Part shown: positions 1 through 64,000 of the stretch, one piece after another
How positions within the stretch are numbered: position 1 is the first letter of the stretch
Layout: every line of letters starts with the position of its first letter
Source of the DNA: Blasia pusilla
Lineage: Eukaryota
DNA length: 64,000 nucleotides
Direction: 5' to 3'
Assembly: GCA_050084515.1 (NCBI GenBank)
Contig: CM114271.1
Coordinates: 11,408,001-11,472,000, forward strand
Made by a program: the position numbers and the translations under genes
Notes under the pieces: generated by a model
Databases searched by the model: none
What the model was told of the DNA's origin: nothing
What the model saw: only the letters and a program-made list of their open reading frames with translations

Positions 1-269
1 ACAATCATTTCCTTAGATCATGGGCCTATGCGCATAGAGAGGAAAAAATTATATTCTTTAAGCTTGTAAAAATAGGGCATTTGAGTCAGCTGACATTGAT
101 AGTACACATAAGTAAAATAGTTTATCATTTCATTCAACGACAATCCCATAAGCTCCTTGAATTTGAATTGAATCCTAGTCTCTCATTTTGGTCTATGTAC
201 TTTTCTTCCAGGGCTTATGAAGCTTAGTAGACATGGTTGATGAGTCAATGTTTTTGACTGCTTGAACAG

Positions 270-3200
270 TACTGTCGGGTTGGTTCTACTACATTTGTAC
301 ATGTATGGTTGGAATGTATATCTTTGGCGTCGGGCTCGGATCAACTATACCCTCATTTTTGAGTGGGCGCCAGGGATAGAGCTTCTATGTCAAGAAGTGC
401 TACTTTTGAGCACAGGTCTTACCACACTTTGGATGTTAGCCATGAGCGTTGTGAAGTTGTGCCCAGGAATGCCACATAGTGACCTTGTACCTCTCATTCT
501 TCTTATGGTGAGTGGCTATTTCCTCTTAATCCTTTATTTATGATTTTTTCATTTTTGGAAGCTTAGTTAAATATTGAAATTCATGGTTGTTTAGATCATT
601 AGGATATTTTGGGTATGATTTCTACCGGAAGACGTTTGCTTCTAGTATTTTTATTCAATTGTATTTTTTTTCAAATTTAAGTTTTTTGAAATAAGAATAA
701 CATCCCACTGTTCTAAATAACTTAACTCTTCAATAAAAATTAAAATAACACCCCATTCCTCTAAATTATTCTACCTTTCCAAAAAAATTTAAAGTATACC
801 TACTCCCCCTTCAAATGACACACATTAATTAATTTTAATTAATGAAATCATTTCTGTCTTATGTCTTTTCAAAATATCAAGTTTGAATTGAAAAAATGCA
901 AACTTGTTATTTGTCTTACGATCTCGCTATTTTATGTGCATATAGGATAACCAATTAAGATAGAGATATTAGAAAAATCACATTTCATTTTAACCATTTG
1001 TAATAGTTGCACACAACTTATTGAGTAAAAGGGGAGTGACTAGAACGTGAGTTTTCTTACAACTTATTTAGTAAAGGGGAGAGAGTTTTTTTAGAAAAGA
1101 AGAGCTTTTATAGTCCCAAAATTAGAAAAAAAAATTCCTAAAATTTAAACGAGAGCTAAGAACTCCCATTGGTATAATATGATAACCACCTTCTCACATA
1201 ATATACAAACTCAATTCTAGACACTTCGGGCCTAAGACTACCACAAGTGCTTTACATAATATTCGAACATTTTCCATGTCGTAAAGACCAGCTCGGAAAA
1301 TATATTCGTTCATTCTATTGAATTGAAAGCCAAGGGAAACTACAAGCACTCACATCATTGTTTTTGAAAGAATGGGAAAGACCATGGCAGATCTCGAGAA
1401 TGAAACTTGGAGTGAGTTTTGCAGGTATATTTGGTCATCCTTTTTTTTCCTATGAACTATTGCTACAGATCCACGCGCGTGGTACTGATTCGTTGTATTA
1501 TTCACATCGTCTGCTCGCCTCTGCATAAGGTACCCAACAGCCTCCGTCCACTCATACCCCAATGTCTGTCGCGCTCTTACCGAATTGCAACAAATATACA
1601 TCCATGTTGACACGCCAATGTCATTGCTTTCTCACAGATCTCTCGACAAATGCTTGTCAATGCTCACACATAATTGTGATTGCCTTCTCAAACATCTCTC
1701 GTGATTGAAGCCCAGACATAGCACATGCAACCGGAATTCAAACTAGACCAGCGTAGTGAGGAGCCGTGCAAAGTAGATGAACAAACTAACTGGAAATGAG
1801 TACATCGAAGGTACATGTCAGAAGGCGATCATGCAGACAAATGATTTGCCTTTTATCGATGTGCGTTTGGCGTGTTTTTCACCAGGAAGGGAATGTTAGA
1901 GTAGCAAACGAGAGCTTGGGGATGGATAGCCGTACCGACACTAGTCGTTGAAAAGAAAATAGATTCAGCATCGGCCGTGCATGCTGAGGCTGATAATAAG
2001 TTAGGTTGGTGAGAGATGGATGGATTACTGGACCGCGGAAACGTGCGTACAATGGCAGGAAAGGCAGTTCTCCTCATGTGAGCATCTGTTTCATGTGTTG
2101 TAGGTGGCGCTGGCCGACTCTTTTCTCGCAGACCAGATTACGAGCCAGGTACGTGGCCAGTTGGTTAAAACCTCACTCTGCAGAAAATCAGAGATCGATG
2201 CGTCCAACTTATGCTTATTTACTTCAAGAATTAGGATAGGTGGAAGCGGTTCAAGTTATTCGTGAACAACCAGGAAATTTTTATCCATCTTCAATATCTA
2301 GTTTCCTGGTCCATGCGTGTTTAACTCCCTCACACTGATCTCCATCTTTCACTTGTGGCAAGAGTGGATTCCACTCAAGGCTCATGGGATCTCTTCTAAT
2401 TGCAGCCAGCTTACCCTACCAAACTTGCCGAAACTGACAGCAAATCGCCCACGCAGTCAGATCCCCTCACCAGAACCTCGCCTCATGTATTTGGAATTCG
2501 TTCAGATCTATTTGTAGAGTGCAGCAGGTTTCACTTCATGACATGAAACCCTCAAAATCTCACTTGATAAGACTTTGCATCCCGTGATGAAGAGGAAGCA
2601 CAGGTGAAGGATCGGCCATTTCATATACTCAATGTGGACGGAAGTGCTGGCTTGGATCCCTTAGTCTGTCCATCTGCCTGTTATTACTGAGCTGCCTACC
2701 AACGTGACGCAGGTTGCAGCCATGAAGAATATTCAATACCTGGCGTGCTACTACTTTGGGGGATACTTTCACGATTGGCCTCAAGATGTGGGAGTGGGAG
2801 TCTGCACAGATGGCCATATCTATTTCTCCTTCCGGTACTTCGTGTCCGTATTGCCTTCGTGGTGGAGACTCATGCAGGTACAAAGCCCGTCCTCTGATGC
2901 AATCAGTGATCACAGAAAAGAGTTCCAACAATTTCCGTTCAAAAATTCACACGTAAACTTCCTCCAGTTTCATCAAATCAGAACTAGACAGTGCTCATCT
3001 TGTCGTTGCCAACACGGCCATAGCACCTCCAGGGCGGAATCAGTGTCGATGGCTCCGCTCGTGAGGTATTGTTTCGTTCAGTCCGGTGTGGAAAGGAGTG
3101 TCACTGGATGAAACAAGCAATATCGATTCCTGAGAAAGAAGGAAAGAAATTCATTTCATGGATCCATGTTTGGTCACGCTTTTGCAATTCATGACCGAAA

Positions 3201-4372
3201 ATCGGGCCGGAACTATAATGCAGTATTATGCAATTTGCAATTAGAGCGAGGGAGGAGGGCAGTGCACGAGAGTCCATGGCAGTGTTTCTTGCTGTTTGTT
3301 CACAGTTTAGGAGAATGCTCTAACAGGGCCGCATCTGCTTCATTCATCAGTGTGCAAGAAGGGTGGTCGATGAGCGCAACTTCATGCAAGTTCTTAATGC
3401 GGGCAAGTACATATCATCTCTTGTTGCTGCCACGATAAAAGTAGCCTATGCGCAACACGGAGGACAAAAGCTGTTTTATCTCTTTCTAGCGTCGACGACG
3501 ATATCCACCTTGTACAACCTCTACTGGGATACGGTCGTGGACTGGGGGTTGCTTCAATCCAACTCGGTGAATCCATGGTTGCGGGACCAGCTACTCTTGA
3601 AGAATAAAATGGTATATTATATCGCCATGGTACGTTCCAAGTAATTTTTCTCGAGTATAGCGTGGGAGAATTTTTATAATGAGAGCATGCAACTTTCCGC
3701 ACCTTTGAAGGATGTTACGTTATGTTATGTTCTCTCTCTTCACGAAAAAAGTGCTACCATGTGCAAGTGTTTTGACACGATGATGTGTTGTCCAGGCAAT
3801 CAACTTCTTGTTGAGAACGGCATGGATTGTTGCAGTAGTTCTCGAGAAAGTGTTGGGAGTGGATCATGATGTGGCAGATTTAGTACTCGCCGTTTTGGAA
3901 GTGTTCCGCCGAGGACAATGGAATTTCTACAGGTTTCTTCCTAGGTCCCTTCTGCAACTACAAACAATGGTTTTCCCCGTGTTAGAAGCGTTCCATATTG
4001 TGGGTTGGGAGGGGAAACCCGAATGACAATACGTGTTGTAGAAGAGGCAAGGGACTGTGAATACGAGCTAGTAGAGTGTCTTGGGTCTATGTTTACATCC
4101 TCCTTGTTTGATGCATCCCCAGTCTATAATGCAGCAGGCAAAAGATAGGAGGAATGATCTAGTGGAGTGTCTTGGGTTTATGCTAACCCACTCACATTTC
4201 AATGCATCCCGCACACAAGTGTATCTAGACCCTAACACCGGAGATGGACCACTTAACCAATTGCCATCTATGGTTGTGATGCAGACTAGAAAATGAACAT
4301 CTACACAATTTTGGCAAGTTTAAGGCTTTGAGACAAGCACCGTTACCCTTTCAAGATGTGGAGGGAGCTTAG
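270..4372 (+). CDS. PHO1: PHO1-family (SPX-EXS) phosphate exporter, 3' part. Exons 270-507, 1425-1529, 2104-2148, 2713-2877, 3351-3629, 3796-3932, 4285-4372; 5' exons lie upstream of the window
   Basis: All introns are GT-AG and the spliced frame is continuous. EXS motifs seen: '[15 protein letters not shown]', '[11 protein letters not shown]', '[10 protein letters not shown]', 'NAGKY', '[17 protein letters not shown]', '[23 protein letters not shown]'. Stop TAG at 4370-4372. Confidence 0.93.
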
Positions 4373-5904
4373 TGTACATCAATTTCCACTGACAATTATA
4401 TTCGATTCAATAGGGGTGCACATTGTGAAGTGACAGGCATACATACCATACCATTTCAAGGCACAGGAATCACCGAAATAGAAGAGTTTTAGATATTTTA
4501 TGTGAGTAATTCATGCTTACATTGTAACGCTTTACGAGAGTAGAAGTGATGTCCTGGTCCATGTGAGCTGCAGGACCACTCCATTTAGTGGACTGCACCT
4601 ACATTCTACTTAATGTCCTTTGCTGGACATCATATAAGATCTTTATCAATTATGTTAAAACACCCCATTCTCTATTGTAGCCATATAGCCAATCTCTCGG
4701 AATGCAGATTCAAAGACCTAAATAATTATGGTAAACGTTCACAGAATAGCAGAGCAGTTCAAGACCATAGACGGAAATCAGGTGAGATCCAAGCCACGAA
4801 GCAAAATTGATGGCTGATTGTTTTTCAGAAAGCCACTGTTGCGAAAATTCTATCCAAGAAATTCTCAACTTGGCGACATCGGCATTATCGCATGTAATCC
4901 GGATTATTCTCCAATCTTTCTTATGATGAGAGAGCAGCAGACTGGAGAGCAGGGATCAAGGAGGAAAATTTTTTCCACAGATTTGACACTGTTCCCAAGT
5001 GAATTGATCTGCCATCATGGGTGTAGAGGGCAGGAGATTTGTTGCAAAAGAGTACATCCCTGAGAAAGTAGACTTTGAGAATCGAAGTTGTATAGTCCCA
5101 TATTCAAAATTCTGTCCCATAACATTGAGGACCATTACTCCTCACTTCTTTGCAGTTCGCATTCAAATTCTATCTATTACTGTGAATGTGGCACCGCTGC
5201 AGCAAGTTATGTGACAAAAGCCAGATTCAACTCCAAAAGTTGTCAATTTCTTCTGTACTACTTATGAAGGCTCCAGTGTCTCCCACATGCTGTCTTCTAT
5301 TCGTGTCACTGTTTATAGAAATTCCAGTAAAAGGACTACGAGGCCATAGATTGCCATCCTATCTTGTAGTTCATATCTGCATCTTGTGCAGCAGCTCAAC
5401 TTCACATGTAGGAAGCAAAGGACGCTCTGAGGGAGTGAAAGAAAATGAGTCATTGCCTCATTTGAGGAAAATGGAGGACACTACCAAATCTGATACCAGC
5501 ATTGCTGTATCTTGGCCTGGCCTGTCCAATAGAAGTACAATCTTGTTGTTTCCAGATCTGGTCTGATGAGAATTGTTAAATCTTCACCAGGAGACTCCAA
5601 TACAGGTACAACATCATTGTTTAGACTGTTACTTCACAGTTCGACCACTAAATCCTTCAATGGGATCGACTTGTGAGTCGTGACAGGCCAGACAAACTCT
5701 ATTTTGCATTCTCACAAGTGGATCCATCAAGCTTGAATCCGGTTGACAATATTCACTGGTGCCACCCAGTCAACAATTCAAGTTGGCACCAAGTTACACT
5801 GATGATCAGACACCACGCCTTGCATCTGGCTGAGGGAGGCATCACACAGGTGAAAAGTCTATCCCTCTTCTAGGTGTACATATCATACACAAACTGATCC
5901 ACCT

Positions 5905-7094
5905 TTACCTCTTCTCATCCTTCAATGTTACAAAAGACCTAAGTAAACTCGGTGATATTATATCTGAAAGGCCACCTTTATCAGAAAGAGCCAGCATCTT
6001 TTCCTTTACCGTACTTTGCAGCCCTTTCACTGCGTGCTCCAACTGCTCTTGTTCTAAACAATCCATACAAGTAGCCAATTCTCAGATGAATTAAATGCAA
6101 GCAATCTCTTTGATCATTAACTTTTGCGTCCTCTTCCATTCCTTCGACAGACATCCTCTGATCCTCAATGACATTTGGATCATTACTCAAGATAATTAAT
6201 CCACAGTTCTGAAACACCAGCAGGATTAGCGACATTGTAGGATACAAAGGATACTGATGATTGATCAGTACCTTTCTCCAAGTGACAGTGGGTGTGATGA
6301 AATGGGAGGCGCACGAAAACGTCTGAGTTATGGCACATCACGTAAAGTGGAGCTGATCCATCGTGGTCGCCACACGTAAGACATTTGCCCACTTCTGGTT
6401 TGGTCTCTCCAAACACAGTTATTCGAGCAGATGGTGACAGCTCCGGCACACTACTCCGAGATGTCCGAGCTTGCTTCCTTAGGGCAGTCAGAGCTTCTCT
6501 TAGGCCATTCCGTGATTTGTCGCACTCAACTATCTGTTGAAGGCCTTAATCACTGCTCTGTTGAGAAATTTCTATCCTTAAAAATGAGACAAGTTCAGAA
6601 AGCGCATCTACACAACAGATAGTAAAGGCCACCGTAATAAAATTATCAACCTCAACTAAAGCCCTGGGGGCCATGAGAGACATACACAAGTGCAAAAGAC
6701 GGCAGAGACATAATTAGTTTCGTCCACTGATTGCAACAAAGGAATCCCATAACTTCCCCGTAACCACGGCCATGTTGAGAAAGCACATCTACAGAAAAGG
6801 TAGTAAAATCTTCTAGAAACAAACAATTGCCATCAACCAAAACCCTCGGGGCCATGAGAGACAAGTGCACAAGATGGAGAGAAGTGATTCGTTTTTTTGT
6901 CCACTGACTCACTGCGACTAACGAATCATATGATCTCTCCACAGGATGTTTCCAAAGTGAGATTAGGTAGCACAATTGAGTGCACTCCTCACAGAGTGTC
7001 GAATAAGAACCTGTTGACGAGTGAGTAAGAGCTGTTCAGCAACATGCTCGATATCAGTGAGACCTTTCTGAAGTTTCTGCACGCCCTTGTCCAT
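5905..7094 (-). CDS. PDRG1: p53 and DNA damage-regulated protein 1 (prefoldin-like), 164 aa. Exons 7094-7011, 6533-6272, 6053-5905
   Basis: Spliced translation MDKGVQKLQKGLTDIEHVAEQLLLTRQQ/IVECDKSRNGLREALTALRKQARTS...CLTCGDHD...DVFVRLPFHHTHCHLEK/EQEQLEHAVKGLQSTVKEK...LLRSFVTLKDEKR* resembles plant PDRG1. Canonical splice sites; exon lengths 84+262+149=495 nt. Confidence 0.88.
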
Positions 7095-7599
7095 CGCTGC
7101 GGGTCTACACCGGTTAACAACTTCGAAGTAGGGAACTCAACTCTTCTGGTATCAAAGCAGCGTGGCCAATCTGTTGGAAATTACGCGCCTGCCGATGTAA
7201 CTGTACTCCGGTCTCCTCACTCCAACTCCCTCAACCACAAATCTGATTCCTTCGCACTCCAAAATTCTCATTCCTGCGCTCCTCCCATCCCTAGCCCTTA
7301 GCAGCTCCGCCACACTATTCGCTAAAAAATCCAGATTTCACTACACCGCAATAGAAGAACTCTGCAGCGCGACGTGAAGAAACGGATACGGTGATGACAC
7401 GGGATGAGCCTTGGAAACCCGACGCCAGTCTACATGTCAGGCACATTACGCTCACCGACACTGGGCACGAGAACTGAAATGATGAAATGAAATGATGTAA
7501 AAGTCCGGTATAACGATGGGTGCTTGTGACTCGCTTGAGGATTTTGCTTATAAGTTAGTTAAATTTTATAATGATAAAATCCTAGCATTTCAACAACAA

Positions 7600-10063
7600 T
7601 TTAGTATAAACATCATTTTTGTTTGGTGGATTTTGATTATCAAATGGATTCATTTGCTAGAACCTACTCTAGATAAGGCAACATATAATTGTCCGTGAGA
7701 AAGTACACGAATTGGCAAGTAAATACCAACTAAATGTAACGATTGACCTTGAGACTTATTAATAGCAAAGGTTGTCCGAATAGGAAATTGAAATCTTCAT
7801 AAATTAAAAGGTAGACCTGAATCAAATGCAATCAACGGAATGCATGGAATCAATACTCGAGCTCCAATATTTTTTCCCGTCATAATTACAGCATCTATAA
7901 CATGTTGACCAAATCCAACAATCACCAAACGAGTCCGGTTTGCTTGTCCCGTTTGCTCCATTTCATATTCTATAATAGCATAATTGGAGTTCCAATCTTC
8001 AATGTTAAGCAATGTGGTGGCAATCCTGATGGCAAACAGGTATTCAAGAATTCTCTTGGGTATACGGACCTCATCCCATCATCAATTACCGAATCAACAC
8101 TGAAAAAAGTGTGCATTTGAAAAGAGAAACAATCTTTAGCATCAAAAGGATAATTTCTTATAGTACAAATTAATTGTATCTTCATTTCATATAAATTGAA
8201 GACATTCATGAAATATTCAAATTACCTCTCCTGGAAATTGCGACATAGTTTCGGCATTGATCAAATCCACAATAGTATTCTTTGTTGTAAGAATAGATGC
8301 ACCCCTCAAGAAGTCAATATCACTCCACTTATCAATATCACGTCCGAGATCACGTCCATAGACAATTTCAATCAAATCATTAAGTTTGTGGCTCTTAATA
8401 ATCATCGCATCAAGAATTCTTATAAAATCATCTCCAAGCTCACAATGCAATGGTATCCTTAAAAGTAGAATAAACAACACCATCAATCGTCCTTAAATCT
8501 TGATAAGATTTAGCTCCTCTCATATGATGAAGAAGTAATCGTAGCCAATGACGCTCTCCTTCACCTATATAAATTAACATACAATTAAAATATTAAATAA
8601 CCCAAAAAAGAAGGGAATAATATTAATTTCAGTTAACCTTTAAGTTTTTGAATAAAAAAAAAACCATTCGGAGAAAGTTTACCTGGGTTAGTCATATACA
8701 AATGTTCGATAGGATGTCCACATCCTTTTCTTCCACATTTACATCCAACCTATGTCTTCTTATTCCAAGAGTAATGAGAAGGAAATTCCAAATAAAGGAG
8801 TTGTCGAGCCGTAGGATCAGATATATTGGTAGCAAACCATTGAATGAGAGTGATCTCCTTACTCCGTTCTAGAATATTACCCAAGGAGTCTCGATCATGA
8901 AAATATACCATCTGGCTATCAAGGAGATGAACAATCAATCATGCAATACTTGGTTGCTCAGCATATAAAATAAACTTGAAGATTCTCCAACAAGTTTCTG
9001 AAGAAGAAACATACCTTAAAAGACAAAAAAGTAAATATTGTTAGAGTCCAACCTTTCAATATTCTAATATAATTTCAAAATAACATTAAAAAAATAGAAA
9101 GTCATGTACCTCGCATCAAGATATAAGAATGTCTCATCAATAATATCTTCTGTAATAATACTTCTTGCCAATGTGTAGGATATGGCATCTGATCCCTTAT
9201 ATACATACTTATAGGAGTACTTCACTGCCAATATGCTATTCGTAATCTCCAAATTGATATGGCAATCAAAGAAGGTACATAACATTGGATAATATGAAAC
9301 CACCCGACGATTGTCAAAGTCATGATTCGACTCATGAATATACCTACCATTATCACGTCTACATAAACAAAAATATAGAAAATATATGAGTACTTAAAAC
9401 AAACTTCGAAAGATATGTTAATATGAGATTTAAAAAAATAAAACAAAGGTCAAGATGATTACCGCTTATAAATAGGATATCCATCCTCGTTCTCCATTAT
9501 CATTGACGTAAATCGTATTGGGTAGCCCTTAGAGCATATTTTAGTTATTTTATCAATACATGGCGGATTGGGATGAAGTAATCCACATGGTCCATGTATC
9601 ATACAATTTCTCAGAGCCGTATGAAGTTTCAGATGAGTAGTCGAATCACGAACCTCAACAGATATAATATCATCAAAATCAGAGGTTGTCTTTGGCTTAT
9701 CCTCCCATCCAAGAATAGTCAAAATATGCACATATGATCGACCCCTCTTTTGAAACTTCACGACATGAATACAATCCACCACTTGTCCCAAAATATGCTT
9801 ATCCACTATAAGCCTCAATAACTCTTTCTTTTTTTGTTGGAAAACGCAAACAACTACGTGAAGACAATGTGAGGTTGTTTGACTAGGAAGTAGAGTAGAA
9901 GCGATCTCAGGCCACTTAGGGTTACAAGTCATAATAAAAAAAAAGTCACGCTTCCCAAAATGTCTTATATTTGTCATAGCATCATGATACAATTGATGCA
10001 TGCGTTGAGGTCTTCTAATAAAGGAGGAAGGTAAAATAACACGTTTCCCTATAGCATGACCAT
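7600..10063 (-). mobile_element. Helitron Rep/Pif1-helicase remnant (internally deleted, with stops), cut at 10063 by a Ty3 LTR
   Basis: Rep motifs 'VILPSSF', 'TCNPKWPEI', 'VKFQKRGRSYVHIL' (degenerate HUH), 'HGPCG', 'YKYVYKG'. Pif1 motifs 'PSGLPPHCLTLKIGTPIMLL' and '[15 protein letters not shown]...[12 protein letters not shown]' (~7665-7770). Termini not identified. Confidence 0.9.
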
Positions 10064-10806
10064 TGTCGTGCGAATACACATCGCTGCCAACATACATCGG
10101 CTGTCATGCACACACATGTCTAAGATCCATCTAGCTATGAATCCTAACATCTCTATACATGAACGATTGGACAACCCCAATATAAAGTTGAATATGCATT
10201 GTAAGCTCTGATGAAATTTGCAATCAACCGTGCTTCATCCAAACAACCATACTCATGATTTAGATACGCACTGGTGTAACAGCAAGAGAAAGTATACACA
10301 AGGATTCCCAAATGTGTGATCTCCTTATTGATCACTCCTAGCCCACCCTTCAAGAGAGAATTCAGGCTCAATACATGCACGTTGCAGTGTATCACGAATC
10401 CCAACAAGGGTCTGCAATCCTAAGGAGATGAGCTCCAAATGAGACTCATCCGAGGTATACCCCCCTGGGCAACCCGATGGGTAACCTATACACACAAGTC
10501 ACCTCCCTCCTAGTAGATCACTACCAACCTGTAGAACACCCATACTAGCTCCCTAACAACTACACATGTGGTCCCCTCATGAGATCAACTACCATCTAAC
10601 CCACGACCCTATATGTCCAAGTGGAGCCATACATGGCTAGGAAGTTCAACCTCTCCAAGGTTGCCACTCCTCATAAAGGGAAGGGTGACCTACACTCGTA
10701 GGTCACCTCCTAAGAGCAGGTCATATATGACCTCTCAAAATAGGGAAGTACAAGACCCCTCTAAGGCCTCAATACTATCTCACCCTACATCTCATCTACC
10801 ATGATA
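10064..10806 (-). repeat. 3' LTR (~743 bp) of the DNMT-Ty3 element
   Basis: Starts TGTCGTG exactly where Helitron homology ends, and ends CATGATA (probably a decayed CATGACA). The left end resembles the solo LTR at 16719. Confidence 0.65.
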
Positions 10807-10808
10807 GC

Positions 10809-10926
10809 TGTCGTGCAAATACACATCGCTGCCAACATACATCGGCTGTCATGCACACATATGTCTAAGATCCATCTAGCTATGAATCCTAACATCTTTA
10901 CACATGAACGACTGGACAACCCCAAT
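10809..10926. repeat. 118-bp direct duplicate of the LTR terminus (10064-10181)
   Basis: Near-identical 'tgtcgtgc.aatacacatcgctgccaacatacatcgg...ggacaaccccaat' at both positions. Confidence 0.9.
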
Positions 10927-11102
10927 CGCCCCCCTAGCTGGTGATTAGGTCCCTCTAACTCCACATAGCCTACAAAACAAGTCTAAATGTTATGCAACTT
11001 TTTGGTGCTAAGATCAAAAGGTCGGGTGCTATGTCACCCAATCGTTAGTCACCTTCTTGCAATCCATAACATCAAGAGTCATCTTGTATCTACCTATCAC
11101 AC

Positions 11103-11250
11103 CTATGTACATCTAGGACAAAGCCAACGTCCTTGAGGAACCAAGTCAAGAGGCGGCGTCAAACACGACATATGCCATCCTCGAGAACACCCATCACAAA
11201 CTAGCATCATGGCTGCGCCTCTGGCAGACCCACACAACATGCATCTCAAG
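11103..11250 (-). pseudogene. PHD finger at the pol C-terminus
   Basis: CMLC...MMLVCDGCSRGWHMSCLTPPL..VPQGRWLCPRC has the C4HC3 pattern. Confidence 0.9.
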
Positions 11251-11399
11251 CTTGCAGGAACAATTGCCAAGCTTGGATCAATCCCCATCCATATTCGAAA
11301 GATGACAAGGCGCACAGTTACGCACATGATCTTTCCAAATGGTACCATCACGACCCTCTAAAATAAGGACTCCTGAAGGTAAAATCTCTCGCACTCGCA

Positions 11400-14100
11400 G
11401 AATAGTGCATCTTGCCATCACATCCAATATTCTCGGCGCTGACTGCTATACGTAGACATAATTACTAGGATGGAATCATCGAATCCTTGATCGATAGCCT
11501 CCTCCACGCATAGTCACGTACATAAGAGTATCGCGATGCTTAGCGATAGCCAGGTTCTCAAACGCCATAAGCATGACTCTCTGAAAGAGCTAAGACCGCT
11601 AAGAACATGCTCATACCCATACGTCTGGATCGATGAGGTCAAGTACCTCAACCACATCTCATCGAATCAACGCCAGTAACTCTGGCTCTCTCCCATAGAG
11701 CAAGAAATACGGTGAAAATGATGCCAAGGATGCCTTCTGACTAAAGCGGTAACTCATCGCTAACCACCACAATTGTACTGTAGTCCATACTTGCGCAATC
11801 CTCTCTTCACCGTCTGCACAACTCTCTCTGCCAAACCATCTGCCTTCAGATGATCTCGAGAAGTCATACAATTATCTATCAGTGCCTAATCACACAAGGC
11901 CTGAAAGTCACATCTAAACTCAGTACCCTGGTCTGTCAACACCACTGCTGGTGTGCCAAAATGACTAAGCACTCTATCAAGAAATGCATAAGCCGCTCCC
12001 TCACTCGACCTATCTGGCAACGCTACCAACCCAATCCACTTGGAGAAGTGCTCCACCATGATCAACACGTACTGACTATGGCGTCCCGTCAATGGTAAAG
12101 GCCGTGCAAAGTATAAACTCCAGAGATACCCTAATCCCATGATCGGTAAAGGATACAAGTGTGGTGCTAGAGCATTGAATGATACCCGCACCCTATCACA
12201 TACACTGCATCTAGGTACAAATTGCTGAACATCAGTTTGCATACCACGCCACCAATACTGAATCTCAATCAAGCTATAAGTACGCTGGACTCCAAAATGC
12301 CCTAACTCCCTGTGAGCTTGTCTCACAACTTGTGCTCGCTGCGAAAGATGCGGCACCCTCCGCACTTGTCCATCCTCCCAAACTCGAAGCACATGCGTCC
12401 CCTCCCACCTGAACCTCCTGGCTTGCTGTAGGACTCGATCCCGCTCTCTAGCACCCACCATGCTCGCTAAGACACCAGTGCGTAGGTACTCCAAGACCAT
12501 CTCATCATCGTGGATATCTCCAATCCCTGTTAACTCCTCACTAGCATCTAGATATGAGGACTCACCATCCAACCTCCCTCTTGGAGTGGATGCCTCATGC
12601 TAACCTAACATAGCCAACAAAGACAAATAGGTAGATGCGTGCCAACTTGACACCATCTCCTCATCACTCTCACCATGCCACCGCGCTCCAGTCGCATTGC
12701 TCTGGATCGTGCATGGGTTACGGCTCAACCCGTCCGCATCCTAGTTCAGATGTCATGGGCGATGGACAACTTGAAAATCATACTCCTGCAATAGGAATGA
12801 TCATCTGGCAAGCTTCCCTGTAAGCATGTTAGACTCCATCAACCATCTAAGTGGTTGATGATCAGTGATGAGCGTGAAAGGGTTCGTGAACAAATAATAT
12901 CTGAAACGTGTCACTTTCCACACTCCAGCTAAGTACTCCCCCTCATAGGAACTGTACTTTGCCTCCACAGTGTTGTTCAAGCGGCTCACATACTCCACTA
13001 CGAACTCCTTCCCCTCATCATCTCTGTGAGTGAGCACTGCTCCTAACCCCAACATACTCCAGTCCGTATGTAACTTGAACGGACGACCATGCATACGTCT
13101 CCTCAAAATGGGTGAGGATTTCAACCTATCCTTGAGCTCTTGAAATGCTCGCTCCTAATCATCACCCCAAAACCACTCCTGGTCCAACCTAGTCAGCAAA
13201 GTCAGTGCCTTTGCAATCGCACTAAAGCCCTTCACGTACCGTCGATAGTAGTTCGCCAATCCCATGAAAGCTCGAACTCGACTCACATCTGTAGGGTGGG
13301 GAATGCGCGCTATGGCCTCCACCTTTGTCTGCTGAACTCCAATACCCCATGGATAAATGGCGTGTCCAAGGTACTCGACCTTGTCATGGAAGAACCTGCA
13401 CTTGCCAGGATGTAGCTTCATCCCATATAACTGCAATCGTCAAAACATCTCCTCTAGATGTCTCTCATGCTCCTCAATCGTGGCACTGAAGACGATAATG
13501 TCATCGACGTTAAATCTTGCATAATCCAAACCAGCCAAAATCCTATCCATAACTCGATGAAAACCCGCAGGGGCGTTCTTCAACCCAAATGGTAAGAATC
13601 GCCACTAGTACAAACTATCCTTCCCGAAAGGATCTATCCCCCAAAATGTTGTCTTCTCCCTATCCTCCACTCAGATGGGCAATTGATGATAGCCAGCACA
13701 GAGATCCAAACAACTAATGATCCTTCCATGCCCTACTACATCAGAGATCTCCTCAGGAGTAGGCATAGCATAGCGATTGGCCTTCGTATGCTGATTGATA
13801 GGACGGTAATCCCCACACATCCACCTATTGGTCCACTGGCCATGCATGTCCTTCTTTGCTGGCATAATTGTGGCAAATGCATACTCTCTAAGCAATCTCT
13901 CCACCAGTCCAGCGTCAGCCAAGTCTCGACTCCTCTGAATCAAGGCTCGCTCCATGTCAGAATACTTGTAGGATTGTTGGAAGATAGGAGTATCACTATC
14001 CAACTTGATTCAAATACCTGGACCCTTCAGCATACCCAAGTCGTGCATACTATATGCAAAACAGTCCTTGAATCTCCACAAGAATTGCAACACTCATCTT
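11400..14100 (-). pseudogene. Ty3/gypsy RT - RNase H - integrase (frameshifted, with stops)
   Basis: ORF fragments 13671-14003, 13155-13436, 12801-13124, 11886-12572 and 11659-11871 carry canonical Ty3 pol motifs. Confidence 0.93.
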
Positions 14101-14282
14101 CTCTCCGCTCCTATCAACCTAGGACCAATCATCGGCTCCCAAGTCTCTCTCATGACCTCTAGAGAAGAGGAGAGTGGTGGTTGCTAGCTAGCAACCTCTG
14201 GAGCAGCAACATACGCTCCCAACTCAGACACCAACTCTCTAGGCACTCCACTATGTCTTGCATCAGCGAGATGAACTCCCAT

Positions 14283-15430
14283 CTATCTGTGCTCTCGTGA
14301 CATATCCCATGAAGTCCATGGATGCCTCTCCATCACCATCGCGCCCCTAGCCAGTGTCTCACCCGTCCCGATAGACGCTATGCCGCAAAAAGGACGTAAT
14401 GTCACAGACACCTCTCGCATCCGTCGTCGCTCAGCCAAACCAAGACTAAAAATCCAAGTAAGATAGTTCAAGTCCATAGCCTGACCCAATAGATGTCTAC
14501 GCGATGCCTCTCCCATCATAGGCACCATAGAGAACCCAATAGCTCGCTCACGCTCATTGGCATTGGGCTCCACTAGTGTACATGCCTACTCATCCCATAT
14601 CATGCCTCCCTGACAAAAAGCATGAGATGATGGAAAACTCACCAACATAGGCAATATTGCCAGCCGCAGGCCCATCCGATTGGCCACTGCCAACGGTGGT
14701 ACATAATCACCAGTAACAACCTGAGATCGCCGCTTTGGATCCAAGATCGCATCCACTATAAGTAGTGATGGTATCTGGACTCCATCATAAGCCCGCCTTA
14801 GCAACTCGGATGGTAAAAGGTTCGTCCACCATAATCGTGGATAGTGTGCATGCGATCCAACACTCGCCGCATCCAACATCACCGCCGGTCCTATCCACGA
14901 CCGCACCTGATGTACACTTGCCATCACTCAAGCTCAAGTGTTACTTAACAATGGGACGTTCTCCAAAATGTAGGCTGGAGAACATCGTTGGGTAGTCTGC
15001 AAGTGACGAAGAACTCGTAGCATCTTCCAAAACATGGCTGACCTCGGGTCCTGCAAACCAAGTCCCCGACCCGCCAAAGAATGACCCTGACATGGCCACC
15101 TTGTCACCACCAAGTGTATCGAACCAACCCTATCCAGATGTGGTGCCCCCAACAACGAAATGTTGGTCGGTAATACATGCTGATATCCTCTCACTGTAGA
15201 CATTGGCAATAATTGAGGATATTGTTGGACTAGTCTCGACACATGATGTAATGAGACTCTACGTGTAGTCTCATCTCTCTCAACATACAAGTACTGATGT
15301 ACTTATACTCGGCCTGCATCACTACAACTAATGCTGTAGTAATTCCTCCAAAGAGATCTAGTATACATACACCCTCCTTGGGATACTGCCACACAATCGG
15401 TGTGGTGCCCAAGGGTGTCAACGTCTCCAC
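14283..15430 (-). pseudogene. C5 cytosine DNA methyltransferase domain (DNMT3/DRM-like, unpermuted) inside the pol polyprotein
   Basis: Motif I 'ILDLFGG' (15344-15361), II 'YVERDE', IV 'WPCQG.S.AG' (15087-15098), VI 'YILENV' (~14955), VIII 'PRLWWTNL', IX 'ERERAIGF', X 'LLGQAMD'. Confidence 0.9.
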
Positions 15431-16718
15431 TCCTAGAGCAGGTGGTAACTCTGTCCCGTCTCGCTCTAGAGCATAGGCTCGGCTTCACACCTGCCTCACT
15501 AGCTTGTCTGCTCTCCTTTGCAAATCGATGCTCGTTCCTCTCAAAACTGAAGAAGTGTCGCCAATAGATGTAGCCACGCTCGTCATCGCATGCCACTCCT
15601 CTGGACTATCCTCTACAAGAATATCCTCTACATTGGCGTTCCCCTTTAGTAAATCTCGTGGCCAACATAATGTGCCACAATAAGCAGAAATTGCTGTGGT
15701 CGTTCCTAGGAGTGAACCATCAAGTCTCCTTGCACACTGCACATGTAGCTCACTGGCTCGTCCCTCACCTGACTGTCAACCTAGTCAATAGGAGGCTGTC
15801 TCCTCCCAAAAGTCAAGTGTGAACCTTAGAGGATACAATATGGTAGCCCCTAACAAAACATCATAAGACTCTGCACCATCGCACTATCCATAGGATGATC
15901 GGGTTGAATCCTCACTGCAATCTCATCGCGAGTCATGAACTATGTCGGGGATGTGCCTCCCAGCGAAGTCTAAATCTGGAATAGACATGGAGTGATCTCA
16001 CACTTCCGCAATCCCATCGCTACACATGCCGCCTTCCCCGACATAAGGGGTTGTGCTCTTGAATCAAGTAGCACTCTCTGCCGTTGATACACAACTCCGG
16101 ATGGACCAACCAACTGGAAAAATCCATCTCGGTTGTCCAAGATAAAAACTCCTTGTGAGAAGGTTGCACGCTCTATCTCCGCCACTCTAGCCACTACTGC
16201 ATGCCAACTCTCTATGGCTCTCGTCTTGAGCACCTGCTCCAAGGGTACCTCTGCCACATCTTCTGTGCGAGTCTCAACACTAGAAGAACCAAAATCATCA
16301 CTCTCACAGAGCGTCGCCGCCAACCGAAAAACCTTAGCTGGTCGACCTCCACAAGTCAAAAAATCTCCAGCGGTAAATAGTGGGAGGCTACACAAAGCCA
16401 TAGCCATCTCTCATAACGTGCCAGTACTAGGCCATGTCGAATGTTGCATGGGCCTCATAGACGTATTCGCCTCACCCGCTCCTCTAACTACTTCAGCATC
16501 TATGACAACATCACTCCTCAAAGGCTGCCTAGGGACCATCAATGGGGTCCGAAGAGCCTCTCACAATGTAAAAGACTGGGAAAGTCTAGCCTGTCTGCTA
16601 GCTTCTCCCCTCTGGGGATCCAACTCCACATCTGATCCTTGTGGCTCAAAAGCTCTCACCGCACCTCTCGTAACCACTGCATCTGCATCCACCTGTGCGA
16701 TGTTGCACAAAAATCCCA

Positions 16719-17216
16719 TGTCGTGCGCATACCTATCGCTACACAACATACATCGCTGGTCACATCTACACCACACAACACCGATCTTCCCCACACACGG
16801 GTCGATCCACACAAGTACAAAAATCAACTCATACATATACATGGAGATGACACAACAAAAATAAAGAGTAGTAAAAACGGCACACCCGGCCTAAAACTCC
16901 ACTCCTCAATCTACATCGGCATATCGAGCCTCGTCCACCCTGTGCTATTAAGGAATCCGGACGCTAGCACCCTAGTTCTATCTCACACACATACAAGAGA
17001 GGTGCTCCAACGGCCCAACATGAGAAAGATGGCTTAGGAAAGCCATCCTCCTCTCTTATATAGAGTTGGGAAGAGCCAAAAGGCTCTTCCCCCAAAAATA
17101 GCCATCCCCTTGGTAACCTGCGCGCACAGGTTACGAGGGGCGGATGGCCTGGTCAACAAGTCACCCGGCTGTGAAAGACCTCAACATGAAAGTTGTCAAA
17201 AATGACGTTCGTGACA
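16719..17216 (-). repeat. Solo-LTR-like insertion (~500 bp) from a related Ty3 family, between gag and protease
   Basis: TGTCGTG...CGTGACA ends, start similar to 10064, internal TATA. No clean TSD seen. Confidence 0.6.
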
Positions 17217-18111
17217 CAATGGACCTATCCTCAACCTCATATGACACCGTGGGACAAAGTTACACTCAAGATAGTCCGCTGGCTCCTACACCCTATCCAT
17301 TATAGATCTCGGCCTATCGGCTATTTAGATGTGAAACCCATACCTCCTAGATCTCTCGCCATATCTTAGGGCTGAGCAGATCCGGAAGTCAACGCGCCCC
17401 ATGCACCTGATATAGATGCTTGTTGGGTCGTCATAGCTTGAAGGCGTTGCTCCAACAGAGCAATCCTCACCAAAGCTGCCTCTGATGCAAGTGCTGCACT
17501 CGCTCTAGCAGGTGGTGGGGTCCTGCCTCCATCACATCCTCGAACTCCTACACCTTGTCCTCTACCACCTCCAAGTCCTCGACCTCCCTCTAGGCGCAGC
17601 TTGGGGTGGAGATCCAAACATCTCTCACGTGTGTGCCCATATCTCCGGCAATGATCACACTGAGGTAAGGGTGGCCTTCTCAGGGTCGCTTCATATATAG
17701 CTGATGGTGTTGCCTGCACTCCACTCTATTGTCTACAATCTCGCTGACGATATGATCCTCCACACTTCCAACAAGAAATACCTAAGCCATGCTGCCTAGC
17801 GTATGACTGAACTAGTCATGGTCTTGGCTCCGGGTATCCTCCCGTAGCCCTCGGTTCCATGACTCTATCTTGAGTAGTGCGGTACGACATTGATGGAGAC
17901 ACCGTCACTCATGTCTTCTCCCTTGAAGATGACACGTCTGTCATAAAAAATCTCTCCTCAAGTATGTTGTGCTCAATCCGCTCCGCCAAAAAAAATACAG
18001 ACTTGAGAGTAGGCGAACCAACATGTAAGAGAGTTGCATCTTGCACTCTCTTCCGCAACTCGCAGTCTAGCATCGCATACCACAACTGAACCGCTTGCGC
18101 CTCCATCACAC

Positions 18112-18864
18112 GGGGGGCTGGTATTCTGGCAGGAGAGAGGAAGAGAGGAGAGTCTCTCTTCAAAAAAAAGGCACAAAAGGGAAAAAAAACTGAAACTCTC
18201 TTCAAAAAATATGAAGATTATGGAAAATAAGTGAGTAATTTTTTTGGAGATTTTTTTTGAAGAGAGGAAACTTAGTGCAACCCGTCAGAATCCGACGGGT
18301 TGCAATTTTTTGGTTTTTTTTTTTTGGCTTAAGGAAAATTTTTCATTTTTTGGGGTTTTTTCAACACTTGCAACCCGTCGGAGTCCAACGGGTTGCTTTC
18401 TAGGCATCATGGCGACCTGTCAGACTCCGAAAGGTTGCTTTTTGGCCTCAAAAGCAACCCGTCGGAGTCCAACGGGTTGCAAACGTTAAAAAAACCCCAA
18501 AAAATGAAATTTTTTCCTTAACCATTTATAAAAAAACCAAAAAAAGTTGCAACTCGTCGGATTTCTGACGGGTTGAAAAGGTAAAAAAATTTAGAAAAAA
18601 AACAATTTCAAATTTTTGTTTCACCACCAAATTTTTTTGGAAAAAATTTGACTTTTCAACTTGTCAAAACTTTCCTCTCTCCAACCTGTCGGAAACTCTC
18701 TTCAACCTGTCGGAAACTCTCTTCAAACCAAAAGAGCCCTAGGGGTTGCCAATATCTTCCTCTCTCCTCTCTCCTCTCTCCTCTCTTCTCTCTTCTCTCT
18801 TCTCTCTTCTCTCTTCCTCTCTCCTCTCTTCCTCTCTTCTTCTCTTCCTCTCCTCTTACCGCTC
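18112..18864. mobile_element. Non-autonomous 753-bp derivative of the MULE family, inserted in Ty3 gag
   Basis: 11-bp TSD CTCCATCACAC (18101-18111 and 18865-18875). Has both ends of the large element and about five 27-bp palindromes. Removing it restores gag 'LITETQGVMEAQAVQLWY'. Confidence 0.88.
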
Positions 18865-19976
18865 CTCCATCACACCCTGAGTTTCCGTGATCAACCGTCG
18901 GAGCCGTGCATAGGCCTCTCAAAGACTCTCTCCCGCTCTCCGTTGAAACTCATGAATCGACTTCAGCTTGTCAGTCCTCACCCCTTGATAGTTCCTCCCC
19001 AACTCTTGGAAGAACTCAACCAATGGGTTGAATGCGGGTGTACTCGGCTGATCACACTCGTAAGACTCGGGTCGACAACTCCTCCAAGTGTCTCCTTTGT
19101 GCGGTTAGTGAGTGCTACTACAGCCGCCACATCATACATTGCATGCCTTGTGAAGGACACATATCATGGAGACCAAAATAGTATCCACGCCTCGATCTCC
19201 GCCTCATGGAGAATCCAAAACTAGTGGTAATCATCCATGGGAGGGCCCTCTAGATGCTGAAAAAGTCCCTTCCACGCCATAAAGGGGTCAAATCTCTGTT
19301 GGCTCCACATCCTTTGTGCATCATACCAACTATCAAAATCCTCCATAAAATCATCCGACTTGATGGTTCCCACCATGCTTGAGAACCGTCAGGGTCTCTT
19401 GGTAGATCCATATGTATCGCAATCATCCATATCCCACAACAACGGTGTGGCGACACTTCGTGGCCTCTCGGGTAACTCAAAATTTGCTGACATCACCTTT
19501 GGAGCAACTACAACTAGCGGATGAGGTGGTCGCTTGTGTGGAAACCCTCGATACCTATCCCCACTCCATGTAAATCCTCCGCCACTTCTACCACTACCAC
19601 ACTCCCCAATACTCTGTGGATGCACCATGGTGAAACCTGCAAACTACTATGACTCACTCCTGAGCCACTATCTCTGCACTATACAATGCCCAAACTATGG
19701 ACAAGCCCCCACTTATCTCACTTGAGATCAACACTCGACAAATAGCCCGCACACTAAGTCACTCCCAACTAGTGTGATATACATCCATCCCACAAAGCTC
19801 TCTACAATAGTCGCGGTAGTGGCGTGCACTCACCAACGCACTAATCCACGATGTATGTCACCCAAAAATCACCACTCAAACATCTCCATTAGCAGCAAGG
19901 TAAGTGAATAAATTCCCATATGCGCAACATCTAGCCATCACTTCCTTGTGGGTGTGTTGGTAACACAACATGCAAA

Positions 19977-20035
19977 AGAACTCTCCAGTTAAGCACACTC
20001 TAAAGGATTAGAATTGGGATGGGTGACCTGGAAGT
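19977..20035 (+). other. 5S rRNA-derived segment (A-box and C-box of the Pol III internal promoter); not a full 5S gene
   Basis: AGAACTCTCCAGTTAAGC...TAGAATTGGGATGGGTGACCT-GGAAGT compared with plant 5S AGAACTCCGCAGTTAAGC...TAGTACTAGGATGGGTGACCTCC.GGGAAGT. Confidence 0.75.
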
Positions 20036-20464
20036 TATGCTCAACTAGATCAGCACCAGCTTGCCAAGTCTTGAGGTGCGGTAAGAGGAGAGGAAGAGAG
20101 GAGAGAGGAGAGAGGAAACTACCTTCAACCGAAATAGATACTTTTTTTTAAGAGTTTCTGTTGGGTTGAAGAGAGGAAACTTTTTGTGTGAATTTTTTTG
20201 CACTTTTTTGTTTAGTTATTAAGCAGTCTCGCAGTTTTTTTTTTCTCTTCCATATTTTGGCAACCCATCTGAGTCCGACCGGTTGCAAATTGCACAAAAT
20301 ATACAAAACTAAAAAATTAGTGGAATCATAAGTGTGGAACCAATCACTTTTTCTATCCAAGATCTGGAAACAATCTACCATTTGCCTTGGGCTGAATAGA
20401 GTTCAAGCTAAAAGTGGAGGTTCTTGAAAAATGAAAGTACAATCTAAAACCTCATTTTGCATCC

Positions 20465-23400
20465 TCAAAGTGGTTTGTTTAAAATACTTCGCACTTCTTT
20501 GAGGGACAAAATTGGTTGGTGGATTCCTACTCCTACCTCCGACTCTCTTAAAAATACCAGCAACACATAGTACATGTGCTTATAAGGGAAATACCTTTTG
20601 CCACTTGTCTCTCTTTGGACAAAGTCATCACATGAACATGTGGGAAAGCAACAGATGTGCACCACATACACCCATGTGACACTTGAATTTACAGTGTTGT
20701 TCTTGACCCAATACATCCTTCCTATTCCATTGCCACTCAAGACATCTTTCGTGGCGATGATCTCCATTTTTGCCTCCCGAGCTGATGCAATTCACTTTGC
20801 TCTCTCCACCGTTGGCCTACACATTCTGTTTCTCTTCACCCCCTTCTCTTCTAGACTCAAACAAAAATAATGGATTGAGATCATCCACCTTCTCTGGTTA
20901 CATGTTGACATCAATCTTGGGTTGAATACAAATTCGAAGCTCTTTGTAATGCAAACATGCTCCAAACTTCCCCCATCTACGAGTCTGAAACCGACACTTG
21001 TAAGATTGTCCACTTCGTCTTGAGTGCAGTTCGTACCCGCGTCGATGGGCCAAATCGTGGGGATATTCCCCGGAGCTCCAATGGCAGCCGGATAAGACTT
21101 CTAGAAAGCGCAAGATTCATTTGGGCAGAAGAAGTACTTCAATTGATCCCCGGTCCTCGTGAAACGATCAAAGGTTTTGAGTCCCCAAAACCCAGGCAGT
21201 GGTCGTCCAGTCCTTGTACATTTCTTATTTAGGAAAGTATCGCATGCTCTCCTAATGCCATCAGATTCTGCCCTGCAGGTGGGTCCACGTCCTGGGTTGC
21301 TCCGAGATATATGCCACCGTTTTAGGTTGCAATCCACCTCCACTACCGGAATCCCATATTTTTGAACCACTCCAATGACAGGAAGTTGCGAACTTCCAGC
21401 AACGGAGGGCTTTTGAAATTAGACATTCACTGATTTTGGAGAAGGGTCTCCATCACGGATTTGGGACGGGTCCGGGGTCCCCGAATACCTGGGTGGCATA
21501 ATTTCCTCATCCAAACCAATCACCGGATTTGTTCCTCGATGCTGCCTCTTCACCTGCTTGAAGTCAAGATACTTATCTGGTCTCCACGAGTCTTGCTTGG
21601 ACTCCTCTACCACCATCTGTATGGGATGTCTTGAAACCCACCCATGAATATCCCCACCAATGTGTACGTCTTGCTCAAGGGGAGTTCTAGCTACGCATCC
21701 ATTGAAGGCTTCCACATAGAGTTTTTCATCACCAGATCTCACAGCCGCCCTGACATAGAGCTCGTAGATCGACGACCCCCTTCCTTTTGTTATGCCTTTT
21801 GTGAGGAAGATATGGGATGCTGCAGACTGTAGCATTGCTCTTGCGTGGTCTTGTTGGCATGCCTCCACAAGTGAAATTCGTTGGCATGCTTGTGACGACC
21901 TCTAGGAAGAATGAACACTTTTTGCTCCACTTGTGTTGGGGCAGAGGGCATTTTCATTCCCAGCAACGACGGCAATGTTAGAAGGGAACGAAAATAACTC
22001 AGGAGTCAAAGAAATAAGCTACCTGTCGGAACCAGACGGGTTGCAAGGCCAAGGAATCCCATGAACAACTCTTCGACCCGTCGGGTCCCGACGTGTTGCA
22101 ACCCTAAACCCACCTACTGCAACCCGTCGGATTCAGACGGGTTGCAAGAACCTGTGGCCACTCTGGAAGATCCAAGTGCAAGTCATCCGAAATCCATCCG
22201 GGTCGAACTATTTGCAGGCCTTGTATACATGCAACTTGCATACTTGTCTACAGGTTGCACCAAAATTCTGGATGCAACCCGTCGGTTTCCGTCGGGTTGC
22301 ACACTCGGGCAACCCTTTGCATCTGACAACTTCCTTGGTTTCTTCGGTTTGAAATCCCTATAGTTCCCATGCTTCTCAACTTGAGCTACAACTTTACAAA
22401 CAATTCTCAACGTGAGCTTGACAAGAAAAAATAGTGAACTCACATGCCGCATGAAGTTTCCCCATTGTCTCATACGTACAGTCCACCAACTCAACCAAGA
22501 GCACAACTCTTTGTACTTCCCCTCAATCGCATGCTTCCTCCACCACCCATGAAGTTCTTCTTGGCATTCCATGGCATGTTTCAAGGTTTTGCTGTTCTTG
22601 CAACGTTGGAGTAGAGTGACATGCTCTGTCCTGTTATTCTCCTTGATGCAAGATTTGGTGTACCGGGTCACAGACTGTTGCCAATGGAAAGCATCTGACC
22701 TTTCCCTCTCCGGTTGAACCTCTCCACCCCAGAACACTTCCCAGATAGCAATCCACCCAGGTTGTGCATTTTCCGCTATGAACCCATAAATTTCTGGAGG
22801 TGGCCTTTTGTTTTCCTTCACCACCTCCAATAAGGGTAACCAGCACATCTTCAAATTGCCAACGTCTTCTGCCTTTACTTCACAGACAAATATAGTTTTG
22901 AGTCCCTTCTCCACATGGTCATAAACGTGAGCACCCATTGTCAACCATCCGTTCAAAGACTCAGAGCAAATATCAAAGCTTACCCAGTGCCAGTAAAGAT
23001 CTTCCCCTTCCCTCATTCGATCTATAAGATCGAGGCCACTCGACAGACCTGTGGTTGACATTTTGAAGACATAGGCCCTGGATCCCTCGCCTCCTTGGCC
23101 CATCAACTGCCATCTTTGAATGAATGGAAATCTAGAGTTGGCCTTGATTCTGGCGATGGCATCCATTTCGGCCGTCTTTCCATCTAGAACCCGTATTTGA
23201 TGCAGCAAATTCCCGAAGCACTCAAGATCAGCGAGAAATGCGAGATTTTCCCAGAGTTGTTTCTCCTCAGCCGCCGTGATCTTGCCCTGTCTAGGGATTC
23301 CAAGCAATTGTTCACAAATTTGTGATGCTGTTGTGAGCTTGATCACTCCGGGTTTTGAACCCGGAGAGCTTCTGTAGACCTTGGCAACTTTCTTCGCCAC

Positions 23401-24450
23401 ATCCTCCTTGATGTGTCTGTGAATTGCATCGGTCACAGAATGAGAGTGGGAGCCAACATGAACTGCCAGCCTTGTGTACTCTGACGTGGAGCCCAAGTCG
23501 TGGACAATGAAAAATATGTATGGAGGACACGCTCCAACGTAGAAGGGCAATGCCTGACAATGAGGACATCGATGGCCTCCCGGCGGTATGGTGGCACCGA
23601 CTCGTATGGAGTTTTGCATTCTTGGGGGAATTGCGATGTATTGACTCGCCCGTTGCGCCTGGATACGAGCATGCTGGACTTCTACACTCCAAGGCTCCAA
23701 TGCATTGGCGGCGGAGACAATCCAAGGACCATCGGAATTGAAGCACTAGTCCGTTGAAGCCTGCACCATCGATGACAATCAAACTTTCATCCATACCCTT
23801 CAGCGCCCTCCATCTTTCTTTTGAGCAAGAGCAGCAAGTGGAGGCAACTCAAAAATGCAATTACCATCGTGACGTGGGCGGCGGCAAATGTCGACAAGAA
23901 TGTGCTTGAACATTTTCAAGGCTAGAGACGAAAGCAAACTATTGCCTGATACTCGCAAGAGGAACGAGTAGGCGGACAGAGGGCCCAGTTGGTGTCCGAC
24001 AGATCCACTGAGGTTGATAATATCCGGAATCTCTTCAGGAAGAACAACATTATTACGAGCGTGTGAAGTTGGAGTCGAAGCCGGATCTACTGAGCTGGGA
24101 GTTGCAAACGTAGAGCTCGAAGCACTAGGAAATTCTCGACCGTCTTCTTGGGAAACAGATGAATTGAGGGGCAAGCCGTAAACTCTGTATTGACCATTTG
24201 TTAGAGGTAGGAGATTCCATACTTTACGGTCTACATTCATTGGATGGACTGTCTCACCTATTATGTCCTCCGTACCGTCCATCCTAATATCCTTGGATAA
24301 AAAGATGGTTCCAATTTGGAGAAGAAATCGAACAGAGAGAAAATTTTCATCCACTGCTATGAAAGACTTAAGAGCTTGCGGTCGAACAATTTTTGATTGA
24401 GGAAGGGCCGCTAGATGACTGCCACAAGTGAGCTTCATATAATTATCCAT
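20465..24450 (-). pseudogene. MULE-type transposase (GCM/WRKY-like Zn domain, DDE core, SWIM); frameshifted; one intron ~22443-21970
   Basis: Zn region 'RRQCIGALECRSPAC...CPHCQ...C...VHVGSHSH'. Core 'WVSFDIC', 'GF(I/M)A(E/D)NAQ', and 'DAFHWQQ' (MULE C/DxxH motif). SWIM 'PTCSCDDF...PYKHMYYV'. TATA at 24502-24508. Confidence 0.82.
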
Positions 24451-24599
24451 TCCTAGAAATTTCCAACGGGAGGAGAGTGAGAATGAGAATGAGAATTTTT
24501 AATTTATAGTGAATAGGAAATCAGATTCTCTTGACATAATTTTACTGACAAGATGAAGTTTGGTAGGTGAAATTGTCTGACACAATGGATTCAATTCTG

Positions 24600-25495
24600 T
24601 TGCAACCTGTCGAAGTCAAGTGGGTTAGAGGATTTGGGAAGCAGAGACGTGGGTTGCGAAGCACACATCATTTTGTTGGAACCCGTCGGAGTCCGTTGGG
24701 TTGGAACCCCCTTCTTGCCGACCGAAGATCTTTTGAGGTGATTTTGCTAGCATCAAACACAAGATATCGCTTGTTTTTGCGGGATTGTCCAACTCAGGGT
24801 ATATTTTGTGACCCGTCGGATTGCAATGGGTTTCCTCGGAACAATACCTTGTCACATTGTTTCCCAAGGGATAACCTGTCGATAATCGACGGGTTGCCCT
24901 GGTAACTCAACTATTAACCCAAGCTAAGCGAAGCCTGCAACCTGTCGGCTTCGGACGGGTTGCATGCTTCTGCCTTACCTTGAAACGCAAACATTATCAC
25001 AGATGGCAACCCGTCCCTCTCCGACGAGTTGCTCGGATACCGCGCCTTCTTGCCCAAAGACGGCGGAGGCGCGCAACCCGTCGGCATCAGACGGGTTGCC
25101 CAATTATCTCATAGTGTAACACTTACATGAAGGAAGCGTGCAAACCGTCTGTTTCCGACGAGTTCCGCGGATGCCGCACTCTCTTGCCCAAAGACGGCGA
25201 GGCGTGCAACCCGTCGCCCTCCCACGGGTTGCACAAGGGCCTCGCCTTGTTTTGCTTACATGAAGGAAGCATGCAACCTGTCGGCCTCTGACAATTTGCG
25301 TGGGAAGCCCGCATTGTTATCCCTTGACGAGGGAAGTGTGCAACCCAACGGTCTTCGACGGGTTGCGCGGGTACCTCCCGTTCTTGTCCAAAGACTGCGG
25401 AGGAGCGCAACCTGTCGGTCTCCGACGGGTTGCCACGAGGACGGATGCCTTGAACCCTCGGGAAGCATGCAACCCGTGGAAGCCGTTGGGTTGTT
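24600..25495. repeat. Array of ~13 copies of the 27-bp palindrome GCAACCCGTCGGA-N-TCCGACGGGTTGC between the two divergent genes
   Basis: Copies at about 24936, 25007, 25073, 25139, 25205, 25272, 25340, 25407 and 25468 (period ~66 bp), plus more upstream. Confidence 0.9.
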
Positions 25496-25583
25496 GTTTT
25501 TCACGTCTAGACTTCCGTAACGGCTGGCACATCGACTTCGGAAGGACGATGCGACCCAACGGTCAGCCCAACAGCTAGAAAAG

Positions 25584-25591
25584 TATAAATA
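25584..25591 (+). promoter_or_regulatory. TATA box of the ParB-MTase-like gene
   Basis: TATAAATA upstream of the ORF, conserved in inverted copy 2 (~47184-47191). Confidence 0.55.
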
Positions 25592-25693
25592 GGGGAGAAA
25601 TCGCTCATTTCTGGTTTCTCACTTCGCGATCTCTATTGCTCTCTCGCGCAGCAGCTGACCAGATACCAAGGGGCGCTTCACACGGCGACTCAT

Positions 25694-25830
25694 CGCGAGA
25701 CGATACAAGCGAACGATTGCGAGACGATACGAGCGAACAATCGCAAGACGATTCGAGCGAACGATCGCGAGACGGTTCGAGCGAACGATCGCGAGACGGT
25801 TCGAACGAACGATCACGAGATGATTCGAGC
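25694..25830. repeat. 24-bp tandem repeat (~5.5 units, GCGAGACGGTTCGAGCGAACGATC) in the putative 5' UTR
   Basis: Directly visible; fewer units in copy 2 (~47005-47070). Confidence 0.85.
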
Positions 25831-25918
25831 TACCCATGAAGGCGACTCATCTCGACATCAGCAAGGCGACTGATCAAGCGATTCATCGTGGACATAGGTG
25901 GAGGCATTTTTGGGAAAA

Positions 25919-28900
25919 ATGACAAGGAAAAAATCTCAAGCAAACAAGTCTGGGAGCTTCACTCCCAAGTCCATGAGGACTCCTGCGTCACCATCTCCAG
26001 GGCCTCGTTCGGCCAATGAGATAAGGCAGCAAGAAATCGAGGAGCGGGAAAGGGAAGCGGAGATGCACAACCAGGAGCTTCTTGCAAAACGTGTACAGGA
26101 GGCGCTCGATAAACAGAGTGCAGAGGCTGAGGCGTCGCAGGCCTTGAAGAAAAGGATCGCCGACGAAAAGCGTTTGAACGCGTCGGTGAGGAGAGCAGAA
26201 TTGGCTAAAGAGAGGAGGGAGAAAGAAATAGCCATTGAAGAAAGCCCTGCCTGTCCAACCAAAAGTGTTGAGATGCGGGAAATGTCCCCGATGAAGTCCG
26301 GGGACACAATCAATAAAGCGGAAACGGCCGAAGTTCAAATCATGGACGATGAGGTCATGAGGGCCGCCAGCGTGGAGATGGTGGACATCGCCGAAGAAGC
26401 AGAAGAGCGGTCATCCTCGTCTCTAAGCCCGGCGGAAGAAATCAACCTCTATCGGATTGACGAGTTTCCAGTGGACTTGCCAGCTGCTCTCTCAGAGCAG
26501 TTGGCTGGTCAAGAAACCGACTCAATCTTCGAGCGGGTAAGAGAGGATCTGTGTTTTTTGAATTATGTGAAGGCCCATCTTGCAATTCATTGGCAATTCA
26601 GTGTAGCTTACTGATCTTGTCCCCATTGTGACAGGTGGTAAAGCAGATGGCACTGATGGAGGGCCACAACGCCCCAATAATTCCACTCTGCCGATTGCGG
26701 ACAATGGAGTACGTCCGTATGAAATTCAGTCTGATGAGGATATTGCGAAGCTCAAACAATCGGCGGCGACAGCATCCTACATCGACAGATTCCCTCTGTT
26801 CTATCTTCACCCTTACGATAACCATGGAACCCAAGCGCTCGTTACGGATGAGGACTTGGAATTGCTCAACACATTCTGGAGGATGAGAGATCAGGAATTC
26901 AGAAGGCAAGTAGAGGGAACGGAATTCAGTTGGATGAGAAATCTGCATTTCTTCATCTCGGATGGAAATCACAGGTTCATGGCGTGGAAAAAGTTTGCAG
27001 AGGAGCGCCCAAACTCCTTGGAGGCACATTTTTGCGTGAAGGCAGTGGTGCTTTATCCATACCCTCATCACATGGCGACGGTGGAGATGGCCATGCATGC
27101 CATGAACACATAAGTTTCTTCTTGTTGCAAACCGTCGGACTCCGACAAGTTGTTTGAGTCACCACTGTTTTTGGGATGTTTTTGGCTGAACGCAACTCGT
27201 CGGAGTCCGACGAGTTGCTCTATTGATCAATGGATTAGGATGTTTTTGGTCGAAAGCAACTCGTCGGAGTCCGACGAGTTGTTCGACTGACCATAGGACT
27301 CGACAGGCCGCATTCTTTGGATGTATTTTGAAGAAAGAAACTCGTCGGAGTCCGACGAGTTGCTCGAATCGCCGCATTTTTTGGATGTTTTTTGAAGAAA
27401 GCAACTCGTCGGACTCCGATGAGTTGTTCGACTGACCACAGGTATAGTATGTTTTTGGCCCAAAGCAACTCGTCGAAGTCCGACAAGTTGCTCGACCGGC
27501 CGCATTCTTTGGATGTATTTTGAAGAAAGCAACTCGTCGGACTCCGACGAGTTGCTCGACTCGCCGCATTTTTTGGATGTTTTTTGAAGAAAGCAACTGG
27601 TCGGACTCCGACGGGTTGCTTGACTTGAAGCTTTTTTGGAGGTTTTTTGATGTTTTTGGCCGAAAGCAACTCGTTGGAGTCCGACACGTTGCATTCAGAA
27701 GTTGGAAGCTGCATTTTTCGCGTCAAATTGCAGCTTACATTGAAATTGCGCAACCTGTCGGACTCTAACGGGTTGCTAAGTTCACTTTTGATACGGACTA
27801 TTTGACAACCCGTCGGAGTCCGACGTGTTGAAACCAGGCAATCACAAATCCGAATGTAATCCGTCGGACTCCGATGGGTTGTATAATTTAGCTCGTTGCT
27901 AGAATCCGACCTTGAGCTGTGAAGACCTGTCGAAGTCCGACGGGTTGCACGAACCCATGTACCTTACAAAATTTCTTATATTGAGTTTGGATGTGCAGGA
28001 TTGTATCGGAGGGGAATGTCACCCACCACTGGATCCAGGATTGCGATCAAGTGAAGAAAGTGCTAACAACGCACCCGGCAGAGTACAAGGGGTTCTTGGG
28101 CGACGCCCTGGTAAATGAGATGTTGGCAAAGGGTGCACAAATAAAAAACAATACTTGGGCAAATAAATTTATTTCCCAAGATGCAGCCATCACAATCCTT
28201 TGCTGGTCGAAGATACAGGCCCCCAAGAAGAGCGCTGCATTGGAGCTAGAGCGGAGGGAGAAAGTATCTGTGTCTGAGCGTGCAAAATTCATCCAAGCTG
28301 CAGTATCTGCAGCTACAAAGTACACGGCAAGCAAGATGCAGCGCTACATCGCCATTCTCAACCCCGAACTTGGTCTGGATTTTTACAAGGAGCTGAAGGC
28401 GATAATCAAGCGCTAGCGGAAAAGGGATGAAGATCTGCAAGGTCGGATTGGAGAGAAAGTGTCTCTCGATTGCGTGCATCGATTTGCCTTGTCTGGAATA
28501 AGCGAATTTAGGAGAATCCGACTGATGAAAATCAGTATCGAGGGCACAGAGGCCCAAAAGAAGGCGGCACACCATCCTCCAGGTGTCTTTGATCCAGTGA
28601 TCTCCCACTGGCTCTACAATGGTCGTTCTGGGACGCGTTGCCGCTTATCAAGAAGTCCATGCTAGACAGTCTCCAAGCGGAGCTAAAAAGAATAGAGCCC
28701 ATTCCGGAGGAAGCAAACCTGGAGAGTGCTGTAGATTTCGAACTTTGGCTCGATGACATCCGGGACAAGCCCATCAAAAACCCAGGTTTCAAGACGATGT
28801 TCAAGGATTGCATCCTCCCTCAGGCAGACCTTGATGAAGAAATCGAGGGGAAAATAGGGATTTTGCAAAGAAGAAGCGAGATCTTCAGGAGCAGGCGGCC

Positions 28901-30797
28901 GATGCAGTTCGACTAAGAGCTGCCCAACATATGGCGTTCAGGTACCTCGTCCATTATAAGAATGCAGATACCTGGGGAAAAATACCGGGAGCCTGCAAAT
29001 TGTGGGCTTCTCCGCCTGATGGAGAGACATTCTCCATGTACGACACGGAGATGGCTCAGCGCATGTCCGATTGGGAGGTGGAGAATTGCCCGATTTGGCT
29101 AGACTTCAATGACCCTGAGGACATTACCAAGAAAGATTTACGCGTGCTTTATGATGTAGTGGCCGCAGGACGGAACGACATCCCTAATTTTGTGCAGCCT
29201 GAAGACTTTTTCGAAGGAGATGCGGAAGAGCAAGCCCTCAAGATAGCGGAGTTGGCTTCCAAGGTCCACATAGCCAAAGACAAATCTACAACGGGTCTCA
29301 AAGGCAAGGCGAGGGGATCAAAGAATTCCAAGGCAGAGTCCTCCCAAAGAGAGGCTGAAGATTCAAGGCCAGAGCTGGAATCGTCCGGGCGAGCGGGGAG
29401 AGAGGGTCGGACCAGGTCCTCTGTGAAAAAAACCCCACCAGAGTCTGAGGTCATAGAGACCCCAACAAGCCGACCGTAGACTCGGGAGAAGCGGAAGCAA
29501 GAGGCGCCAGGGTTGTCCCAAGGAGAATACAGTCCATCATCCTTGGGAAGACATAGAGAAACAACAACCCGGACAAGCGTCCTCCTTCAGTTCACGAATT
29601 TACTGGATGAGCTTAAAAGTTTCAGTTCTCAAGCGTCGACACCTACCATCAACAAATTGACAACGCTAGGACGGAAGCTTCAATGAAACGGGCACACTCC
29701 TTGGACGGTCAATGGAGTGGTCGAAGAGGTGGCGGTGGATCTATTGATCGCTGATTTTCCCTCAAGGTTGCGATTGTGGGACGAGAATCCGTCGAACATG
29801 GCCCAGACTAGAATGTTCCCCTTTCTTATGACCAGATCGCGCTCCTGTTTTCCTTTGCAGACGCTTATCTGAGTACAAGGGATGCTTCTTAGTTTTTACT
29901 AGAGGGAGCGAGGATGAGCTTTTCAACCTCCAGTGCGTCAAGAGGTCGCTGAAGTGGAGGACGGCGCAATCGTAGATCATCAAGAACGAGTACCCACTCC
30001 GATCCGCGACGAGTCAAATTCGGGTAAGGCTCTATTTCTGTCTCCAGATTGTATTTCTATGATGTGTTGTTTTTGTCCGTGAGCAACCCGTCGCCTTCCA
30101 ACGGGTTGGTCATGGACAAAAACAACCAGTCGGACTCCGACAAGTTGCTCCAATGTTAGTATTATAAAGAAGTTCTCTTGAGTTAAGCGAAGTTCTTTGG
30201 TGACGTGTTGCACATTATGTCACCATACTGAGAGTAGACCAGTGGCCAAGTTGCTGACATTGTTTCCAATGTGCTTATTTACAGATGGACCACTCCTATG
30301 TTTATTGCTTCGTTCGGCCCGAGCACAACTTCCAGGTGTTTAAGATCCAGGATCATGTGGATCCATGCTCCGATGGGTATAGCTTAGATAGTTTATACAA
30401 TTCCCCCCCGGGAATTTTCATGCAAGATGGTACCCCACTACCTGGAGGAAGGGAAAAGTTGCTAGCCCTGATGCAAACGCTCATCGAGCTCTGCTCAAGG
30501 CCGGGTGACTTGGTGTTCGACTTAGTGGGCCTTTCAAGGGCGAGTATCAAAGGCGTTTGGCAGAGTGGCAAGAACATTCTCTGCCTCGAGGGAAGGCAGG
30601 AACTGTTTGACCTTTGCAAGGAGGCAAAGGCACATTACGACATGCAAGTTGAGGCGTACAACTCTCCACCGAAGTCGAGAGCTCCGGTTCCAAACCCACA
30701 ATTGGTAGTGACACCATCGTCACTTCCAACGATTCCGAAAATCGGGAGGGCAAGGCCGAAAGTAATTTTGCAAGAGCTCTCGGACGATGATGAGTGA
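25919..30797 (+). pseudogene. Transposon accessory gene: coiled coil + ParB/Srx-like domain + C-terminal beta-class amino-methyltransferase-like domain (~1200 aa). Exons ~25919-26536, 26635-27109, 27999-30023, 30285-30797
   Basis: ParB-like 'IPLCRL..EYVR(E)IQSDEDIAKLKQS...FPLFYL...FFISDGNHRFMAW' (DGNHR at 26961-26975). MTase-like motif IV 'VDLLIAD(F/L)PS' (29735-29764) and 'EKLLALMQTLIELCSRPGDLVFDLVGLS.ASI...SGKNILCLEGRQELFDLCK'. Contains stops and frameshifts; the intron 2 donor is GT>AT here but intact in copy 2. Confidence 0.75.
27125..27950. repeat. Array of ~13 copies of the 27-bp palindrome filling intron 2 of the ParB-MTase-like gene
   Basis: Variant GCAACTCGTCGGA(G/C)TCCGACGAGTTGC, mostly every ~63-66 bp. 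Confidence 0.9.
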
Positions 30798-32994
30798 GTT
30801 CAAAGAAGTCAAGGACCCAGCTTGACTACAGCGTTTGGAGTAGGGATTTATTTGATGATGAGGCAAAAGATTTCATAGAATAGATCAAAAGTACAGTTCC
30901 AAGCTTCTTTCGGATGTAATAAAGGACAATATTTTTTCGAACGATGGTGGTGTTTCTAAAAGTTTGCTGAATATCTTTTATGTCTTTTCGAATGTGATCA
31001 TCTATGTACTCCGAGGACTTCTATTTTGCAACCTGTCGGATTTCCACCGCTTGCAACTTTTCACTTTTTGACCACTGCACCTTTTTAACCACTTCCAAGC
31101 AACCTGTCGGATTCCGACAGGTTGGCTGCGTGAGTGATCGGACTCTTTCCCTGTTGATCCAACTTAAGAGGTATTCTGGCAGGCTTCTTCACTTTGGCAC
31201 CTTCCCCTAGTATCGTCAAACAAGGCGTAGGCTTCTTCTCTTCTCTCAGACGTATTGGATTCCTACTACCTGTGGGATTGCCATCATGGTATTACCAAGG
31301 ACGGAGCACATATTGATACTGGATGGGTGTCACATTGCAGAGCATACAAGATATACTGCCAAGGAAGGCGGTGGGACTCAAATCAGGTTACATGGGACCA
31401 TTATGGTGTACCTAGGGGGGCGCCAAGGCTCTCGAATTCGCCAATATTTTCGATCCCCGTCTACAATCGGCCAGAGGAGCCACTTGTATCCCAGGACATT
31501 CCTTTTGTACAAGAACCTAGGAGAGTTAGGAGTAAATTTGTAGATGACCAAGCTGAAGAAATCATAGACTAGATCAAATGTATATTTCCGAGGTTCCTTC
31601 AGAGGTAATAAAGGACGAGATTTGTTCAACCGATAATGGTGTTTGTAAAAGTTTGCTGGAAATTTCTTTTGGACTTGTGGATTGTGTTATCTTAGCTACT
31701 CATAATTACAATTTTGCAACCCGTATGATTCCGACAGGTTGCAACTTTTCGCTTTTTGCCCACTGCAACTTTTTAGCCATTTCTAGGCAAGCCATTGGCT
31801 GCTTGAGTGATCGGACTCTTTCCCTGTGAGACCAACTTCTGACACATTGTGGCGGGCTTCTTAACTTTTGGCTCGTTCCCCTACATTCGTCAAACCAGTT
31901 GTAGGCTTCTTTTCTTGTCTAAGATGTGCAGGATTCCTACTACCTATCGGATTGCCATTTCGGATTCCCAACCTGTTGGATTTTCGTGGGTGCAGGGTTG
32001 AAGGGAATCACTTCTCAAAATCTTTCCTTTCTTATGGTGAGCTTGCTTGCAATGGGTGCAAGCCATCTGATTCCGATGTGTTGCAAGAGTTGCAACCTCT
32101 AAAATTCCAATGGATTGCAAGAGTTGCAACCTGTAAAATTTCCGACGGGTTGGGAGGGGTGCAGCTTCTCGGTTTCTCAGATTTAGGATTTGAATGAAGG
32201 GACATTAGTTCCTCTTTACTCCAGACAGCTAACAATCTTTTGGTTCAATTATTGTCTCATATGTTCACATTTCACAAAGTTGGTCTTGAGCAGACACCAC
32301 TCATAACCAACAGAAAGTTGGTTATGAGGCAATTCAGGGGAGGCCATGATGCAGGGAACAATCCCTGCAAAAAGAGATGTTGGCATCGTACCGATGCGCA
32401 TTCGGGTGGTCCTCCAACAAAAATACCCATGGGCACTGCTTATTGTAGACCGAGACAGGCAATGTAAAGAAACTTAGGCCCACATGGAGAGTGATGGAAA
32501 AATGTTTGTAGTGGTCTTATGATGTCTACTTTTTTTTCACCCCCTGGAAAAAGGAGGTTTCTTTAGGCCCGAATGTGGACCACTACCTACTTTCTTCTAA
32601 AGATTTCATGAATTTGAAAGCAAACAAAAATTTGAAATATATCAAAAAGTTTTGAAGAGAGGAGGCAGATTTGGCCCTTTTTTTTTAAGAGAGACTCTCC
32701 TATCTTCCTCTCTTCCTCTCCTCTCTTACTCTCTCCTACCAGAATACCAGCCCCCCCCAAGTCCTTGCGCCCGCCACCAAGCTGGCCTGCTGGCGCTAGC
32801 TTAGGGTTTAAGGTTTAGGGCGTGTGAAGCGTTGAACTGGATCATCACCATCTTGCCAAGTCCTTGCGCCTTCAACGCCTCTCCTCCTCCACTCACACCT
32901 TCAACACCTCTCTTGCCTCGAAGCCTCGAGAATACCCATGATTCACCCGCCTCACCTCTTGCTCACTTCTTCGCTGCGCCAAACTCACATGTGA

Positions 32995-34485
32995 ATGGGA
33001 ACTTCAATTTTGATTTGCGCCACACCACAAACGCCGGCTCCACGGGAGACCAAGGTGGGAATTGGAACTTGGGTTCCGATTCTCTCCTGCACCAAAAGAG
33101 TCTACCTTGGGATAGAAAAGGGCAACAGACTGATCCCAATGGGAACTTGGGTTCCGATTGCTGTGCCACTTTGCCAACTCGCCTGAAACTTGGGCGTGTG
33201 AAAATCCTTCACCTTAAAAGAGTCCCGAATTGGAACTTCAGATCCGAATGCTCTCGGCTCACTCCGTCCTTCACAGAAGAATGAAGAAATTGGAACTGAA
33301 GTTCCAATTGCTCACTCCTCCCTCTCTGCTTCACACGCCGCGCAGCGCCTTGGTAGGGAGAGCCGCGCCCACTTGACACTTCTTGGATTGGAACTACACT
33401 TCTGATTCTTTCTCCTTCCTCTCTCGCCGCGCGTGAAGAAGAGCCGCGCCCCACTTGAGAGGCCGCGGAATAGGAACTTCAATTCCAATTCTCCTTTCCA
33501 TCCTCTAAACGCCATGCTAAAATTGAGAGTCACGCCGATTGCACTTCTTGGGTTGTGCCAAAGGAATCAAAACTTGAGTTTTGATTGCCCTCACAATCCT
33601 CTCCACCTCCCTGAAGAGAACCCACAACTGAGCAGCAGAATCAAAACTAGAGTTCTGATTGCCTCCTTCCTGTCATCTCCACCTCCCTGTAGAGAAGACA
33701 CACCACAACTTAAGAGCGGAATGGGAACCAGAGTTCCGATTGCCTCCTTCCTATCCTCTCCACCTCCCTGTAGAGAAGACCTACAGGTGAAGCGCGGAAT
33801 GGGAACTGAAGTTCCAATTGCCTCCTCACTTCACTTCACTTCACTTCCCTACGCCGCCGCACTGTGCCACGCCGTAGGCAACTGCAGTTCAAACACTCCA
33901 ATGTTTTCTAACTGAGACATAATTGGAACTTGAGTTCCAAATCCTCCTTGCTTCCTTGTCACTCCCACCGTGCCAATCTTTGCTACGCCGCGGAGATAAC
34001 CACCACGCAGTTGAACCACGCCTCGCCTCAACTGTGGTCGAAATGGAACTTGAGTTCCAAATCCCTTTTGCAGTTCCTTATCACCCTTGCTGTGCCCTTC
34101 AGATGACTCGGCCCTTGCTCTTGAATCAGAACTTAAATTTTGATTCCCATTTTGCCGCTCTGCTCCGAACTGCCTCTTGGGAGGGCTCTCTTGAATTGGA
34201 ACTTAAGTTCTCATGCCTCCCTCAACTCCACCAACTCTATGGCAACCAGTCTTAGTTACACTCCCGTAATGGCTCCAAACTAGTGACGCTAGTTCCTCCA
34301 CACTAGCAGCACCCCAAACCTTTCCAACCTTTGATTGAGGGAAAGTTGACCACGTAACCTCTTCCTTGCTTGAACCACGTTCACAAGGGAAATCGGAACT
34401 TCAGTTCCAATTGAATGAAGAGCTCTCCTCCTCCTCACTCTTTCTCACTTTCCAAACGAGGGCTATCAGAACTTAAGTTCCCATG
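32995..34485. repeat. Dispersed array (~17 copies) of a different 22-bp palindrome, AAT(T/C)GGAACT-NN-AGTTCC(A/G)ATT
   Basis: Perfect copy AATTGGAACTGAAGTTCCAATT near 33288; others near 33060, 33139, 33228, 33469, 33721, 33798, 33921, 34042 and 34392. Confidence 0.8.
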
Positions 34486-35981
34486 CCTCGCACAACAGCT
34501 CCAACACTGCTCTTCTACCCTTTCCACACTGGTGATCCGCTCATCTCAAGGAATCTACACGGCTATGGGCACTAGAAGGAAATATATGTTTTTAACACTA
34601 GGATACTTACAACTACATCCGACAACACTACATATACAACTAGTCAGACTTAAAATGCTCACATGTCCTATGTTAGTTTTATTTTACAACTAGGATGAAC
34701 TACTAGGTAATGATATGGCATTAGCATTACATTATTAATAAATTTTATTATGAGAAATTTTAATCTTATCAATTTTAAATAACGACATGTCTTACATAGA
34801 TACTAACTTAAGTTGGAAAAACTAAATGTAGTTACAACTAGTTTTAAAAAAATACTAAATAATCTATATGTGTAAGTCTAGGAATGATAATAAATTAATT
34901 TTAAAATATATTTTTAATGTAAACGACATGGATTTTATAATACTATAACTACAACTTATCTTAATCTAGTACTAGAAAATGTTAGATCACGTGGCTTAAC
35001 ATCATGCGCCAAGAAAACAAGAGTATCGTGACACTCCCACTCTTACATTCACGGGAGATTTGTTTTTATTTTTTGACGTATGATTTGAAACATATAAAGT
35101 TATAAAGTCTCCCGCACACGTACCTTGCCCAAAAGGTGGGAGTTTCTACGTACCAAGTCCTACATACAATCAGGGTCTCTGAAGGGTCAAGATTATGGGA
35201 GGGGCCAAATTGTGAAGTATACGAGCACATGGTATTGTGTTTAGGGTTTGGAATTTTGATTCCTCTCTCTCGGTATTGTGCGTGGGTAGCTCCCACGGCC
35301 ATGGATTTCTTTTGGTTTATGTGATTGTGGTGGAGGGATGGCAGTAAGATGATGGTGGATGGTGGTGGAGCACATCGCTTAGGAAGTGTAATGTGATGGA
35401 TCGTTCAAGTTTGTATTGAGGTACGTTTGCTTCTGAATGCTTGGCTTTCTCTCTATCCTATTTGAGCTCTTGGCCTTTCAGGCCCCTTTCTTCTCTTGTT
35501 CCGAGACTTCTCTTTTCCTTTCGGATTCTTTCTTCTCCTTTCCGACATTTTTCTCTGGCTAGATTTATATGTGCTCGCTGATGAGGGGATGTTGGGGCTA
35601 GGATTGTTGCGGATTCACCAATTTTCGGGAGGATTTTGTGGCAGGTCTGTGTGATAATATGATTTCACACCTCATGTGGCACCTGATCTGTGGCGTCTAC
35701 GCAAGCGAGGATCTTGCGCATGTGTAGGTGGCAGTGTCGTAAGAAGAACATGAGAGAGAGGGGATTTGCTGCGGGCGTAGTGAGATTGTTTCAAGTCCCC
35801 GAACATGAAAGTTGCTTGAGTGAGGCACAGGGTGGCGGGAAAAGAAGGCAATGCCTGTGAGTGAAGCGTGGTCTATAGCTTTGCCTAGACAAGAGATCCC
35901 AAGACTGTTATGCTTTGATTGCTTCTCCTTCAAGCCATCGTTTGTAGCATAGTCCAATCCTTGGACATGAAGGTTGCGGAA

Positions 35982-35984
<3 letters not shown>

Positions 35985-36074
<90 letters not shown>
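35985..36074. repeat. (TC)~45 microsatellite
   Basis: Perfect dinucleotide run. Confidence 0.97.
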
Positions 36075-36078
<4 letters not shown>

Positions 36079-37983
36079 ATTTCGTTGGGTTCCAAAATCT
36101 TTGAATTGTGATTCCTGAATCTTACTACAGACCCTAGCTGTTTGCCCACCTAGAATTCCAGTAGCGTTGGCCCTATTTTTCCAATCCTTGCCCATTGCCC
36201 TTGTGATCTACTCTTTTTGTGTTTCAATCTCCATAGAAGCTCAAAAATAGCTAATTGCTAGATATTACCTTCCACAAGGCTACATTGCATTTGTCGTGTG
36301 GCAGTTGCTAAGGTGCCTTGTGTCTAATTGATTATACAAGAGGCGGAACTTTGAGAGATTCATCTTGTCTAATATATAGGCATTACATTCTGGCCGTCCA
36401 CATGGATTATTTTCTTCATGGTGTTCCACTCGGCATTGTTCATCAATTCTACGAAACTTAGTTCCAAGCTGCGATCGTGGTCTCCGTAAATAAGAGTATA
36501 CTGGGTAGTTTTGCATCATCGGTGTCGCTAACAATAGTAAGCTAGGCCGAGTGGGACATCATATCAGAATCAACTTGCCACCATCGATAGGATTCTAAAA
36601 GATGAATATGAATCCCACATCACAAGTGCTCACGTAGCTCACGATTTGATTCCTAGTTTCGACACTTGAACTTGTATACCTTTTGCACTTTTGTGCAAGT
36701 TTCCAAAATTCTTTCTACTGGGTTGATTAAATAGGAGCTATTTGACTTGATAACTTTACTATATACTTCTATCTAGCCACGGCCTACAAAACATTGGTTT
36801 CCCAAGGAGGAAAAAAGGCAAAGGCTTGGTAAGCAAAAGGGATGAGTTTTTGAGATAGCATCAAAGAGGGCTGAGAAACAATGGAGAAGGATAACCAAAC
36901 GAGGCTTGAAGAGGAGGAGGAATCACTGGAACCGCTCTGGTAGGAGAAGATATAGTGGCTTATAGTGCTCCTCATGGCTATTGAGTATGTACATATGTGC
37001 CTTTGAATTAGAGAGGGTTTAGCAAAGATTTTGTTCTCCTGAATGTACCACTCAGCCCATGGGGATCCTGATCCTCATGCCTTGCCATATGAAAATGGAG
37101 TGCATGATGCTGCGTAGAGAAACACATTCTTCTAGGATGTGGGTAGTTTGTGATTCTGAATTACAGAGATCAGCTTTGCTAGAGGTTTGGTGAAGATATT
37201 ACTAAACACTTGTTAAGCGTCATTGATTGTTGACGGTGAATTGTTTCACTCAATCAGTGTTGATGTATGGTGGTCAATACAAGTTTTTAAGAAAGGCTCT
37301 AGGAGGTCCCATTGTGGCAGAACATGAAGCTTTGGCAAATCAATAGCTGGAATTAACAGCCAAATTTGAAGCATTGCAAGTAGAGCTCAAAGAAGCTTGC
37401 AAGAAGGTAAACTACACCGTTATCTGTTGTTTTAAGGAATGGTACTCCTTGGAAAGCCTACACGCTTGTGGGACCCCTCTGATCCGTGGACCTTGGCATC
37501 ACATCTGTATGGCTTTTGCACTCTTGTAGGGCTGGACTTCAAGCTTCAAGGCTTGCACACGTCTGAGATTTATTAGTCTCGGTTGGAACTAATTGTTGCC
37601 TCTTATCCATTCCATGCAGCTAGTGGAACTTCTGCCTCTTGTAAAAGAGGTGGGATGATGCAACTACAACCCTATTGATCCTGGCTTCATAGGTTTCATG
37701 TGGTTTCACAAGCATTGCAACTAGTAGTGATAGAATGCAAATTGGGAGTGAAAGTGGTCGACCTTTGCAAGAAGTACGATAGCTTGATTAGAGAGTATGC
37801 AAATGCCATCCAAAGCAAAGTAAACATGAATTGACCATCTCATGTAAGAAACTCTTACCAACAACACCAACCAACCTTTTTATTCAATTAGATTGTGCAT
37901 GTGCTTCACAAAATAGATATTGAGTATTTGGGTTAATTATATTGGTGAATGTCATGGATTACTAGAATGTAGAAGTACTTCGA

Positions 37984-39167
37984 GTGATTTCAAGTTATGC
38001 ATACATAGAAAGGAAAGAACTCTCGGATCCAGGTCGAATTGCTGGCCATGATGAGAAACTCTGGAGAAGAGAAAAGGAGGCAGCAAGGGTCCTAGGCCTA
38101 CAAAAGCTTAGATGTCCTTGTAGTGAGTGCAAGGGAATCAAGTTAAGATTCTTGCATATAGTAGAAAAACACTTGATTGAATATAAGCGGTATCCTCCAA
38201 GAAGGATTTGGAGAAATATAAATGATTATGACTCCTATGATGAAGAGTGAAAATCACAAAGGTTGAAATCTCAGAGGATGCAAGACAATCCAACTTTGAC
38301 CCAAAGTGTAGATCAGATCAACCAACCAGATAGTAGTCAAAGTTTTGATAAGGGATTGGACATTCCTAGAATGATCAATGAAGCATTCCATCGCTTTGAT
38401 CAGGGGGACATAGAGGATCTTGAATGTGATATTAATAAACCAATGGAAGTTGAAGACCAATTTGATGAGGTCCCTTTTGAGACAGGGACCAAATATTTGT
38501 ATGAAAACATACCAGATGAAGATTTAGAAACATACTCTACATCCTTGAAGAGCACATGTCAAGCTCTATTCCATGGAAGCCACACCAGTATTCTAGCATT
38601 TACATTCATGATATGGTTGAATATATGTAGTACACATAGCTTTTCGAATGTAACCGTGGAATAGCTCTTGAAGTTCTTATGGTTGCAAGTCCTACCTACC
38701 AATAATCTTGTCCCTAAAAACCATTATGCTGCCAAGAAACTAATATCCAATCTAGGACTTAACTACGTGCTAATCCATGCTTGTCCTAATGGATGCATGT
38801 TATTTCGGGGAGCGCAATCTAAGTTGGCTCAATGCACAAAGTGCAATGCTCATAGGTTTAAGGATGTCAGCAAGAGCAAGATAGCGACAAAGGTCCTAAG
38901 GCACTTCCCCATCATTCCTCAACTAAAACGATTGTACACATGTAGATCCATTTGTGAATCAATGAAATGGACCAGTTGCAACAAAAGTGTAGATGGCAAG
39001 GTCAGACATCTAGGGGATTCCAAGCAATGGAAACTTACAGATGAAATATGGCTTGATTTTGCAAAAGCCCTCGTAATTGTAGACTTGCACTAGCCTTGGA
39101 TGGAGTAAACCCATTCAGCGATAAGAAAAATGTATGGTCTACCTGGCCTGTTGTGTTAGTCAATTAT
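37984..39167 (+). pseudogene. CACTA Tnp2/TnpD transposase, N-terminal part
   Basis: 'CPCSECKG..HL', 'IHACPNGCMLF...CTKC..HRF', 'KVLRHFPIIPQLKRLY', 'DSKQWK', 'DGVNPF...WSTWPVVLVNY', ending at the MULE terminus at 39168. Confidence 0.9.
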
Positions 39168-40188
39168 GGGGGCTAGTATTCTGGCAGGAGAGAGGAAGAG
39201 AGGAGAGGAAGAGAGGAAGAGAGGAGAGTCTCTCTTCAAAAAAAAGGGCAGAATCCGCCTCCTCTCTTCAAAAATTTTTGACATATTTGAAATTTTTGTT
39301 TGCTTTAAAATGCAAGAAATCTTTAGAAGAGAGTAGCAAGTGGACCACATTCGGCCTAAAGTAACCTCTTTTTTCTAGGGGGCAAAAAACAAGTAGACAT
39401 CATAAGACTACTACAAACATTCTTCCATCACTCTCCATGTGAGCCTAAGTTTCTTCACATTGCCTGTCTCAGTCTACAATAAGTTGTGCCCAGGGGTATT
39501 TTTAACTACTCTAACTATGGTCTCAATAGACTACGGTGCCCTTCAGGGTTTAACTTCTGGCAATATGTGGTTGACATTATGGATTGACATCTCTTCTTGC
39601 AAAAGGCATAAAATACTCCTCAATAAGGGGCAAAAGAAAGGCAAAAGGAAATGCCTTTAAATGATTCTTGACTCTTCTTGCAGAAGGCATCAATACTCAT
39701 CCATAAGGGGGTTTTCCACAACAAAACAAATTGCTCATCACTCATGGTAGCCTTAGACTTTCATTACATCATTTGATGATGTGGGCTCTTGAATGGGTGC
39801 ACAAAATATACCATGGACTGCTGTGCGTTTGAAAACTTGGTTTCACCATTCTCTCTGCCACTGAGAAATGTAAACACACAAGACGAAAATTGAACCAAAA
39901 GATTGATAGCTGTCTAGAGTAAAGAGAAACTGATCAAAAAGAAAACGTGATCAGACGAGACGACAATTGAAGCAAAAGATATTTAGTTGTTAGGAGTAAA
40001 GAGGAACTGATGCACCCATGTCCCTTTATTCAGATTCTAAATCTGAGAATCCGAGAAGCTGCACCCCTCCCAACCCGTCGGAATTCAACAGGTTGCAACT
40101 CTTGCAACCCGTCGGAATCGGATGGGTTGCACCCCTTGCAAGCAAACTCACCATAATAAAAGAGGGATTTTGAGAAGTGATTCCATTC
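39168..40188. mobile_element. MULE-family terminal fragment (GGGGGCT.GTATTCTGGCAGG end), interrupted by a second copy at 40189
   Basis: Reverse complement of ~32000-32240 and ~32440-32756 of copy 1. Confidence 0.85.
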
Positions 40189-42077
40189 GGGGGCTGGTAT
40201 TTTGGCAGGAGAGAGTAAGAGAGGAGAGGAAGAGAGGAAGAGAGGAGAGTCTCTCTTCGAAAAAAAGGGCCAAATCCGTCTCCTCTCTTCAAAACTTTAT
40301 GACATATTTGAAATTTTTGTTTGCTTTCAAATCCATGAAATCTTTAGAAGAGAGTAGGTAGTGGTCCACATTTGGCCCTAAAAAAACCTCCTTTTTCCTT
40401 GGGGCGAAAAAAAAATAGACATCATAAGGCCACTACAAACATTTTCCATCACTCTCCATGTGAGCCTAAGTTTCTTAACATCTCCTCATCTCGGTCAACA
40501 AAAAGCAGTGCCCTTGGTATTTTTGTTGGAGGACCACTCGGATGCCAACCCTAAGCATCTCCTCCAAGGCATCTACTGCCTGAAATTTCTACCTCATCTA
40601 CTTCTGAACCTGCCCTAACTAAAGCCTCTTGAGCAACATTGATGGCATAGGCTCGACCTGTCTCTTGGACATGCTTGAAGGTGAGATCTACCTCTATATT
40701 CTTCCCATGCTTGCTTCTTCTCAATCTGGTTCGAGCCCCGCCTTTAGTTCACACCTCCACTTAGCTCCACCTGCACAAATCTTCCACAAATCACTTCTTG
40801 GATCCTCTCAACTCCATAGATCTCTCCCTTGGATTCTCAAGCTTTATGGCCTTCAAATGAGGTCCTCTAGGCTTCCATGAGGAATCTTCTAGCCCACAAG
40901 AGTCCAAGCATTTGAGCTCAGCCACCATTGACCTCTTCTTAGCCCCTTATTCTTCATTTCTTGGCCCTAACAATCAGATCCACCCCCTTGGTTCAAACCC
41001 TCCTCTACAACAGCAATCAAGCACTCTATCTCCTTCATTGGATACCTCGAGACTCCTAGTGCCTACACTATCGCCCTTGTCTCCTCTAGGCTTGAGGTCA
41101 ATGGAGTGACTTGGCTGCATTATCACCTTGTACAATCTTCTTGACTTGTTCTTGACACCTATTTCTTTGGGCCTTTCTCTTGCACCACCTCCACAAGTCC
41201 AAAAACATATTCCAGAAAACTTTTACAAACACCATTATGGGTTCAAAAAATCTCGTCCTTTATTACCTCCGAAGGAACCTCGGAAATGTATATTGAACCT
41301 AGTCTATGATTTCTTCACCTCGTCATCTACAAATTTACTCCTAACTCTCCTCGATGATGATTACCAAAGGAATGTCCTGGGATTCAAGTGGCTCCTCCGG
41401 CCGGTTGTAGACGGGGATCAAAAATATTGGCGGTCGAGAGCCTTGGCCCCCTAGGTACACCATAACGGTCCCATGTAACCTGTCTCGAGTCCCACCGCCT
41501 TCCTCGGCAAAGATACCTTGTACGCTCGCAATGTGACACCCATCCAAGATCAATATCCGCTCCGCCCCGGTAATACCACTATGGCAACCGCCTGACAGTA
41601 GAAGGAATCCAACACGCCCGAGAGAAGAAAAGAAGCCTACGCCGCTTTTACGAGTTGAGGGAAGGTGCCAAGGGAAGAAGCCCGCCAGATCGCTCGATCC
41701 GAAGGGTCCGATCGGCAACTGTCGAATCGAGACAGTTGCCTGGAGGTGGTAAAAAGGGTCCGATGGTCAAAAGCGAAAAGTTGCAAGGAAGAGAAATCCG
41801 ACGGGTTGCAAGTGGTCATAAAGTGAAAATTGCAAGCGTGAGAAATCCGACGGGTTGCAAAGTAGAAGACCGTGGAGTACATAGACGATCATATTGAAAA
41901 GACAAAATGATCACCAAACATTTACAAGCACCACCATCGATCGAAAAAATCTTCGCTTTATATCATCCGAAAAAGCTCTGAATCAGACATTTGATCTATT
42001 CTATGAAATCTTTTGCCAAATTATCAAAAACTCCCTACTCCAAACGTCATTAAGCTGGGTCGTTGAGTTCTTTGAAC

Positions 42078-45000
42078 TCACTTGTCATCGTCGAGAGCTC
42101 TTGCAAAATCACTTTCGACCTTGCCCTCCCGATTTTGGGAATCGTTGGAAGTGACGATGGAGTCATTACCAAGGGTGGCTCTGGGAACCGAGCTCTCGGC
42201 CGGTGGAGAGTTGTACGCCTAACGAGCCTTTCAGATTCTCGCCTTTGCCTCCTTGCAAAGGTCAAGCAGATTCGCCTTCCTCGAGGCAAAGAATGTTCTC
42301 GCCACTCGCTAGGCGCCTCGATACTCGCCCGAAAGGCCCACTAAGTCAAACACCAAGTCACCCGGCCTTGAGCAGAGCTTGATGAGCGTTTGTATCGTGG
42401 TCGGCGACTTTTCCTTCCTCCCGAAGCTGGTCTTGTCTTGCATGTAAATTCCGGGGAATTGTACAAACTATCTAAGCTGTACCCATCTGAGCATGGATCC
42501 ACAGGATCCTGGATCTTGAACACTTAGAAATTGTGCTCGGGCCGAACGAAGCAGTACACATAGGAGTGGTTCATCTGTAAATCACCACGAAACAATGTCA
42601 GAAACTAAAGAAGTCGCCTTGAGAAGATTTTCAATAACTGACTTTGGATCAACCTGTCGGAGTCCGACGGGTTGTTTTGTCCCGGACCCACCCGTCGGAA
42701 CCCGACTGGTTGTAGTTGCTTTTGGGTTTTCCAAGTTGATTTTGGTTTTCGGATGCAACCCGTCGGAAGGCAACGGGTTGCTGGCCTAGACCAGCCCATG
42801 CTCGCCTAAGAGCAACCCGTCTGATAGCAACCCGTCGCTATTAGACAGGTTGCATCCAAAAACCAAAATCAAATGCAACCCGTCCGGTTCCGACGGGTTG
42901 CAGGTACACCGCGGTTTTCCCTCTATATGTGGGAAAGATGCAACCCGTCGGAAACCGACGGGTTGCTCTCAGCCGAGCATGGGCTGCTCTAAGCCAACAA
43001 CCCGTCGCCTTCCGACGGGTTGCTCACGGACAAAAAAAACCCAGACTGACTCTCATTCTACACATCATTATAAGATAATTGAAATTATTGTATAGGAATT
43101 GAGCCTTACCCGAATCTGACTCGTTGCGGATCGGAGTGGGTACTCGTTTTTTATGATCCATGATTGTGCCGTCCTCCACTTTAGCGACCTCTTGACGCAT
43201 TGGAGGTTGAAGAGCTCGTCCTCGCTCCCTCTAGTCAACACCAAGAAGCAAAGCACCTGTCACTCAGATAAGCGTCTGCAAAGGAGAACAAAAGTGCAAT
43301 CTGGTCATAAGTGAGCGGCAGATTCCACTAAGGTACCTCGTACGCCGGATTTTTGCCCCAAAGTCACAACCCCGAGGGCAGATCGGCGATCAAGAGATCC
43401 ACCGCAACCTCTTCCACCACTCCATTCACCGTCCAGGCAGCGGGCCCGTTTCGTTGGAGCTTCCGTCCCAGCGTTGTCAATTTTTCGATGGCAGTTGTCG
43501 ACGCTTGAGAATCGAAGTTGTTCACTCATCCAAGAAAGAGGTGAATCGAGGGAGGACGCTTGTCCGGGTCGTTGTTTGTCTATGTCTTCCCAAGGATGAT
43601 GGGCTGTATTCTCCTTGGGACAACCCGGGCACCTCTCGCTTCCGCTTCTCCCTAGTCTGGGGATGGCTTGTCGGGGTTTCTATGACCTCGGATTCTTGTG
43701 GCGTTTTCTTCGCCGAGGACCTGGTCCGACCCTCTCTCCCTGCTCGTCCGGACGATTCCGCCTCTGGCCTCTCATCTTCAGGCTCTCTTTGGGAAGTCTC
43801 GGCCTCTGAATTTTTCCCTCCCCTCGCCTTGCCTTTGAGACCATTTGTGGATTTGTCTTTGGCTGTCCGGACCTTGGAAGCCAACTCAACTGCCTCGTGG
43901 GCTGCGCTTTCAGCATCTCCTCCGAAGAAGTCTTTAGGCCGACGAAATTGGGGATGTCGTCTTGTCCCGAGGCCATCTTTGATCATGAAGGACTCGTAAG
44001 TCCTTATCCGTGATGTCTTGTGGTCGTTGAAGTCGAGCCAAATGGGGCAATTCTCCACCTCCCAATCCGACATGTGTTGACCCATCTCCACGTCGTACAT
44101 GGAGAATGTCTCGCATCCGGCGAAGCCCACAATTTCAAGGTCGCCGGTAATTTTCCCCACGCACTGCGTTCTTACATCGACGAGGTACCTAAATACCATC
44201 CGTTGGGCGCTTTTAGTCGAACATTATCGGCCGTCTACTCCTATAGATCTTGCTTCTTCTTCGCTTGATCCCGTTTGTTACCCTCTACTTCTTCGTCAAG
44301 CTCGCCGAGGGAGGACGCAAACCTTGAACATGGTCTTGAATCCTGGGTTCTTGGTTGGCTTGTCCCGGATGTCGCCGAGCCAAACCTCGTAATCTCCGAA
44401 CTTTCAAGGTTTGCTTCGGCGGAATGGGCTCTAATCTTCCGAGCCCGCTGCGAGACCATCCAAAGACGGACTTCCCGATTACCCGCAACGCGCCCCTAAC
44501 GACCATTCGCGTAGCCAATGCGAGATCATCGGATCGGACACACCGGAGGATGGTGTGCCGCCCTCTTCCGGGCCTCGAGCCCTCTAGACTGATTTTCATC
44601 AGTCGTATCCTCCTGAACTCGCTAATCCCGGATAACGCAAAACGATGCACGCGATCCAGCGACACTTTCTCCCCAATCCGACCATGCGGATCTTCATCCC
44701 TCTTCCGCTGACGCTTGATAATCGCCTTGAGCTCCTTGTAGAACTCCGGACCAAGTTTGGGGTTGAGAATGCTGATGTATCGCTGCATCTTGCTTGTCGT
44801 GTATTTCGTTGCAGCAGATACAACAGCTTGGATGAATTTGGCACGCGCGCTCAGACGCAGATACCTTCTCCCTCCGCTCCAGCTCCGGGCTGGCGCTTTT
44901 CTTGCCTGTATCTTCGACCAGCAAAGGATGGTTACGATCGCATCTTGAGAAATAAACTTGTTTGCCCAAGTTTTCTTCTTAATCTGAGCACCCTTTGCAA

Positions 45001-46934
45001 GCATCGATTGACAAGGGCACGCCCAAGAACCCTCAGACTCTCCCAAAAGGTGCGTCGTAAGCACCTTCCTCACCCCATCGCAGTCCTGGATCCAATGGTG
45101 GGTGACATTCCCCTCCGATACAATCCCGCACATCCAAACTCAACCCGTCAGGAAATTACATGGGTTCACGCAACCCGCCGGACTCGACGGGTCGTCACTT
45201 CGGGTTGGATTCTAGCAACAAGCTAAATGATGCAACCCGTCGGAGTCCGACGGGTTGCATTCAGATTTGCTAATGCCAGGTAAGCAACTCGTCGGACTCC
45301 GACGGGTTGCTGGACTGCACGCTTTTTCGGATGTTTTTTTAAGATTGCAACTCGTCGGACTCACGAAGGTCGGATCGCACGCTTTTTCGGATGTTTTTTT
45401 AAGATTGCAACTCGTCGGACTCCGACGACTTGTATGATTGAACATAGATTTAACTAGTTGTTGGCCCAAAGCAAACCATCGGAGTCCGACGGGTTGCTCG
45501 ATAGGCCGCCTTGTGAGGTTGTTTCTTTAAGAATGCAACTCGTCGGACTCCGACAAGTTGCTCGAGTGACTGCAGGTTTAGAAGGTTTTTCCCCAAAGCA
45601 ACCCGTCGGAGTCCGACGGGTTGCTTGCCTCGAAGCTATTTTTCCCCATATCAACCCGTCGGAGTCCGACGGGTTGATTTCGGCCAAAAATAGTTTCGAG
45701 GCAAGCAACCCGTCGGAGTCCGACGGGTTGCTTTGGACCAAAAACTAGTTAAATCTATGTTCCATCAAACAAGTCGTCGGAGTCCGACGAGTGTCAATCT
45801 TAAAAAAACATCCGGAAAACCGTGTTGTCTAGCAACCCGTCGGAGTCCGACGAGTTGCTTTCTGCCTAAACAAACCTAACCCATTCATCAATCGAGCAAC
45901 TCGTCGGACTCCGACGAGTTGCGAAAGTGTTAAAGATACTTACGTGTTCATGGCATGCATTGCCATCTCCACCTTCGCCATGTGATGAGGGTATGGGTGA
46001 AGGACCACTGCCTTCACGCAGAAATGTGACTCCAATGAGTTGGGGCGCTCCTCCGCAAACTTGGTCCACGCCATGAACCTGTGATTTCCATCCTAGATGA
46101 AGAAATGCGATTCCTCATCCGGCTGAATTTCTGTGCCCTCAACTTGCCCTCAAGTCCTGGTCTCGCATCCTCCGAATGTGTCAAGATTTTCCAAGTCCTC
46201 CTCAAGTAACGAGCTTGGGTTCCATGCTCGTCGTAAGGCTGAACATAGAAGGGAGGAAAAGCGTCACGTGGGATCTTTGTCGCCGCCGATTGTTTTAGCT
46301 TTGCGATGTCCTCGTCTTGATCAGATTTCGCGGACGTATTCCATTGTCCTTAATCGGTAGAGTGGAATCTCGGGCGTTGTGGCCCTCCATGAGTGCCATC
46401 TGCTTTACCACCTGTCAGAACCGGGACAAGAGGAATAAGCTACACTGAAATCCCAATGAATTGCAATTCACATAATTAAAAAAACCCAGAACCTCTCTTA
46501 CCCGCTGGAAAATGGAGTCGGTTTCTTGACCAGCTAACTTGTCTGAGACAAGGGCTGGCAAATCGACTGGGAACTCGTCGATCCAATAGAGGTCGATGTC
46601 CTCTGCCGGGCTTGGAGTCGAGAATGACCGCTCTGCGGCTTCTTCCGCCATGTCCACCATCTCCACGCTGGCGGTCCTCATGACCTCGTCGTCATCGATT
46701 TGAATTGGTGTTGATTCCACTATGTTGATTGTGTCCCCGGACTTCGTGGGGGACATTTCCCGCATCTCAACACTTGCGGTTGGACGGGCTGGGCTATCGT
46801 CAATGGCTATCGCTTTTTCCCGCCTCGCTTTAGCCAATTCTGCCCTCCTCACCGACGCGTCTAGACTCTTCTTTTCTCTCTTTTCGTCGGCGATCCTTTT
46901 CTTCAAGGCCTTTGCCGGAAATGCCTCCACCTAT
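42078..46934 (-). pseudogene. ParB/Srx + amino-MTase-like gene, copy 2 (many indels, N-terminal deletion)
   Basis: DGNHR retained (~46077-46091); 'VDLLIADLPSG' (~43370-43403); 'PGDLVFDLVGLSG' (~42330-42366). Confidence 0.75.
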
Positions 46935-48217
46935 GCCCACGACAAATCCCTTGATCAGTCGCCTTGCTGATGTCGAGATGGGAGCTCGTCTCACCTTGAT
47001 GGTTAGCTCGAATCGTCCCGATATCGCTCGGTCGAATTGTCTCGCTCTCGTTCCCTCCTATCGACTCGCGATGTGTCGCCGCGTGAAATGCCCCTTCGTA
47101 TCTGATCAGCTGCTGCGCGGGAGAGTGAGGAGTGAGGAATGAAGATCGCGAAATGAGAAACCAGAAATGAGCGATTTCTGCCCTATTTATACTTTTCTAG
47201 CTGTTGGGCTGACCGTTGGGTCCCGTCGTCCTTTCGACGGCGACGTGCCGAATGTTACGGAAGTCCGGACGTGAAAAATTGCAACCCGTCGGAGTCCGAC
47301 AGGTTGCGTGGCTCCGCCATCCTGGGGACGTCGCCACGTGTGCGAGCAACCCGTCGGAGACCGACGGGTTGAGCGCCTCCGTTGTCTTCGGAAAAGAACG
47401 CGAGCCCGCGCAACCCGTCGGAGACCGACATGTTGCGCGCCTCCGCAATCCTGCGAATGTCGCCACGTGCGCAAGCAACCCGTCGGAGACCGACGGGTCG
47501 AGCGCCTCCGTCGTCTTTGGAAAACAACGCGAGGTACCCGCGCAAGCCGTCGGAGACCGACATGTTGCGCGCCTCCGCGGTGTTTGGGACGGGAACGGGA
47601 CGTATTTTGGGCAATCCGTCGGAGACTGTTGGGTTGCACGCTTCCCTCATCAAGGGTTAGGAACGATGGCTTCCCGTGCAAGTCGTCGGAGTTTGGCTGG
47701 CTGCACCACAAGGCGACGCCCTTGTGCAACCCGTTGGACGGCGACGGGTTGCACGCCTCGCCGTCTTTGGGCTAAAAGGTGAGGCACCCGCGGAACTCAT
47801 CGGGAACAGACGGTTTGCACGCCTCCGGCATCTTCGAGCAAGAAGGAGCGATATCCCAGCAAGTCGTCGGAGAGTGACGGGTTGCTCGCTTTGACAATGT
47901 TTAGCAGAAGCGTGCAACCCGTCCGATGCCGACGGGTTGCAGGCTTCGGTAAGCTTCGGGTAATTTCTGAGTTACCAGGACTCCGACGGGTTCCAAGTGA
48001 TGCGCAACCCTCTGCTTCCCAAATCTGGTAACATATTGCAACACAATTGAATGTGTTACAGAATTGGATCCATTGTGTCAGACAATCTCCCCCACCGAAT
48101 TCATCTTGTCAGTAAAAATCTGTCAGGAGTATTTGTTTCCTATTCACTATAAATTAAATATTCTCATTCTCATTCTCATTCTCAGTCTCAGTCTCCTCTC
48201 GTAGGAATCTTCTTGGA

Positions 48218-51200
48218 ATGGATAATTATGTTAAGCTCACTTGTGGCAGTCATCTGGCGGCCCTTCCTCAATCAGAAATCATTCGACCCCAAGCTCGTGA
48301 GTCTTTCGTAGCAGTGGATGAAAATTTTCTGTCTGTTCGATTTCTTCTTCAAATTGGAACCATCTTTGTATCCAAAGATATTAGGGTGGAAGGTATGGAA
48401 GACATAATAGGTGAGACAGTCCAGCCAGTTACCTCAGACCGTAAAGTATGGAATCTCCTACCTGTAGCAAATGGTCAATACAGAGTTTACGGCCTACCCC
48501 TGAATTCGTCTGTTTCCCAAGTAGACGGTCTAGAATTTCCTAGTGCTCCGAGCTCTACGTTTGCAACTCCAAGCTCTGCAGATCCGGCTTTGACTCCAAC
48601 TTCGCACACTCATAACAATGTTGTTCTTCCTGAAGAGATTCCGGATGTTATCAACCTCAGAGGATCTGTCGGACACCAATCGGGCCCTGTGTCCGCCTAC
48701 TCGTTCCTCTTACGAGTATCAGGCAATAGTTTGCTTTCGTCTCTGCCCTTGAAAATGTTCAAGCACATTCTTGTCAACAAGCTGCCGCCCACGTACGATG
48801 GTAATTGCATTTTTGAGTTGCCTCCACTTGCTGCTCCCGCTCAAAAGAAGGATGGAGGACGCCTGAAGGGTATGGACAGAAAGTCTGATTGTCATCGAGG
48901 GTGCAGGCTTCAACGGACCAGTGCTTCCATCCCAGATGGTCCTTGGATTGTCTCCCGCCGCCAATGCGTGGGAGCCTTGGAGTGTAGAAGTCCAGCATGC
49001 CCGTATCTAGAGCGCAACGGGTGAGTCAATACGTCGCAATTCCCCCCCAAGAATGCAGAAACTCCATACGAGATGGGTGCCACAATACCACCGGGAGGCC
49101 ATCGATGTCCTCATTGTCAGGCATCGCCCTTCTGCGTTGGAGCGTGTCCTGCATACATATTTTTCATTGTCCATGACTTGGGCTCCACGTCAGAGTATAC
49201 AAGGCTGGCAGTTCATGTTGGCTCCCACACTCATCCTGTAACCGATGCAATTCAAAGACACATCAAGGAGGATGTGGCGAAGAAAGTAGCCGAGGTTTTC
49301 AGAAACTCTCTGGGTTGAAAGCCCGGAGTGATCAAGCTCACAACGGCATCACAAATTTGTGAACAATTGCTTGGAATCCCTGGACAGGGCGAGATCACGG
49401 CGGTTGAGGAGAAACAACTCTGGGAAAATCTCGCATTTCTCGCTGATCCTGAATGCTTCCGAATTTTTGCGTCGACATCGAGTTCGGATGGAAAGACGGC
49501 CGAAATGGATGCCATCGCTAGAATCAAGGCCAACTCTAGATTTCCATTCATTCAGAGATGGCAGTTCATGGGCCAAGGAGGCGAGGGATCCAGGGCCTAT
49601 GTCTTCAAAATGTCAACCACAGGTCCCTCGAGTGGCCTCGATCTTATAGATCGAATGAGGGAAGGGGAAGATCTTTACGGAGCGGGTCGACTTTGAATTT
49701 GCTACTGAGTCTTTGAACGGATGGTTGATGATGGGTGCTCACGTTTATGACCATGTGGAGAAGGGACTCAAAACTATATTTGTGTGTGAAGTAAAGGCAG
49801 AAGACGTTGGCAGTTTGAAGATGTGCTGGTTACTCTTATTGCAGGTGGTGAAGGAAAACAAAAGGCCACCTCCGGAAATTTATGGGTTCATGGCGGACAA
49901 TGCACAACCTGGGTGGATTGCTATCCGGGAAGTGTTCAGGGTGAGAGGTTCAACCGGAGAGGGAAAGGTCGGATGCTTTCCATTGGCAACTTGATCAGTG
50001 ACCAGACACCAAATCTTGCATCAAGGAGAATAAGAGGACAGAGCATGTCACTCTACTCCAACGCCGCAAGGACAAAGAAACCTTGAAGCAGGCCATGGAC
50101 TGCCAGGAAGAACTTCATGGGTGGTGGAGGAAGCATGCGATTGAGGGGAAGTACAAAGAGTTGTGCTCTTGGTTGAGTTGGTGGACTGTACGTATGAGAC
50201 AATGGGGAAACTTCATGCGGCAGGTGAGTTCACTATTTTGTCTTGTCAAGCTCACGCTGAGAATTTTTTGTAAAGTTGTAGCTTAGGGTGAGAAGCCTGG
50301 GAATTATATGGAATTCAAACCCAAGAAACCAAGCAAGGTGTCGGATGCGACGGGTTGCCCGAGTGTGCAACTCGACGGAAGCCGACGGGTTGCCCGAGTG
50401 TGCAACCCGACGGAAACCGACGGGTTGCATCCAGATGTTTGGTGTTGTCCCGAGTGTGCAACCATTCGGGACCCGACGGGTCACAGAGTCGTTCATGGGA
50501 TGCCTCGGCCTTGCAACCCGTCGGGTTCCGACGGGTTGCAGTAGGTGGGTTTAAGGTTACAACACGTCGGGACCCGACGGGTCGCAGAGTCGTTCATAGG
50601 ATGCCTCGGGCCTGCAACCCGTCTGGTTCCGACAAGTCGCTTATTTCTTTGACTCCTGGGTTATTTTCGTTCCCTTCTAACATTGCCGTCGTTGCGTGGA
50701 TTGAACGTTCATGAAAATGCCCTCCGCCCCAACACAAGTGGAGCGAGAAAGTGTTCATTCCTCTTGAGGTCGTCACAAGCATGCCAACAAATTTCACTTG
50801 TGGAGGCATGCCAACAAGACCAGCAAGAGCAATGCTACTGATCTGCGACATCCCATATCTTCCTCACAAAAGGCATAACAAAAGGAAAAGGGTCGTCGAT
50901 CTACGAGCTCTATGTCAGGGCGGCTGTGAGATCTGGTGATGAAAAATTGTATGTCGAAGCCTTCAACCGGTGCGTAGCTGGAACTCCACTCGAGCAAGAC
51001 GTACACATAGGTGGGGATATTCATGGGCGGGTTTCAAGACGTCCCATACAGATGGTGGTAGAGCAAATCGAATGAGACTCGTGGAGACCAGATAAGTATC
51101 TTGACTTGAGCAGTGAAGAAGCGAAAGATCGGGGAACGAATCCGGTGATTGATTTGGATGAGGAAATTACGCCGCCCAGGTATTCGGCGACCCTGGACCC

Positions 51201-51850
51201 GTCCCAAATTTGTGATGGAGTTACTTCTCCAAAATCAGTGAATGTTTTATTTCAAAAGCCCTCCGTTGCTGGAAGTTTGCAACATCCTGTCACTGGGGTG
51301 GTTCAACAATATGGGATTCCGGTAATGGAGGTGGATTGCAACCTAAAACGATGGCATATATCTCGGAGCAACCAGGGCGTGGACCCCTGCGCAGGCAGGA
51401 TCTGATGGCATTAGGAGAGCATGCGGCACTTTCCTAAATAAGAACTGTACAAGGACTGGACGACCACTGCCTGGGTTTTGGGGACTCAAAACCTTTGATC
51501 GTTCCGCAAGGACCAGGGATCAATTGAAGTACTTCTTATGCCCAAATGAATCTTGCGCTTTCCGGAAGTCTTATCCGGCTGCCATTGGAGCTCCCGGGAA
51601 TACCCCCACGATTTGGCCCATCGCCGCAGGCACGAACTGCACTCAAGACGAAGTGGACAATCTTACAAGTGTCGGTTTCAGACTCGTAGACGGGGGAAGT
51701 TCGGAGCATGTTCGCATTACAGAGACCTTCGCATTTCGTATTCAACCCAAGATTGATGTCAACATGTACCCGGAGAAGGTGGATGATCTCAATCCATTAT
51801 TTCTGTTTGAGTCTAGAAATGGGGTGAAGAGAAACAGAATGTGTAACACA
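48218..51850 (+). pseudogene. MULE transposase, copy 2
   Basis: Starts MDNYVKLTCGSHLAALPQS and is highly similar to 20820-24450; 'FMADNAQ' present. Confidence 0.85.
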
Positions 51851-53384
51851 GCAATATGCTGCTCAAACTGTTGCCGCCAATGCTGATAAATATACTCCAA
51901 TTCTTCAATTATTTGGGCTTTAAAATTCTGGACAGCTTCATCGACCAAGTCTTGTGTCTCCTCTGGTTCTTTGCGTACTTCAACGCGAAGCTTCTGATCT
52001 GCCTCAAGCACCGCAACCTTTGCAGTGGCTTGGCTCAATTGGGATACCAAGTTGATGTTTGTCTCTTGCTGGTCCATGAGGAACTTACCCTTCTTGGCGT
52101 TCTCCAGCATTGCACTCTTAAAGCCTGCTTGGAGAAGATCAATCCGCTCTTGCAGCTTCTCCGTGTAGAGTGAAGACTTTTGTAATTGTGTAGAGAGCTG
52201 ATCCGCTTTGTGCTTGATGCCAACTGCAAGACTCTCCCGCTGTCGGGCATTGCGCGATTCATACCTAGCTTCCACCGACTGTGCCTCAGCTTTGCGAAGA
52301 GACTTTTGAAGCTCCTCAATTTCCTTCTCCTTGGTGTGGGTCTGTCTTTCCATGGACTCCCAAAGTGTTATCTACAATTGTGTCTCCACGGCTTTGTGTT
52401 GCATCGCTGTAAGGACATCCAAGTAGTCTTGTACAAGAGTGTGGTTAGATAAGTTACTGATCTTCTTCAATTCTTGAAGAACTAGTTCGGCAACCCCTAG
52501 GAATGAGGTCAAGTGCCTCAAGGTCTTTTTCACCGGCTATACCACAAAGCTATCTCCCGAACTCGAAAGAATTACAGCCGGCTCCACTGTGGCTACCACG
52601 GGTATCTCAATCGCTTCTTCATCTTCTTGCGACTCAAGCCTGACCCTCTTAGGTCTTGGCAATTCAGGTGAAGGCGAGGGTGGGCAGGAAAAAGATCCTT
52701 CCGCCGGTCTTCCCCTTGTTCTTGGCACACTCTGAGGCGTTGTTGCTGCTGCCTCCTGGGTGCCCGAAGCAAATGCTTCAGTCATTCTTGGCTTTCTTAT
52801 CGGTGTTAATGTTACCCACTCCGATGCTTCATCACATGCGATCTTCTCGACGTGTAGGTATAAGCGGATCAAGAAGGGAGAAAGATAAGACTTCTCTTAG
52901 GGAGTCAAGGCTCCCACCAAATCAATTACATAGGCGTGTACAAGCCCCGCATAATCAATTCCGGGCTCTTCGAGATGCAAATGCATGTTCCAAAGAGTGT
53001 AGGACTGCTTTATGAGATTGTTGTTCATAAAATACCTCCTACCAGGATTGAATAGAATCTGGTACAACTTACAAAACTGTGCAAAAAGGGGCGGGATTAG
53101 CATCTGAGGCTTATAGCGGTTTCTTCCCAGGCGCTCTATTGTCACACATCCCAATTCTTCAAGCTCTTCCTGCCGGACAAGAGCGTCGTAGTCAAGCTCT
53201 TCCTCAAGGGCTGCACGTAACACATACGCCATGCGCCACAAGTCTGCAGACCAATTTTCTGGCTGGGCCGGATGCTTGCACCCCCTCTTGATGAACTCGC
53301 TCACCTTGGGGCTAAAATGTAGCTCCGCGAGTAAAGACACCAAAGACTGCGACCAATCCCGAGGCTTGTGAGTCTTACATACAA
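51850..53384 (-). pseudogene. Unrelated coding remnant (helical domain, low-complexity linker, long coiled coil); probably a retrotransposon accessory ORF
   Basis: ORF fragments 52897-53384, 52537-52872 and 51850-52353 on one strand, with abrupt junctions to MULE transposase on both sides. Family not recognised with certainty. Confidence 0.45.
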
Positions 53385-56175
53385 GTGGATGAAAATTTCC
53401 TCTCATTCCAATTTCTTCTCCAAATTGGAACAATCTTTGTTTCCAAGGATGTTAGGGTGGATGTTTCGGAGGACATCATAGGTGAGACAGTCCACCCAGT
53501 GATTGGTGACTCTAAAGTATGGAATCTCCTACCTTACACAAATGGAGAATATAGAGTTTATGGCTTGCCTGTGAAGCCTTATGTTTCCCAAGTCGACCGT
53601 CTGCAATTTCCTAGAGCACCGAGCTCTACGTTTGCCACTCCCAACTCTGTAGATCCAACATCGACTCCAACTTCAGACGTTTGTGACTATGTTGTACTTC
53701 CAAAAGACATTCTTGATGTCATCAACCTCATGGGATCTATTGGACACCAATCGGACCCTGCCTCTGCCTACTCATTCCTGTTGAGAGTTTTGGGCAATAT
53801 TTTTTTGTTGTCTCTGCCCTTTAAAATGTGTAAGCATGTTCTTGTCGACAAGCTTCCGCCCATGTACAATGGTAATTGTATTTTTGAGTTGCCTCCACTT
53901 GCCGGTCCTGCTCAAAAGAAAGATGGAGGACGCTTGAAGGGTATGGAGAGAAAGTCTGACTTTCATCGATGGTGTAGGCTTCCACGAACTACTGCTTCAA
54001 TTCCAAGTGGTCCTTGGATGGTTTCTTGCCGCCAATGCATTGAAGCCCTGGAGTGTAGAAATCCAAGCTGCCAGTTTCTAGATCGCAATGGGCGAGTCAA
54101 TACATTGCAATTCCCCCTAAAGAATGTAGAAACTCCATATGAGGTTGGTGTGACCATATCGTCGGGAGGCCATCGATGCCCTCATTGTCAAGAATCCCAC
54201 TTTCTGCAATAGACCATGCCCAACATACATATTTTTCATTGTGCACGACTTTAGTTCTATGTCCAAGTACAGCAAGCTGGCAGCTCATGTTGGTTCCCAC
54301 ACTCATACTGTTACCCGTGCAATGAAGAGACACATCAAGGAGGATGTGGGAAAGGAAGTGGCTGAGGTATATAGAAACTCTATGGGATCAAAGCCTGGAG
54401 TGATCAAGTTGACAACAACATCACAATTTTGTGAAAAACTTCTTGGAATCCTTGGCCAGGGCGAGATCACGGTGCTAAGGAGAAACAACTATGGGACAAT
54501 CTGGCATTTCTTGCTGATCCTGAATGCTTCAGAAACTTGTTGCGTCAAATACGAGTACTTGATGGAAAGATGGTCGAAATGGATGCCATCGCCGGAATCA
54601 AGGCTAACTCCCGCTTTCCATTATTCAGAGATGGATGTTCATGAGCCAGGGAGGCGAGGGATCTAGAGCGTTTGTCTTCAAAATATCAACCACAGGGTTG
54701 TCGAGTGGCCTCGATCTTCTTGATCGAATGAGGGAAGGGGAAGATATTTACAGCAACTAGGTAAGCTTTGATATTTGCTACAGAGTGCTGAATGGATGGT
54801 TAACCATGGGTGCTCACGTTTACGACCATGTGGAGAAGGGACTCAAAACCATATTTTTTTGTGAGGTAAAAGTAGAAGACGTTGGCAGTTTGAAGATATA
54901 TTGGTTACTCTTATTGGAGGTGGTGAAGGAAAACAAAAGGCCACCTCCGGAAATTTATGGGTTTATGGGGGATAATGCACAATCAGGATGGATTGCTATC
55001 AAGGAAGTATTATCGGGTGGAGAAGTTCAACTAGAGAGGGAAAGGTCAGATGCTTTCCATTTGCAACAGTCTGTGACTCGGTACACCAAATCTTGCATCA
55101 AGGAGAATAAGAGAACACAATATGTCACTCAACTCCAACGCTGCAAGGATAGAAAAACCTTGAAACAGGCCATGGAGTGCCAAGAAGAACTTCATGGGTG
55201 GTGGAGGAAGCAAGCGATTGAGGGGAAGTACAAAGAATTGTGTTCTTGGCTCAATTGGTGGACTGTACAAATGAGACAATGTAGAAACTTCATGCGGCAA
55301 GTGAGTTCAGTATTTCCTCCTTTCCAGCTTATGTTGAGAATTATTTGAAAAGTTGCAGCTCAAGTTGCAACCCGTCAAAAAATAAGGGATTCCAAATCTC
55401 AGAAGCCAAGCAACCCGTTGGATACGACTGGTTGCCTAAGTGTGCAACCCGTCGGAACTCGATAGCTTGCATTAGTCTATGAGTCGTTGGATCCCGACGG
55501 CTTGTTGGTTGCAAGGGTGCGAGTTAACTGAGTCTGCACCCCGTAGGATTCCAACAGGTTGCATAAGTCTGCAACTTGTTGGATTCCGATAGGTTGCAAA
55601 CCTTCGTGTGTCGATGCTTCTTGCAAGCCGTTGGAATCCGATGAGTTGCACATGGATCTTCTAGGTTCGACTGGCCTCCTATTTGCGACCCGTCCAATTC
55701 CAACGGGGTATAGTAGGAGGTTACTGGGTACTGCAACCCGTCAGAAACCAACGAGTTGCACTGACATTCTTGGGATGCCTCCGACTTGCAACCCATCGGA
55801 TTTTGACTAGTTGAAGATCTTTGTCTATCAACACTTCTTGCAACCCGTCAGAATCCGACGGGTTGCACATGGATTTTCCAGGCTGGACTGGCCAATGTTA
55901 CTTGCAACCTGTCCAATTCTGACGGGTTGGAGTTGGAGGTTCCTCGGTGCAGCAACACGCCAAAAACCAATGTGTTGCACAGTCATTCCTCAAATGACTC
56001 GGACTTGCAACCCGTCGGGTTCTAACAGGTTGCTATTTTCTTCGCTTACAGAGCTTTTTCTGTTCCTTTCTCATATTTTTGTCTCTACAGGGATTGAACA
56101 TTCATGAAATTGCCCTCTGCCCCAACACAAGTGGAACCGAGATTGTTCATTCCTCTTAGAGGTTGTCACAAACAA
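53385..56175 (+). pseudogene. MULE transposase fragment, copy 3 (more diverged), with intronic palindrome array at 55365-56035
   Basis: Runs from 'DENFLSFQFLLQIGTIF' to 'FMRQ|VS'; ~14 degenerate palindromes in the intron. Confidence 0.85.
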
Positions 56176-59100
56176 TCCTTCCTATAAGGATCGATGCCCT
56201 AAAATGCCGTCTTCTGCCTGTCCTCTAATCTGATATGCTTCTGTTGGTGTCCGACTCAAAGATCTAACGAAGTGAAGACCTTTGCATGCCCAATAGCATC
56301 AATGATCTCCTCAAGGGTGGGCATGGCATACCTATCGGACTTCGTCTGGCGATTGATAGTCTCCACACATCCGTATATCCGTCCAGTTGCCATGTACATC
56401 CTTCTTGACAGGAATGATAGTGGCAGATGCATACTCTCCATGCAACATCTCCACTAGTCCTGCTCGAACCAAGTCCTAGACCTTACCATGAATTAGAGCA
56501 CTCTACGTGTCAGTGTACCTGTAGGGTCGTCAAAAGATTGGCGTGTCTCTAGACAACTCGATGCCGATCCCTCGACCCTTCATTGTACCCAAATCATGCA
56601 TATTAAGTGCAAAAGAGCTCCTATAACTCCTCAGGATCCCATGTACTCGGCGCTGCTCTCCTCTTGTCAACTTAGGGCCCATATCTAGCTCCCAAATCTC
56701 CATCGTGACTATGGTAGGACTCTCTAGCGCGGGTATCGATGGTTGCTATGGTGCAACCCTGTCTTAGATAACATGACTTGATTGCTCCCCTACAGCCAAC
56801 CGCAAACTCTGATCTCCTCCATGTGCAGTACCCAGAACCACGCTCGATGTTGTGGCTATCATCTCCCGGCCTACCTACAAAACATCCCAAGAAATCCAAG
56901 GGGGATCTCTCCCGATCACGCCTGGAGTGTCAATCTCCTCAGGTCTCGCCCTCAGCCACTGCCTCAACAATCTCGGTAGCCATGGGGCTCACCAACGCAA
57001 TAGTTTTGATTTGTCATATCCTCAAACGACATTGCTCAGCTACTCCTAAGCCGATAATCCATGTCAAGCAGTTGAGGTCCATCGCTTGACCCAAGACATT
57101 TCGTCGTGATGCCTCTGATAGTGATGGTATTTCCGACACTCTTGGGGGAAATCCCATCGCTTGCTCTTGCTCATCTGTGATACCCACAATTTTGTACTTT
57201 GGAAGAAATGTATCTTTTTATTGAACAAAGACTCTTGTACATTATGGTTTTGATTATTATATGCAATTATGGAGAAGAACGAGTAAGATTCAAGTGAATC
57301 ACGAAGCTCATAAGACAAGGCAAAGAGATGGAAGATCAAGGATTTGCCTTAGAGGAGAATCAAAAGCCGTAACAAAGTATAAAGGATCAACGCGAAGCTT
57401 AACGAAGCTTAGCAAAGCTCAACGAAGCTCTATACACAAAGTACTTTGCTCTTAAGCGAAGCACGAAGAACGAAGCACGAAGAGAATGAAGAATGAAGAG
57501 CTTCGTCCTCCGGAAATTCAGCGCAGCGAAGCTCAGCATGATTGTGATTCGAACCGGCACATAGTTAAAACAGTTAGCCTAGGAAGAAGCCCAACCCTTT
57601 GTATCAGATAGACAGTTAGGACAATTTTGTTCTCCGGATTCCTAGGGACCATCGGAAAAGGAACGCACACCATACATGTAGGTAGTTACAAATTTTTTAA
57701 GAGACACCAACTTCATCAAGAACGCTTCGGATCTTAGAAACGCTCCTACTCTCGAGAATATTTAAGAAATAGGACAGAAGCTACAATCATCATTCGCTCA
57801 TGAAGTCCTTATGCTGTAGGAATGGTCCGAGCAAGAGAGTTGTACCCTCTCGAGCTTGTATATACTTTGAAGTCTTCTCATTCTTGATGGAGTAGTAAAG
57901 CAATCATTCATTCATTCTGATGTGCGATGCTTATGTCTGAGTATTCTTTTTGGGTCTGCAGAGTGAAGAGTGAATCAGGCGAACCTTTCTCATCAATGGA
58001 ATAATCAACATAGAGTTGTATGAAATCTGTTTGACGGAGAGTAACCTGCCAAGACGGATTGAGTTCCGAAAGTAGGAGAAGCCAACTTTATTCTTGAGAT
58101 CTCTGTGAGGTTCCGAGATGTCGAGAGAACAATTTGCCTGAGTGTACTTTAAATTCCACTAGAGAGAATTGAAGAAGAAAACATAGGTACTAAGAAAGAT
58201 CGGAAGATGTTACTGGAATGCTACATTTGAATTACATAATCAACCACACTACTTTTACAACATAATAATCACTTTATCCTCTATTTTCATCCAACAATGA
58301 TCCTCTTGGGGATCGAACTCTACAAATGATTGTAAATAAGAAACACTTGGACATTACATATAGTCGAAGACTTTTTGGCACCGTTGCCGGGGATCATATC
58401 CTTGGCTGAGAAGGGAGAGAGAGACCCATGGGGAATCAGGGAGCGGGGAAAGAAGCTTCGCCCCTAGACGACCCAACAATCTAGTTCTTACTAAAGACCA
58501 TCTGCTAGCTCTAGCGACCCCCGTAAGACAATGGATGCTTGAAGATAACAATAAATTTGCTGCATTGGTGCTAGAAAAAATAGACCAACTAATTAGAATG
58601 GTCAAAGAACTAGTCGCTGAACGGTGCTTCGCCCATGGACGATAGTTGTACTTGGTGAAAACCTGGTACTTCTGTTTATGGGAGGAAAACCTGGCAGGAA
58701 GCTTAGGAGCACCTGACACACTCCTGTAGATGTAAAAAGAATAGGTAGTTAACCTCCCTCCATGGACCCTTACCCTATCGCCACCGTGGGGATGAACGCA
58801 AGTTGCCAAATCCCACAAGAGACTTATGGAAGGCTCTCGGCCCTCTTTGCGAGAGCAGCAAGCCGATCGGCGCAGTAAGCAGCAGGAACAGCAACCGGCT
58901 TGGAGACTGCCTGGTTCGTCTCCAAGTCTTCGTCCTCCTCCGAAGCCGAAGAGCAAGAAGAAAGAAAGGGACAAATTCTCCACTACGTCCCCTGCCAGTT
59001 CGCAGTCGGATGAAGAGTCGTCCTGGGACCCCTTTGGGGAGTCAGGGAGCGAGGAGCCGATCAGAGCACCTCGGGTGGCACCGTTACCTCCTCCCTCTCA

Positions 59101-62100
59101 AGCATCAAGTCCGGGAGCCAGCAGGAGAGCGGTTCCCATGGCCAACACTAGAAAAACTCTGCTAAGGTACCCCACCTTTGCTGGGGGAAACGAGACGATG
59201 TGGATAACTTTGTGCTTGAATTCACCCATGTCGCAAAAGCCAACGGGGAAGGTGCATAGGAGGATTTGTTACGAGTCTTTCCGGGCTTGCTCAAGAAGCG
59301 AGCAAGCCAGTGGTACAAAGGTCTCAGAGCAGAAGTCACAGAAACCTGGAAAAGGGTCTTGGAAACCTTCATACATGAGTTCCGCGACTTGGAGTTCGAG
59401 GACAGGCTTCTTACAAAGCTTCGCGACCTGAAGCGAAGAATGAAGGAGACCCTCCGGGAATATACCCAAAGGTTCCGGAGCCTAGTGAATAAGCTGGAGC
59501 ACACGACTACCTCCCAATTGGTAGATTGGTTCGTGTCCGGCTTGTCCAAAGAAATGGATCGATATTGCCGGCGAGGCCAACGGGATTCCCTGGAGGCGGT
59601 CATAGCCTCCGCTGAGGCGTACGAAGCCTCAGAAAAGTCCCGCCGAACATGAAGACGGCGTCACCAACAGAGAGAGGCGTCGCAAACTAGTGCTTCGTCT
59701 GAAGACAAAGCGTCCTCCACAGACACGGAATCCTCTACGGAGGAATCGTCCGAGTCCTCGGACTCGGAGCAGGAGGTGAAAGCTAAAAGGAAAGGGAAGA
59801 GCAGGCATCATCGCTTCCCCAAGCACCAGAACAAAACCCGACCAAGCACCAAGCATCGTCCCCAGCGGTCGGAAAGTCCAGTGAGAGGGACAGCAAGGAA
59901 GGCCGGCAAGTCGGCCATGGAAGAACTCAGTAAACAAATGGCTGAGTTGAAGGTACATCTCGCGGCCCAGAAGGACCCCAAAAGACGACCCGGGCTGATG
60001 AGGCCCAACATTTGGTGTAGTAGTTGCGGAACCCAGGGGCAAACTGTACAGGAATGCCCTACTCAGAGGGATCTACGGTGGATCCAGGAAGAGGCCCCTA
60101 TTGAAGAAGGGTGGTATGAACCGGAACAGTGGGAAGGGTGCTATGTCGTCCAAGCGGTGCCACCCCTAAACCCCGGGAGAAGCTGGATCACACGGTATGT
60201 ACCTCCGGAGTACGGAGAACAGAGACACCTGAGACAAATTATGGGCGCGGCAGCCTTCACGCCACCCATCAAACGAAATTGTTGTTATAACTGCGGCGCA
60301 GCGGAACATTGGGCCAACAATCGCCCAAACCCAAAGCGACCAGTGGCACTCAATCCCTTATGCAGGAACTGCAAGAAGGGCGGGCACACTGCCCTGGAAT
60401 GCCGGAGCCCAAGGTCCCGCGTTTGTTGGTCAGATATGTAAACACTCCAGCGGCTCAACCAGAGCCCAAAAACGACGTAAATGTACAACTGGTCCGAGTG
60501 GAAGAAGTAGTGTCCCCGAGACCAAATCGAGTCACTATCAGTGAGGAAGACTCGACCAAAGGGGCCAACGAGGAATCATCGGACTGGCCCAAAGAGTTCC
60601 AAGAAACCGTTTTGGCGGTCACCACGAGGTCGAAGAGTCTGACCGCGGGGATCCCAAAGGTAAAGAAGGGTGCTTCGTCTTTGCACGAAGCTAGGGAGCC
60701 CAAGACCAAAACTGTGAACACCTTACGTGCCGGGAAGGCCATCCTCAAAGGCGATGTGGACCCGGCCTTTGATTAGAGTCATCCGAAATACTTCCATCAG
60801 GATGTAGAGGACCAGGTTCGTGCTCAAGTTCGTGAGGACCAGGAACGAGAGGGGAAACAGACCCCAGAGAAGACAAAGGCCAAACCAAGTCCGACAGTCC
60901 AAGCCATGGCAACATCACCGCTGGTCCTAGAAGCTTATGATTTACTGAGGGACTTGGCGTCAACCCCGGCCAACATAACCCTGCTACAGTTGCTAATGGA
61001 TAACCTAGTATACAGAAAAATCTTGCAGCAGTGGAAAATCAGCCGGAAAAGACCCAGGAAGTCGGCAAAGCATCTGCCAGTGGTGGATTTGTTCCGTATC
61101 GAAGTAGAAGACTTGGGAGCCCCCGAAGTGGAGGTGGAAATTGAAGGCCATACTATTAAGAAGGTCCCCATTGATTCCGGAAGCGGAATCAATATTATGA
61201 CGGAGCAAACAGCTCGGGCACTAGGGTATACAGTGTACGAGCCCACAGACAAGTATTTGCGGTTTGCGGATCAATCCAGGAAGAGACCCCTAGGACAGCT
61301 CACGCAAATTCCAACCATGCTCGGGGGGGGTGTTTTTTCTGTTGGACTTCTTAGTCTTCCAGCCCGTGACCACCACGGGCTATCCTTTGCTCATCCGGAG
61401 ACCCTGGCTGTATGGCGCGACGGTGACTACGAATTGGAAAAGGCAACGTTTCACGTTCTAGGCGCCGAATCAGGTCTCGAAGCGGCTCATCAAGCTGTCG
61501 TGGAAATCTCGACCACCCCAAGGAGAGACGCCACCGACTGACGACGGCTATACGTCAGATCAAGACAACACAACCGCTATGGAGTCCTCGTCCCATGTGT
61601 ATTATTTAGAATGTTACGAAATAGACGAGGAGTCGGTACCCTCCAAGCCATCTATGATAATGGATCCCTACAGTTAGAAACCTTACAGGGAGAATCCCTG
61701 CCCACTCGAGTCCAGGGCAGGCATGTGCGCCATTATTATGAGCCCGAACCTTAGGCAGACTGAAACAGGAGGAAGGGGGTAGGCGAACGCTCCGTGCTTC
61801 GCGAAGCATAGAAGTTCAAGACATTTCGGAGCTTTGCGAAGCAGCAAAGTTCAAGACATCCCGGAGCTTCGCGAAGCAGCGAAGCGCATGAAGTGGGGGA
61901 GGGGGAGCGTGGCAAAGACGCGAAGTGCCAACCTTCTTGTTACAGCCCCGGCACCACGACCAAGAACGGACAGGGGGAGCAGACTATAAGAGCGGTCCGT
62001 CGTAACCAAGGGGGTATTTTCATGGACAGGATCACCACGAAGTTGCGTAGCAGGCCAAAGCGGGGTGTCCATCGAGATCGACCTAGCAACATGCCTCGCG

Positions 62101-64000
62101 AAGACTCCACGTCCATTCTACGAAGCGCGGCAATGCCGATGGTCAAGCTGTCACCGGAGCTGGTCGAAGCGCTAGAGGAGCGATCGTTGGCAACTTTCTT
62201 TCAAGCCAACTGGACCTTGACATCCGGAGAACTCCTTGGCGAGCTTCGCTCTTCGTCTGCCGTCATTACATCATCGGCATTGGGCTCCACAAACCGTTGT
62301 ACCTGGTCATCCCAAACCAAGCCAGATCTGACCTCCTTGAATGCATAGGAAGCGGGAAAACTCACAAAAGTGGGAAAGGCTGCCCATGGCATGCCAATCC
62401 TGTTTACCACAGTAAATTACGGTCGATCATTGTGCCTCACTACTTGTGATTGACGACTTGGATCCAAAATAGAATCCACCAACAACTAGGAAGGGCGCTC
62501 TACTCTTGCATACGCCCTCCACAACACCTTATGTGGGACCAAGTTGGTGCACCAAAGATGCACCCGATATGCTTGTGAACCTACACTTTCCGCATCCAAC
62601 AACACTGTCGGGCCGATCCATGAGTGCACCTGATGTGCACTCATTACCTCGCGGGACCTCGGATCGCCCAAAATCGGCACATTCTCCAAAATGTATGCTA
62701 GAGAACGGGACTGATGCTCGTGCAAGTTTTGCAAGATCCGTATTATCTCCCAAAGAAAACTGGATCAAGTGTTAGCCAACCCGCTACCTCGTCTAGCACT
62801 TGACTGGCCCTAACACGGCCAACCAGCAATGACCAAATCTATGTTCCTTACCCGCTCCAAGTCTTGTGCCCCTAACAATGAAATGTCCCTCATTAAGGAA
62901 CTCTGGTATCCCTGGATGGAGGACATAGACAAGAAGTCATGAAATCGGAGGCGTAATTGCGCCACATGGTGAAGTGAAGTGTACCTTGCAACATCATCAA
63001 TCTCAACGTATAGGTAATGCAACACATGCATCCTTGCTTGCAAAACAACAACTAAGAAAATGCTGATCCCTCCAAAGAGATCCAACACCGGAGTACCCTC
63101 CTCTGGGATGCGCCACACTCTTGGCTACCTCGGGTTCCTCTAACTTGTCACCCTCTGGTGCAAACGCCTCACTCCATGTTGTCTACACGTGCTCATCTGC
63201 CAAGCATCGGAGCTCCTCACTCGATCCCCACTGCGGCACCGCTCCTCCACGAAATAATGCGGCTACCATAACGCTCCTCCACAAAATAATGCGGCTACCA
63301 TAACACTCCTCTCCCTAGAAGTGTCAAGCGCAAGTATGTCCTCTGCATGGACATGCCCCTCAATCAAATCACGAGGCAACGTGATGGTGCTGCTAAACGC
63401 CGCTAATGTCGCCATCTCTCCTGGCCGTCGCTTGATCACTCCATCTATGAATCAAATAGGTAATGAGCTAAGTCGCCCATCACCTGACTGCCATCCTAGT
63501 TTGTAGGACGTTGACTCCTCCCAATAATCCAGGGAAAACCCCATCGTGTACAACACTACTCCACCAACCAAGACGTCGTAGGACTTGGCATCAGTCATTA
63601 TCGCCTTGGTTCGCACCACGGACTCATCGGTAGGATGTCGTGAGCAAATCCTCACCACAACTTGCTGTCGGGTGATAAACTGTGTGGTACTTGCTCCACC
63701 CTGTATCCGGAATAGACAACGCTCCACATCGGCCCTTGTTAGGCCAAAACCTAAGAATGCAGCCTACCCCAACATAAGGGGTTGCACTCCTAAATCTAAC
63801 AAGACACGCTCCAGACAAAACACTCTACCTCTTGGACTAACCAAATAGGATACCTCTCCCCGATTATCCAACAACATAACACTTGGAGCAACCATGGCAC
63901 GCTCAATCGCAGGTCTAGCGAGCATCTCCGCCATCCTAGCAACCGCAACTGGCCATGAATCTAAGGTGGACGGCCTAAGCATCGGCTCCAAGGGCAGGTT
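56176..64000 (-). mobile_element. Second DNMT-carrying Ty3/gypsy element (PR-DNMT-start of RT), split by a nested LTR element
   Basis: Protease 'VLLDLGVQPL'; DNMT 'VLDLFGG', 'IAGWPC', 'YILENVP', 'LWCTNL', 'EPNAD|EQEQAMGF', 'VLGQAMDLN'; RT 'DRYAMPTLEEI..FTSLDL'. Confidence 0.9.
57176..62270 (+). mobile_element. Nested non-autonomous LTR element (gag + protease; RT, RNase H and most of INT absent) inserted in DNMT motif IX
   Basis: TSD TCATC (57171-57175 and 62271-62275) and TG...CA ends. LTR-like segment 57176-58358. Athila-type PBS TTTTGGCACCGTTGCCGGGGA (~58373-58394). Gag with three Zn knuckles, protease 'IDSGSGINIM', integrase tail 'TRVQGRHVRHYY'. Confidence 0.82.

Follow-up and report, generated by a model that had tools for sequence, protein, structure and literature searches.

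Transposons that encode ParB-like proteins have been described from algae. In red algae, the Plavaka elements encode PAG3, an accessory protein that combines a ParB domain with a 2OG oxygenase (Petroll et al. 2025, bioRxiv 10.1101/2025.02.11.637652), and in Bostrychia tandem arrays of inverted repeats adjoin a PAG3-type gene, for which the authors propose binding to and modification of the element itself (10.1101/2025.02.11.637652). In Ectocarpus, Sola1-1_Ec32 was reported to encode a protein with ParB-like and N4/N6 DNA methyltransferase domains on the strand opposite the transposase (Dinatale et al. 2025, PMC12477816). A ParB-type N-terminus followed by an adenine-methylase-type C-terminus has also been described in some chlorophytes, in some chytrids and in phage ParB–terminase loci (Iyer et al. 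2016, PMC4738411). In Arabidopsis, VANC of the VANDAL Mutator-like elements has been reported to bind repeated non-coding motifs of its own family, with motif and protein co-diverging (PMC5735166, PMC10398659).

The window analysed here, a stretch of 64,000 nucleotides from Blasia pusilla (contig CM114271.1), contains a transposon whose layout has already been proposed in algae as a means of transposon self-recognition. This copy, element A, spans 12.7 kb (20074–32756), as judged by its termini, a flanking duplication of 10–11 bp and homology to a second copy, and carries a transposase gene on the minus strand, a divergent spliced accessory gene on the plus strand and many copies of one palindrome. 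We are highly confident that this overall anatomy of the family (transposon, accessory gene and palindromes) is as described, and RNA reads, assessed at the level of the family, map to the strands predicted, minus for the transposase and plus for the accessory gene. As in the published algal systems, the protein joins a ParB-like domain at its N-terminus to a domain of nucleic-acid-modifying type; as described for Sola1-1_Ec32, the gene lies opposite the transposase strand and the fused domain is of N4/N6 methyltransferase type; and, as in Bostrychia, inverted-repeat arrays stand beside the ParB-type gene, a likeness drawn from architecture and the published descriptions. The hosts differ, the named relatives being from a liverwort (land-plant lineage) rather than from algae, and so do the carriers, with target duplications of 10–12 bp here as against the Plavaka/CACTA, Zisupton and Sola1 elements reported in algae. 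Whereas PAG3 is described with a 2OG oxygenase, the element A family has a methylase-like domain with a degenerate motif IV. The earlier, sequence-only reading knew of no description of the combination; the novelty was overstated, since papers of 2025 on transposons of red and brown algae present the same architecture and the idea of self-binding. The element A family is apparently the first such transposon from the land-plant lineage.

Element A belongs to a cut-and-paste DNA transposon of high copy number, whose target duplications are of Mutator length, and this copy has decayed. Reading of the flanks gave CCAAGTCTTG on the left (20064–20073) and CCAAGTCCTTG on the right (32757–32767), which differ by one indel, and their lengths of 10 and 11 bp lie within the 9–11 bp expected of Mutator elements (MULEs). 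The right terminal repeat, defined by repeat comparison (GGGGGGCTGGTATTCTGG...GAGAGGAAGA..., 32670–32756, minus strand), includes the right end of the element, GGGGGCTGGTATTCTGG... (32729–32755, minus strand); the same terminus was found on the plus strand at 18113, 39168 and 40189, and the left end (20074) has a terminus unlike the right one. The exact border between duplication and terminus is approximate in element A and in a 752-bp derivative. Copy B (40189–51845, minus strand) is inverted, more decayed and truncated at the transposase side. It matches element A at 88.4 % between 20818–24694 and 51845–47978, at 81 % in the gene-2 blocks and at 90.8 % in the right ends; together with its 37 palindrome sites, these matches bear out the earlier claim that the same layout recurs in an inverted copy. 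Copy B is adjoined by fragment D (39168–40188, minus strand), the right-end piece of a further copy, and the partial copy C (53371–56174, minus strand) comprises part of the transposase and an expanded palindrome array (55444–56033). The 752-bp derivative (18112–18863) is non-coding and keeps both kinds of terminus and four palindromes between identical 12-bp duplications (CCTCCATCACAC), which indicates that the palindromes travel with mobilised DNA.

The transposase gene (20465–24498, minus strand, located by tblastn) consists of several exons, of which the main one (22390–23979) was matched by the homologue P0001 (23979–22390, 33.7 % identity over 561 aa, E = 1e-89). Two homologues show identities of 39 and 37 %, and Cys/His-rich stretches are conserved with P0001 and P0002. 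A CxC...H stretch in the ORF at 20465–20791 is presumably SWIM-like, and we take the D..D..(C/D)xxH spacing to be MULE-like. Pfam scans returned zero families for the transposase ORFs of the window (E up to 5) and for P0001 and P0002 (E up to 1), and a transposase-derived profile (A4) had zero matches among PDB sequences. The label ‘Mutator-like’, given to the element earlier, agrees with the length of the target duplication but not with the Pfam results, which gave the transposase no match, including to MULE or Transposase_mut.

The accessory gene (25920–30797, plus strand) was delimited by splice sites and by colinearity with proteins of 1191–1207 aa from the liverwort Riccia sorocarpa, both of which confirm the spliced gene, divergent from the transposase, that the sequence-only reading had claimed. 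Exons 1 and 2 lie at 25920–26536 and 26635–27109, the third exon begins at 27999 and the final one occupies approximately 30285–30797; in tblastn, the Riccia proteins P0014 and P0065 run colinear with the gene from the ParB part through the middle to the methylase part. In element A the gene is interrupted by frameshifts and a stop codon, and a splice donor is spoiled; it is broken in both window copies. Judged by its sequence, the accessory gene of element A is a pseudogene, and nothing here would be expected to work now. The family protein, of about 1,200 aa, comprises a disordered basic/acidic N-terminus, a ParB/Srx-fold, putatively nucleotide-binding domain, a long helical middle and a C-terminus that is probably methylase-derived. 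The gene family has been kept over deep divergence (approximately 30–35 % identity), with many open-frame paralogues in Riccia.

The ParB/Srx-like domain is encoded at 26674–27109 (plus strand), as delimited by an HMM and by 60 relatives (E ≤ 1e-3), with a frameshift near 26722–26742; the HMM of the domain (A1) matches 26712–27110 with an E-value of 2.8e-44. The string of IPxxRL..VR, DIxKLKxS and DGNHR noted earlier is present but interrupted by the frameshift, with IIPLCRLRTMEYVRM in the frame of the ORF at 26632–26886 and DIAKLKQS...DGNHR in the ORF at 26607–27113. By pattern count, DGNHR occurs in 49 of the 60 relatives; in the domain alignment N and H are invariant, D, G and R are present in at least 90 % and a W is near-invariant, and E.AMH.LN is conserved at the end of the exon. 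The AF2 model of the relative P0005 (31 % identity with the exon in the window) has a pLDDT of 83.6. When this model was compared with 48,161 chains, 17 scored at least Z 2 and the first eight were all of ParB/Srx type (Z 5.0–7.5), the best being KorB (Z 7.5, rmsd 2.7, 93 residues). In a second structural comparison the N-domains of ParB, Noc and KorB scored Z 8.0–8.4 (rmsd 2.4–2.6); Srx, SerK and SbnI were also matched (Z 5–6.3), and Foldseek E-values were weak (best 1.3e-2). The modelled structure supports the ParB/Srx-fold N-terminal domain that had been claimed for this gene family. Sequence profiles gave no significant ParB-clan match: the A1 profile did not find ParB among PDB sequences, the match of the window exon to Pfam DUF1015 (E = 6.9e-4, 19.1 bits) fell below the cut-off of 25.8, and among 50 relatives DUF1015 and DndB, which we take to be ParB-clan families, were each hinted at below threshold in two.

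Like bacterial ParB, Noc and KorB, the family pairs an N-domain of this fold (Z 7.5–8.4) with a multi-copy palindrome on the encoding replicon; unlike them, it has a eukaryotic host, and neither a sequence-profile match nor a helix-turn-helix nor a ParA partner was found. Canonical ParB possesses an arginine patch (GERRxRA type), in contrast to the DGNHR seen here, and an ENxxR-type helix, and the bacterial protein contacts its specific site through a helix-turn-helix that follows the N-domain. Pfam scans of nine long relatives returned zero families, and with them no such domain.

The C-terminus appears to be beta-class (N6_N4) methylase-like, as had been read earlier, and the matches that support this are consistent, albeit sub-threshold. 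PF01555 was matched by three of five Riccia paralogues (E 9e-6 to 5e-5, 23.7–26.2 bits against a gathering cut-off of 26.7) and is given for four of 26 in a precomputed table; profile matches included DpnA, CcrM and RsrI (E 0.005–0.09), and the ten best Atlas matches were all N6_N4_Mtase. The last exon of the window copy reached PF01555 only at E 0.091. Its motif I region (30291–30611, plus strand) aligned with the relatives in tblastn (E = 2.8e-7) and was matched by the HMM of A2 (E = 1.1e-38). In the relatives, the SAM-binding motif I (FxGxG type), DIVIDFAGGWGAT, aligns with DIVLDPFMGSGTT of DpnA and is placed near the C-terminus, behind motif IV; the corresponding DLVFDLVGLSRAS of the window copy is degenerate. 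The region aligned by tblastn with motif IV of the relatives (29486–29791, plus strand; DLLIADFPSRL against DCLFLDMPSGL) is weak alone (E = 2.5), yet it lies in colinear order. The canonical catalytic motif IV, (D/N/S)PP(Y/F/W), was absent in every relative examined: at this position the Riccia paralogues have the consensus LDLPSGL, with the variants DLPTG, DMPSG and DLSSR, and the window has ADFPSRL. The probable origin of the C-terminal domain is a beta-class N6/N4 DNA methylase, with motif I kept in intact relatives and the canonical motif IV lost. The domain order is that described for phage, plasmid and chlorophyte ParB–methylase fusions, although the chlorophyte fusions are assigned to a ‘chlorophyte-type Dam’ clade (group 2), whereas the matches of the present relatives are to PF01555 enzymes of the beta class, and their motif IV is degenerate.

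The palindrome, GCAACCCGTCGGAnTCCGACGGGTTGC, is 27 bp long, in contrast to the 13–16 bp of the parS, NBS and OB palindromes. At three or fewer mismatches it has 44 matches in the window, with 0 expected (maximum 0 in 100 shuffles), which a manual count assigned to element A (16), copy B (23), the short derivative (3), fragment D (1) and copy C (1). At up to seven mismatches there are 88 non-overlapping sites, and 0 in each of five shuffles, divided among element A (35), copy B (37), the short derivative (4) and other positions (12); the figure of about 40 given earlier for the element is therefore to be replaced by 35 at this threshold, while the excess over shuffles stands. In element A, sites were mapped to the left subterminal DNA (20260), a transposase intron (22018–22300), the spacer between the two divergent genes (24678–25433, 11 sites, period approximately 67 bp), the intron 3' of the ParB-like exon (27127–27948, 13 sites, period 64 bp), the last intron (30083–30148) and the right subterminal DNA (31028–32084), so that the spacer array and the array 3' of the ParB-like exon together hold 24 of the 35. 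Array periods differ (64, 67 and 55 bp). The palindrome is sharply bounded at 27–29 bp, with flanks not conserved between arrays; its most conserved columns are the outer half-sites, GCAACCCGTC and GACGGGTTGC, and its least conserved are the central 7 bp. Conserved 10-bp half-sites around a variable 7-bp centre are the pattern expected of a dimeric binding site. Compensatory change between the arms did not exceed chance (82.3 % paired, against 82.3 % in shuffles), which fits a protein site and, equally, plain common descent. DNA-read joints with both breakpoints in palindromes were found from 22142 to 30119 (74 reads), between 22274 and 30082 on opposite strands (122 reads) and from 22308 back to 22274 (462 reads). 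Copy-number depth is 2–5 times higher over the transposase part than over the arrays, so that these arrays must be absent or diverged in many of the copies that bear the transposase. In a neighbouring, unrelated transposon (repeat family D6), a 22-bp palindrome peculiar to it is present 15 times, and the window shows no ParB-like gene for this element; arrays of palindromes are therefore not confined to elements that carry ParB.

The linkage of gene and repeat was surveyed in 40 metagenome loci that encode relatives and measure 3.5 kb or more (approximately 26 non-redundant groups). A dyad-repeat family of 4–13 copies was found in 10 of the 40 loci (five of the approximately 26 groups), compared with 0–2 in shuffles, and none is more than about 2 kb away from the ParB-like exon, even where the locus measures 14–20 kb. 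These dyads, for example TGAGGTGCC..GGCACCTCA, TTCGGCGCCGAA and CTTCAACTTTCAA..TTGAAAGTTGAAG, are unlike the window palindrome. The other 30 loci had no dyad family by the criterion used, and some of them hold direct-repeat arrays instead. The divergent transposase/ParB layout also occurs in L036, L050, L058 and L063/L064.

As the best explanation, we tentatively propose that the accessory protein binds the palindromes of its element. As a dimer, it would recognise the two conserved 10-bp half-sites, and the arrays in the shared promoter spacer, introns and subterminal DNA would gather many protein copies on the element, in a manner analogous to parS sites, KorB operators and the target repeats of VANC; in this way the protein may govern how its element is transcribed or silenced, or how the ends pair. 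The excess of palindromes over chance, the conserved half-sites, the ParB fold and the dyads near the gene in relatives speak for such binding, and the lack of a helix-turn-helix in the Pfam scans and of a ParB profile match, DGNHR in place of the arginine patch, the 30 dyad-free loci, the D6 array and the pseudogene state of this copy speak against it. The likeness to the published VANC system is that of a Mutator-like-element accessory protein associated with repeated non-coding motifs of its own family, binding being only proposed here; VANC motifs are short direct repeats, as opposed to 27-bp palindromes, and we know of no ParB or methylase domain in VANC. TNPA of En/Spm (CACTA), an element-encoded protein other than the transposase, binds many subterminal repeats, some of which form inverted pairs, and has effects on transposition as well as on silencing, but its protein family and transposon superfamily are both unrelated to those considered here.

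It is possible, though rather unlikely, that the palindromes are instead bound by the transposase, or by its zinc-finger N-terminus, when ends are recognised and brought into synapsis, with the internal arrays a spill-over of unequal crossing-over and the accessory protein acting on chromatin or DNA without reading them. Palindromes beside both termini of the short derivative and in both subterminal regions of element A, the subterminal-looking array of D6 and the Cys/His-rich stretches shared with P0001 and P0002 would suit such sites, as would the repeated subterminal binding motifs that are usual in plant DNA transposons (En/Spm, Ac); however, the 24 internal sites are far from the ends, the arrays of relatives lie close to the ParB-like exon and depth over the transposase exceeds that over the arrays. 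The conservation of the half-sites, far above that of centre and flanks, the persistence of a gene family with an invariant N–H and open-frame Riccia paralogues, and the presence in different lineages of a distinct dyad beside the gene make it decidedly improbable that the palindromes have no protein partner and are hairpin- or cruciform-prone repeats propagating themselves by slippage and recombination, next to a captured, decaying passenger gene, even though the abundant palindrome-to-palindrome joints, varying array periods, absence of arm covariation, broken gene copies and degenerate motif IV would agree with this. Very unlikely, in our estimation, is an enzymatic role of the ParB/Srx-fold domain (nuclease, kinase or ATPase; cf. 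sulfiredoxin, SerK, Osa and GmrSD-type proteins), for instance one that processes modified DNA, or the ends of DNA, as the element transposes: DGNHR is closer to the Srx/ParB-nuclease type than to the motif of ParB itself, and the structural matches include Srx, SerK and SbnI, but the CTP-binding N-domains of ParB, Noc and KorB score highest, if by small differences.

Within the preferred reading, in which the accessory protein binds the palindromes, a stronger version is unlikely: a true ParB-type, nucleotide-gated clamp would load at its own 27-bp palindromes, spread over the element and carry a SAM-binding but catalytically altered methylase module, by which the element is labelled or protected as ‘self’, palindrome and protein having co-evolved in each lineage. 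Such co-evolution is hinted at by divergent relatives, in which dyads of other sequence stand next to the gene. If true, the element A family would provide a eukaryotic counterpart of parS–ParB, used for transposon self-recognition.

An element at 20074-32756 (element A) combines a transposase gene on the minus strand with a divergently transcribed accessory gene on the plus strand, and both this layout and the palindrome arrays described in the sequence-only reading were confirmed. With ≤3 mismatches allowed, the palindrome GCAACCCGTCGGAnTCCGACGGGTTGC occurs 44 times in the window and never in 100 shuffles, and at ≤7 mismatches 88 non-overlapping sites are found as opposed to 0 in each of five shuffles. 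These 88 sites are divided among element A (35, where the earlier count was about 40), the inverted copy B at 40189-51845 (37), a short derivative (4) and other fragments (12). The repeat is sharply bounded, with 1-1.9 bits inside and ~0.1 bit beyond positions 0-28, and its outer half-sites, GCAACCCGTC and GACGGGTTGC, are more conserved than the central 7 bp. Most repeats within an array recur every 64 or 67 bp, and 24 of the 35 sites of A lie in two internal arrays, neither of them terminal: one separates the two promoters, and the other occupies the intron downstream of the ParB-like exon.

On its right side A carries a terminal repeat, GGGGGGCTGGTATTCTGG...GAGAGGAAGAGAGG, which ends at 32756 and whose terminus is also present at 18113(+), 39168(+) and 40189(+). 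The left terminus, at 20074, is of another kind (..GCGGTAAGAGGAGAGG..) and has only a purine-rich inner part in common with the right one. The sequences bordering A are CCAAGTCTTG and CCAAGTCCTTG. At 18112-18863, a 752-bp derivative without coding sequence combines both types of terminus with four palindromes and is bordered on either side by the same 12 bases (CCTCCATCACAC); it appears to be a non-autonomous family member that inserted recently. The length of the target duplications, 10-12 bp, suggests the Mutator superfamily; the name Mutator-like, already used in the sequence-only reading, is drawn from this duplication length, because the transposase (main exon 22390-23979, minus strand) matches no Pfam family. 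The two homologues found for it in the database (39 and 37% identity) likewise have no Pfam family, and their joint profile had no match in the PDB. The recurrence of the layout in an inverted copy was borne out by copy B, which is 81-88% identical to A throughout and more decayed. Copy B starts at 40189, directly after the right-end fragment of another copy (39168-40188) that interrupts an ORF running up to 39167; the two are nested or abutting copies, and a third partial copy is located at 53371-56174.

The DNA of the window is eukaryotic and rich in transposons. Pfam matches include the helicase-like ORF of a Helitron (Helitron_like_N, 9462-10103, minus strand, E 1e-28), the integrase zinc-binding and rve core domains of an LTR-retrotransposon (11889-12599, minus strand, E 4e-17 and 5e-9), an EXS-family fragment (2665-3108, plus strand, E 6e-6) and a weak gag zinc knuckle (zf-CCHC, 59653-60438, plus strand, E 8e-4, slightly below the Pfam cut-off). 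A second, unrelated palindrome family, AATTGGAACTTGAGTTCCAATT (22 bp, 15 copies spaced by 60-197 bp), lies just outside A at 32994-34412. It probably belongs to another transposon, with ORFs at 37966-39093 that had no Pfam match at E≤0.001. These ORFs presumably resemble the N-terminus of a CACTA/TNP2-type transposase.

The accessory gene was modelled from sequence and homology, as no splice joint was listed for it or for the transposase in three RNA runs. On the plus strand, exon 1 (25920-26536) and exon 2 (26635-27109) are followed by an 889-bp intron that carries the palindrome array, exon 3 starts at 27999 and the last exon spans approximately 30285-30797. A homologue search with the ParB-like exon limited to longer proteins returned none, as opposed to the 60 proteins at E≤1e-3 (best 5e-15) found in a later exhaustive HMMER search with the exon-2 ORF. 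Among 18 relatives looked up, nine come from the liverwort Riccia sorocarpa and are annotated as hypothetical proteins. Two full-length proteins of this species, P0014 (1191 aa) and P0065 (1207 aa), can be aligned in colinear order with the plus strand at 26674-26721 ('PIIPLCRLRTMEYVRM'), 26742-27107 (E 4e-15), 28006-28578 and 28605-28769 (E 1.6e-13), 28904-29257 (E 2.7e-7), 29486-29791 (weak when taken alone) and 30291-30611 (E 2.8e-7). By the same alignment, the copy in A is a pseudogene. A frameshift is placed near 26722-26742 because the ParB box and the remainder of the exon are in different frames, and the frame changes again near 28580-28605 and 28850. At the donor site of exon 2, A has AT and copy B has GTAAGT, and a TAG at 28414 in A corresponds to Q in copy B. 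In the presumed 5' leader of the gene, a 24-bp unit (GCGAACGATCGCGAGACGGTTCGA type) is repeated five times in tandem at 25685-25804, and copy B has a stretch related to this unit.

In an alignment of 50 relatives, a W, an N and an H of the N-terminal domain are invariant, and D-G-N-H-R is near-invariant. Profile comparisons gave little direct assignment: the window exon matched DUF1015 below the Pfam cut-off (E 7e-4), DUF1015 and DndB each matched two of the 50 relatives, and a Pfam search of nine long relatives returned no family at all. Comparison with PDB sequences gave chance-level matches only for phmmer with the ParB-like exon and nothing ParB-like for the domain profile, and the protein Atlas offered ParB_N, DUF3723 and DUF6551 as leads only. 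Structural comparison, also proposed in the sequence-only reading, was clearer. A model of the relative P0005, built with AF2 from the 50-relative alignment (pLDDT 83.6), had sulfiredoxin, ParB and Noc as its top Foldseek rows, with weak E-values from 0.013 upward and no match at E≤0.001. The Foldseek-independent VIA-align search retained 17 of 48,161 chains at Z≥2, the first eight being KorB, PadC, sulfiredoxin, a free serine kinase, pNOB8 ParB-N, Atu1540, sulfiredoxin again and SbnI. The best chain, KorB, aligned over 93 residues (Z 7.5, rmsd 2.7), and in a second look the N-domains of CTP-binding ParB, Noc and KorB reached Z 8.0-8.4 at rmsd 2.4-2.6. Because of the VIA-align searches, and because all top rows come from one superfamily, we accept for the modelled N-terminal domain the ParB/Srx fold recognized in the sequence-only reading.

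The likeness of the C-terminus to beta-class amino-methyltransferases was supported, with a catalytic motif that is degenerate. PF01555 (N6_N4_Mtase) matches in three of five Riccia paralogues (E 9e-6 to 5e-5), at 23.7-26.2 bits just below the cut-off of 26.7, and the collection's own table gives PF01555 for four of 26 paralogues. An 18-row profile matches DpnA (E 0.005), CcrM (0.027) and M.RsrI (0.09) across the motif I region, and the ten best Atlas matches are all N6_N4_Mtase; an AF2 model of this part in the relative P0066, from the 18-row alignment, yields no fold support (pLDDT 35.8). The order in the alignment is that of the beta class, motif IV preceding motif I. The SAM-binding motif I is kept in relatives (DIVIDFAGGWGAT) and decayed in the window (LVGLSRAS), and the position of the DPPY-type motif IV reads LDLPSGL-type in relatives and ADFPSRL in the window. 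The matches together with the degenerate motif IV make the term methylase-like apt, and canonical amino-methyl transfer appears doubtful across the whole family.

The family is very abundant, and many of its copies lack the accessory part or are diverged there, as indicated by read likeness and by depth in ~1% of one genomic run with the same species label (both directions summed). This depth was ~850-1300 in the transposase part, ~200-750 in the accessory gene and ~120-530 in array-bearing bins, values that are read depths and not convertible to copy number without genome size; most genomic reads were 90-95% alike. RNA coverage was low in all three runs. Provided that the libraries follow the usual stranded protocol, its first-mate bias fits minus-strand RNA for the transposase and plus-strand RNA for the 3' part of the accessory gene. 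Most RNA reads were only 90-95% alike (270/327, 433/509 and 273/329), with 0-2 reads per run at 99%, and the signal is therefore attributed to other copies and is not evidence for expression of this one. Over the intron array (27259-27737), RNA depth was 6-20, with letters that are rare among DNA reads (27260 C>T in 81/83 RNA and 6/173 DNA reads), and the reads continue into sequence that is unrelated. Their source is a single other locus with part of an array, and not the accessory gene. The single RNA joint, from 27283 to 27633 with 13 other letters between its ends, was rejected as an intron and represents an array copy variant.

Whether the accessory protein reads the palindromes was judged from the sites and from related loci, and we hold it tentatively as a possible reading that falls somewhat short of probable. 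The site is shaped like that of a dimer, its two 10-bp half-sites being conserved and its centre variable, 24 of the 35 sites of A are concentrated at the promoter spacer and the intron after the ParB-like exon, and palindromes are carried along in the mobilized 752-bp derivative. In relatives, too, gene and dyad repeats are linked. Metagenome contigs yielded 145 stretches encoding relatives, of which 80 were kept and 40 loci of at least 3.5 kb analysed; 10 of these, representing 5 of ~26 non-redundant groups of near-identical contigs, carry a dyad-repeat family of 4-13 copies (0-2 in shuffles). In all 10 the family lies within ~2 kb of the ParB-like exon, even at locus lengths of 14-20 kb, and the dyad sequences differ from the window palindrome. 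A looser criterion adds two further loci (L075 and L067), in which the exon is preceded by 5-6 imperfect palindromes, and the divergent arrangement of transposase and ParB-like gene also occurs in L036, L050, L058 and L063/L064. The methylase-like profile matched in only one of the 40 loci, L056 (3621-3803, E 1.9e-6), ~2.6 kb downstream of the ParB-like exon and on the same strand, as in the window.

Several observations count against binding by the accessory protein. The other 30 loci have no dyad family and some have direct-repeat arrays. Non-palindromic direct repeats lie near the ParB-like gene in L040/L042, L050/L052, L009, L058 and L061, and L040 and L050 share a 25-bp AT-rich unit (commonest 11-mer in 17-20 copies); if such repeats are binding sites, dyad sites are not used by all lineages. 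The AATTGGAACTTGAGTTCCAATT array belongs to a neighbouring element for which no ParB-like gene was found in the window, a caution that palindrome arrays are not restricted to ParB-carrying elements. That the transposase binds the palindromes instead is the next most likely reading; the sites in the 752-bp derivative would also allow it, and the non-terminal position of both arrays speaks against it. Palindromes with no protein partner are improbable given the dimer-like site; on their side, genomic reads contain abundant alternative joints with both breakpoints within palindromes (22119-22300 and 30083-30148), among them 22142 to 30119 (skipping 7976 bp, 74 reads), 22274 with 30082 on opposite strands (122 reads) and 22308 back to 22274 (462 reads). 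Such joints make the palindromes recombination-prone DNA as well, and deletion or rearranged derivatives formed at them seem to be common in the genome. Compensatory change in the arms of the 88 palindromes was no greater than in shuffles, which also counts against binding, and selection for intrastrand pairing was dropped on this result. Least probable is an enzymatic role of the ParB/Srx domain, whose structural matches include sulfiredoxin and a free serine kinase beside the CTP-binding ParB proteins that scored highest.

Few transposons carry accessory proteins of their own that act sequence-specifically on chromatin or DNA. The sole case worked out experimentally, of a transposon protein that binds its own non-coding repeats, is VANC of the Arabidopsis VANDAL elements (PMC5735166, PMC10398659). 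The combination seen in Blasia, of which the sequence-only reading knew no description, is in print. Dinatale et al. (2025, PMC12477816) describe the Ectocarpus transposon Sola1-1_Ec32, in which a 1104-aa protein with ParB-like and N4/N6 DNA methyltransferase domains is transcribed opposite to the transposase. For red algae, Petroll et al. (2025, bioRxiv 10.1101/2025.02.11.637652) present PAG3 of Plavaka elements, a ParB and 2OG-oxygenase protein whose gene is adjoined by tandem arrays of inverted repeats and for which self-binding is proposed, and mention homologues in Mutator transposons of Chondrus. Fusions of ParB-HTH with a Dam-type methylase in some chlorophytes, chytrids and phage loci are noted by Iyer et al. 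(2016, PMC4738411). The role of the ParB-type accessory proteins of algal transposons is still only a hypothesis. No report of such a gene in a land-plant transposon was found in the literature searched, from which subscription journals are mostly absent, and the transposon studied here is apparently the first representative in the land-plant lineage of a class that was reported from algae in 2025.

The locus and its relatives extend the class of ParB-type accessory genes to the land-plant lineage, with liverwort proteins and a family of very high read depth. Structural support for the ParB fold is added here, along with the loss of the catalytic motif in the methylase-like part, which constrains any functional model. 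The divergent loci, with different palindromes beside the gene, provide material for a co-variation test and for the choice of pairs of protein and site.

Follow-up and report, generated by a model that had tools for sequence, protein, structure and literature searches.

A 27-bp palindrome, GCAACCCGTCGGA-N-TCCGACGGGTTGC, recurs 93 times in the window, the whole 64-kb stretch of DNA analyzed here, and every one of these sites lies within a copy of a single transposon family. We propose tentatively, with rather less than even confidence, that the palindromes are dyad-symmetric sites for a transposon-encoded DNA-binding protein, putatively the accessory protein of the element's gene 2, and that they have been multiplied locally; this reading draws on the sequence and on analogy with known transposons. 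At ≤3 mismatches the palindrome occurs 44 times in the 64-kb window, compared to none in 100 dinucleotide shuffles, and three copies, starting at 45232, 45598, and 45705, are perfect. The full count of 93, obtained at ≤8 of 26 mismatches (simulated mean, 0.17; maximum, 1; 30 simulations), agrees with the initial annotation, which had put the number at roughly 90 to 100 and correctly cited 45232-45258 as a perfect example. Half-sites with ≤2 mismatches numbered 148 versus 0.75 expected, and 48 plus/minus half-site pairs had the offset that gives a 1-nt center, compared to at most 3 pairs at any other offset. This single favored offset indicates that the palindrome is the unit and that its geometry is strict.

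The sites are divided among a 753-bp element (4 sites), copy A (37), copy B (41), and fragment C (11), while the remaining 35,071 bp of the window, other repeats included, contain none. None of the 93 sites overlaps a definable coding interval, and such intervals make up 46% of copy A. Thus, the earlier claim that the palindrome is confined to one family and lies outside exons is upheld.

Organization of the transposon copies and their arrays

The smallest copy is a 753-bp non-autonomous element (18112..18864) with GA-rich, imperfect terminal inverted repeats (TIRs) and a perfect 9-bp target duplication, CCATCACAC, at 18103-18111 and 18865-18873. It carries palindromes at 18277, 18370, 18412, and 18454, a site with a 2-nt center at 18549, and half-sites at 18681 and 18702, in line with the approximately five sites previously attributed to it. 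Copy A (20074..32757, plus strand) is an element of ∼12.7 kb that reads AGGTGCGGTAAGAGGAGAGG... at one end and ...CCAGAATACCAGCCCCCC at the other; its target duplication, CAAGTCTTG / CAAGTC(C)TTG, is imperfect by one base. Both element ends have a G-rich start, GC(T)GGTA, plus GA-rich sequence over 30-40 bp, but can be aligned only with indels, and BLAST of the two ends gave no significant inverted match.

Copy A contains two divergent genes. Gene 1 (20477..24498, minus strand), whose exons at 22384-24399, 21683-21955, and 20477-21388 were delimited by tblastn of relatives, encodes a DDE transposase. Gene 2 (25919..30797, plus strand) comprises exon 1 (25919-26537), exon 2 (26635-27109), intron 2 (27110-27998), exon 3 (from 27999), and further coding blocks at 28838-29479 and 30258-30797, the latter of which is N6/N4 methyltransferase-like. 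The donor of intron 2 is canonical in copy B (GTAAGT) and mutated in copy A (ATAAGT), and the reading frames join across the intron.

The palindromes of copy A fall into three arrays and a scattered group. Four lie at 22018..22300, in the transposase intron flanked by ...WGNFMRHV and ...NTSGAKSVH, with spacings of 55, 46, and 155 bp. Twelve lie between the two genes, at 24602..25433, with a period of 66-67 bp; two spacer types alternate in this array, so that its true repeat unit measures 133 bp. Downstream of the array come TATAAATA, at ∼25586, and a 24-bp tandem repeat spanning 25692-25830. A further 13 occupy 27127..27948 with a period of 64 bp, within intron 2 of gene 2 as the initial annotation had stated, and most of these units carry a T/A variant at position 6. 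The remaining seven are scattered over 30083..32118, those at 30083 and 30122 in a gene 2 intron and those at 31028, 31099, 31716, 32058, and 32092 3' of gene 2. Long spurious open reading frames arise from the palindrome arrays, for example, one of 242 amino acids on the minus strand at 27235-27963.

Site density peaks around gene 2, where the upstream region has 7.9 sites per kb and intron 2 has 14.6; the two central arrays hold 25 of the 37 sites of copy A, the dense arrays lie 4.5-7.9 kb inside the element, and the terminal 186 bp and 639 bp are free of the palindrome. With the ends empty and the center densest, the suggestion that the palindrome is a required cis element for transposition was not supported.

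Copy B (39168..51845, minus strand), truncated at 51845, is inverted relative to copy A, to which it is 75-91% identical over aligned segments, and both of its genes contain stops and frameshifts. Arrays occur in its intron 2 (45232-45922), between its two genes (47281-47940), in its transposase intron (50367-50640), and at 40070-40130, 41783-41858, and 42649-43023. In the transposase of copy A, the position of the catalytic Glu is occupied by K and a stop comes after it (SGAKSVHSS*), and the second acidic position holds E instead of the D of relatives. Copies A and B are both dead. Fragment C (53358..56171, plus strand) consists of part of the transposase gene and an intron array, with 11 degenerate sites at 55444-56033.

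Neither the window transposase nor 2 close and 20 further relatives matched Pfam MULE, Transposase_mut, Plavaka, or KDZ; the family escapes every Pfam model, and the arrays mark it. The third acidic motif is NGAESVH in relatives and mutated to SGAKSVH in the window. After the second Asp, ERSDAFHW in the window corresponds to RERxCxFHW in the family consensus. Hua-Van and Capy reportedly described, in 2008, [C/D]xxH following the second Asp, together with a third acidic residue of the N..AES.H type, as motifs of the Mutator superfamily. An AF2 model of the transposase (mean pLDDT, 69) gave only three Foldseek hits at E ≤ 1e-3, all to the IS256-family ISCth4 transposase (E = 4.7e-5). In VIA-align, ISCth4 alignments covering 166-169 residues had Z scores of 7.9 and 7.5 and a high rmsd of 11-13 Å, compared to Z = 6-7 for HIV integrase cores and 5.8 for Hermes. 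IS256 and Mutator transposases are akin, and target duplications in the Mutator superfamily are 9-11 bp. Target duplications here are 9 bp (with copy A's one base off), and 8-9 bp is given for Muta1 (PMC5499845). Since the predicted fold is closest to the IS256 family and the duplications are 9 bp, a Mutator-like assignment is reasonable but not proven; the fold and the duplication support the name MULE given in the initial annotation, and the Pfam MULE model does not.

Conservation, spacing, and turnover of the palindromes

Within arrays, pairwise identity was 0.69-0.87 for palindromes versus 0.16-0.62 for spacers, with palindromes higher in all seven arrays. Palindromes are thus kept far better than spacers, and a plain minisatellite, in which the whole unit would be equally conserved, as the initial annotation had considered, was rejected. 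Between copies A and B, identity was 88.8% (632/712) in palindrome columns, a value that may be inflated where the alignment of such repetitive arrays matches sites that are not orthologous, compared to 89.9% (4688/5215) in coding sequence, 85.6% (3580/4182) in other noncoding sequence, and 77.2% (439/569) in array spacers. This conservation persists despite the CG/CHG richness of the sites and their C>T decay.

Of 346 changes, 210 fell at six CG/CHG positions, and 145 of these 210 were transitions. All 10 position-6 T/A double variants are found in the intron-2 arrays (6 in copy A and 4 in copy B), which are related via tandem and element duplication, while 19 one-sided variants at position 6 are scattered across the other arrays. 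The T/A variant represents a single array lineage, and position 6 is a CHG site prone to deamination; the initial annotation had itself named CpG/CHG deamination as the explanation that would count against its reading of symmetric variants, and for this variant that explanation applies. Complementary double changes, stratified by array, numbered 20 versus 18.3 expected, so the claim that both arms of the intron-2 variant changed in a compensatory manner was not supported. Changes within the window were overwhelmingly one-sided (276 versus 22), so these copies show no sign of arm-to-arm repair being under way.

Seventy-seven gaps between sites were ≤200 bp; 31 measured 63-67 bp and 36 measured 60-69 bp, and the rest were spread over 15-155 bp, most at 34-57 bp. 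Spacings were array specific, at 67, 64, 52-64, 55, 46, 42, and 35 bp. The phasing of ∼63-67 bp described earlier therefore holds for two tandem arrays, each present in copies A and B, but not as a general rule. Nor did the proposed six-turn spacing on one DNA face hold, since at 10.5 bp per turn 67 bp amounts to 6.4 turns, and the mean phase was 0.22 turn, not 0. Because spacing differs array by array, the sites have no common helical face. Among whole-genome sequencing reads from other copies, 99 contain an extra 35-bp unit at 22274-22308 and 14 are missing 205 bp at 24692-24898. These data show array turnover between copies of the element.

A related element in a 2-kb metagenome locus, L001, contains three copies of ATTGCTAGCGCC|GGCGCTAGCAAT. 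Its transposase is 66% identical to that of a relative, P0005, which in turn is 39% identical to the window's transposase. The arms of the L001 palindrome are unrelated in sequence to those of the 27-mer and similar in length and symmetry; the three copies occupy the transposase intron flanked by ...WGNYIRLV and ...NSTGAESVH, and the homologous window intron holds 4 sites. Both arms have changed together in L001, which in this sequence comparison shows covariation at the family level. At that level, selection for symmetry does seem to have acted, with L001 keeping the build but a different palindrome in this intron; gene-conversion homogenization could mimic such selection on the palindromes. 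A dimer binding site, as first suggested, remains the best reading, with the different palindrome, same build, and homologous intron of L001 as added support.

We consider it rather unlikely that the palindromes have no protein ligand and are instead hairpin- or cruciform-prone DNA, a selfish or neutral palindromic minisatellite kept symmetric by slippage, template switching, and intrastrand repair or conversion. Such DNA would account for arrays that grow and shrink between copies, for an inverted duplication centered on sites in copy B (45284-45498 versus 45704-45922, 81%), for the palindrome with 29-31-nt arms flanking the middle site of L001, and for the stable stem (−22.5 kcal/mol as RNA). 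However, slippage alone would copy spacer and core alike, and here unrelated spacers (identity down to 0.16) adjoin a core at 0.69-0.87. The motif is also missing from the remaining 35 kb of window sequence and the other repeats in it, and the occurrence in L001 of the same build with another sequence in the same intron is hard to explain without a sequence-reading partner.

Candidate ligands of the palindromes

Exon 2 of gene 2 contains a DGNHR motif and a Pfam match below threshold (E = 7e-4; 19.1 bits versus a cutoff of 25.8) to DUF1015, which we take to be a ParB clan member. Atlas language-model leads for this exon were ParB_N (11% of the cluster's members), DUF6551, and DUF3723. The ParB-like part had no match in PHROGs, NCBIfam, or PADLOC; sequence searches with gene 2 gave no relative, a PDB sequence search gave nothing relevant, and the single-sequence fold was too low in confidence for use (pLDDT, 37). 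The ParB-like assignment is weak. For the block at 30258-30797, 28 of 30 Atlas hits were N6_N4_Mtase, and residues 66-123 gave weak methyltransferase matches in Pfam (E = 0.09), PADLOC (E = 0.02-0.065), and PHROGs (E = 0.0016, 0.0019, and 0.013). The glycine loop of this block, DLVGLS (AdoMet motif I region, PF01555), is degenerate, and the catalytic motif (D/N/S)PP(Y/F/W) is absent in copy A, a decayed copy from which the family's founder may differ; only SPPD (28838-29479) and SPPG (30258-30797), lacking the aromatic residue, are present. Given the degenerate loop and these motifs, the enzyme may be inactive or misread. Altogether, the gene 2 product looks like an accessory protein with ParB-like and N6/N4 DNA methyltransferase parts.

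Here we infer binding, the protein that binds, and what binding does. One dimer would occupy each palindrome, and local tandem duplication of site plus spacer would have produced more sites in every large noncoding stretch, namely, the region between the genes, the introns of both genes, and the 3' region, with many protein molecules loaded onto the element's own DNA. The likely purpose would be self-recognition, as shared promoter control and/or as chromatin or DNA marking against host silencing. That sites also occur in the intron of the transposase gene and in a non-autonomous element devoid of gene 2 would fit any trans-acting protein, the transposase included.

That the transposase itself binds the palindromes, as subterminal or internal enhancers for the transposition complex and maybe in promoter autoregulation, comparable to Muta1, En/Spm TNPA, and Ac hexamers, is in our estimate unlikely. 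Consistent with such a role, the 753-bp element is largely made of sites (5 plus 2 half-sites), the sites co-vary with the transposase lineage (L001 differs in both), and the Cys/His-rich N-terminal part of the transposase could bind DNA. The foldback-type MULE Muta1, En/Spm, and Ac likewise have many copies of a short motif per transposon, kept in non-autonomous derivatives, and En/Spm has tail-to-tail pairs of the TNPA motif. Their repeats, however, are ≤12 bp and lie in or beside the TIRs, whereas the sites here are central; the element ends are unrelated GA-rich sequence without the palindrome, and end-synapsis sites are not expected in introns or between genes. The Muta1 report describes transposase binding and excision that rise with subterminal repeat number, which would favor the transposase, and places the repeats within a 145-bp TIR, which would not (PMC5499845). 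Subterminal repeats of the Muta1 or En/Spm type were rejected on position, since in copy A the sites come no closer to the ends than 186 and 639 bp.

Returning to the gene 2 protein as ligand, a more specific version of this proposal is parS-like self-marking, in which the arrays would load a ParB-like/methyltransferase fusion that writes 6mA or 4mC against host CG/CHG silencing, with protein and site coevolving between subfamilies, such that each lineage would mark itself alone. We regard this version as quite improbable. The L001 site has already switched relative to the window's palindrome. The center of the palindrome reads GANTC, for which the chance is ∼1 in 16 and which we take to be the target of CcrM/HinfI-type N6_N4 methyltransferases; with such a center, the palindrome itself could be a methylation target.

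Very unlikely, finally, is a role as RNA, in which hairpins or inverted halves would give rise to small RNAs (a silencing trigger or decoy) or affect intron splicing: three RNA-seq runs had depths of 3.1-6.7 over 27378-27811 and 0.9-1.5 over 26944-27377, and the 215-bp inverted duplication in the intron array of copy B would fold into a long hairpin, but the depth is tiny (6-12% of each run read), many sites lie between genes and in the small element without a seen transcript, one-sided decay is not G:U biased (position 6 T/C, 8; C/T, 10), and the 12-13-bp stem is shorter than Dicer-type processing needs. First mates over the intron-2 region were all minus strand, bins across 24340-26943 (between the genes and exons 1 and 2) were at zero, and the reads stem from another copy, because their joints carry foreign letters.

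Known systems and significance

A self-encoded protein with clustered docking sites has been proposed before, for a few other transposons. In Mutator-type VANDAL21 of Arabidopsis, VANC21 binds motif arrays in introns and in intergenic and terminal noncoding DNA, and these arrays change dynamically as tandem repeats, with joint divergence of their units (PMC5735166); targets of VANC proteins differ between related VANDAL elements (PMC5735166; PMC10398659). The window element has the same array placement, turnover, and a lineage-specific variant array, and, as we propose here, a non-transposase accessory protein of its own that would bind a short motif there. It differs in that VANC has DUF1985/DUF287 and a 9-bp non-palindromic motif, YAGTATTAY, whereas the site here is a 27-bp palindrome and no gene 2 block matched either domain in Pfam (E up to 10).

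ParB-like DNA-binding and DNA-modifying parts also occur together in the accessory genes of giant DNA transposons from algae, PAG3/PAG2 of the red-algal Plavaka elements in Bostrychia and Sola1-1_Ec32 of Ectocarpus, the latter with an N4C/N6A methyltransferase as the modifying part. According to the Bostrychia preprint, "tandem arrays of inverted repeats" are found beside the ParB-like gene, whose targets they were proposed to be, a likeness at the level of this description. The algal elements belong to EnSpm/Plavaka or Sola1, whereas the window element appears Mutator-like (9-bp duplication, IS256-like fold); Bostrychia has its ParB-like part joined to a 2OG oxygenase, with the methyltransferase encoded by a gene of its own, and the domain calls in the window element are weak.

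Bacterial parS is ∼16 bp long and has a partition ATPase partner, in contrast to the 27-bp site of a eukaryotic transposon with no partition ATPase. The likeness lies in clustered palindromic sites, all 93 of them here in arrays of one element family. As the Bostrychia preprint in part describes, parS sites are short, palindromic, and often clustered, and dimeric ParB binds them and then accumulates.

For annotation, palindrome arrays of this kind flag a transposase family invisible to Pfam models and cause spurious open reading frames. If our proposal is true, the 27-mer would be bound by the gene 2 protein, and an L001-type 24-28-mer would be bound by the protein of its own lineage and not by that of the window. 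This would provide a concrete site-and-protein pair for ParB-like/DNA-modifying accessory proteins, which have so far been known only from annotation, and would extend the VANDAL/VANC principle, self-only recognition via fast-evolving arrays, to an unrelated fold and another lineage.

Palindromic sites and the elements that carry them

The palindrome GCAACCCGTCGGA-N-TCCGACGGGTTGC had 44 matches in the window at up to 3 mismatches, compared with 0 in 100 dinucleotide-preserving shuffles, and three copies (45232, 45598, and 45705) are perfect. When up to 8 mismatches in 26 positions were allowed, 93 sites were obtained, while 30 Markov simulations gave a mean of 0.17 and a maximum of 1. Half-sites with up to 2 mismatches numbered 148 versus 0.75 expected. 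Moreover, 48 plus/minus pairs share one offset, with a lone base between the half-sites, and any other offset was seen at most 3 times; half-sites thus act as components of a single unit. Complementarity extends one pair further out (T...A or A...T) in 61% of sites. The 27-mer itself had 0 exact matches in metagenome contigs.

Self-comparison and reading of the ends identified four members of one repeat family in the window, and all 93 sites lie inside them, with 0 in the other 35,071 bp. The members are a 753-bp element (18112–18864; 4 sites) with a perfect 9-bp duplication, CCATCACAC, on either side; copy A (20074–32757; 37 sites), with the duplication CAAGTCTTG / CAAGTC(C)TTG; copy B (39168–51845; 41 sites), which is truncated, inverted relative to copy A, and 75 to 91% identical to it over aligned segments; and fragment C (53358–56171; 11 sites). 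Their ends are GA-rich and inverted only imperfectly (GGGGGGCTGGTATTCTGGCAGGAGAGAGG... versus AGG(A/T)GCGGTAAGAGGAGAGG....). In copy B, a terminal sequence of 335 to 357 bp is present twice (39168–39503 and 40189–40545, 1021 bp apart), with a segment homologous to copy A 32081–32272 between the two; either duplication of the end or nesting of a partial element accounts for this. A 460-bp segment following fragment C (56168–56622) recurs at 13610–14068 in direct orientation with 72% identity, and it may be another repeat family or a diverged part of the palindrome-element family. The window also holds a Helitron_like_N fragment (9459–10103, minus strand; E = 1e-28), gag/protease signals (59653–61541, plus strand; zinc knuckle and aspartyl protease, weak and below Pfam cutoffs), and an EXS-family fragment (2665–3111, plus strand); there is no palindrome within the Helitron_like_N, retroelement, and EXS-family segments. 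An open reading frame (ORF) fragment at 14934–15302 (minus strand) matches C-5 cytosine DNA methylase (PF00145; E = 3.2e-7, above the cutoff). About 2.3 kb away on the same strand is a Gypsy-type integrase fragment (Integrase_H2C2 and rve; 11886–12599, minus strand); the methylase fragment may be retrotransposon borne or derive from a host DNMT.

We mapped about 1% of one whole-genome sequencing run carrying the same species label on copy A. Per-strand depth was 3 to 20 over gene 2, the accessory gene, and the arrays but rose to 276 in the 3′ half of the transposase gene, gene 1 (20434–23471), and 9,254 of 9,413 reads were 95 to 99% alike. Depth and read identity together indicate that the family is multicopy and that the 3′ part of the transposase is far commoner than the rest; a piece of gene 1 has reached a far higher copy number than the whole element, for instance, through pieces like fragment C. 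Array units vary among copies, with 99 reads carrying an additional 35 bp at 22274–22308 and 14 reads being devoid of 24692–24898. The genomic reads also contained the joints 22274/30082 (opposite strands) and 30093>22274 (8 to 10 reads); they could be rearrangements at palindromes, the shorter side of 27 to 28 letters being too short to separate them from ambiguous palindrome placement.

Placement, spacing, and conservation of the sites

No site overlaps coding DNA in any copy (0 of 93), with coding intervals, as defined by this analysis, making up 46% of copy A. Clustering of the sites in arrays leaves this exon avoidance test with only some seven independent units, and exon avoidance is expected of any repeat that breaks reading frames. 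Of the nine non-coding segments of copy A, six carry sites, among them every one of at least 428 bp: the transposase intron at 21956–22383 (4 sites, 9.3 per kb), the region between the two genes (12 sites, 7.9 per kb), gene-2 intron 2 (13 sites, 14.6 per kb), a later gene-2 intron (2 sites, 2.6 per kb), the 3′ region (5 sites, 2.6 per kb), and the vicinity of the left end (1 site, 2.5 per kb). The sites nearest to the ends of copy A lie 186 and 639 bp away, and the motif is missing from the termini. Stop-free ORFs of 129 to 242 amino acids cross arrays at 27235–27963 (minus strand), 47213–47782 (plus strand), and 25131–25520 (plus strand); these are repeat artifacts that could be misannotated as genes. 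A reading as coding repeats was rejected: although long ORFs traverse the arrays, the spacers are unconserved.

The initial annotation had proposed that a spacing of about six helical turns places the sites on one DNA face. Of 77 gaps of up to 200 bp, 31 measure 63 to 67 bp, and these stem from two arrays, one between the genes and one in intron 2, both present in copies A and B. The former has a period of 66 to 67 bp (TRF unit of 133/129 bp, two alternating spacers) and the latter one of 64 bp (5.5 copies, 80% matches); the remaining arrays have periods of 35, 42, or 46 to 57 bp or are irregular. With such array-specific periods, 67 bp corresponding to 6.4 helical turns, and a mean phase of 0.22 turn at 10.5 bp per turn, the proposed phasing did not hold, and a universal helical phase was ruled out. 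Phase is nonetheless non-uniform (Rayleigh R of 0.31), which reflects periods repeated via tandem duplication and not a common helical face.

Spacers as conserved as the palindromes had been named as the mark of a plain minisatellite. Instead, palindromes were more alike than spacers in seven of seven arrays (0.69 to 0.87 versus 0.16 to 0.62), and the minisatellite reading was rejected. In aligned columns of copies A and B, identity was 88.8% in palindromes (632/712; BLAST can pair non-orthologous sites within repeated arrays), 89.9% in coding DNA (4688/5215), 85.6% in other non-coding DNA (3580/4182), and 77.2% in array spacers (439/569). Six CG/CHG positions account for 210 of 346 departures from the consensus, and 145 of the 210 are transitions; the palindromes are better kept although they are the most deamination-prone sequence around.

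The intron-2 variant, in which both arms differ, had been regarded as compensatory. Across all sites, 276 arm changes were one sided, and 22 were complementary and two sided versus 15.1 expected for independent arms. This excess comes entirely from position 6 (C>T with G>A), a CHG cytosine: its 10 doubles all lie in the intron-2 arrays (6 in copy A and 4 in copy B), its 19 one-sided variants are spread across other arrays, and the 68 sites outside intron arrays contain 0 doubles. When stratified by array, doubles numbered 20 versus 18.3 expected. Compensatory evolution inside the window was therefore rejected, with doubles at chance and the variant confined to a single array lineage at a deamination-prone position, an outcome that the initial annotation had itself named as refuting; the variant array is explained by one doubly mutated unit that the 64-bp tandem repeat then multiplied. 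The intron-2 array of copy B also contains a 215-bp inverted repeat (45284–45498 versus 45704–45922, 81% identity). Larger inverted duplications center on palindrome sites here and at the middle site of L001, a metagenome locus with a related transposase, and the sites may be starting points for inversions by template switching or hairpins.

The two genes of the element

Gene 1 is multi-exonic and lies on the minus strand in copy A. Its product has only two close relatives (39% and 37% identity) in a set of 5.8 billion proteins and 631 relatives, mostly fragments, in a HMMER library; no Pfam family was matched by the window transposase, its two close relatives, or 20 longer relatives. With a 25-sequence alignment as input, AF2 (mean pLDDT of 69, confident core at residues 110 to 430) predicted an RNase-H-like DDE core. 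Foldseek returned only three matches at E ≤ 1e-3, all to the IS256-family ISCth4 transposase (E = 4.7e-5). VIA-align to ISCth4 gave Z scores of 7.9 and 7.5 over 166 to 169 residues, albeit with an rmsd of 11 to 13 Å, compared with Z scores of 6 to 7 for retroviral integrase cores and 5.8 for Hermes. The protein carries WVSFD, GF(M/I)A(D/E)NA, and ER(S/x)(D/C)xFH(W/F), and the following exon in relatives carries N.GAESVH; we take motifs of the types WVSFD, GF(M/I)A(D/E)NA, ER..FH, and GAESVH to define the Mutator/IS256 group. Together with the 9-bp duplications, the structure matches and motifs point to membership in this group. The earlier label of MULE is thus reasonable with respect to duplications, fold, and motifs, but Pfam models are blind to the protein. 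Copy A encodes a dead transposase: K stands at the Glu position with a stop downstream (SGAKSVHSS*), and as second acidic residue it has E instead of the D of its relatives.

Gene 2 of copy A starts at 25919 on the plus strand, divergent from gene 1, with exon 1 at 25919–26537 and exon 2 at 26635–27109 (carrying ...FFISDGNHRFMAW....). Reading frames join across intron 2 (27110–27998), whose donor is the canonical GTAAGT in copy B and ATAAGT in copy A, in agreement with the intron assigned by the initial annotation; left unspliced, the intron leads to an in-frame TAA in copy A. Gene 2 of copy B has stops and frameshifts. A non-palindromic 24-bp tandem repeat (ATCGCGAGACGATTCGAGCGAACG; 25692–25830, 5.8 copies, 87% matches) sits in the leader, between a TATAAATA box (~25586) and the start codon. 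Exon 2 has a sub-threshold Pfam match to DUF1015 (E = 7e-4) and Atlas leads to ParB_N, DUF6551, and DUF3723 clusters. Sequence searches with exon 2 found no relatives of near or longer length, a PDB sequence search gave nothing usable (best E = 0.49), and AF2 without an alignment reached a pLDDT of 37. In block 30258–30797, 28 of 30 Atlas hits were N6_N4 DNA methyltransferase (score of 0.93, 173 to 178 shared features), with further matches in Pfam (E = 0.09), PHROGs (E = 0.0016 to 0.013), and PADLOC (E = 0.02 to 0.065), all covering residues 66 to 123. This weak but concordant sequence evidence suggests an N6_N4 DNA methyltransferase-like block. Its glycine loop is degenerate, the only catalytic-motif candidates in gene 2 are SPPD and SPPG, and a PDB sequence search with the block gave nothing usable (E = 0.083 to a plant methyltransferase-like chain). 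Our literature search found no paper joining ParB, N6_N4_Mtase, and transposons in eukaryotes and no relevant paper tying DUF1015 to ParB.

A site switch in a sister lineage and candidate site-binding proteins

Metagenome contigs were scanned with a three-sequence transposase alignment, yielding 15 loci. One of them, L001 (2,078 bp), encodes a transposase 66% identical to P0005, a relative that is itself 39% identical to the window transposase. Between exons ...WGNYIRLV and ...NSTGAESVH, L001 has three copies of ATTGCTAGCGCC|GGCGCTAGCAAT, centered at 1117, 1201, and 1291 (spacings of 84 and 90 bp); the arms of the middle copy (~1171–1232) extend to 29 to 31 nucleotides. These palindromes occupy the intron homologous to 21956–22383, the four-site intron of the window, and share no arm sequence with the window sites while having the same build (arms of 12 to 14 nucleotides, a center of 0 to 1 nucleotide, and several per intron). 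Such a change on both sides argues for selection on symmetry and sequence across families, as would be exerted by a reader coevolving with its site. In the other 14 loci (25 to 42% identity to the query), neither a recurrent palindrome nor, by tblastn at E ≤ 0.1, a gene-2 homologue was seen; TRF was additionally run on the longest three (L004, L007, and L014). These negatives agree weakly with arrays and gene 2 being linked, since the loci are distant and tblastn is insensitive.

The simplest account is that a putative dimeric, element-encoded, sequence-specific DNA-binding protein reads the palindromes: the dyad is long, conserved relative to its surroundings, confined to the family, multiplied in the element's non-coding DNA, switched whole in a sister lineage, and missing from the ends. 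A structural origin of the palindromes that involves no ligand is less likely. As to the binder, the gene-2 product is our tentative candidate, because ParB-family proteins bind clustered palindromes and the sites are central and densest around and inside gene 2. That the transposase itself binds them, for which the Muta1 subterminal repeats provide a model (PMC5499845), is less likely. An RNA role of the arrays is very improbable. Folded as RNA, the palindrome stem reaches −22.5 kcal/mol. Three RNA-seq runs of the same species label, 6 to 12% of each read, gave zero reads over 24340–26943 and a low depth of 0.9 to 6.7 on one strand over 26944–27811, from a source copy with a different unit arrangement; this demonstrates no more than transcription of some array at some location.

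For an element-encoded binder, VANC21 of VANDAL21 is the best-studied functional parallel. VANC21 removes silencing marks from the element that encodes it and binds motif arrays in that element's introns and in its intergenic and terminal non-coding regions; the target arrays evolve through tandem duplication with units changing together (PMC5735166). The design is already known: for VANC it has been shown experimentally, and ParB-like accessory proteins have been proposed to work this way. What is new here is an example in a transposase family without a Pfam model, in which the unusually clear 27-bp site and the switch in a sister lineage make the idea testable.

Follow-up and report, generated by a model that had tools for sequence, protein, structure and literature searches.

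Gene structure and decay

The window analysed here is a stretch of 64,000 nucleotides from Blasia pusilla (contig CM114271.1), and it carries two inverted copies of a multi-exon gene with a ParB-like part near its 5' end and a methyltransferase-like domain at its 3' end. The features of the two copies are as follows, with copy 1 on the forward strand and copy 2 on the reverse strand; omega values are from comparison of copy 1 with copy 2.

25898..26611, + strand: charged-residue-rich open frame, probably the 5' coding part (omega = 0.39)
26652..27109, + strand: ParB/Srx-like exon of copy 1, from its translation (omega = 0.30)
26961-26975, + strand: DGNHR motif of copy 1, HFFISDGNHRFMAW, from the translation
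27110..27998, + strand: intron after the ParB exon, from an RNA joint, with 13 palindromes mostly 64 bp apart
27999..29686, + strand: middle region, no known domain, two frame changes (omega = 0.08-0.39)
29687..30023, + strand: exon of copy 1 encoding the methyltransferase-like N-half, which spans the region of motifs IV-VIII, from alignment with moss proteins P0003-P0006
29735-29764, + strand: motif IV-like stretch VDLLIADFPS of copy 1, from translation and DNA
30024..30284, + strand: predicted intron, GT..AG, 261 nt, phase 0, within the methyltransferase-like domain, splice sites canonical in both copies
30285..30797, + strand: exon of copy 1 with the C-half of the domain and a tail to TGA, from PF01555, PHROG, PADLOC and hhalign matches
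30450-30539, + strand: motif X-I block of copy 1, REKLLALMQTLIELCSRPGDLVFDLVGLSR (REK…GDLVFDLVGLS), from the translation
30588-30590, + strand: motif II glutamate of copy 1 (LCLE), in the C-half exon
42080..46930, - strand: copy 2 of the gene, inverted, from DNA comparison with copy 1
end at 42327, - strand: motif I block of copy 2, GDLVFDLVGLSG, from the translation
43373-43402, - strand: motif IV of copy 2, VDLLIADLPSGL, from the translation
46078-46092, - strand: DGNHR motif of copy 2, from the translation

RNA reads were taken from runs bearing the same species label. Seven of these (2 + 3 + 2 in runs X3, X4, and X5) join 27109 to 27999, so that the reading frame of the ParB exon continues into the middle region, and the coding signal (omega against copy 2) runs on from there to the methyltransferase-like exons; none of the transcripts seen was full-length. 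The middle region places about 560 codons between the ParB-like and methyltransferase-like parts; wrong-frame controls gave omega of 1.0-1.9, and phmmer gave weak collinear matches with N-terminal stretches of the moss proteins. We infer that the ParB-like and methyltransferase-like domains belonged to a single product. No RNA joint was identified for 25898..26611 among the placed reads, or for the intron at 30024..30284 among the joints listed; this intron contains one palindrome (at 30124), and the moss protein alignment continues across its junction. A second GT..AG candidate intron (29767-29860), which would delete the breaks in copy 1, was rejected because the stretch that it skips is homologous to moss coding sequence, all five copy differences in YDQIALLFSFADAYLS are synonymous, and the stop in copy 2 would remain.

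Copy 1 has frameshifts at 29801-02 and 29875-76, both in the N-half exon after motif IV, and TAG stops at 29809 and 29973 (TGG in copy 2 at both) and at 28414 (CAG in copy 2). When read through with X at the breaks, it is collinear with P0003-P0006. Copy 2 carries several stops and frameshifts, among them a frameshift at motif II. The first intron has lost its donor in copy 1 (AT, where copy 2 has GT) and its acceptor in copy 2 (GG, not AG). Because the sites that are stops in copy 1 remain sense codons in copy 2, and because different splice sites were lost, the copies were inactivated independently; both are pseudogenes, dead and without functional consequence. Reassignment of TAG, considered because all three copy 1 stops are of this type, was dismissed since the corresponding codons of copy 2 make these ordinary transitions. 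The first-pass annotation of this DNA did not mention that both copies are pseudogenes.

Homology and selection in the methyltransferase-like domain

In both copies the motif IV stretch precedes the motif X-I block. The motifs reported in the first-pass annotation are genuine and lie where it placed them, from 29735 and at 30450-30539, although the ending that it gave for the block, GLSG, is that of copy 2, with copy 1 reading GLSR. It had also proposed that this order marks a beta-class amino-methyltransferase, to be checked by an HMM search with PF01555. Single pieces of the family remained below the PF01555 gathering cut-off of 26.7 bits, with 13.1 bits for copy 1 (E = 0.091 for its C-half exon), 15.1 for copy 2, 15.7 for moss P0003, and 22.0 for P0001, compared to 64.7-187 bits for 23 of 23 prokaryotic relatives. 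Alignment of the family profile by hhalign, however, was significant.

The alignment of the window copies takes in P0003-P0006 and P0001. A protein search of 1.84 billion representatives returned three matches, none of them algal by name. P0002 (2776 aa, repetitive; E = 7.2e-5) was left out because its match probably reflects low complexity. Against 16 YhdJ orthologues, the family alignment was collinear with a score of 40.4 (P = 4.8e-5), compared to 15.2 for a reversed template and at most 20.5 for 20 column-shuffled templates. Against 20 prokaryotic PF01555-type enzymes, 19 of which were verified in Pfam at 101-187 bits, hhalign yielded a probability of 97.8% and E = 7e-13 over 207 collinear columns. 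Because a pattern drawn from the motif I block of this very family was used to choose the 20 templates, E-values for the full length and the C-half are inflated in this comparison and the N-half score alone is independent; the N-half by itself aligned at motif IV with a score of 28.5 (20 shuffles, at most 16.4).

The halves also aligned separately with YhdJ, the N-half at motif IV (P = 0.0024) and the C-half at positions 198-257 (P = 4e-6). The permuted order (IV-VIII, then X, I-III) was recovered, with the N-half on 32-99 (YhdJ) and 52-174 and the C-half on 198-257 and 238-290. A profile of seven family sequences had three matches in the PDB, every one a PF01555-type enzyme: DpnA (E = 0.007 and 0.009) and an N4C enzyme (8s9m; E = 1.2). 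A phmmer search of the PDB with P0003 as a single query had no match. The C-half exon of copy 1 matched PHROG DNA-methyltransferase families (E = 0.0014 and 0.0017) and PADLOC MTase_II (E = 0.018), and the matches in these two collections were exclusively to methyltransferase families. In the ESM Atlas, PF01555 was assigned to 18 of the 30 nearest clusters. Collectively, the collinear hhalign alignments and the PDB profile, PHROG, and PADLOC matches bear out the beta-class motif order and argue that the domain is a remote homolog of permuted beta-class N6A/N4C DNA methyltransferases (PF01555).

Could this likeness instead be a chance match of short motifs in a region that is non-coding or encodes an unrelated fold? 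Every single-sequence profile score is below its curated threshold, and the AF2 models of both P0003 (seven-row alignment, mean pLDDT of 27.9) and the ParB-like piece (single sequence, pLDDT of 39.2) are unusable. We nevertheless consider a chance match extremely improbable, given collinear alignments of 192-220 columns that exceed all reversed and shuffled controls, two halves that separately reach the correct part of the template, agreement on the enzyme class among Pfam, PHROGs, PADLOC, PDB sequences, and Atlas features, and an excess of synonymous differences in the coding frame that is lacking in the wrong frames.

The classical motifs are not conserved. Motif IV of amino-methyltransferases is canonically (D/S)-P-P-(Y/F/W/H), and the template enzymes have SPPY, SPPF, DPPY, or DPPF at this position. 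This motif is absent from the family, which has DFPS in copy 1, DLPS in copy 2, and DAPE in four of four moss paralogs, or D-x-P-(S/E)-G overall. hhalign places VDLLIADFPS of copy 1 onto vDLIFADPPYNI of YhdJ and onto the SPPY/SPPF block of the 20 PF01555-type enzymes, such that the aspartate and second proline are retained and the first proline and the aromatic residue are gone. Motif X is GSRE(K) rather than HPxxKP. The cofactor loop D-P-F-x-G-S-G is replaced by DLVGLS(R/G), DWSA(N/S)TG, or DLSASTS; its motif I aspartate (D616) is retained in all seven sequences, and the first glycine of GxG is L, N, or S. Strand 2 ends in an acidic residue (motif II) in the six covering sequences (LCLE, (I/L)ALE, and FGME, versus GIE/AAE in the templates). 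Columns D585, T587, G591, E594, Q601, G611, V614, and D616 are invariant in all seven alignment rows.

The DNA of copies 1 and 2 is about 81% identical. In the core of the domain (segments ii-iv, 107 codons), 28 synonymous and 5 non-synonymous differences were counted (omega of 0.017-0.05), which shows that the core evolved under strong purifying selection. Omega was 0.29 in the motif IV segment, equal to the wrong-frame control, and 0.7-1.1 in the C-half, in part due to the frameshift in copy 2; purifying selection is thus evident for the core rather than for the motifs themselves. The four moss paralogs (P0003-P0006), which combine DAPE with D-W-S-A-x-T-G (read as DWSA(N/S)TG), and the core omega of 0.02-0.05 support the earlier proposal that the altered motifs are a feature of the family and not of decay. 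Rewriting of the catalytic and cofactor motifs is thus a family trait.

Transposon setting, ParB-like domain, and palindromes

Sequences flanking the gene include a candidate transposase and recurrent terminal repeats:

18113..18190, + strand: terminal-repeat-like sequence beginning GGGGGCTGGTATTCTGG (4 matches versus 0 expected by chance)
22186..23745, - strand: MULE-like transposase candidate P0007, an open frame of 520 codons facing away from the gene
32670-32756, - strand: recurrence of the terminal-repeat-like sequence
from 39168, + strand: recurrence of the terminal-repeat-like sequence
from 40189, + strand: recurrence of the terminal-repeat-like sequence

P0007 had no match in Pfam at E ≤ 5. 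Its nearest ESM Atlas clusters carry PF10551 (MULE; score of 0.95), and one family/clan accounts for 9 of the 10 best named matches; these Atlas features are the sole source of the putative MULE assignment. RNA reads over P0007 and over the ParB-methyltransferase gene are on opposite strands, in agreement with the orientation of both genes. All but three of the 1,124 placed RNA reads (1,121) are <99% alike to the window and hence stem either from copies elsewhere in the genome or from another strain. Transcription and splicing are shown for related copies.

MULE/Mutator elements are defined by terminal inverted repeats together with a 9-11 bp target-site duplication. The inverted termini at 18113 and 32756 have about 80 bp in common; no target-site duplication was found there, the flanks being catcacacg and ccaagtcct. 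The window also contains a large inverted duplication (20818-32755 versus 51845-39168); the transposase region is present a third time, as a partial copy.

These features could also be read as those of a host or domesticated gene that was duplicated locally in a 12-kb palindrome and is not a transposon accessory. Such a reading would account for the two copies as a single large inverted duplication, and it fits with the lack of a clean target-site duplication and with the annotation of the moss relatives as ordinary hypothetical genes. It does not account for a terminal sequence that is present four times, for the third partial copy of the transposase region, for RNA reads that derive from other genome copies or a different strain, or for four moss paralogs on four different chromosomes. 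Furthermore, most of the divergence between the copies accumulated under purifying selection, with separate decay of each copy afterwards, as would be expected of separate insertions from active lineages. A host gene is therefore very unlikely in our estimation, and the earlier suggestion that the gene is borne by a transposon is strengthened by the MULE-like transposase on the other strand, the common terminal repeats, the several copies, and the paralog RNA reads.

The ParB/Srx superfamily is marked by a motif of the type D-G-x-H-R after a hydrophobic strand, and such a motif is present in both copies of the gene. In Pfam, the ParB-like exon matched DUF1015 (E = 6.9e-4; 19.1 bits, cut-off of 25.8), which we take to be a member of the ParB clan. 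The ParB-like piece had no match to PF02195 in the Pfam search, no match in PHROGs, NCBIfam, PADLOC, or a tblastn search of phages, and matches at chance level in the PDB (phmmer, E ≥ 0.49); a search for longer proteins found none. The putative ParB assignment combines the one sub-threshold DUF1015 match with this motif. In E. coli K-12, PF02195 has two weak loci.

A 27-bp palindrome with the center GA(G/C)TC occurs 53 times in the window (0 expected by chance), and 52 of these are inside the two copies of the element. Copy 1 has 13 of them in the intron after the ParB exon, and copy 2 has 11 there.

Catalysis and relationship to known accessory proteins

Our main reading, to which we assign a probability of about 60%, is that the domain is the C-terminal part of an accessory gene with several exons, carried by a family of MULE-like DNA transposons and present here as two inverted pseudogene copies, and that the module is probably non-catalytic. 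The ancestral protein would have comprised an N-terminal ParB/Srx-like DGNHR domain, a long middle region, and a circularly permuted domain of the beta-class amino-methyltransferase fold descended from prokaryotic N6A/N4C DNA methyltransferases (PF01555). The ParB-like domain may bind the palindrome arrays of the element itself, as ParB binds parS, and would thereby bring the methyltransferase-like domain to the DNA of the element. Whether catalytic or not, the protein would probably serve to label or protect the DNA of the transposon that encodes it.

Judging from the motifs, we lean toward a non-catalytic module that binds DNA or flips bases over an active 6mA/4mC enzyme. In none of the six covering sequences is the fourth residue of motif IV aromatic, and we know of no active amino-methyltransferase that lacks an aromatic residue there. 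Motif X is rewritten, and variation of the first glycine of the cofactor loop among family members suggests relaxed constraint. That intact members are active DNA (or RNA) amino-methyltransferases with an unusual D-x-P-(S/E)-G loop, depositing 6mA/4mC on the palindromes, is a less probable alternative that we still take seriously. The purifying selection on the core would be expected of an enzyme, and every covering member retains the aspartate and the second proline of motif IV as well as the acidic residues of motifs I (aspartate) and II (glutamate); the constrained core and the two retained acidic residues of motifs I and II would fit an active enzyme equally well. Moreover, motif I of E. 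coli YhdJ, which carries the annotation of a DNA adenine methyltransferase, reads GSF in place of GSG, indicating that the loop tolerates change, and enzymatic activity is predicted for the ParB-methyltransferase accessory proteins published from algae (PMC12477816).

Accessory proteins of transposons that combine ParB and methyltransferase domains have already been published for algae (2025). Their recognition dates from no earlier than 2025 and concerns brown and red algae, apart from an older reference to green algae. The first-pass annotation did not refer to them. In Ectocarpus, Sola1-1_Ec32 encodes a protein of 1104 aa with ParB-like and DNA methyltransferase domains opposite its transposase (PMC12477816). 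The two systems are alike in combining both domains in a single protein, encoded within a large DNA transposon in the opposite orientation to its transposase, and in the proposal, made there as here, that the protein binds and modifies its own element. They differ in superfamily (Sola1 versus MULE-like), the likeness being one of description, and in that an active 4mC/6mA enzyme is predicted there, while the copies here are dead and have altered motifs IV, X, and I.

In red algae, Plavaka elements are described with PAG2 (PF01555 plus SET) and PAG3 (ParB-like plus 2OG oxygenase), genes that adjoin inverted-repeat arrays and that have homologous accessory genes in Mutator elements of Chondrus (10.1101/2025.02.11.637652). 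The likeness, again by description, consists of PF01555-type and ParB-like domains on giant DNA transposons with tandem inverted-repeat arrays beside the ParB-encoding gene. There, however, the two domains are split between separate proteins, both of which have a further enzyme domain, and PAG2 is reported to pass Pfam PF01555 while the family in the window is below its cut-off; no SET or oxygenase domain was found in the window gene in Pfam searches. Features of the algal class that are present here are a gene opposite the transposase-like P0007, both domains in one product, and inverted-repeat arrays by the ParB part.

Prokaryotic and phage beta-class enzymes (YhdJ, DpnA, and CcrM) have the same permuted order and are collinear with the window family over about 200 residues, and the association with ParB recalls phage loci, where methyltransferases at ParB-terminase loci have been discussed (PMC4738411). 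Unlike these enzymes, the window family is without (D/S)PP(Y/F) and GxG, has a middle region of several hundred codons, and contains introns; a ParB domain was found in 0 of the 23 scanned prokaryotic relatives. METTL14-type inactive paralogs likewise have active-site disruptions (PMC4738411, section 8). They resemble the window family in that a permuted methyltransferase fold, predicted in the case of the window family, is kept under selection although its strand-4 motif is disrupted, but they belong to different families and are partners of an active paralog, and no active partner was seen in the window element.

The first-pass annotation had also suggested a link to the 4mC enzymes of bdelloid rotifers and Marchantia. 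MpDN4MT1 and bdelloid N4CMT are similarly eukaryotic genes derived from prokaryotic PF01555-type enzymes. However, MpDN4MT1 is reported with TSPPY (10.1101/2021.02.12.428880), a motif that is absent from the window family, and the only chain among the PDB matches with cytosine-N4 in its title, 8s9m, matched more weakly than DpnA (E = 0.007); to this extent, the data do not favor the link.

The locus would extend the class of ParB-plus-methyltransferase accessory proteins to a MULE-like element whose sole detectable protein relatives are moss genes. In this lineage, none of the classical motifs for catalysis or cofactor binding has escaped rewriting, while the core of the domain remained under strong purifying selection. 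It also provides a clean test case for whether such accessory proteins methylate their own element or merely bind it, with the 53 palindromes in the window as candidate sites. On a more speculative reading, to which we give a rather low probability, intact members would be self-targeting transposon proteins beyond algae, in which a ParB-like clamp sits on the palindromes in introns and promoter of the element and the D-x-P-(S/E)-G module either writes an unusual mark at GA(G/C)TC or flips out a base and retains it without catalyzing a reaction. If this were true, the element would be protected from host silencing, in analogy to the VANDAL anti-silencing proteins cited in the Bostrychia preprint (10.1101/2025.02.11.637652).

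Decay of the two window copies

Reading frames in this eukaryotic window are split, and fragments of retroelements and Helitrons are present. The first-pass annotation described bacterial-type methyltransferase motifs in two copies, and translation of both strands reproduced its motif strings, its coordinates, and the existence of the inverted copy 2. The ending GLSG that it reported holds for copy 2; copy 1 reads GLSR.

Features of the gene
26652-27109, + strand: ParB/Srx-like exon, 5' start of the same gene, carrying HFFISDGNHRFMAW
29735-29764, + strand: copy 1, motif IV-like VDLLIADFPS (translation)
30450-30539, + strand: copy 1, REKLLALMQTLIELCSRPGDLVFDLVGLSR block (translation)
43373-43402, - strand: copy 2, motif IV-like VDLLIADLPSGL
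ending at 42327, - strand: copy 2, GDLVFDLVGLSG

The copies share approximately 81% DNA identity (27806-30039 against 45309-43094 and 30249-31681 against 42606-41190), and both are dead, INDEPENDENTLY. Copy 1 has three TAG stops, at 28414 (CAG in copy 2), 29809, and 29973 (TGG in copy 2 at both), together with frameshifts at 29801-02 and 29875-76 and AT instead of GT at the donor at 27110. Copy 2 has different stops, several frameshifts that are dense downstream of GLSG, and an acceptor of GG instead of AG in the intron corresponding to 27110-27998 of copy 1. An apparent GT..AG intron at 29767-29860, which would mask copy 1 defects, was rejected because the stretch codes in relatives and the copies differ there only synonymously.

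Remote homology, rewritten motifs and selection

On the METHYLTRANSFERASE domain question, support from single sequences is weak. When 21 pieces were scanned against Pfam, PF01555, the profile by which the first-pass annotation proposed to verify the fold, stayed under its cut-off of 26.7 bits for both copies, at 13.1 bits (E=0.091) in copy 1 and 15.1 bits (E=0.022) in copy 2. Only three proteins were recovered at E<=0.001 when the C-terminal exon was compared by HMMER with 1.84 billion representatives: an unnamed 147-aa fragment (P0001; PF01555 score 22.0 bits), a 2776-aa repetitive protein that was set aside (P0002), and a hypothetical protein of 758 aa from the moss Ceratodon purpureus (P0003), the paralogues of which (P0004-P0006) sit on other chromosomes. 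The broken window copies, translated through with X placed at each break, aligned cleanly and collinearly with the moss proteins over approximately 250 residues, and this family alignment provides far stronger evidence of homology than do the single sequences.

The family profile matched three PDB sequences, every one PF01555-type: DpnA (E=0.007 and 0.009) and 8s9m, an N4C enzyme titled DNA cytosine-N4 methyltransferase, at E=1.2, a score that establishes no link to it. Alignment to 16 YhdJ orthologues with hhalign gave P=4.8e-5 and a score of 40.4, as compared to 12.5-15.3 for reversed templates and at most 20.5 for 20 column-shuffled templates; the C-half alone gave P=4e-6, and the N-half alone scored 28.0 and was placed at motif IV. 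Against 20 diverse prokaryotic enzymes (19 confirmed by Pfam as PF01555 at 101-187 bits), the probability was 97.8% (E=7e-13) over 207 collinear columns; these templates had been picked by a pattern derived from the motif I block of the family itself, which leaves the N-half as the one independent result here (score 28.5; 20 shuffles <=16.4). Matches in PHROGs and PADLOC were to DNA-methyltransferase families only, and the Atlas feature search also indicates the methyltransferase class. By these profile comparisons, the domain is a remote homolog of the beta-class amino-methyltransferases and not a Pfam-level member. Among prokaryotic enzymes sharing the LTDEGDLVFD-type block (L004-L050), motif IV is mostly in its serine form (SPPY or SPPF), a prevalence in a pattern-chosen sample that says nothing firm on origin.

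Motif IV reads DFPS or DLPS in the window copies, and motif I reads DLVGLS(R/G), DWSA(N/S)TG, or DLSASTS, with an invariant aspartate and with L, N, or S where GxG would normally have its first glycine. GSRE(K) stands in place of the HPxxKP block of motif X, and the motif II glutamate is retained. The first-pass annotation regarded these deviations as a feature of the family rather than as decay, and the moss relatives agree: DAPE occupies motif IV in 4/4 paralogues and the motif I changes are common to the family, such that the rewritten motifs are a family trait.

Over 107 codons, beginning at the conserved tryptophan and running through the motif VIII region, copies 1 and 2 show 28 synonymous and 5 non-synonymous differences. 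The low ratio of non-synonymous to synonymous change (omega 0.017-0.05; wrong-frame controls 1.2-3.0) shows strong selection on the protein during the divergence of the two lineages. In the same comparison, selection was not demonstrable on the motif IV segment, where omega (0.29) equals its control, or on the C-half (0.7-1.1), where copy 2 is frameshifted.

Transposon context, palindromes and transcripts

The sole profile match of the ParB/Srx-like exon was to DUF1015 (E=6.9e-4, under threshold). The intron that follows it (27110-27998) contains 13 copies of a 27-bp palindrome, mostly 64 bp apart, with the consensus GCAACCCGTCGGA-S-TCCGACGGGTTGC. The window contains 53 such sites versus 0 expected, and 52 of these lie within the two element copies. 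The centre is GA(G/C)TC in 29/53 and GANTC in 34/53 sites (27129-27946 and 52 other sites), counts that are not independent evidence since the search pattern forced this centre. CcrM and M.HinfI, both PF01555 enzymes, have GANTC as their site.

Upstream on the opposite strand, the 520-codon frame P0007 has MULE transposases as its nearest Atlas clusters (score 0.95) and no Pfam match. The entire arm 20818-32755 recurs as an inverted duplicate at 51845-39168, and part of a third transposase copy occupies 53371-55472. A terminal sequence of approximately 80 bp occurs at 18113 (+), 32756 (-), 39168 (+), and 40189 (+); the flanks of these sequences show no matching target-site duplication, and the element boundaries are therefore provisional. 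Just inside the terminal-repeat-like sequence at 18113 is a self-complementary 300-bp stretch with three palindromes (18278-18575).

Other elements in the window
2665-3108, + strand: EXS-family gene fragment
9462-10103, - strand: Helitron helicase-like N-terminal domain fragment (E=1e-28)
11889-15302, - strand: Ty3/Gypsy-type pieces, integrase (PF17921, PF00665) and RT-RNase H (PF17917)
14937-15302, - strand: C-5 cytosine DNA methylase fragment (PF00145, E=3.2e-7), close to the Ty3/Gypsy pieces; 11889-15302 may represent a retrotransposon that bears a cytosine methyltransferase
59260-60438, + strand: retrotransposon gag with zinc knuckle

Three RNA-seq runs of the same species label, mapped at >=90% likeness, yielded 314, 490, and 320 reads. 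Only 3 of these 1,124 reads were >=99% alike, indicating that they derive from a different strain or from other copies of the family. The junction of 27109 with 27999 occurs in seven reads (2+3+2); it confirms the intron and links the ParB exon, in frame, with the middle region. Read strands are opposite over the transposase-like and ParB-methyltransferase genes, in agreement with the gene strands. Among the RNA joints listed for the three runs, none covers the predicted intron at 30024-30284, where depth is approximately 1.

Other joints were also observed. One at 30806-31295 (13, 24, and 3 reads) skips 488 bases just past the TGA of the gene and represents either a 3'-UTR intron or, in intact relatives, additional coding exons. 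Another, in the transposase-like gene (21146-22331, - strand; 11, 12, and 2 reads), skips 1184 bases and is a probable intron. Within the palindrome array (27252-27633), RNA joins are rearranged: one skips ahead from 27283 to 27633 and another leads back from 27582 to 27252, both with short insertions. This indicates that array length differs in the expressed relatives. At 26685-26717, 29-44 reads per run match only 33 bases, with unrelated flanks in perfect mutual agreement; the reads seem to come from an abundant, unrelated transcript that matches briefly here.

Possible function and known systems

The homology, the architecture, selection on the protein, the decay of the copies, the transposon setting, and the transcription of related copies are shown by the data above. 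By analogy with the binding of parS by ParB, the ParB-like domain may bind the element's own palindromes and would thereby bring the methyltransferase-fold domain to them. There, the latter may act as a non-catalytic DNA-binding or base-flipping module, a reading to which we assign a probability of about 55%. This is favored because motif IV lacks its aromatic residue and its first proline in 6/6 sequences that cover it, because motif X is rewritten, and because the first cofactor-loop glycine is replaced differently among members. That the domain is instead an active enzyme whose loop is unusual is less likely; retention of the aspartates and glutamate and the strongly constrained core would suit such an enzyme and are equally compatible with a non-catalytic module.

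A relationship to Marchantia DN4MT1, as raised in the first-pass annotation, was not found: DN4MT1 is reported to carry TSPPY, whereas the window copies have DFPS/DLPS and the moss paralogues DAPE. According to PMC12477816, the Ectocarpus giant element Sola1-1_Ec32 encodes a 1104-aa ParB-like and DNA-methyltransferase protein opposite a transposase, and ‘similar proteins’ are noted in transposons of green and red algae. The Blasia locus likewise joins a ParB-like and a methyltransferase-like domain in one gene, opposite a candidate transposase. Red-algal Plavaka elements are described as carrying PAG2 (PF01555+SET) and PAG3 (ParB-like+oxygenase) beside inverted-repeat arrays, with genes homologous to Plavaka accessory genes in Chondrus Mutator elements (10.1101/2025.02.11.637652). 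Among the papers listed by full-text literature searches, none describes a gene of this kind for transposons of land plants or mosses. The kind of gene is therefore already known, and what is new is a divergent, motif-rewritten lineage with moss relatives, together with the evidence for selection on it.
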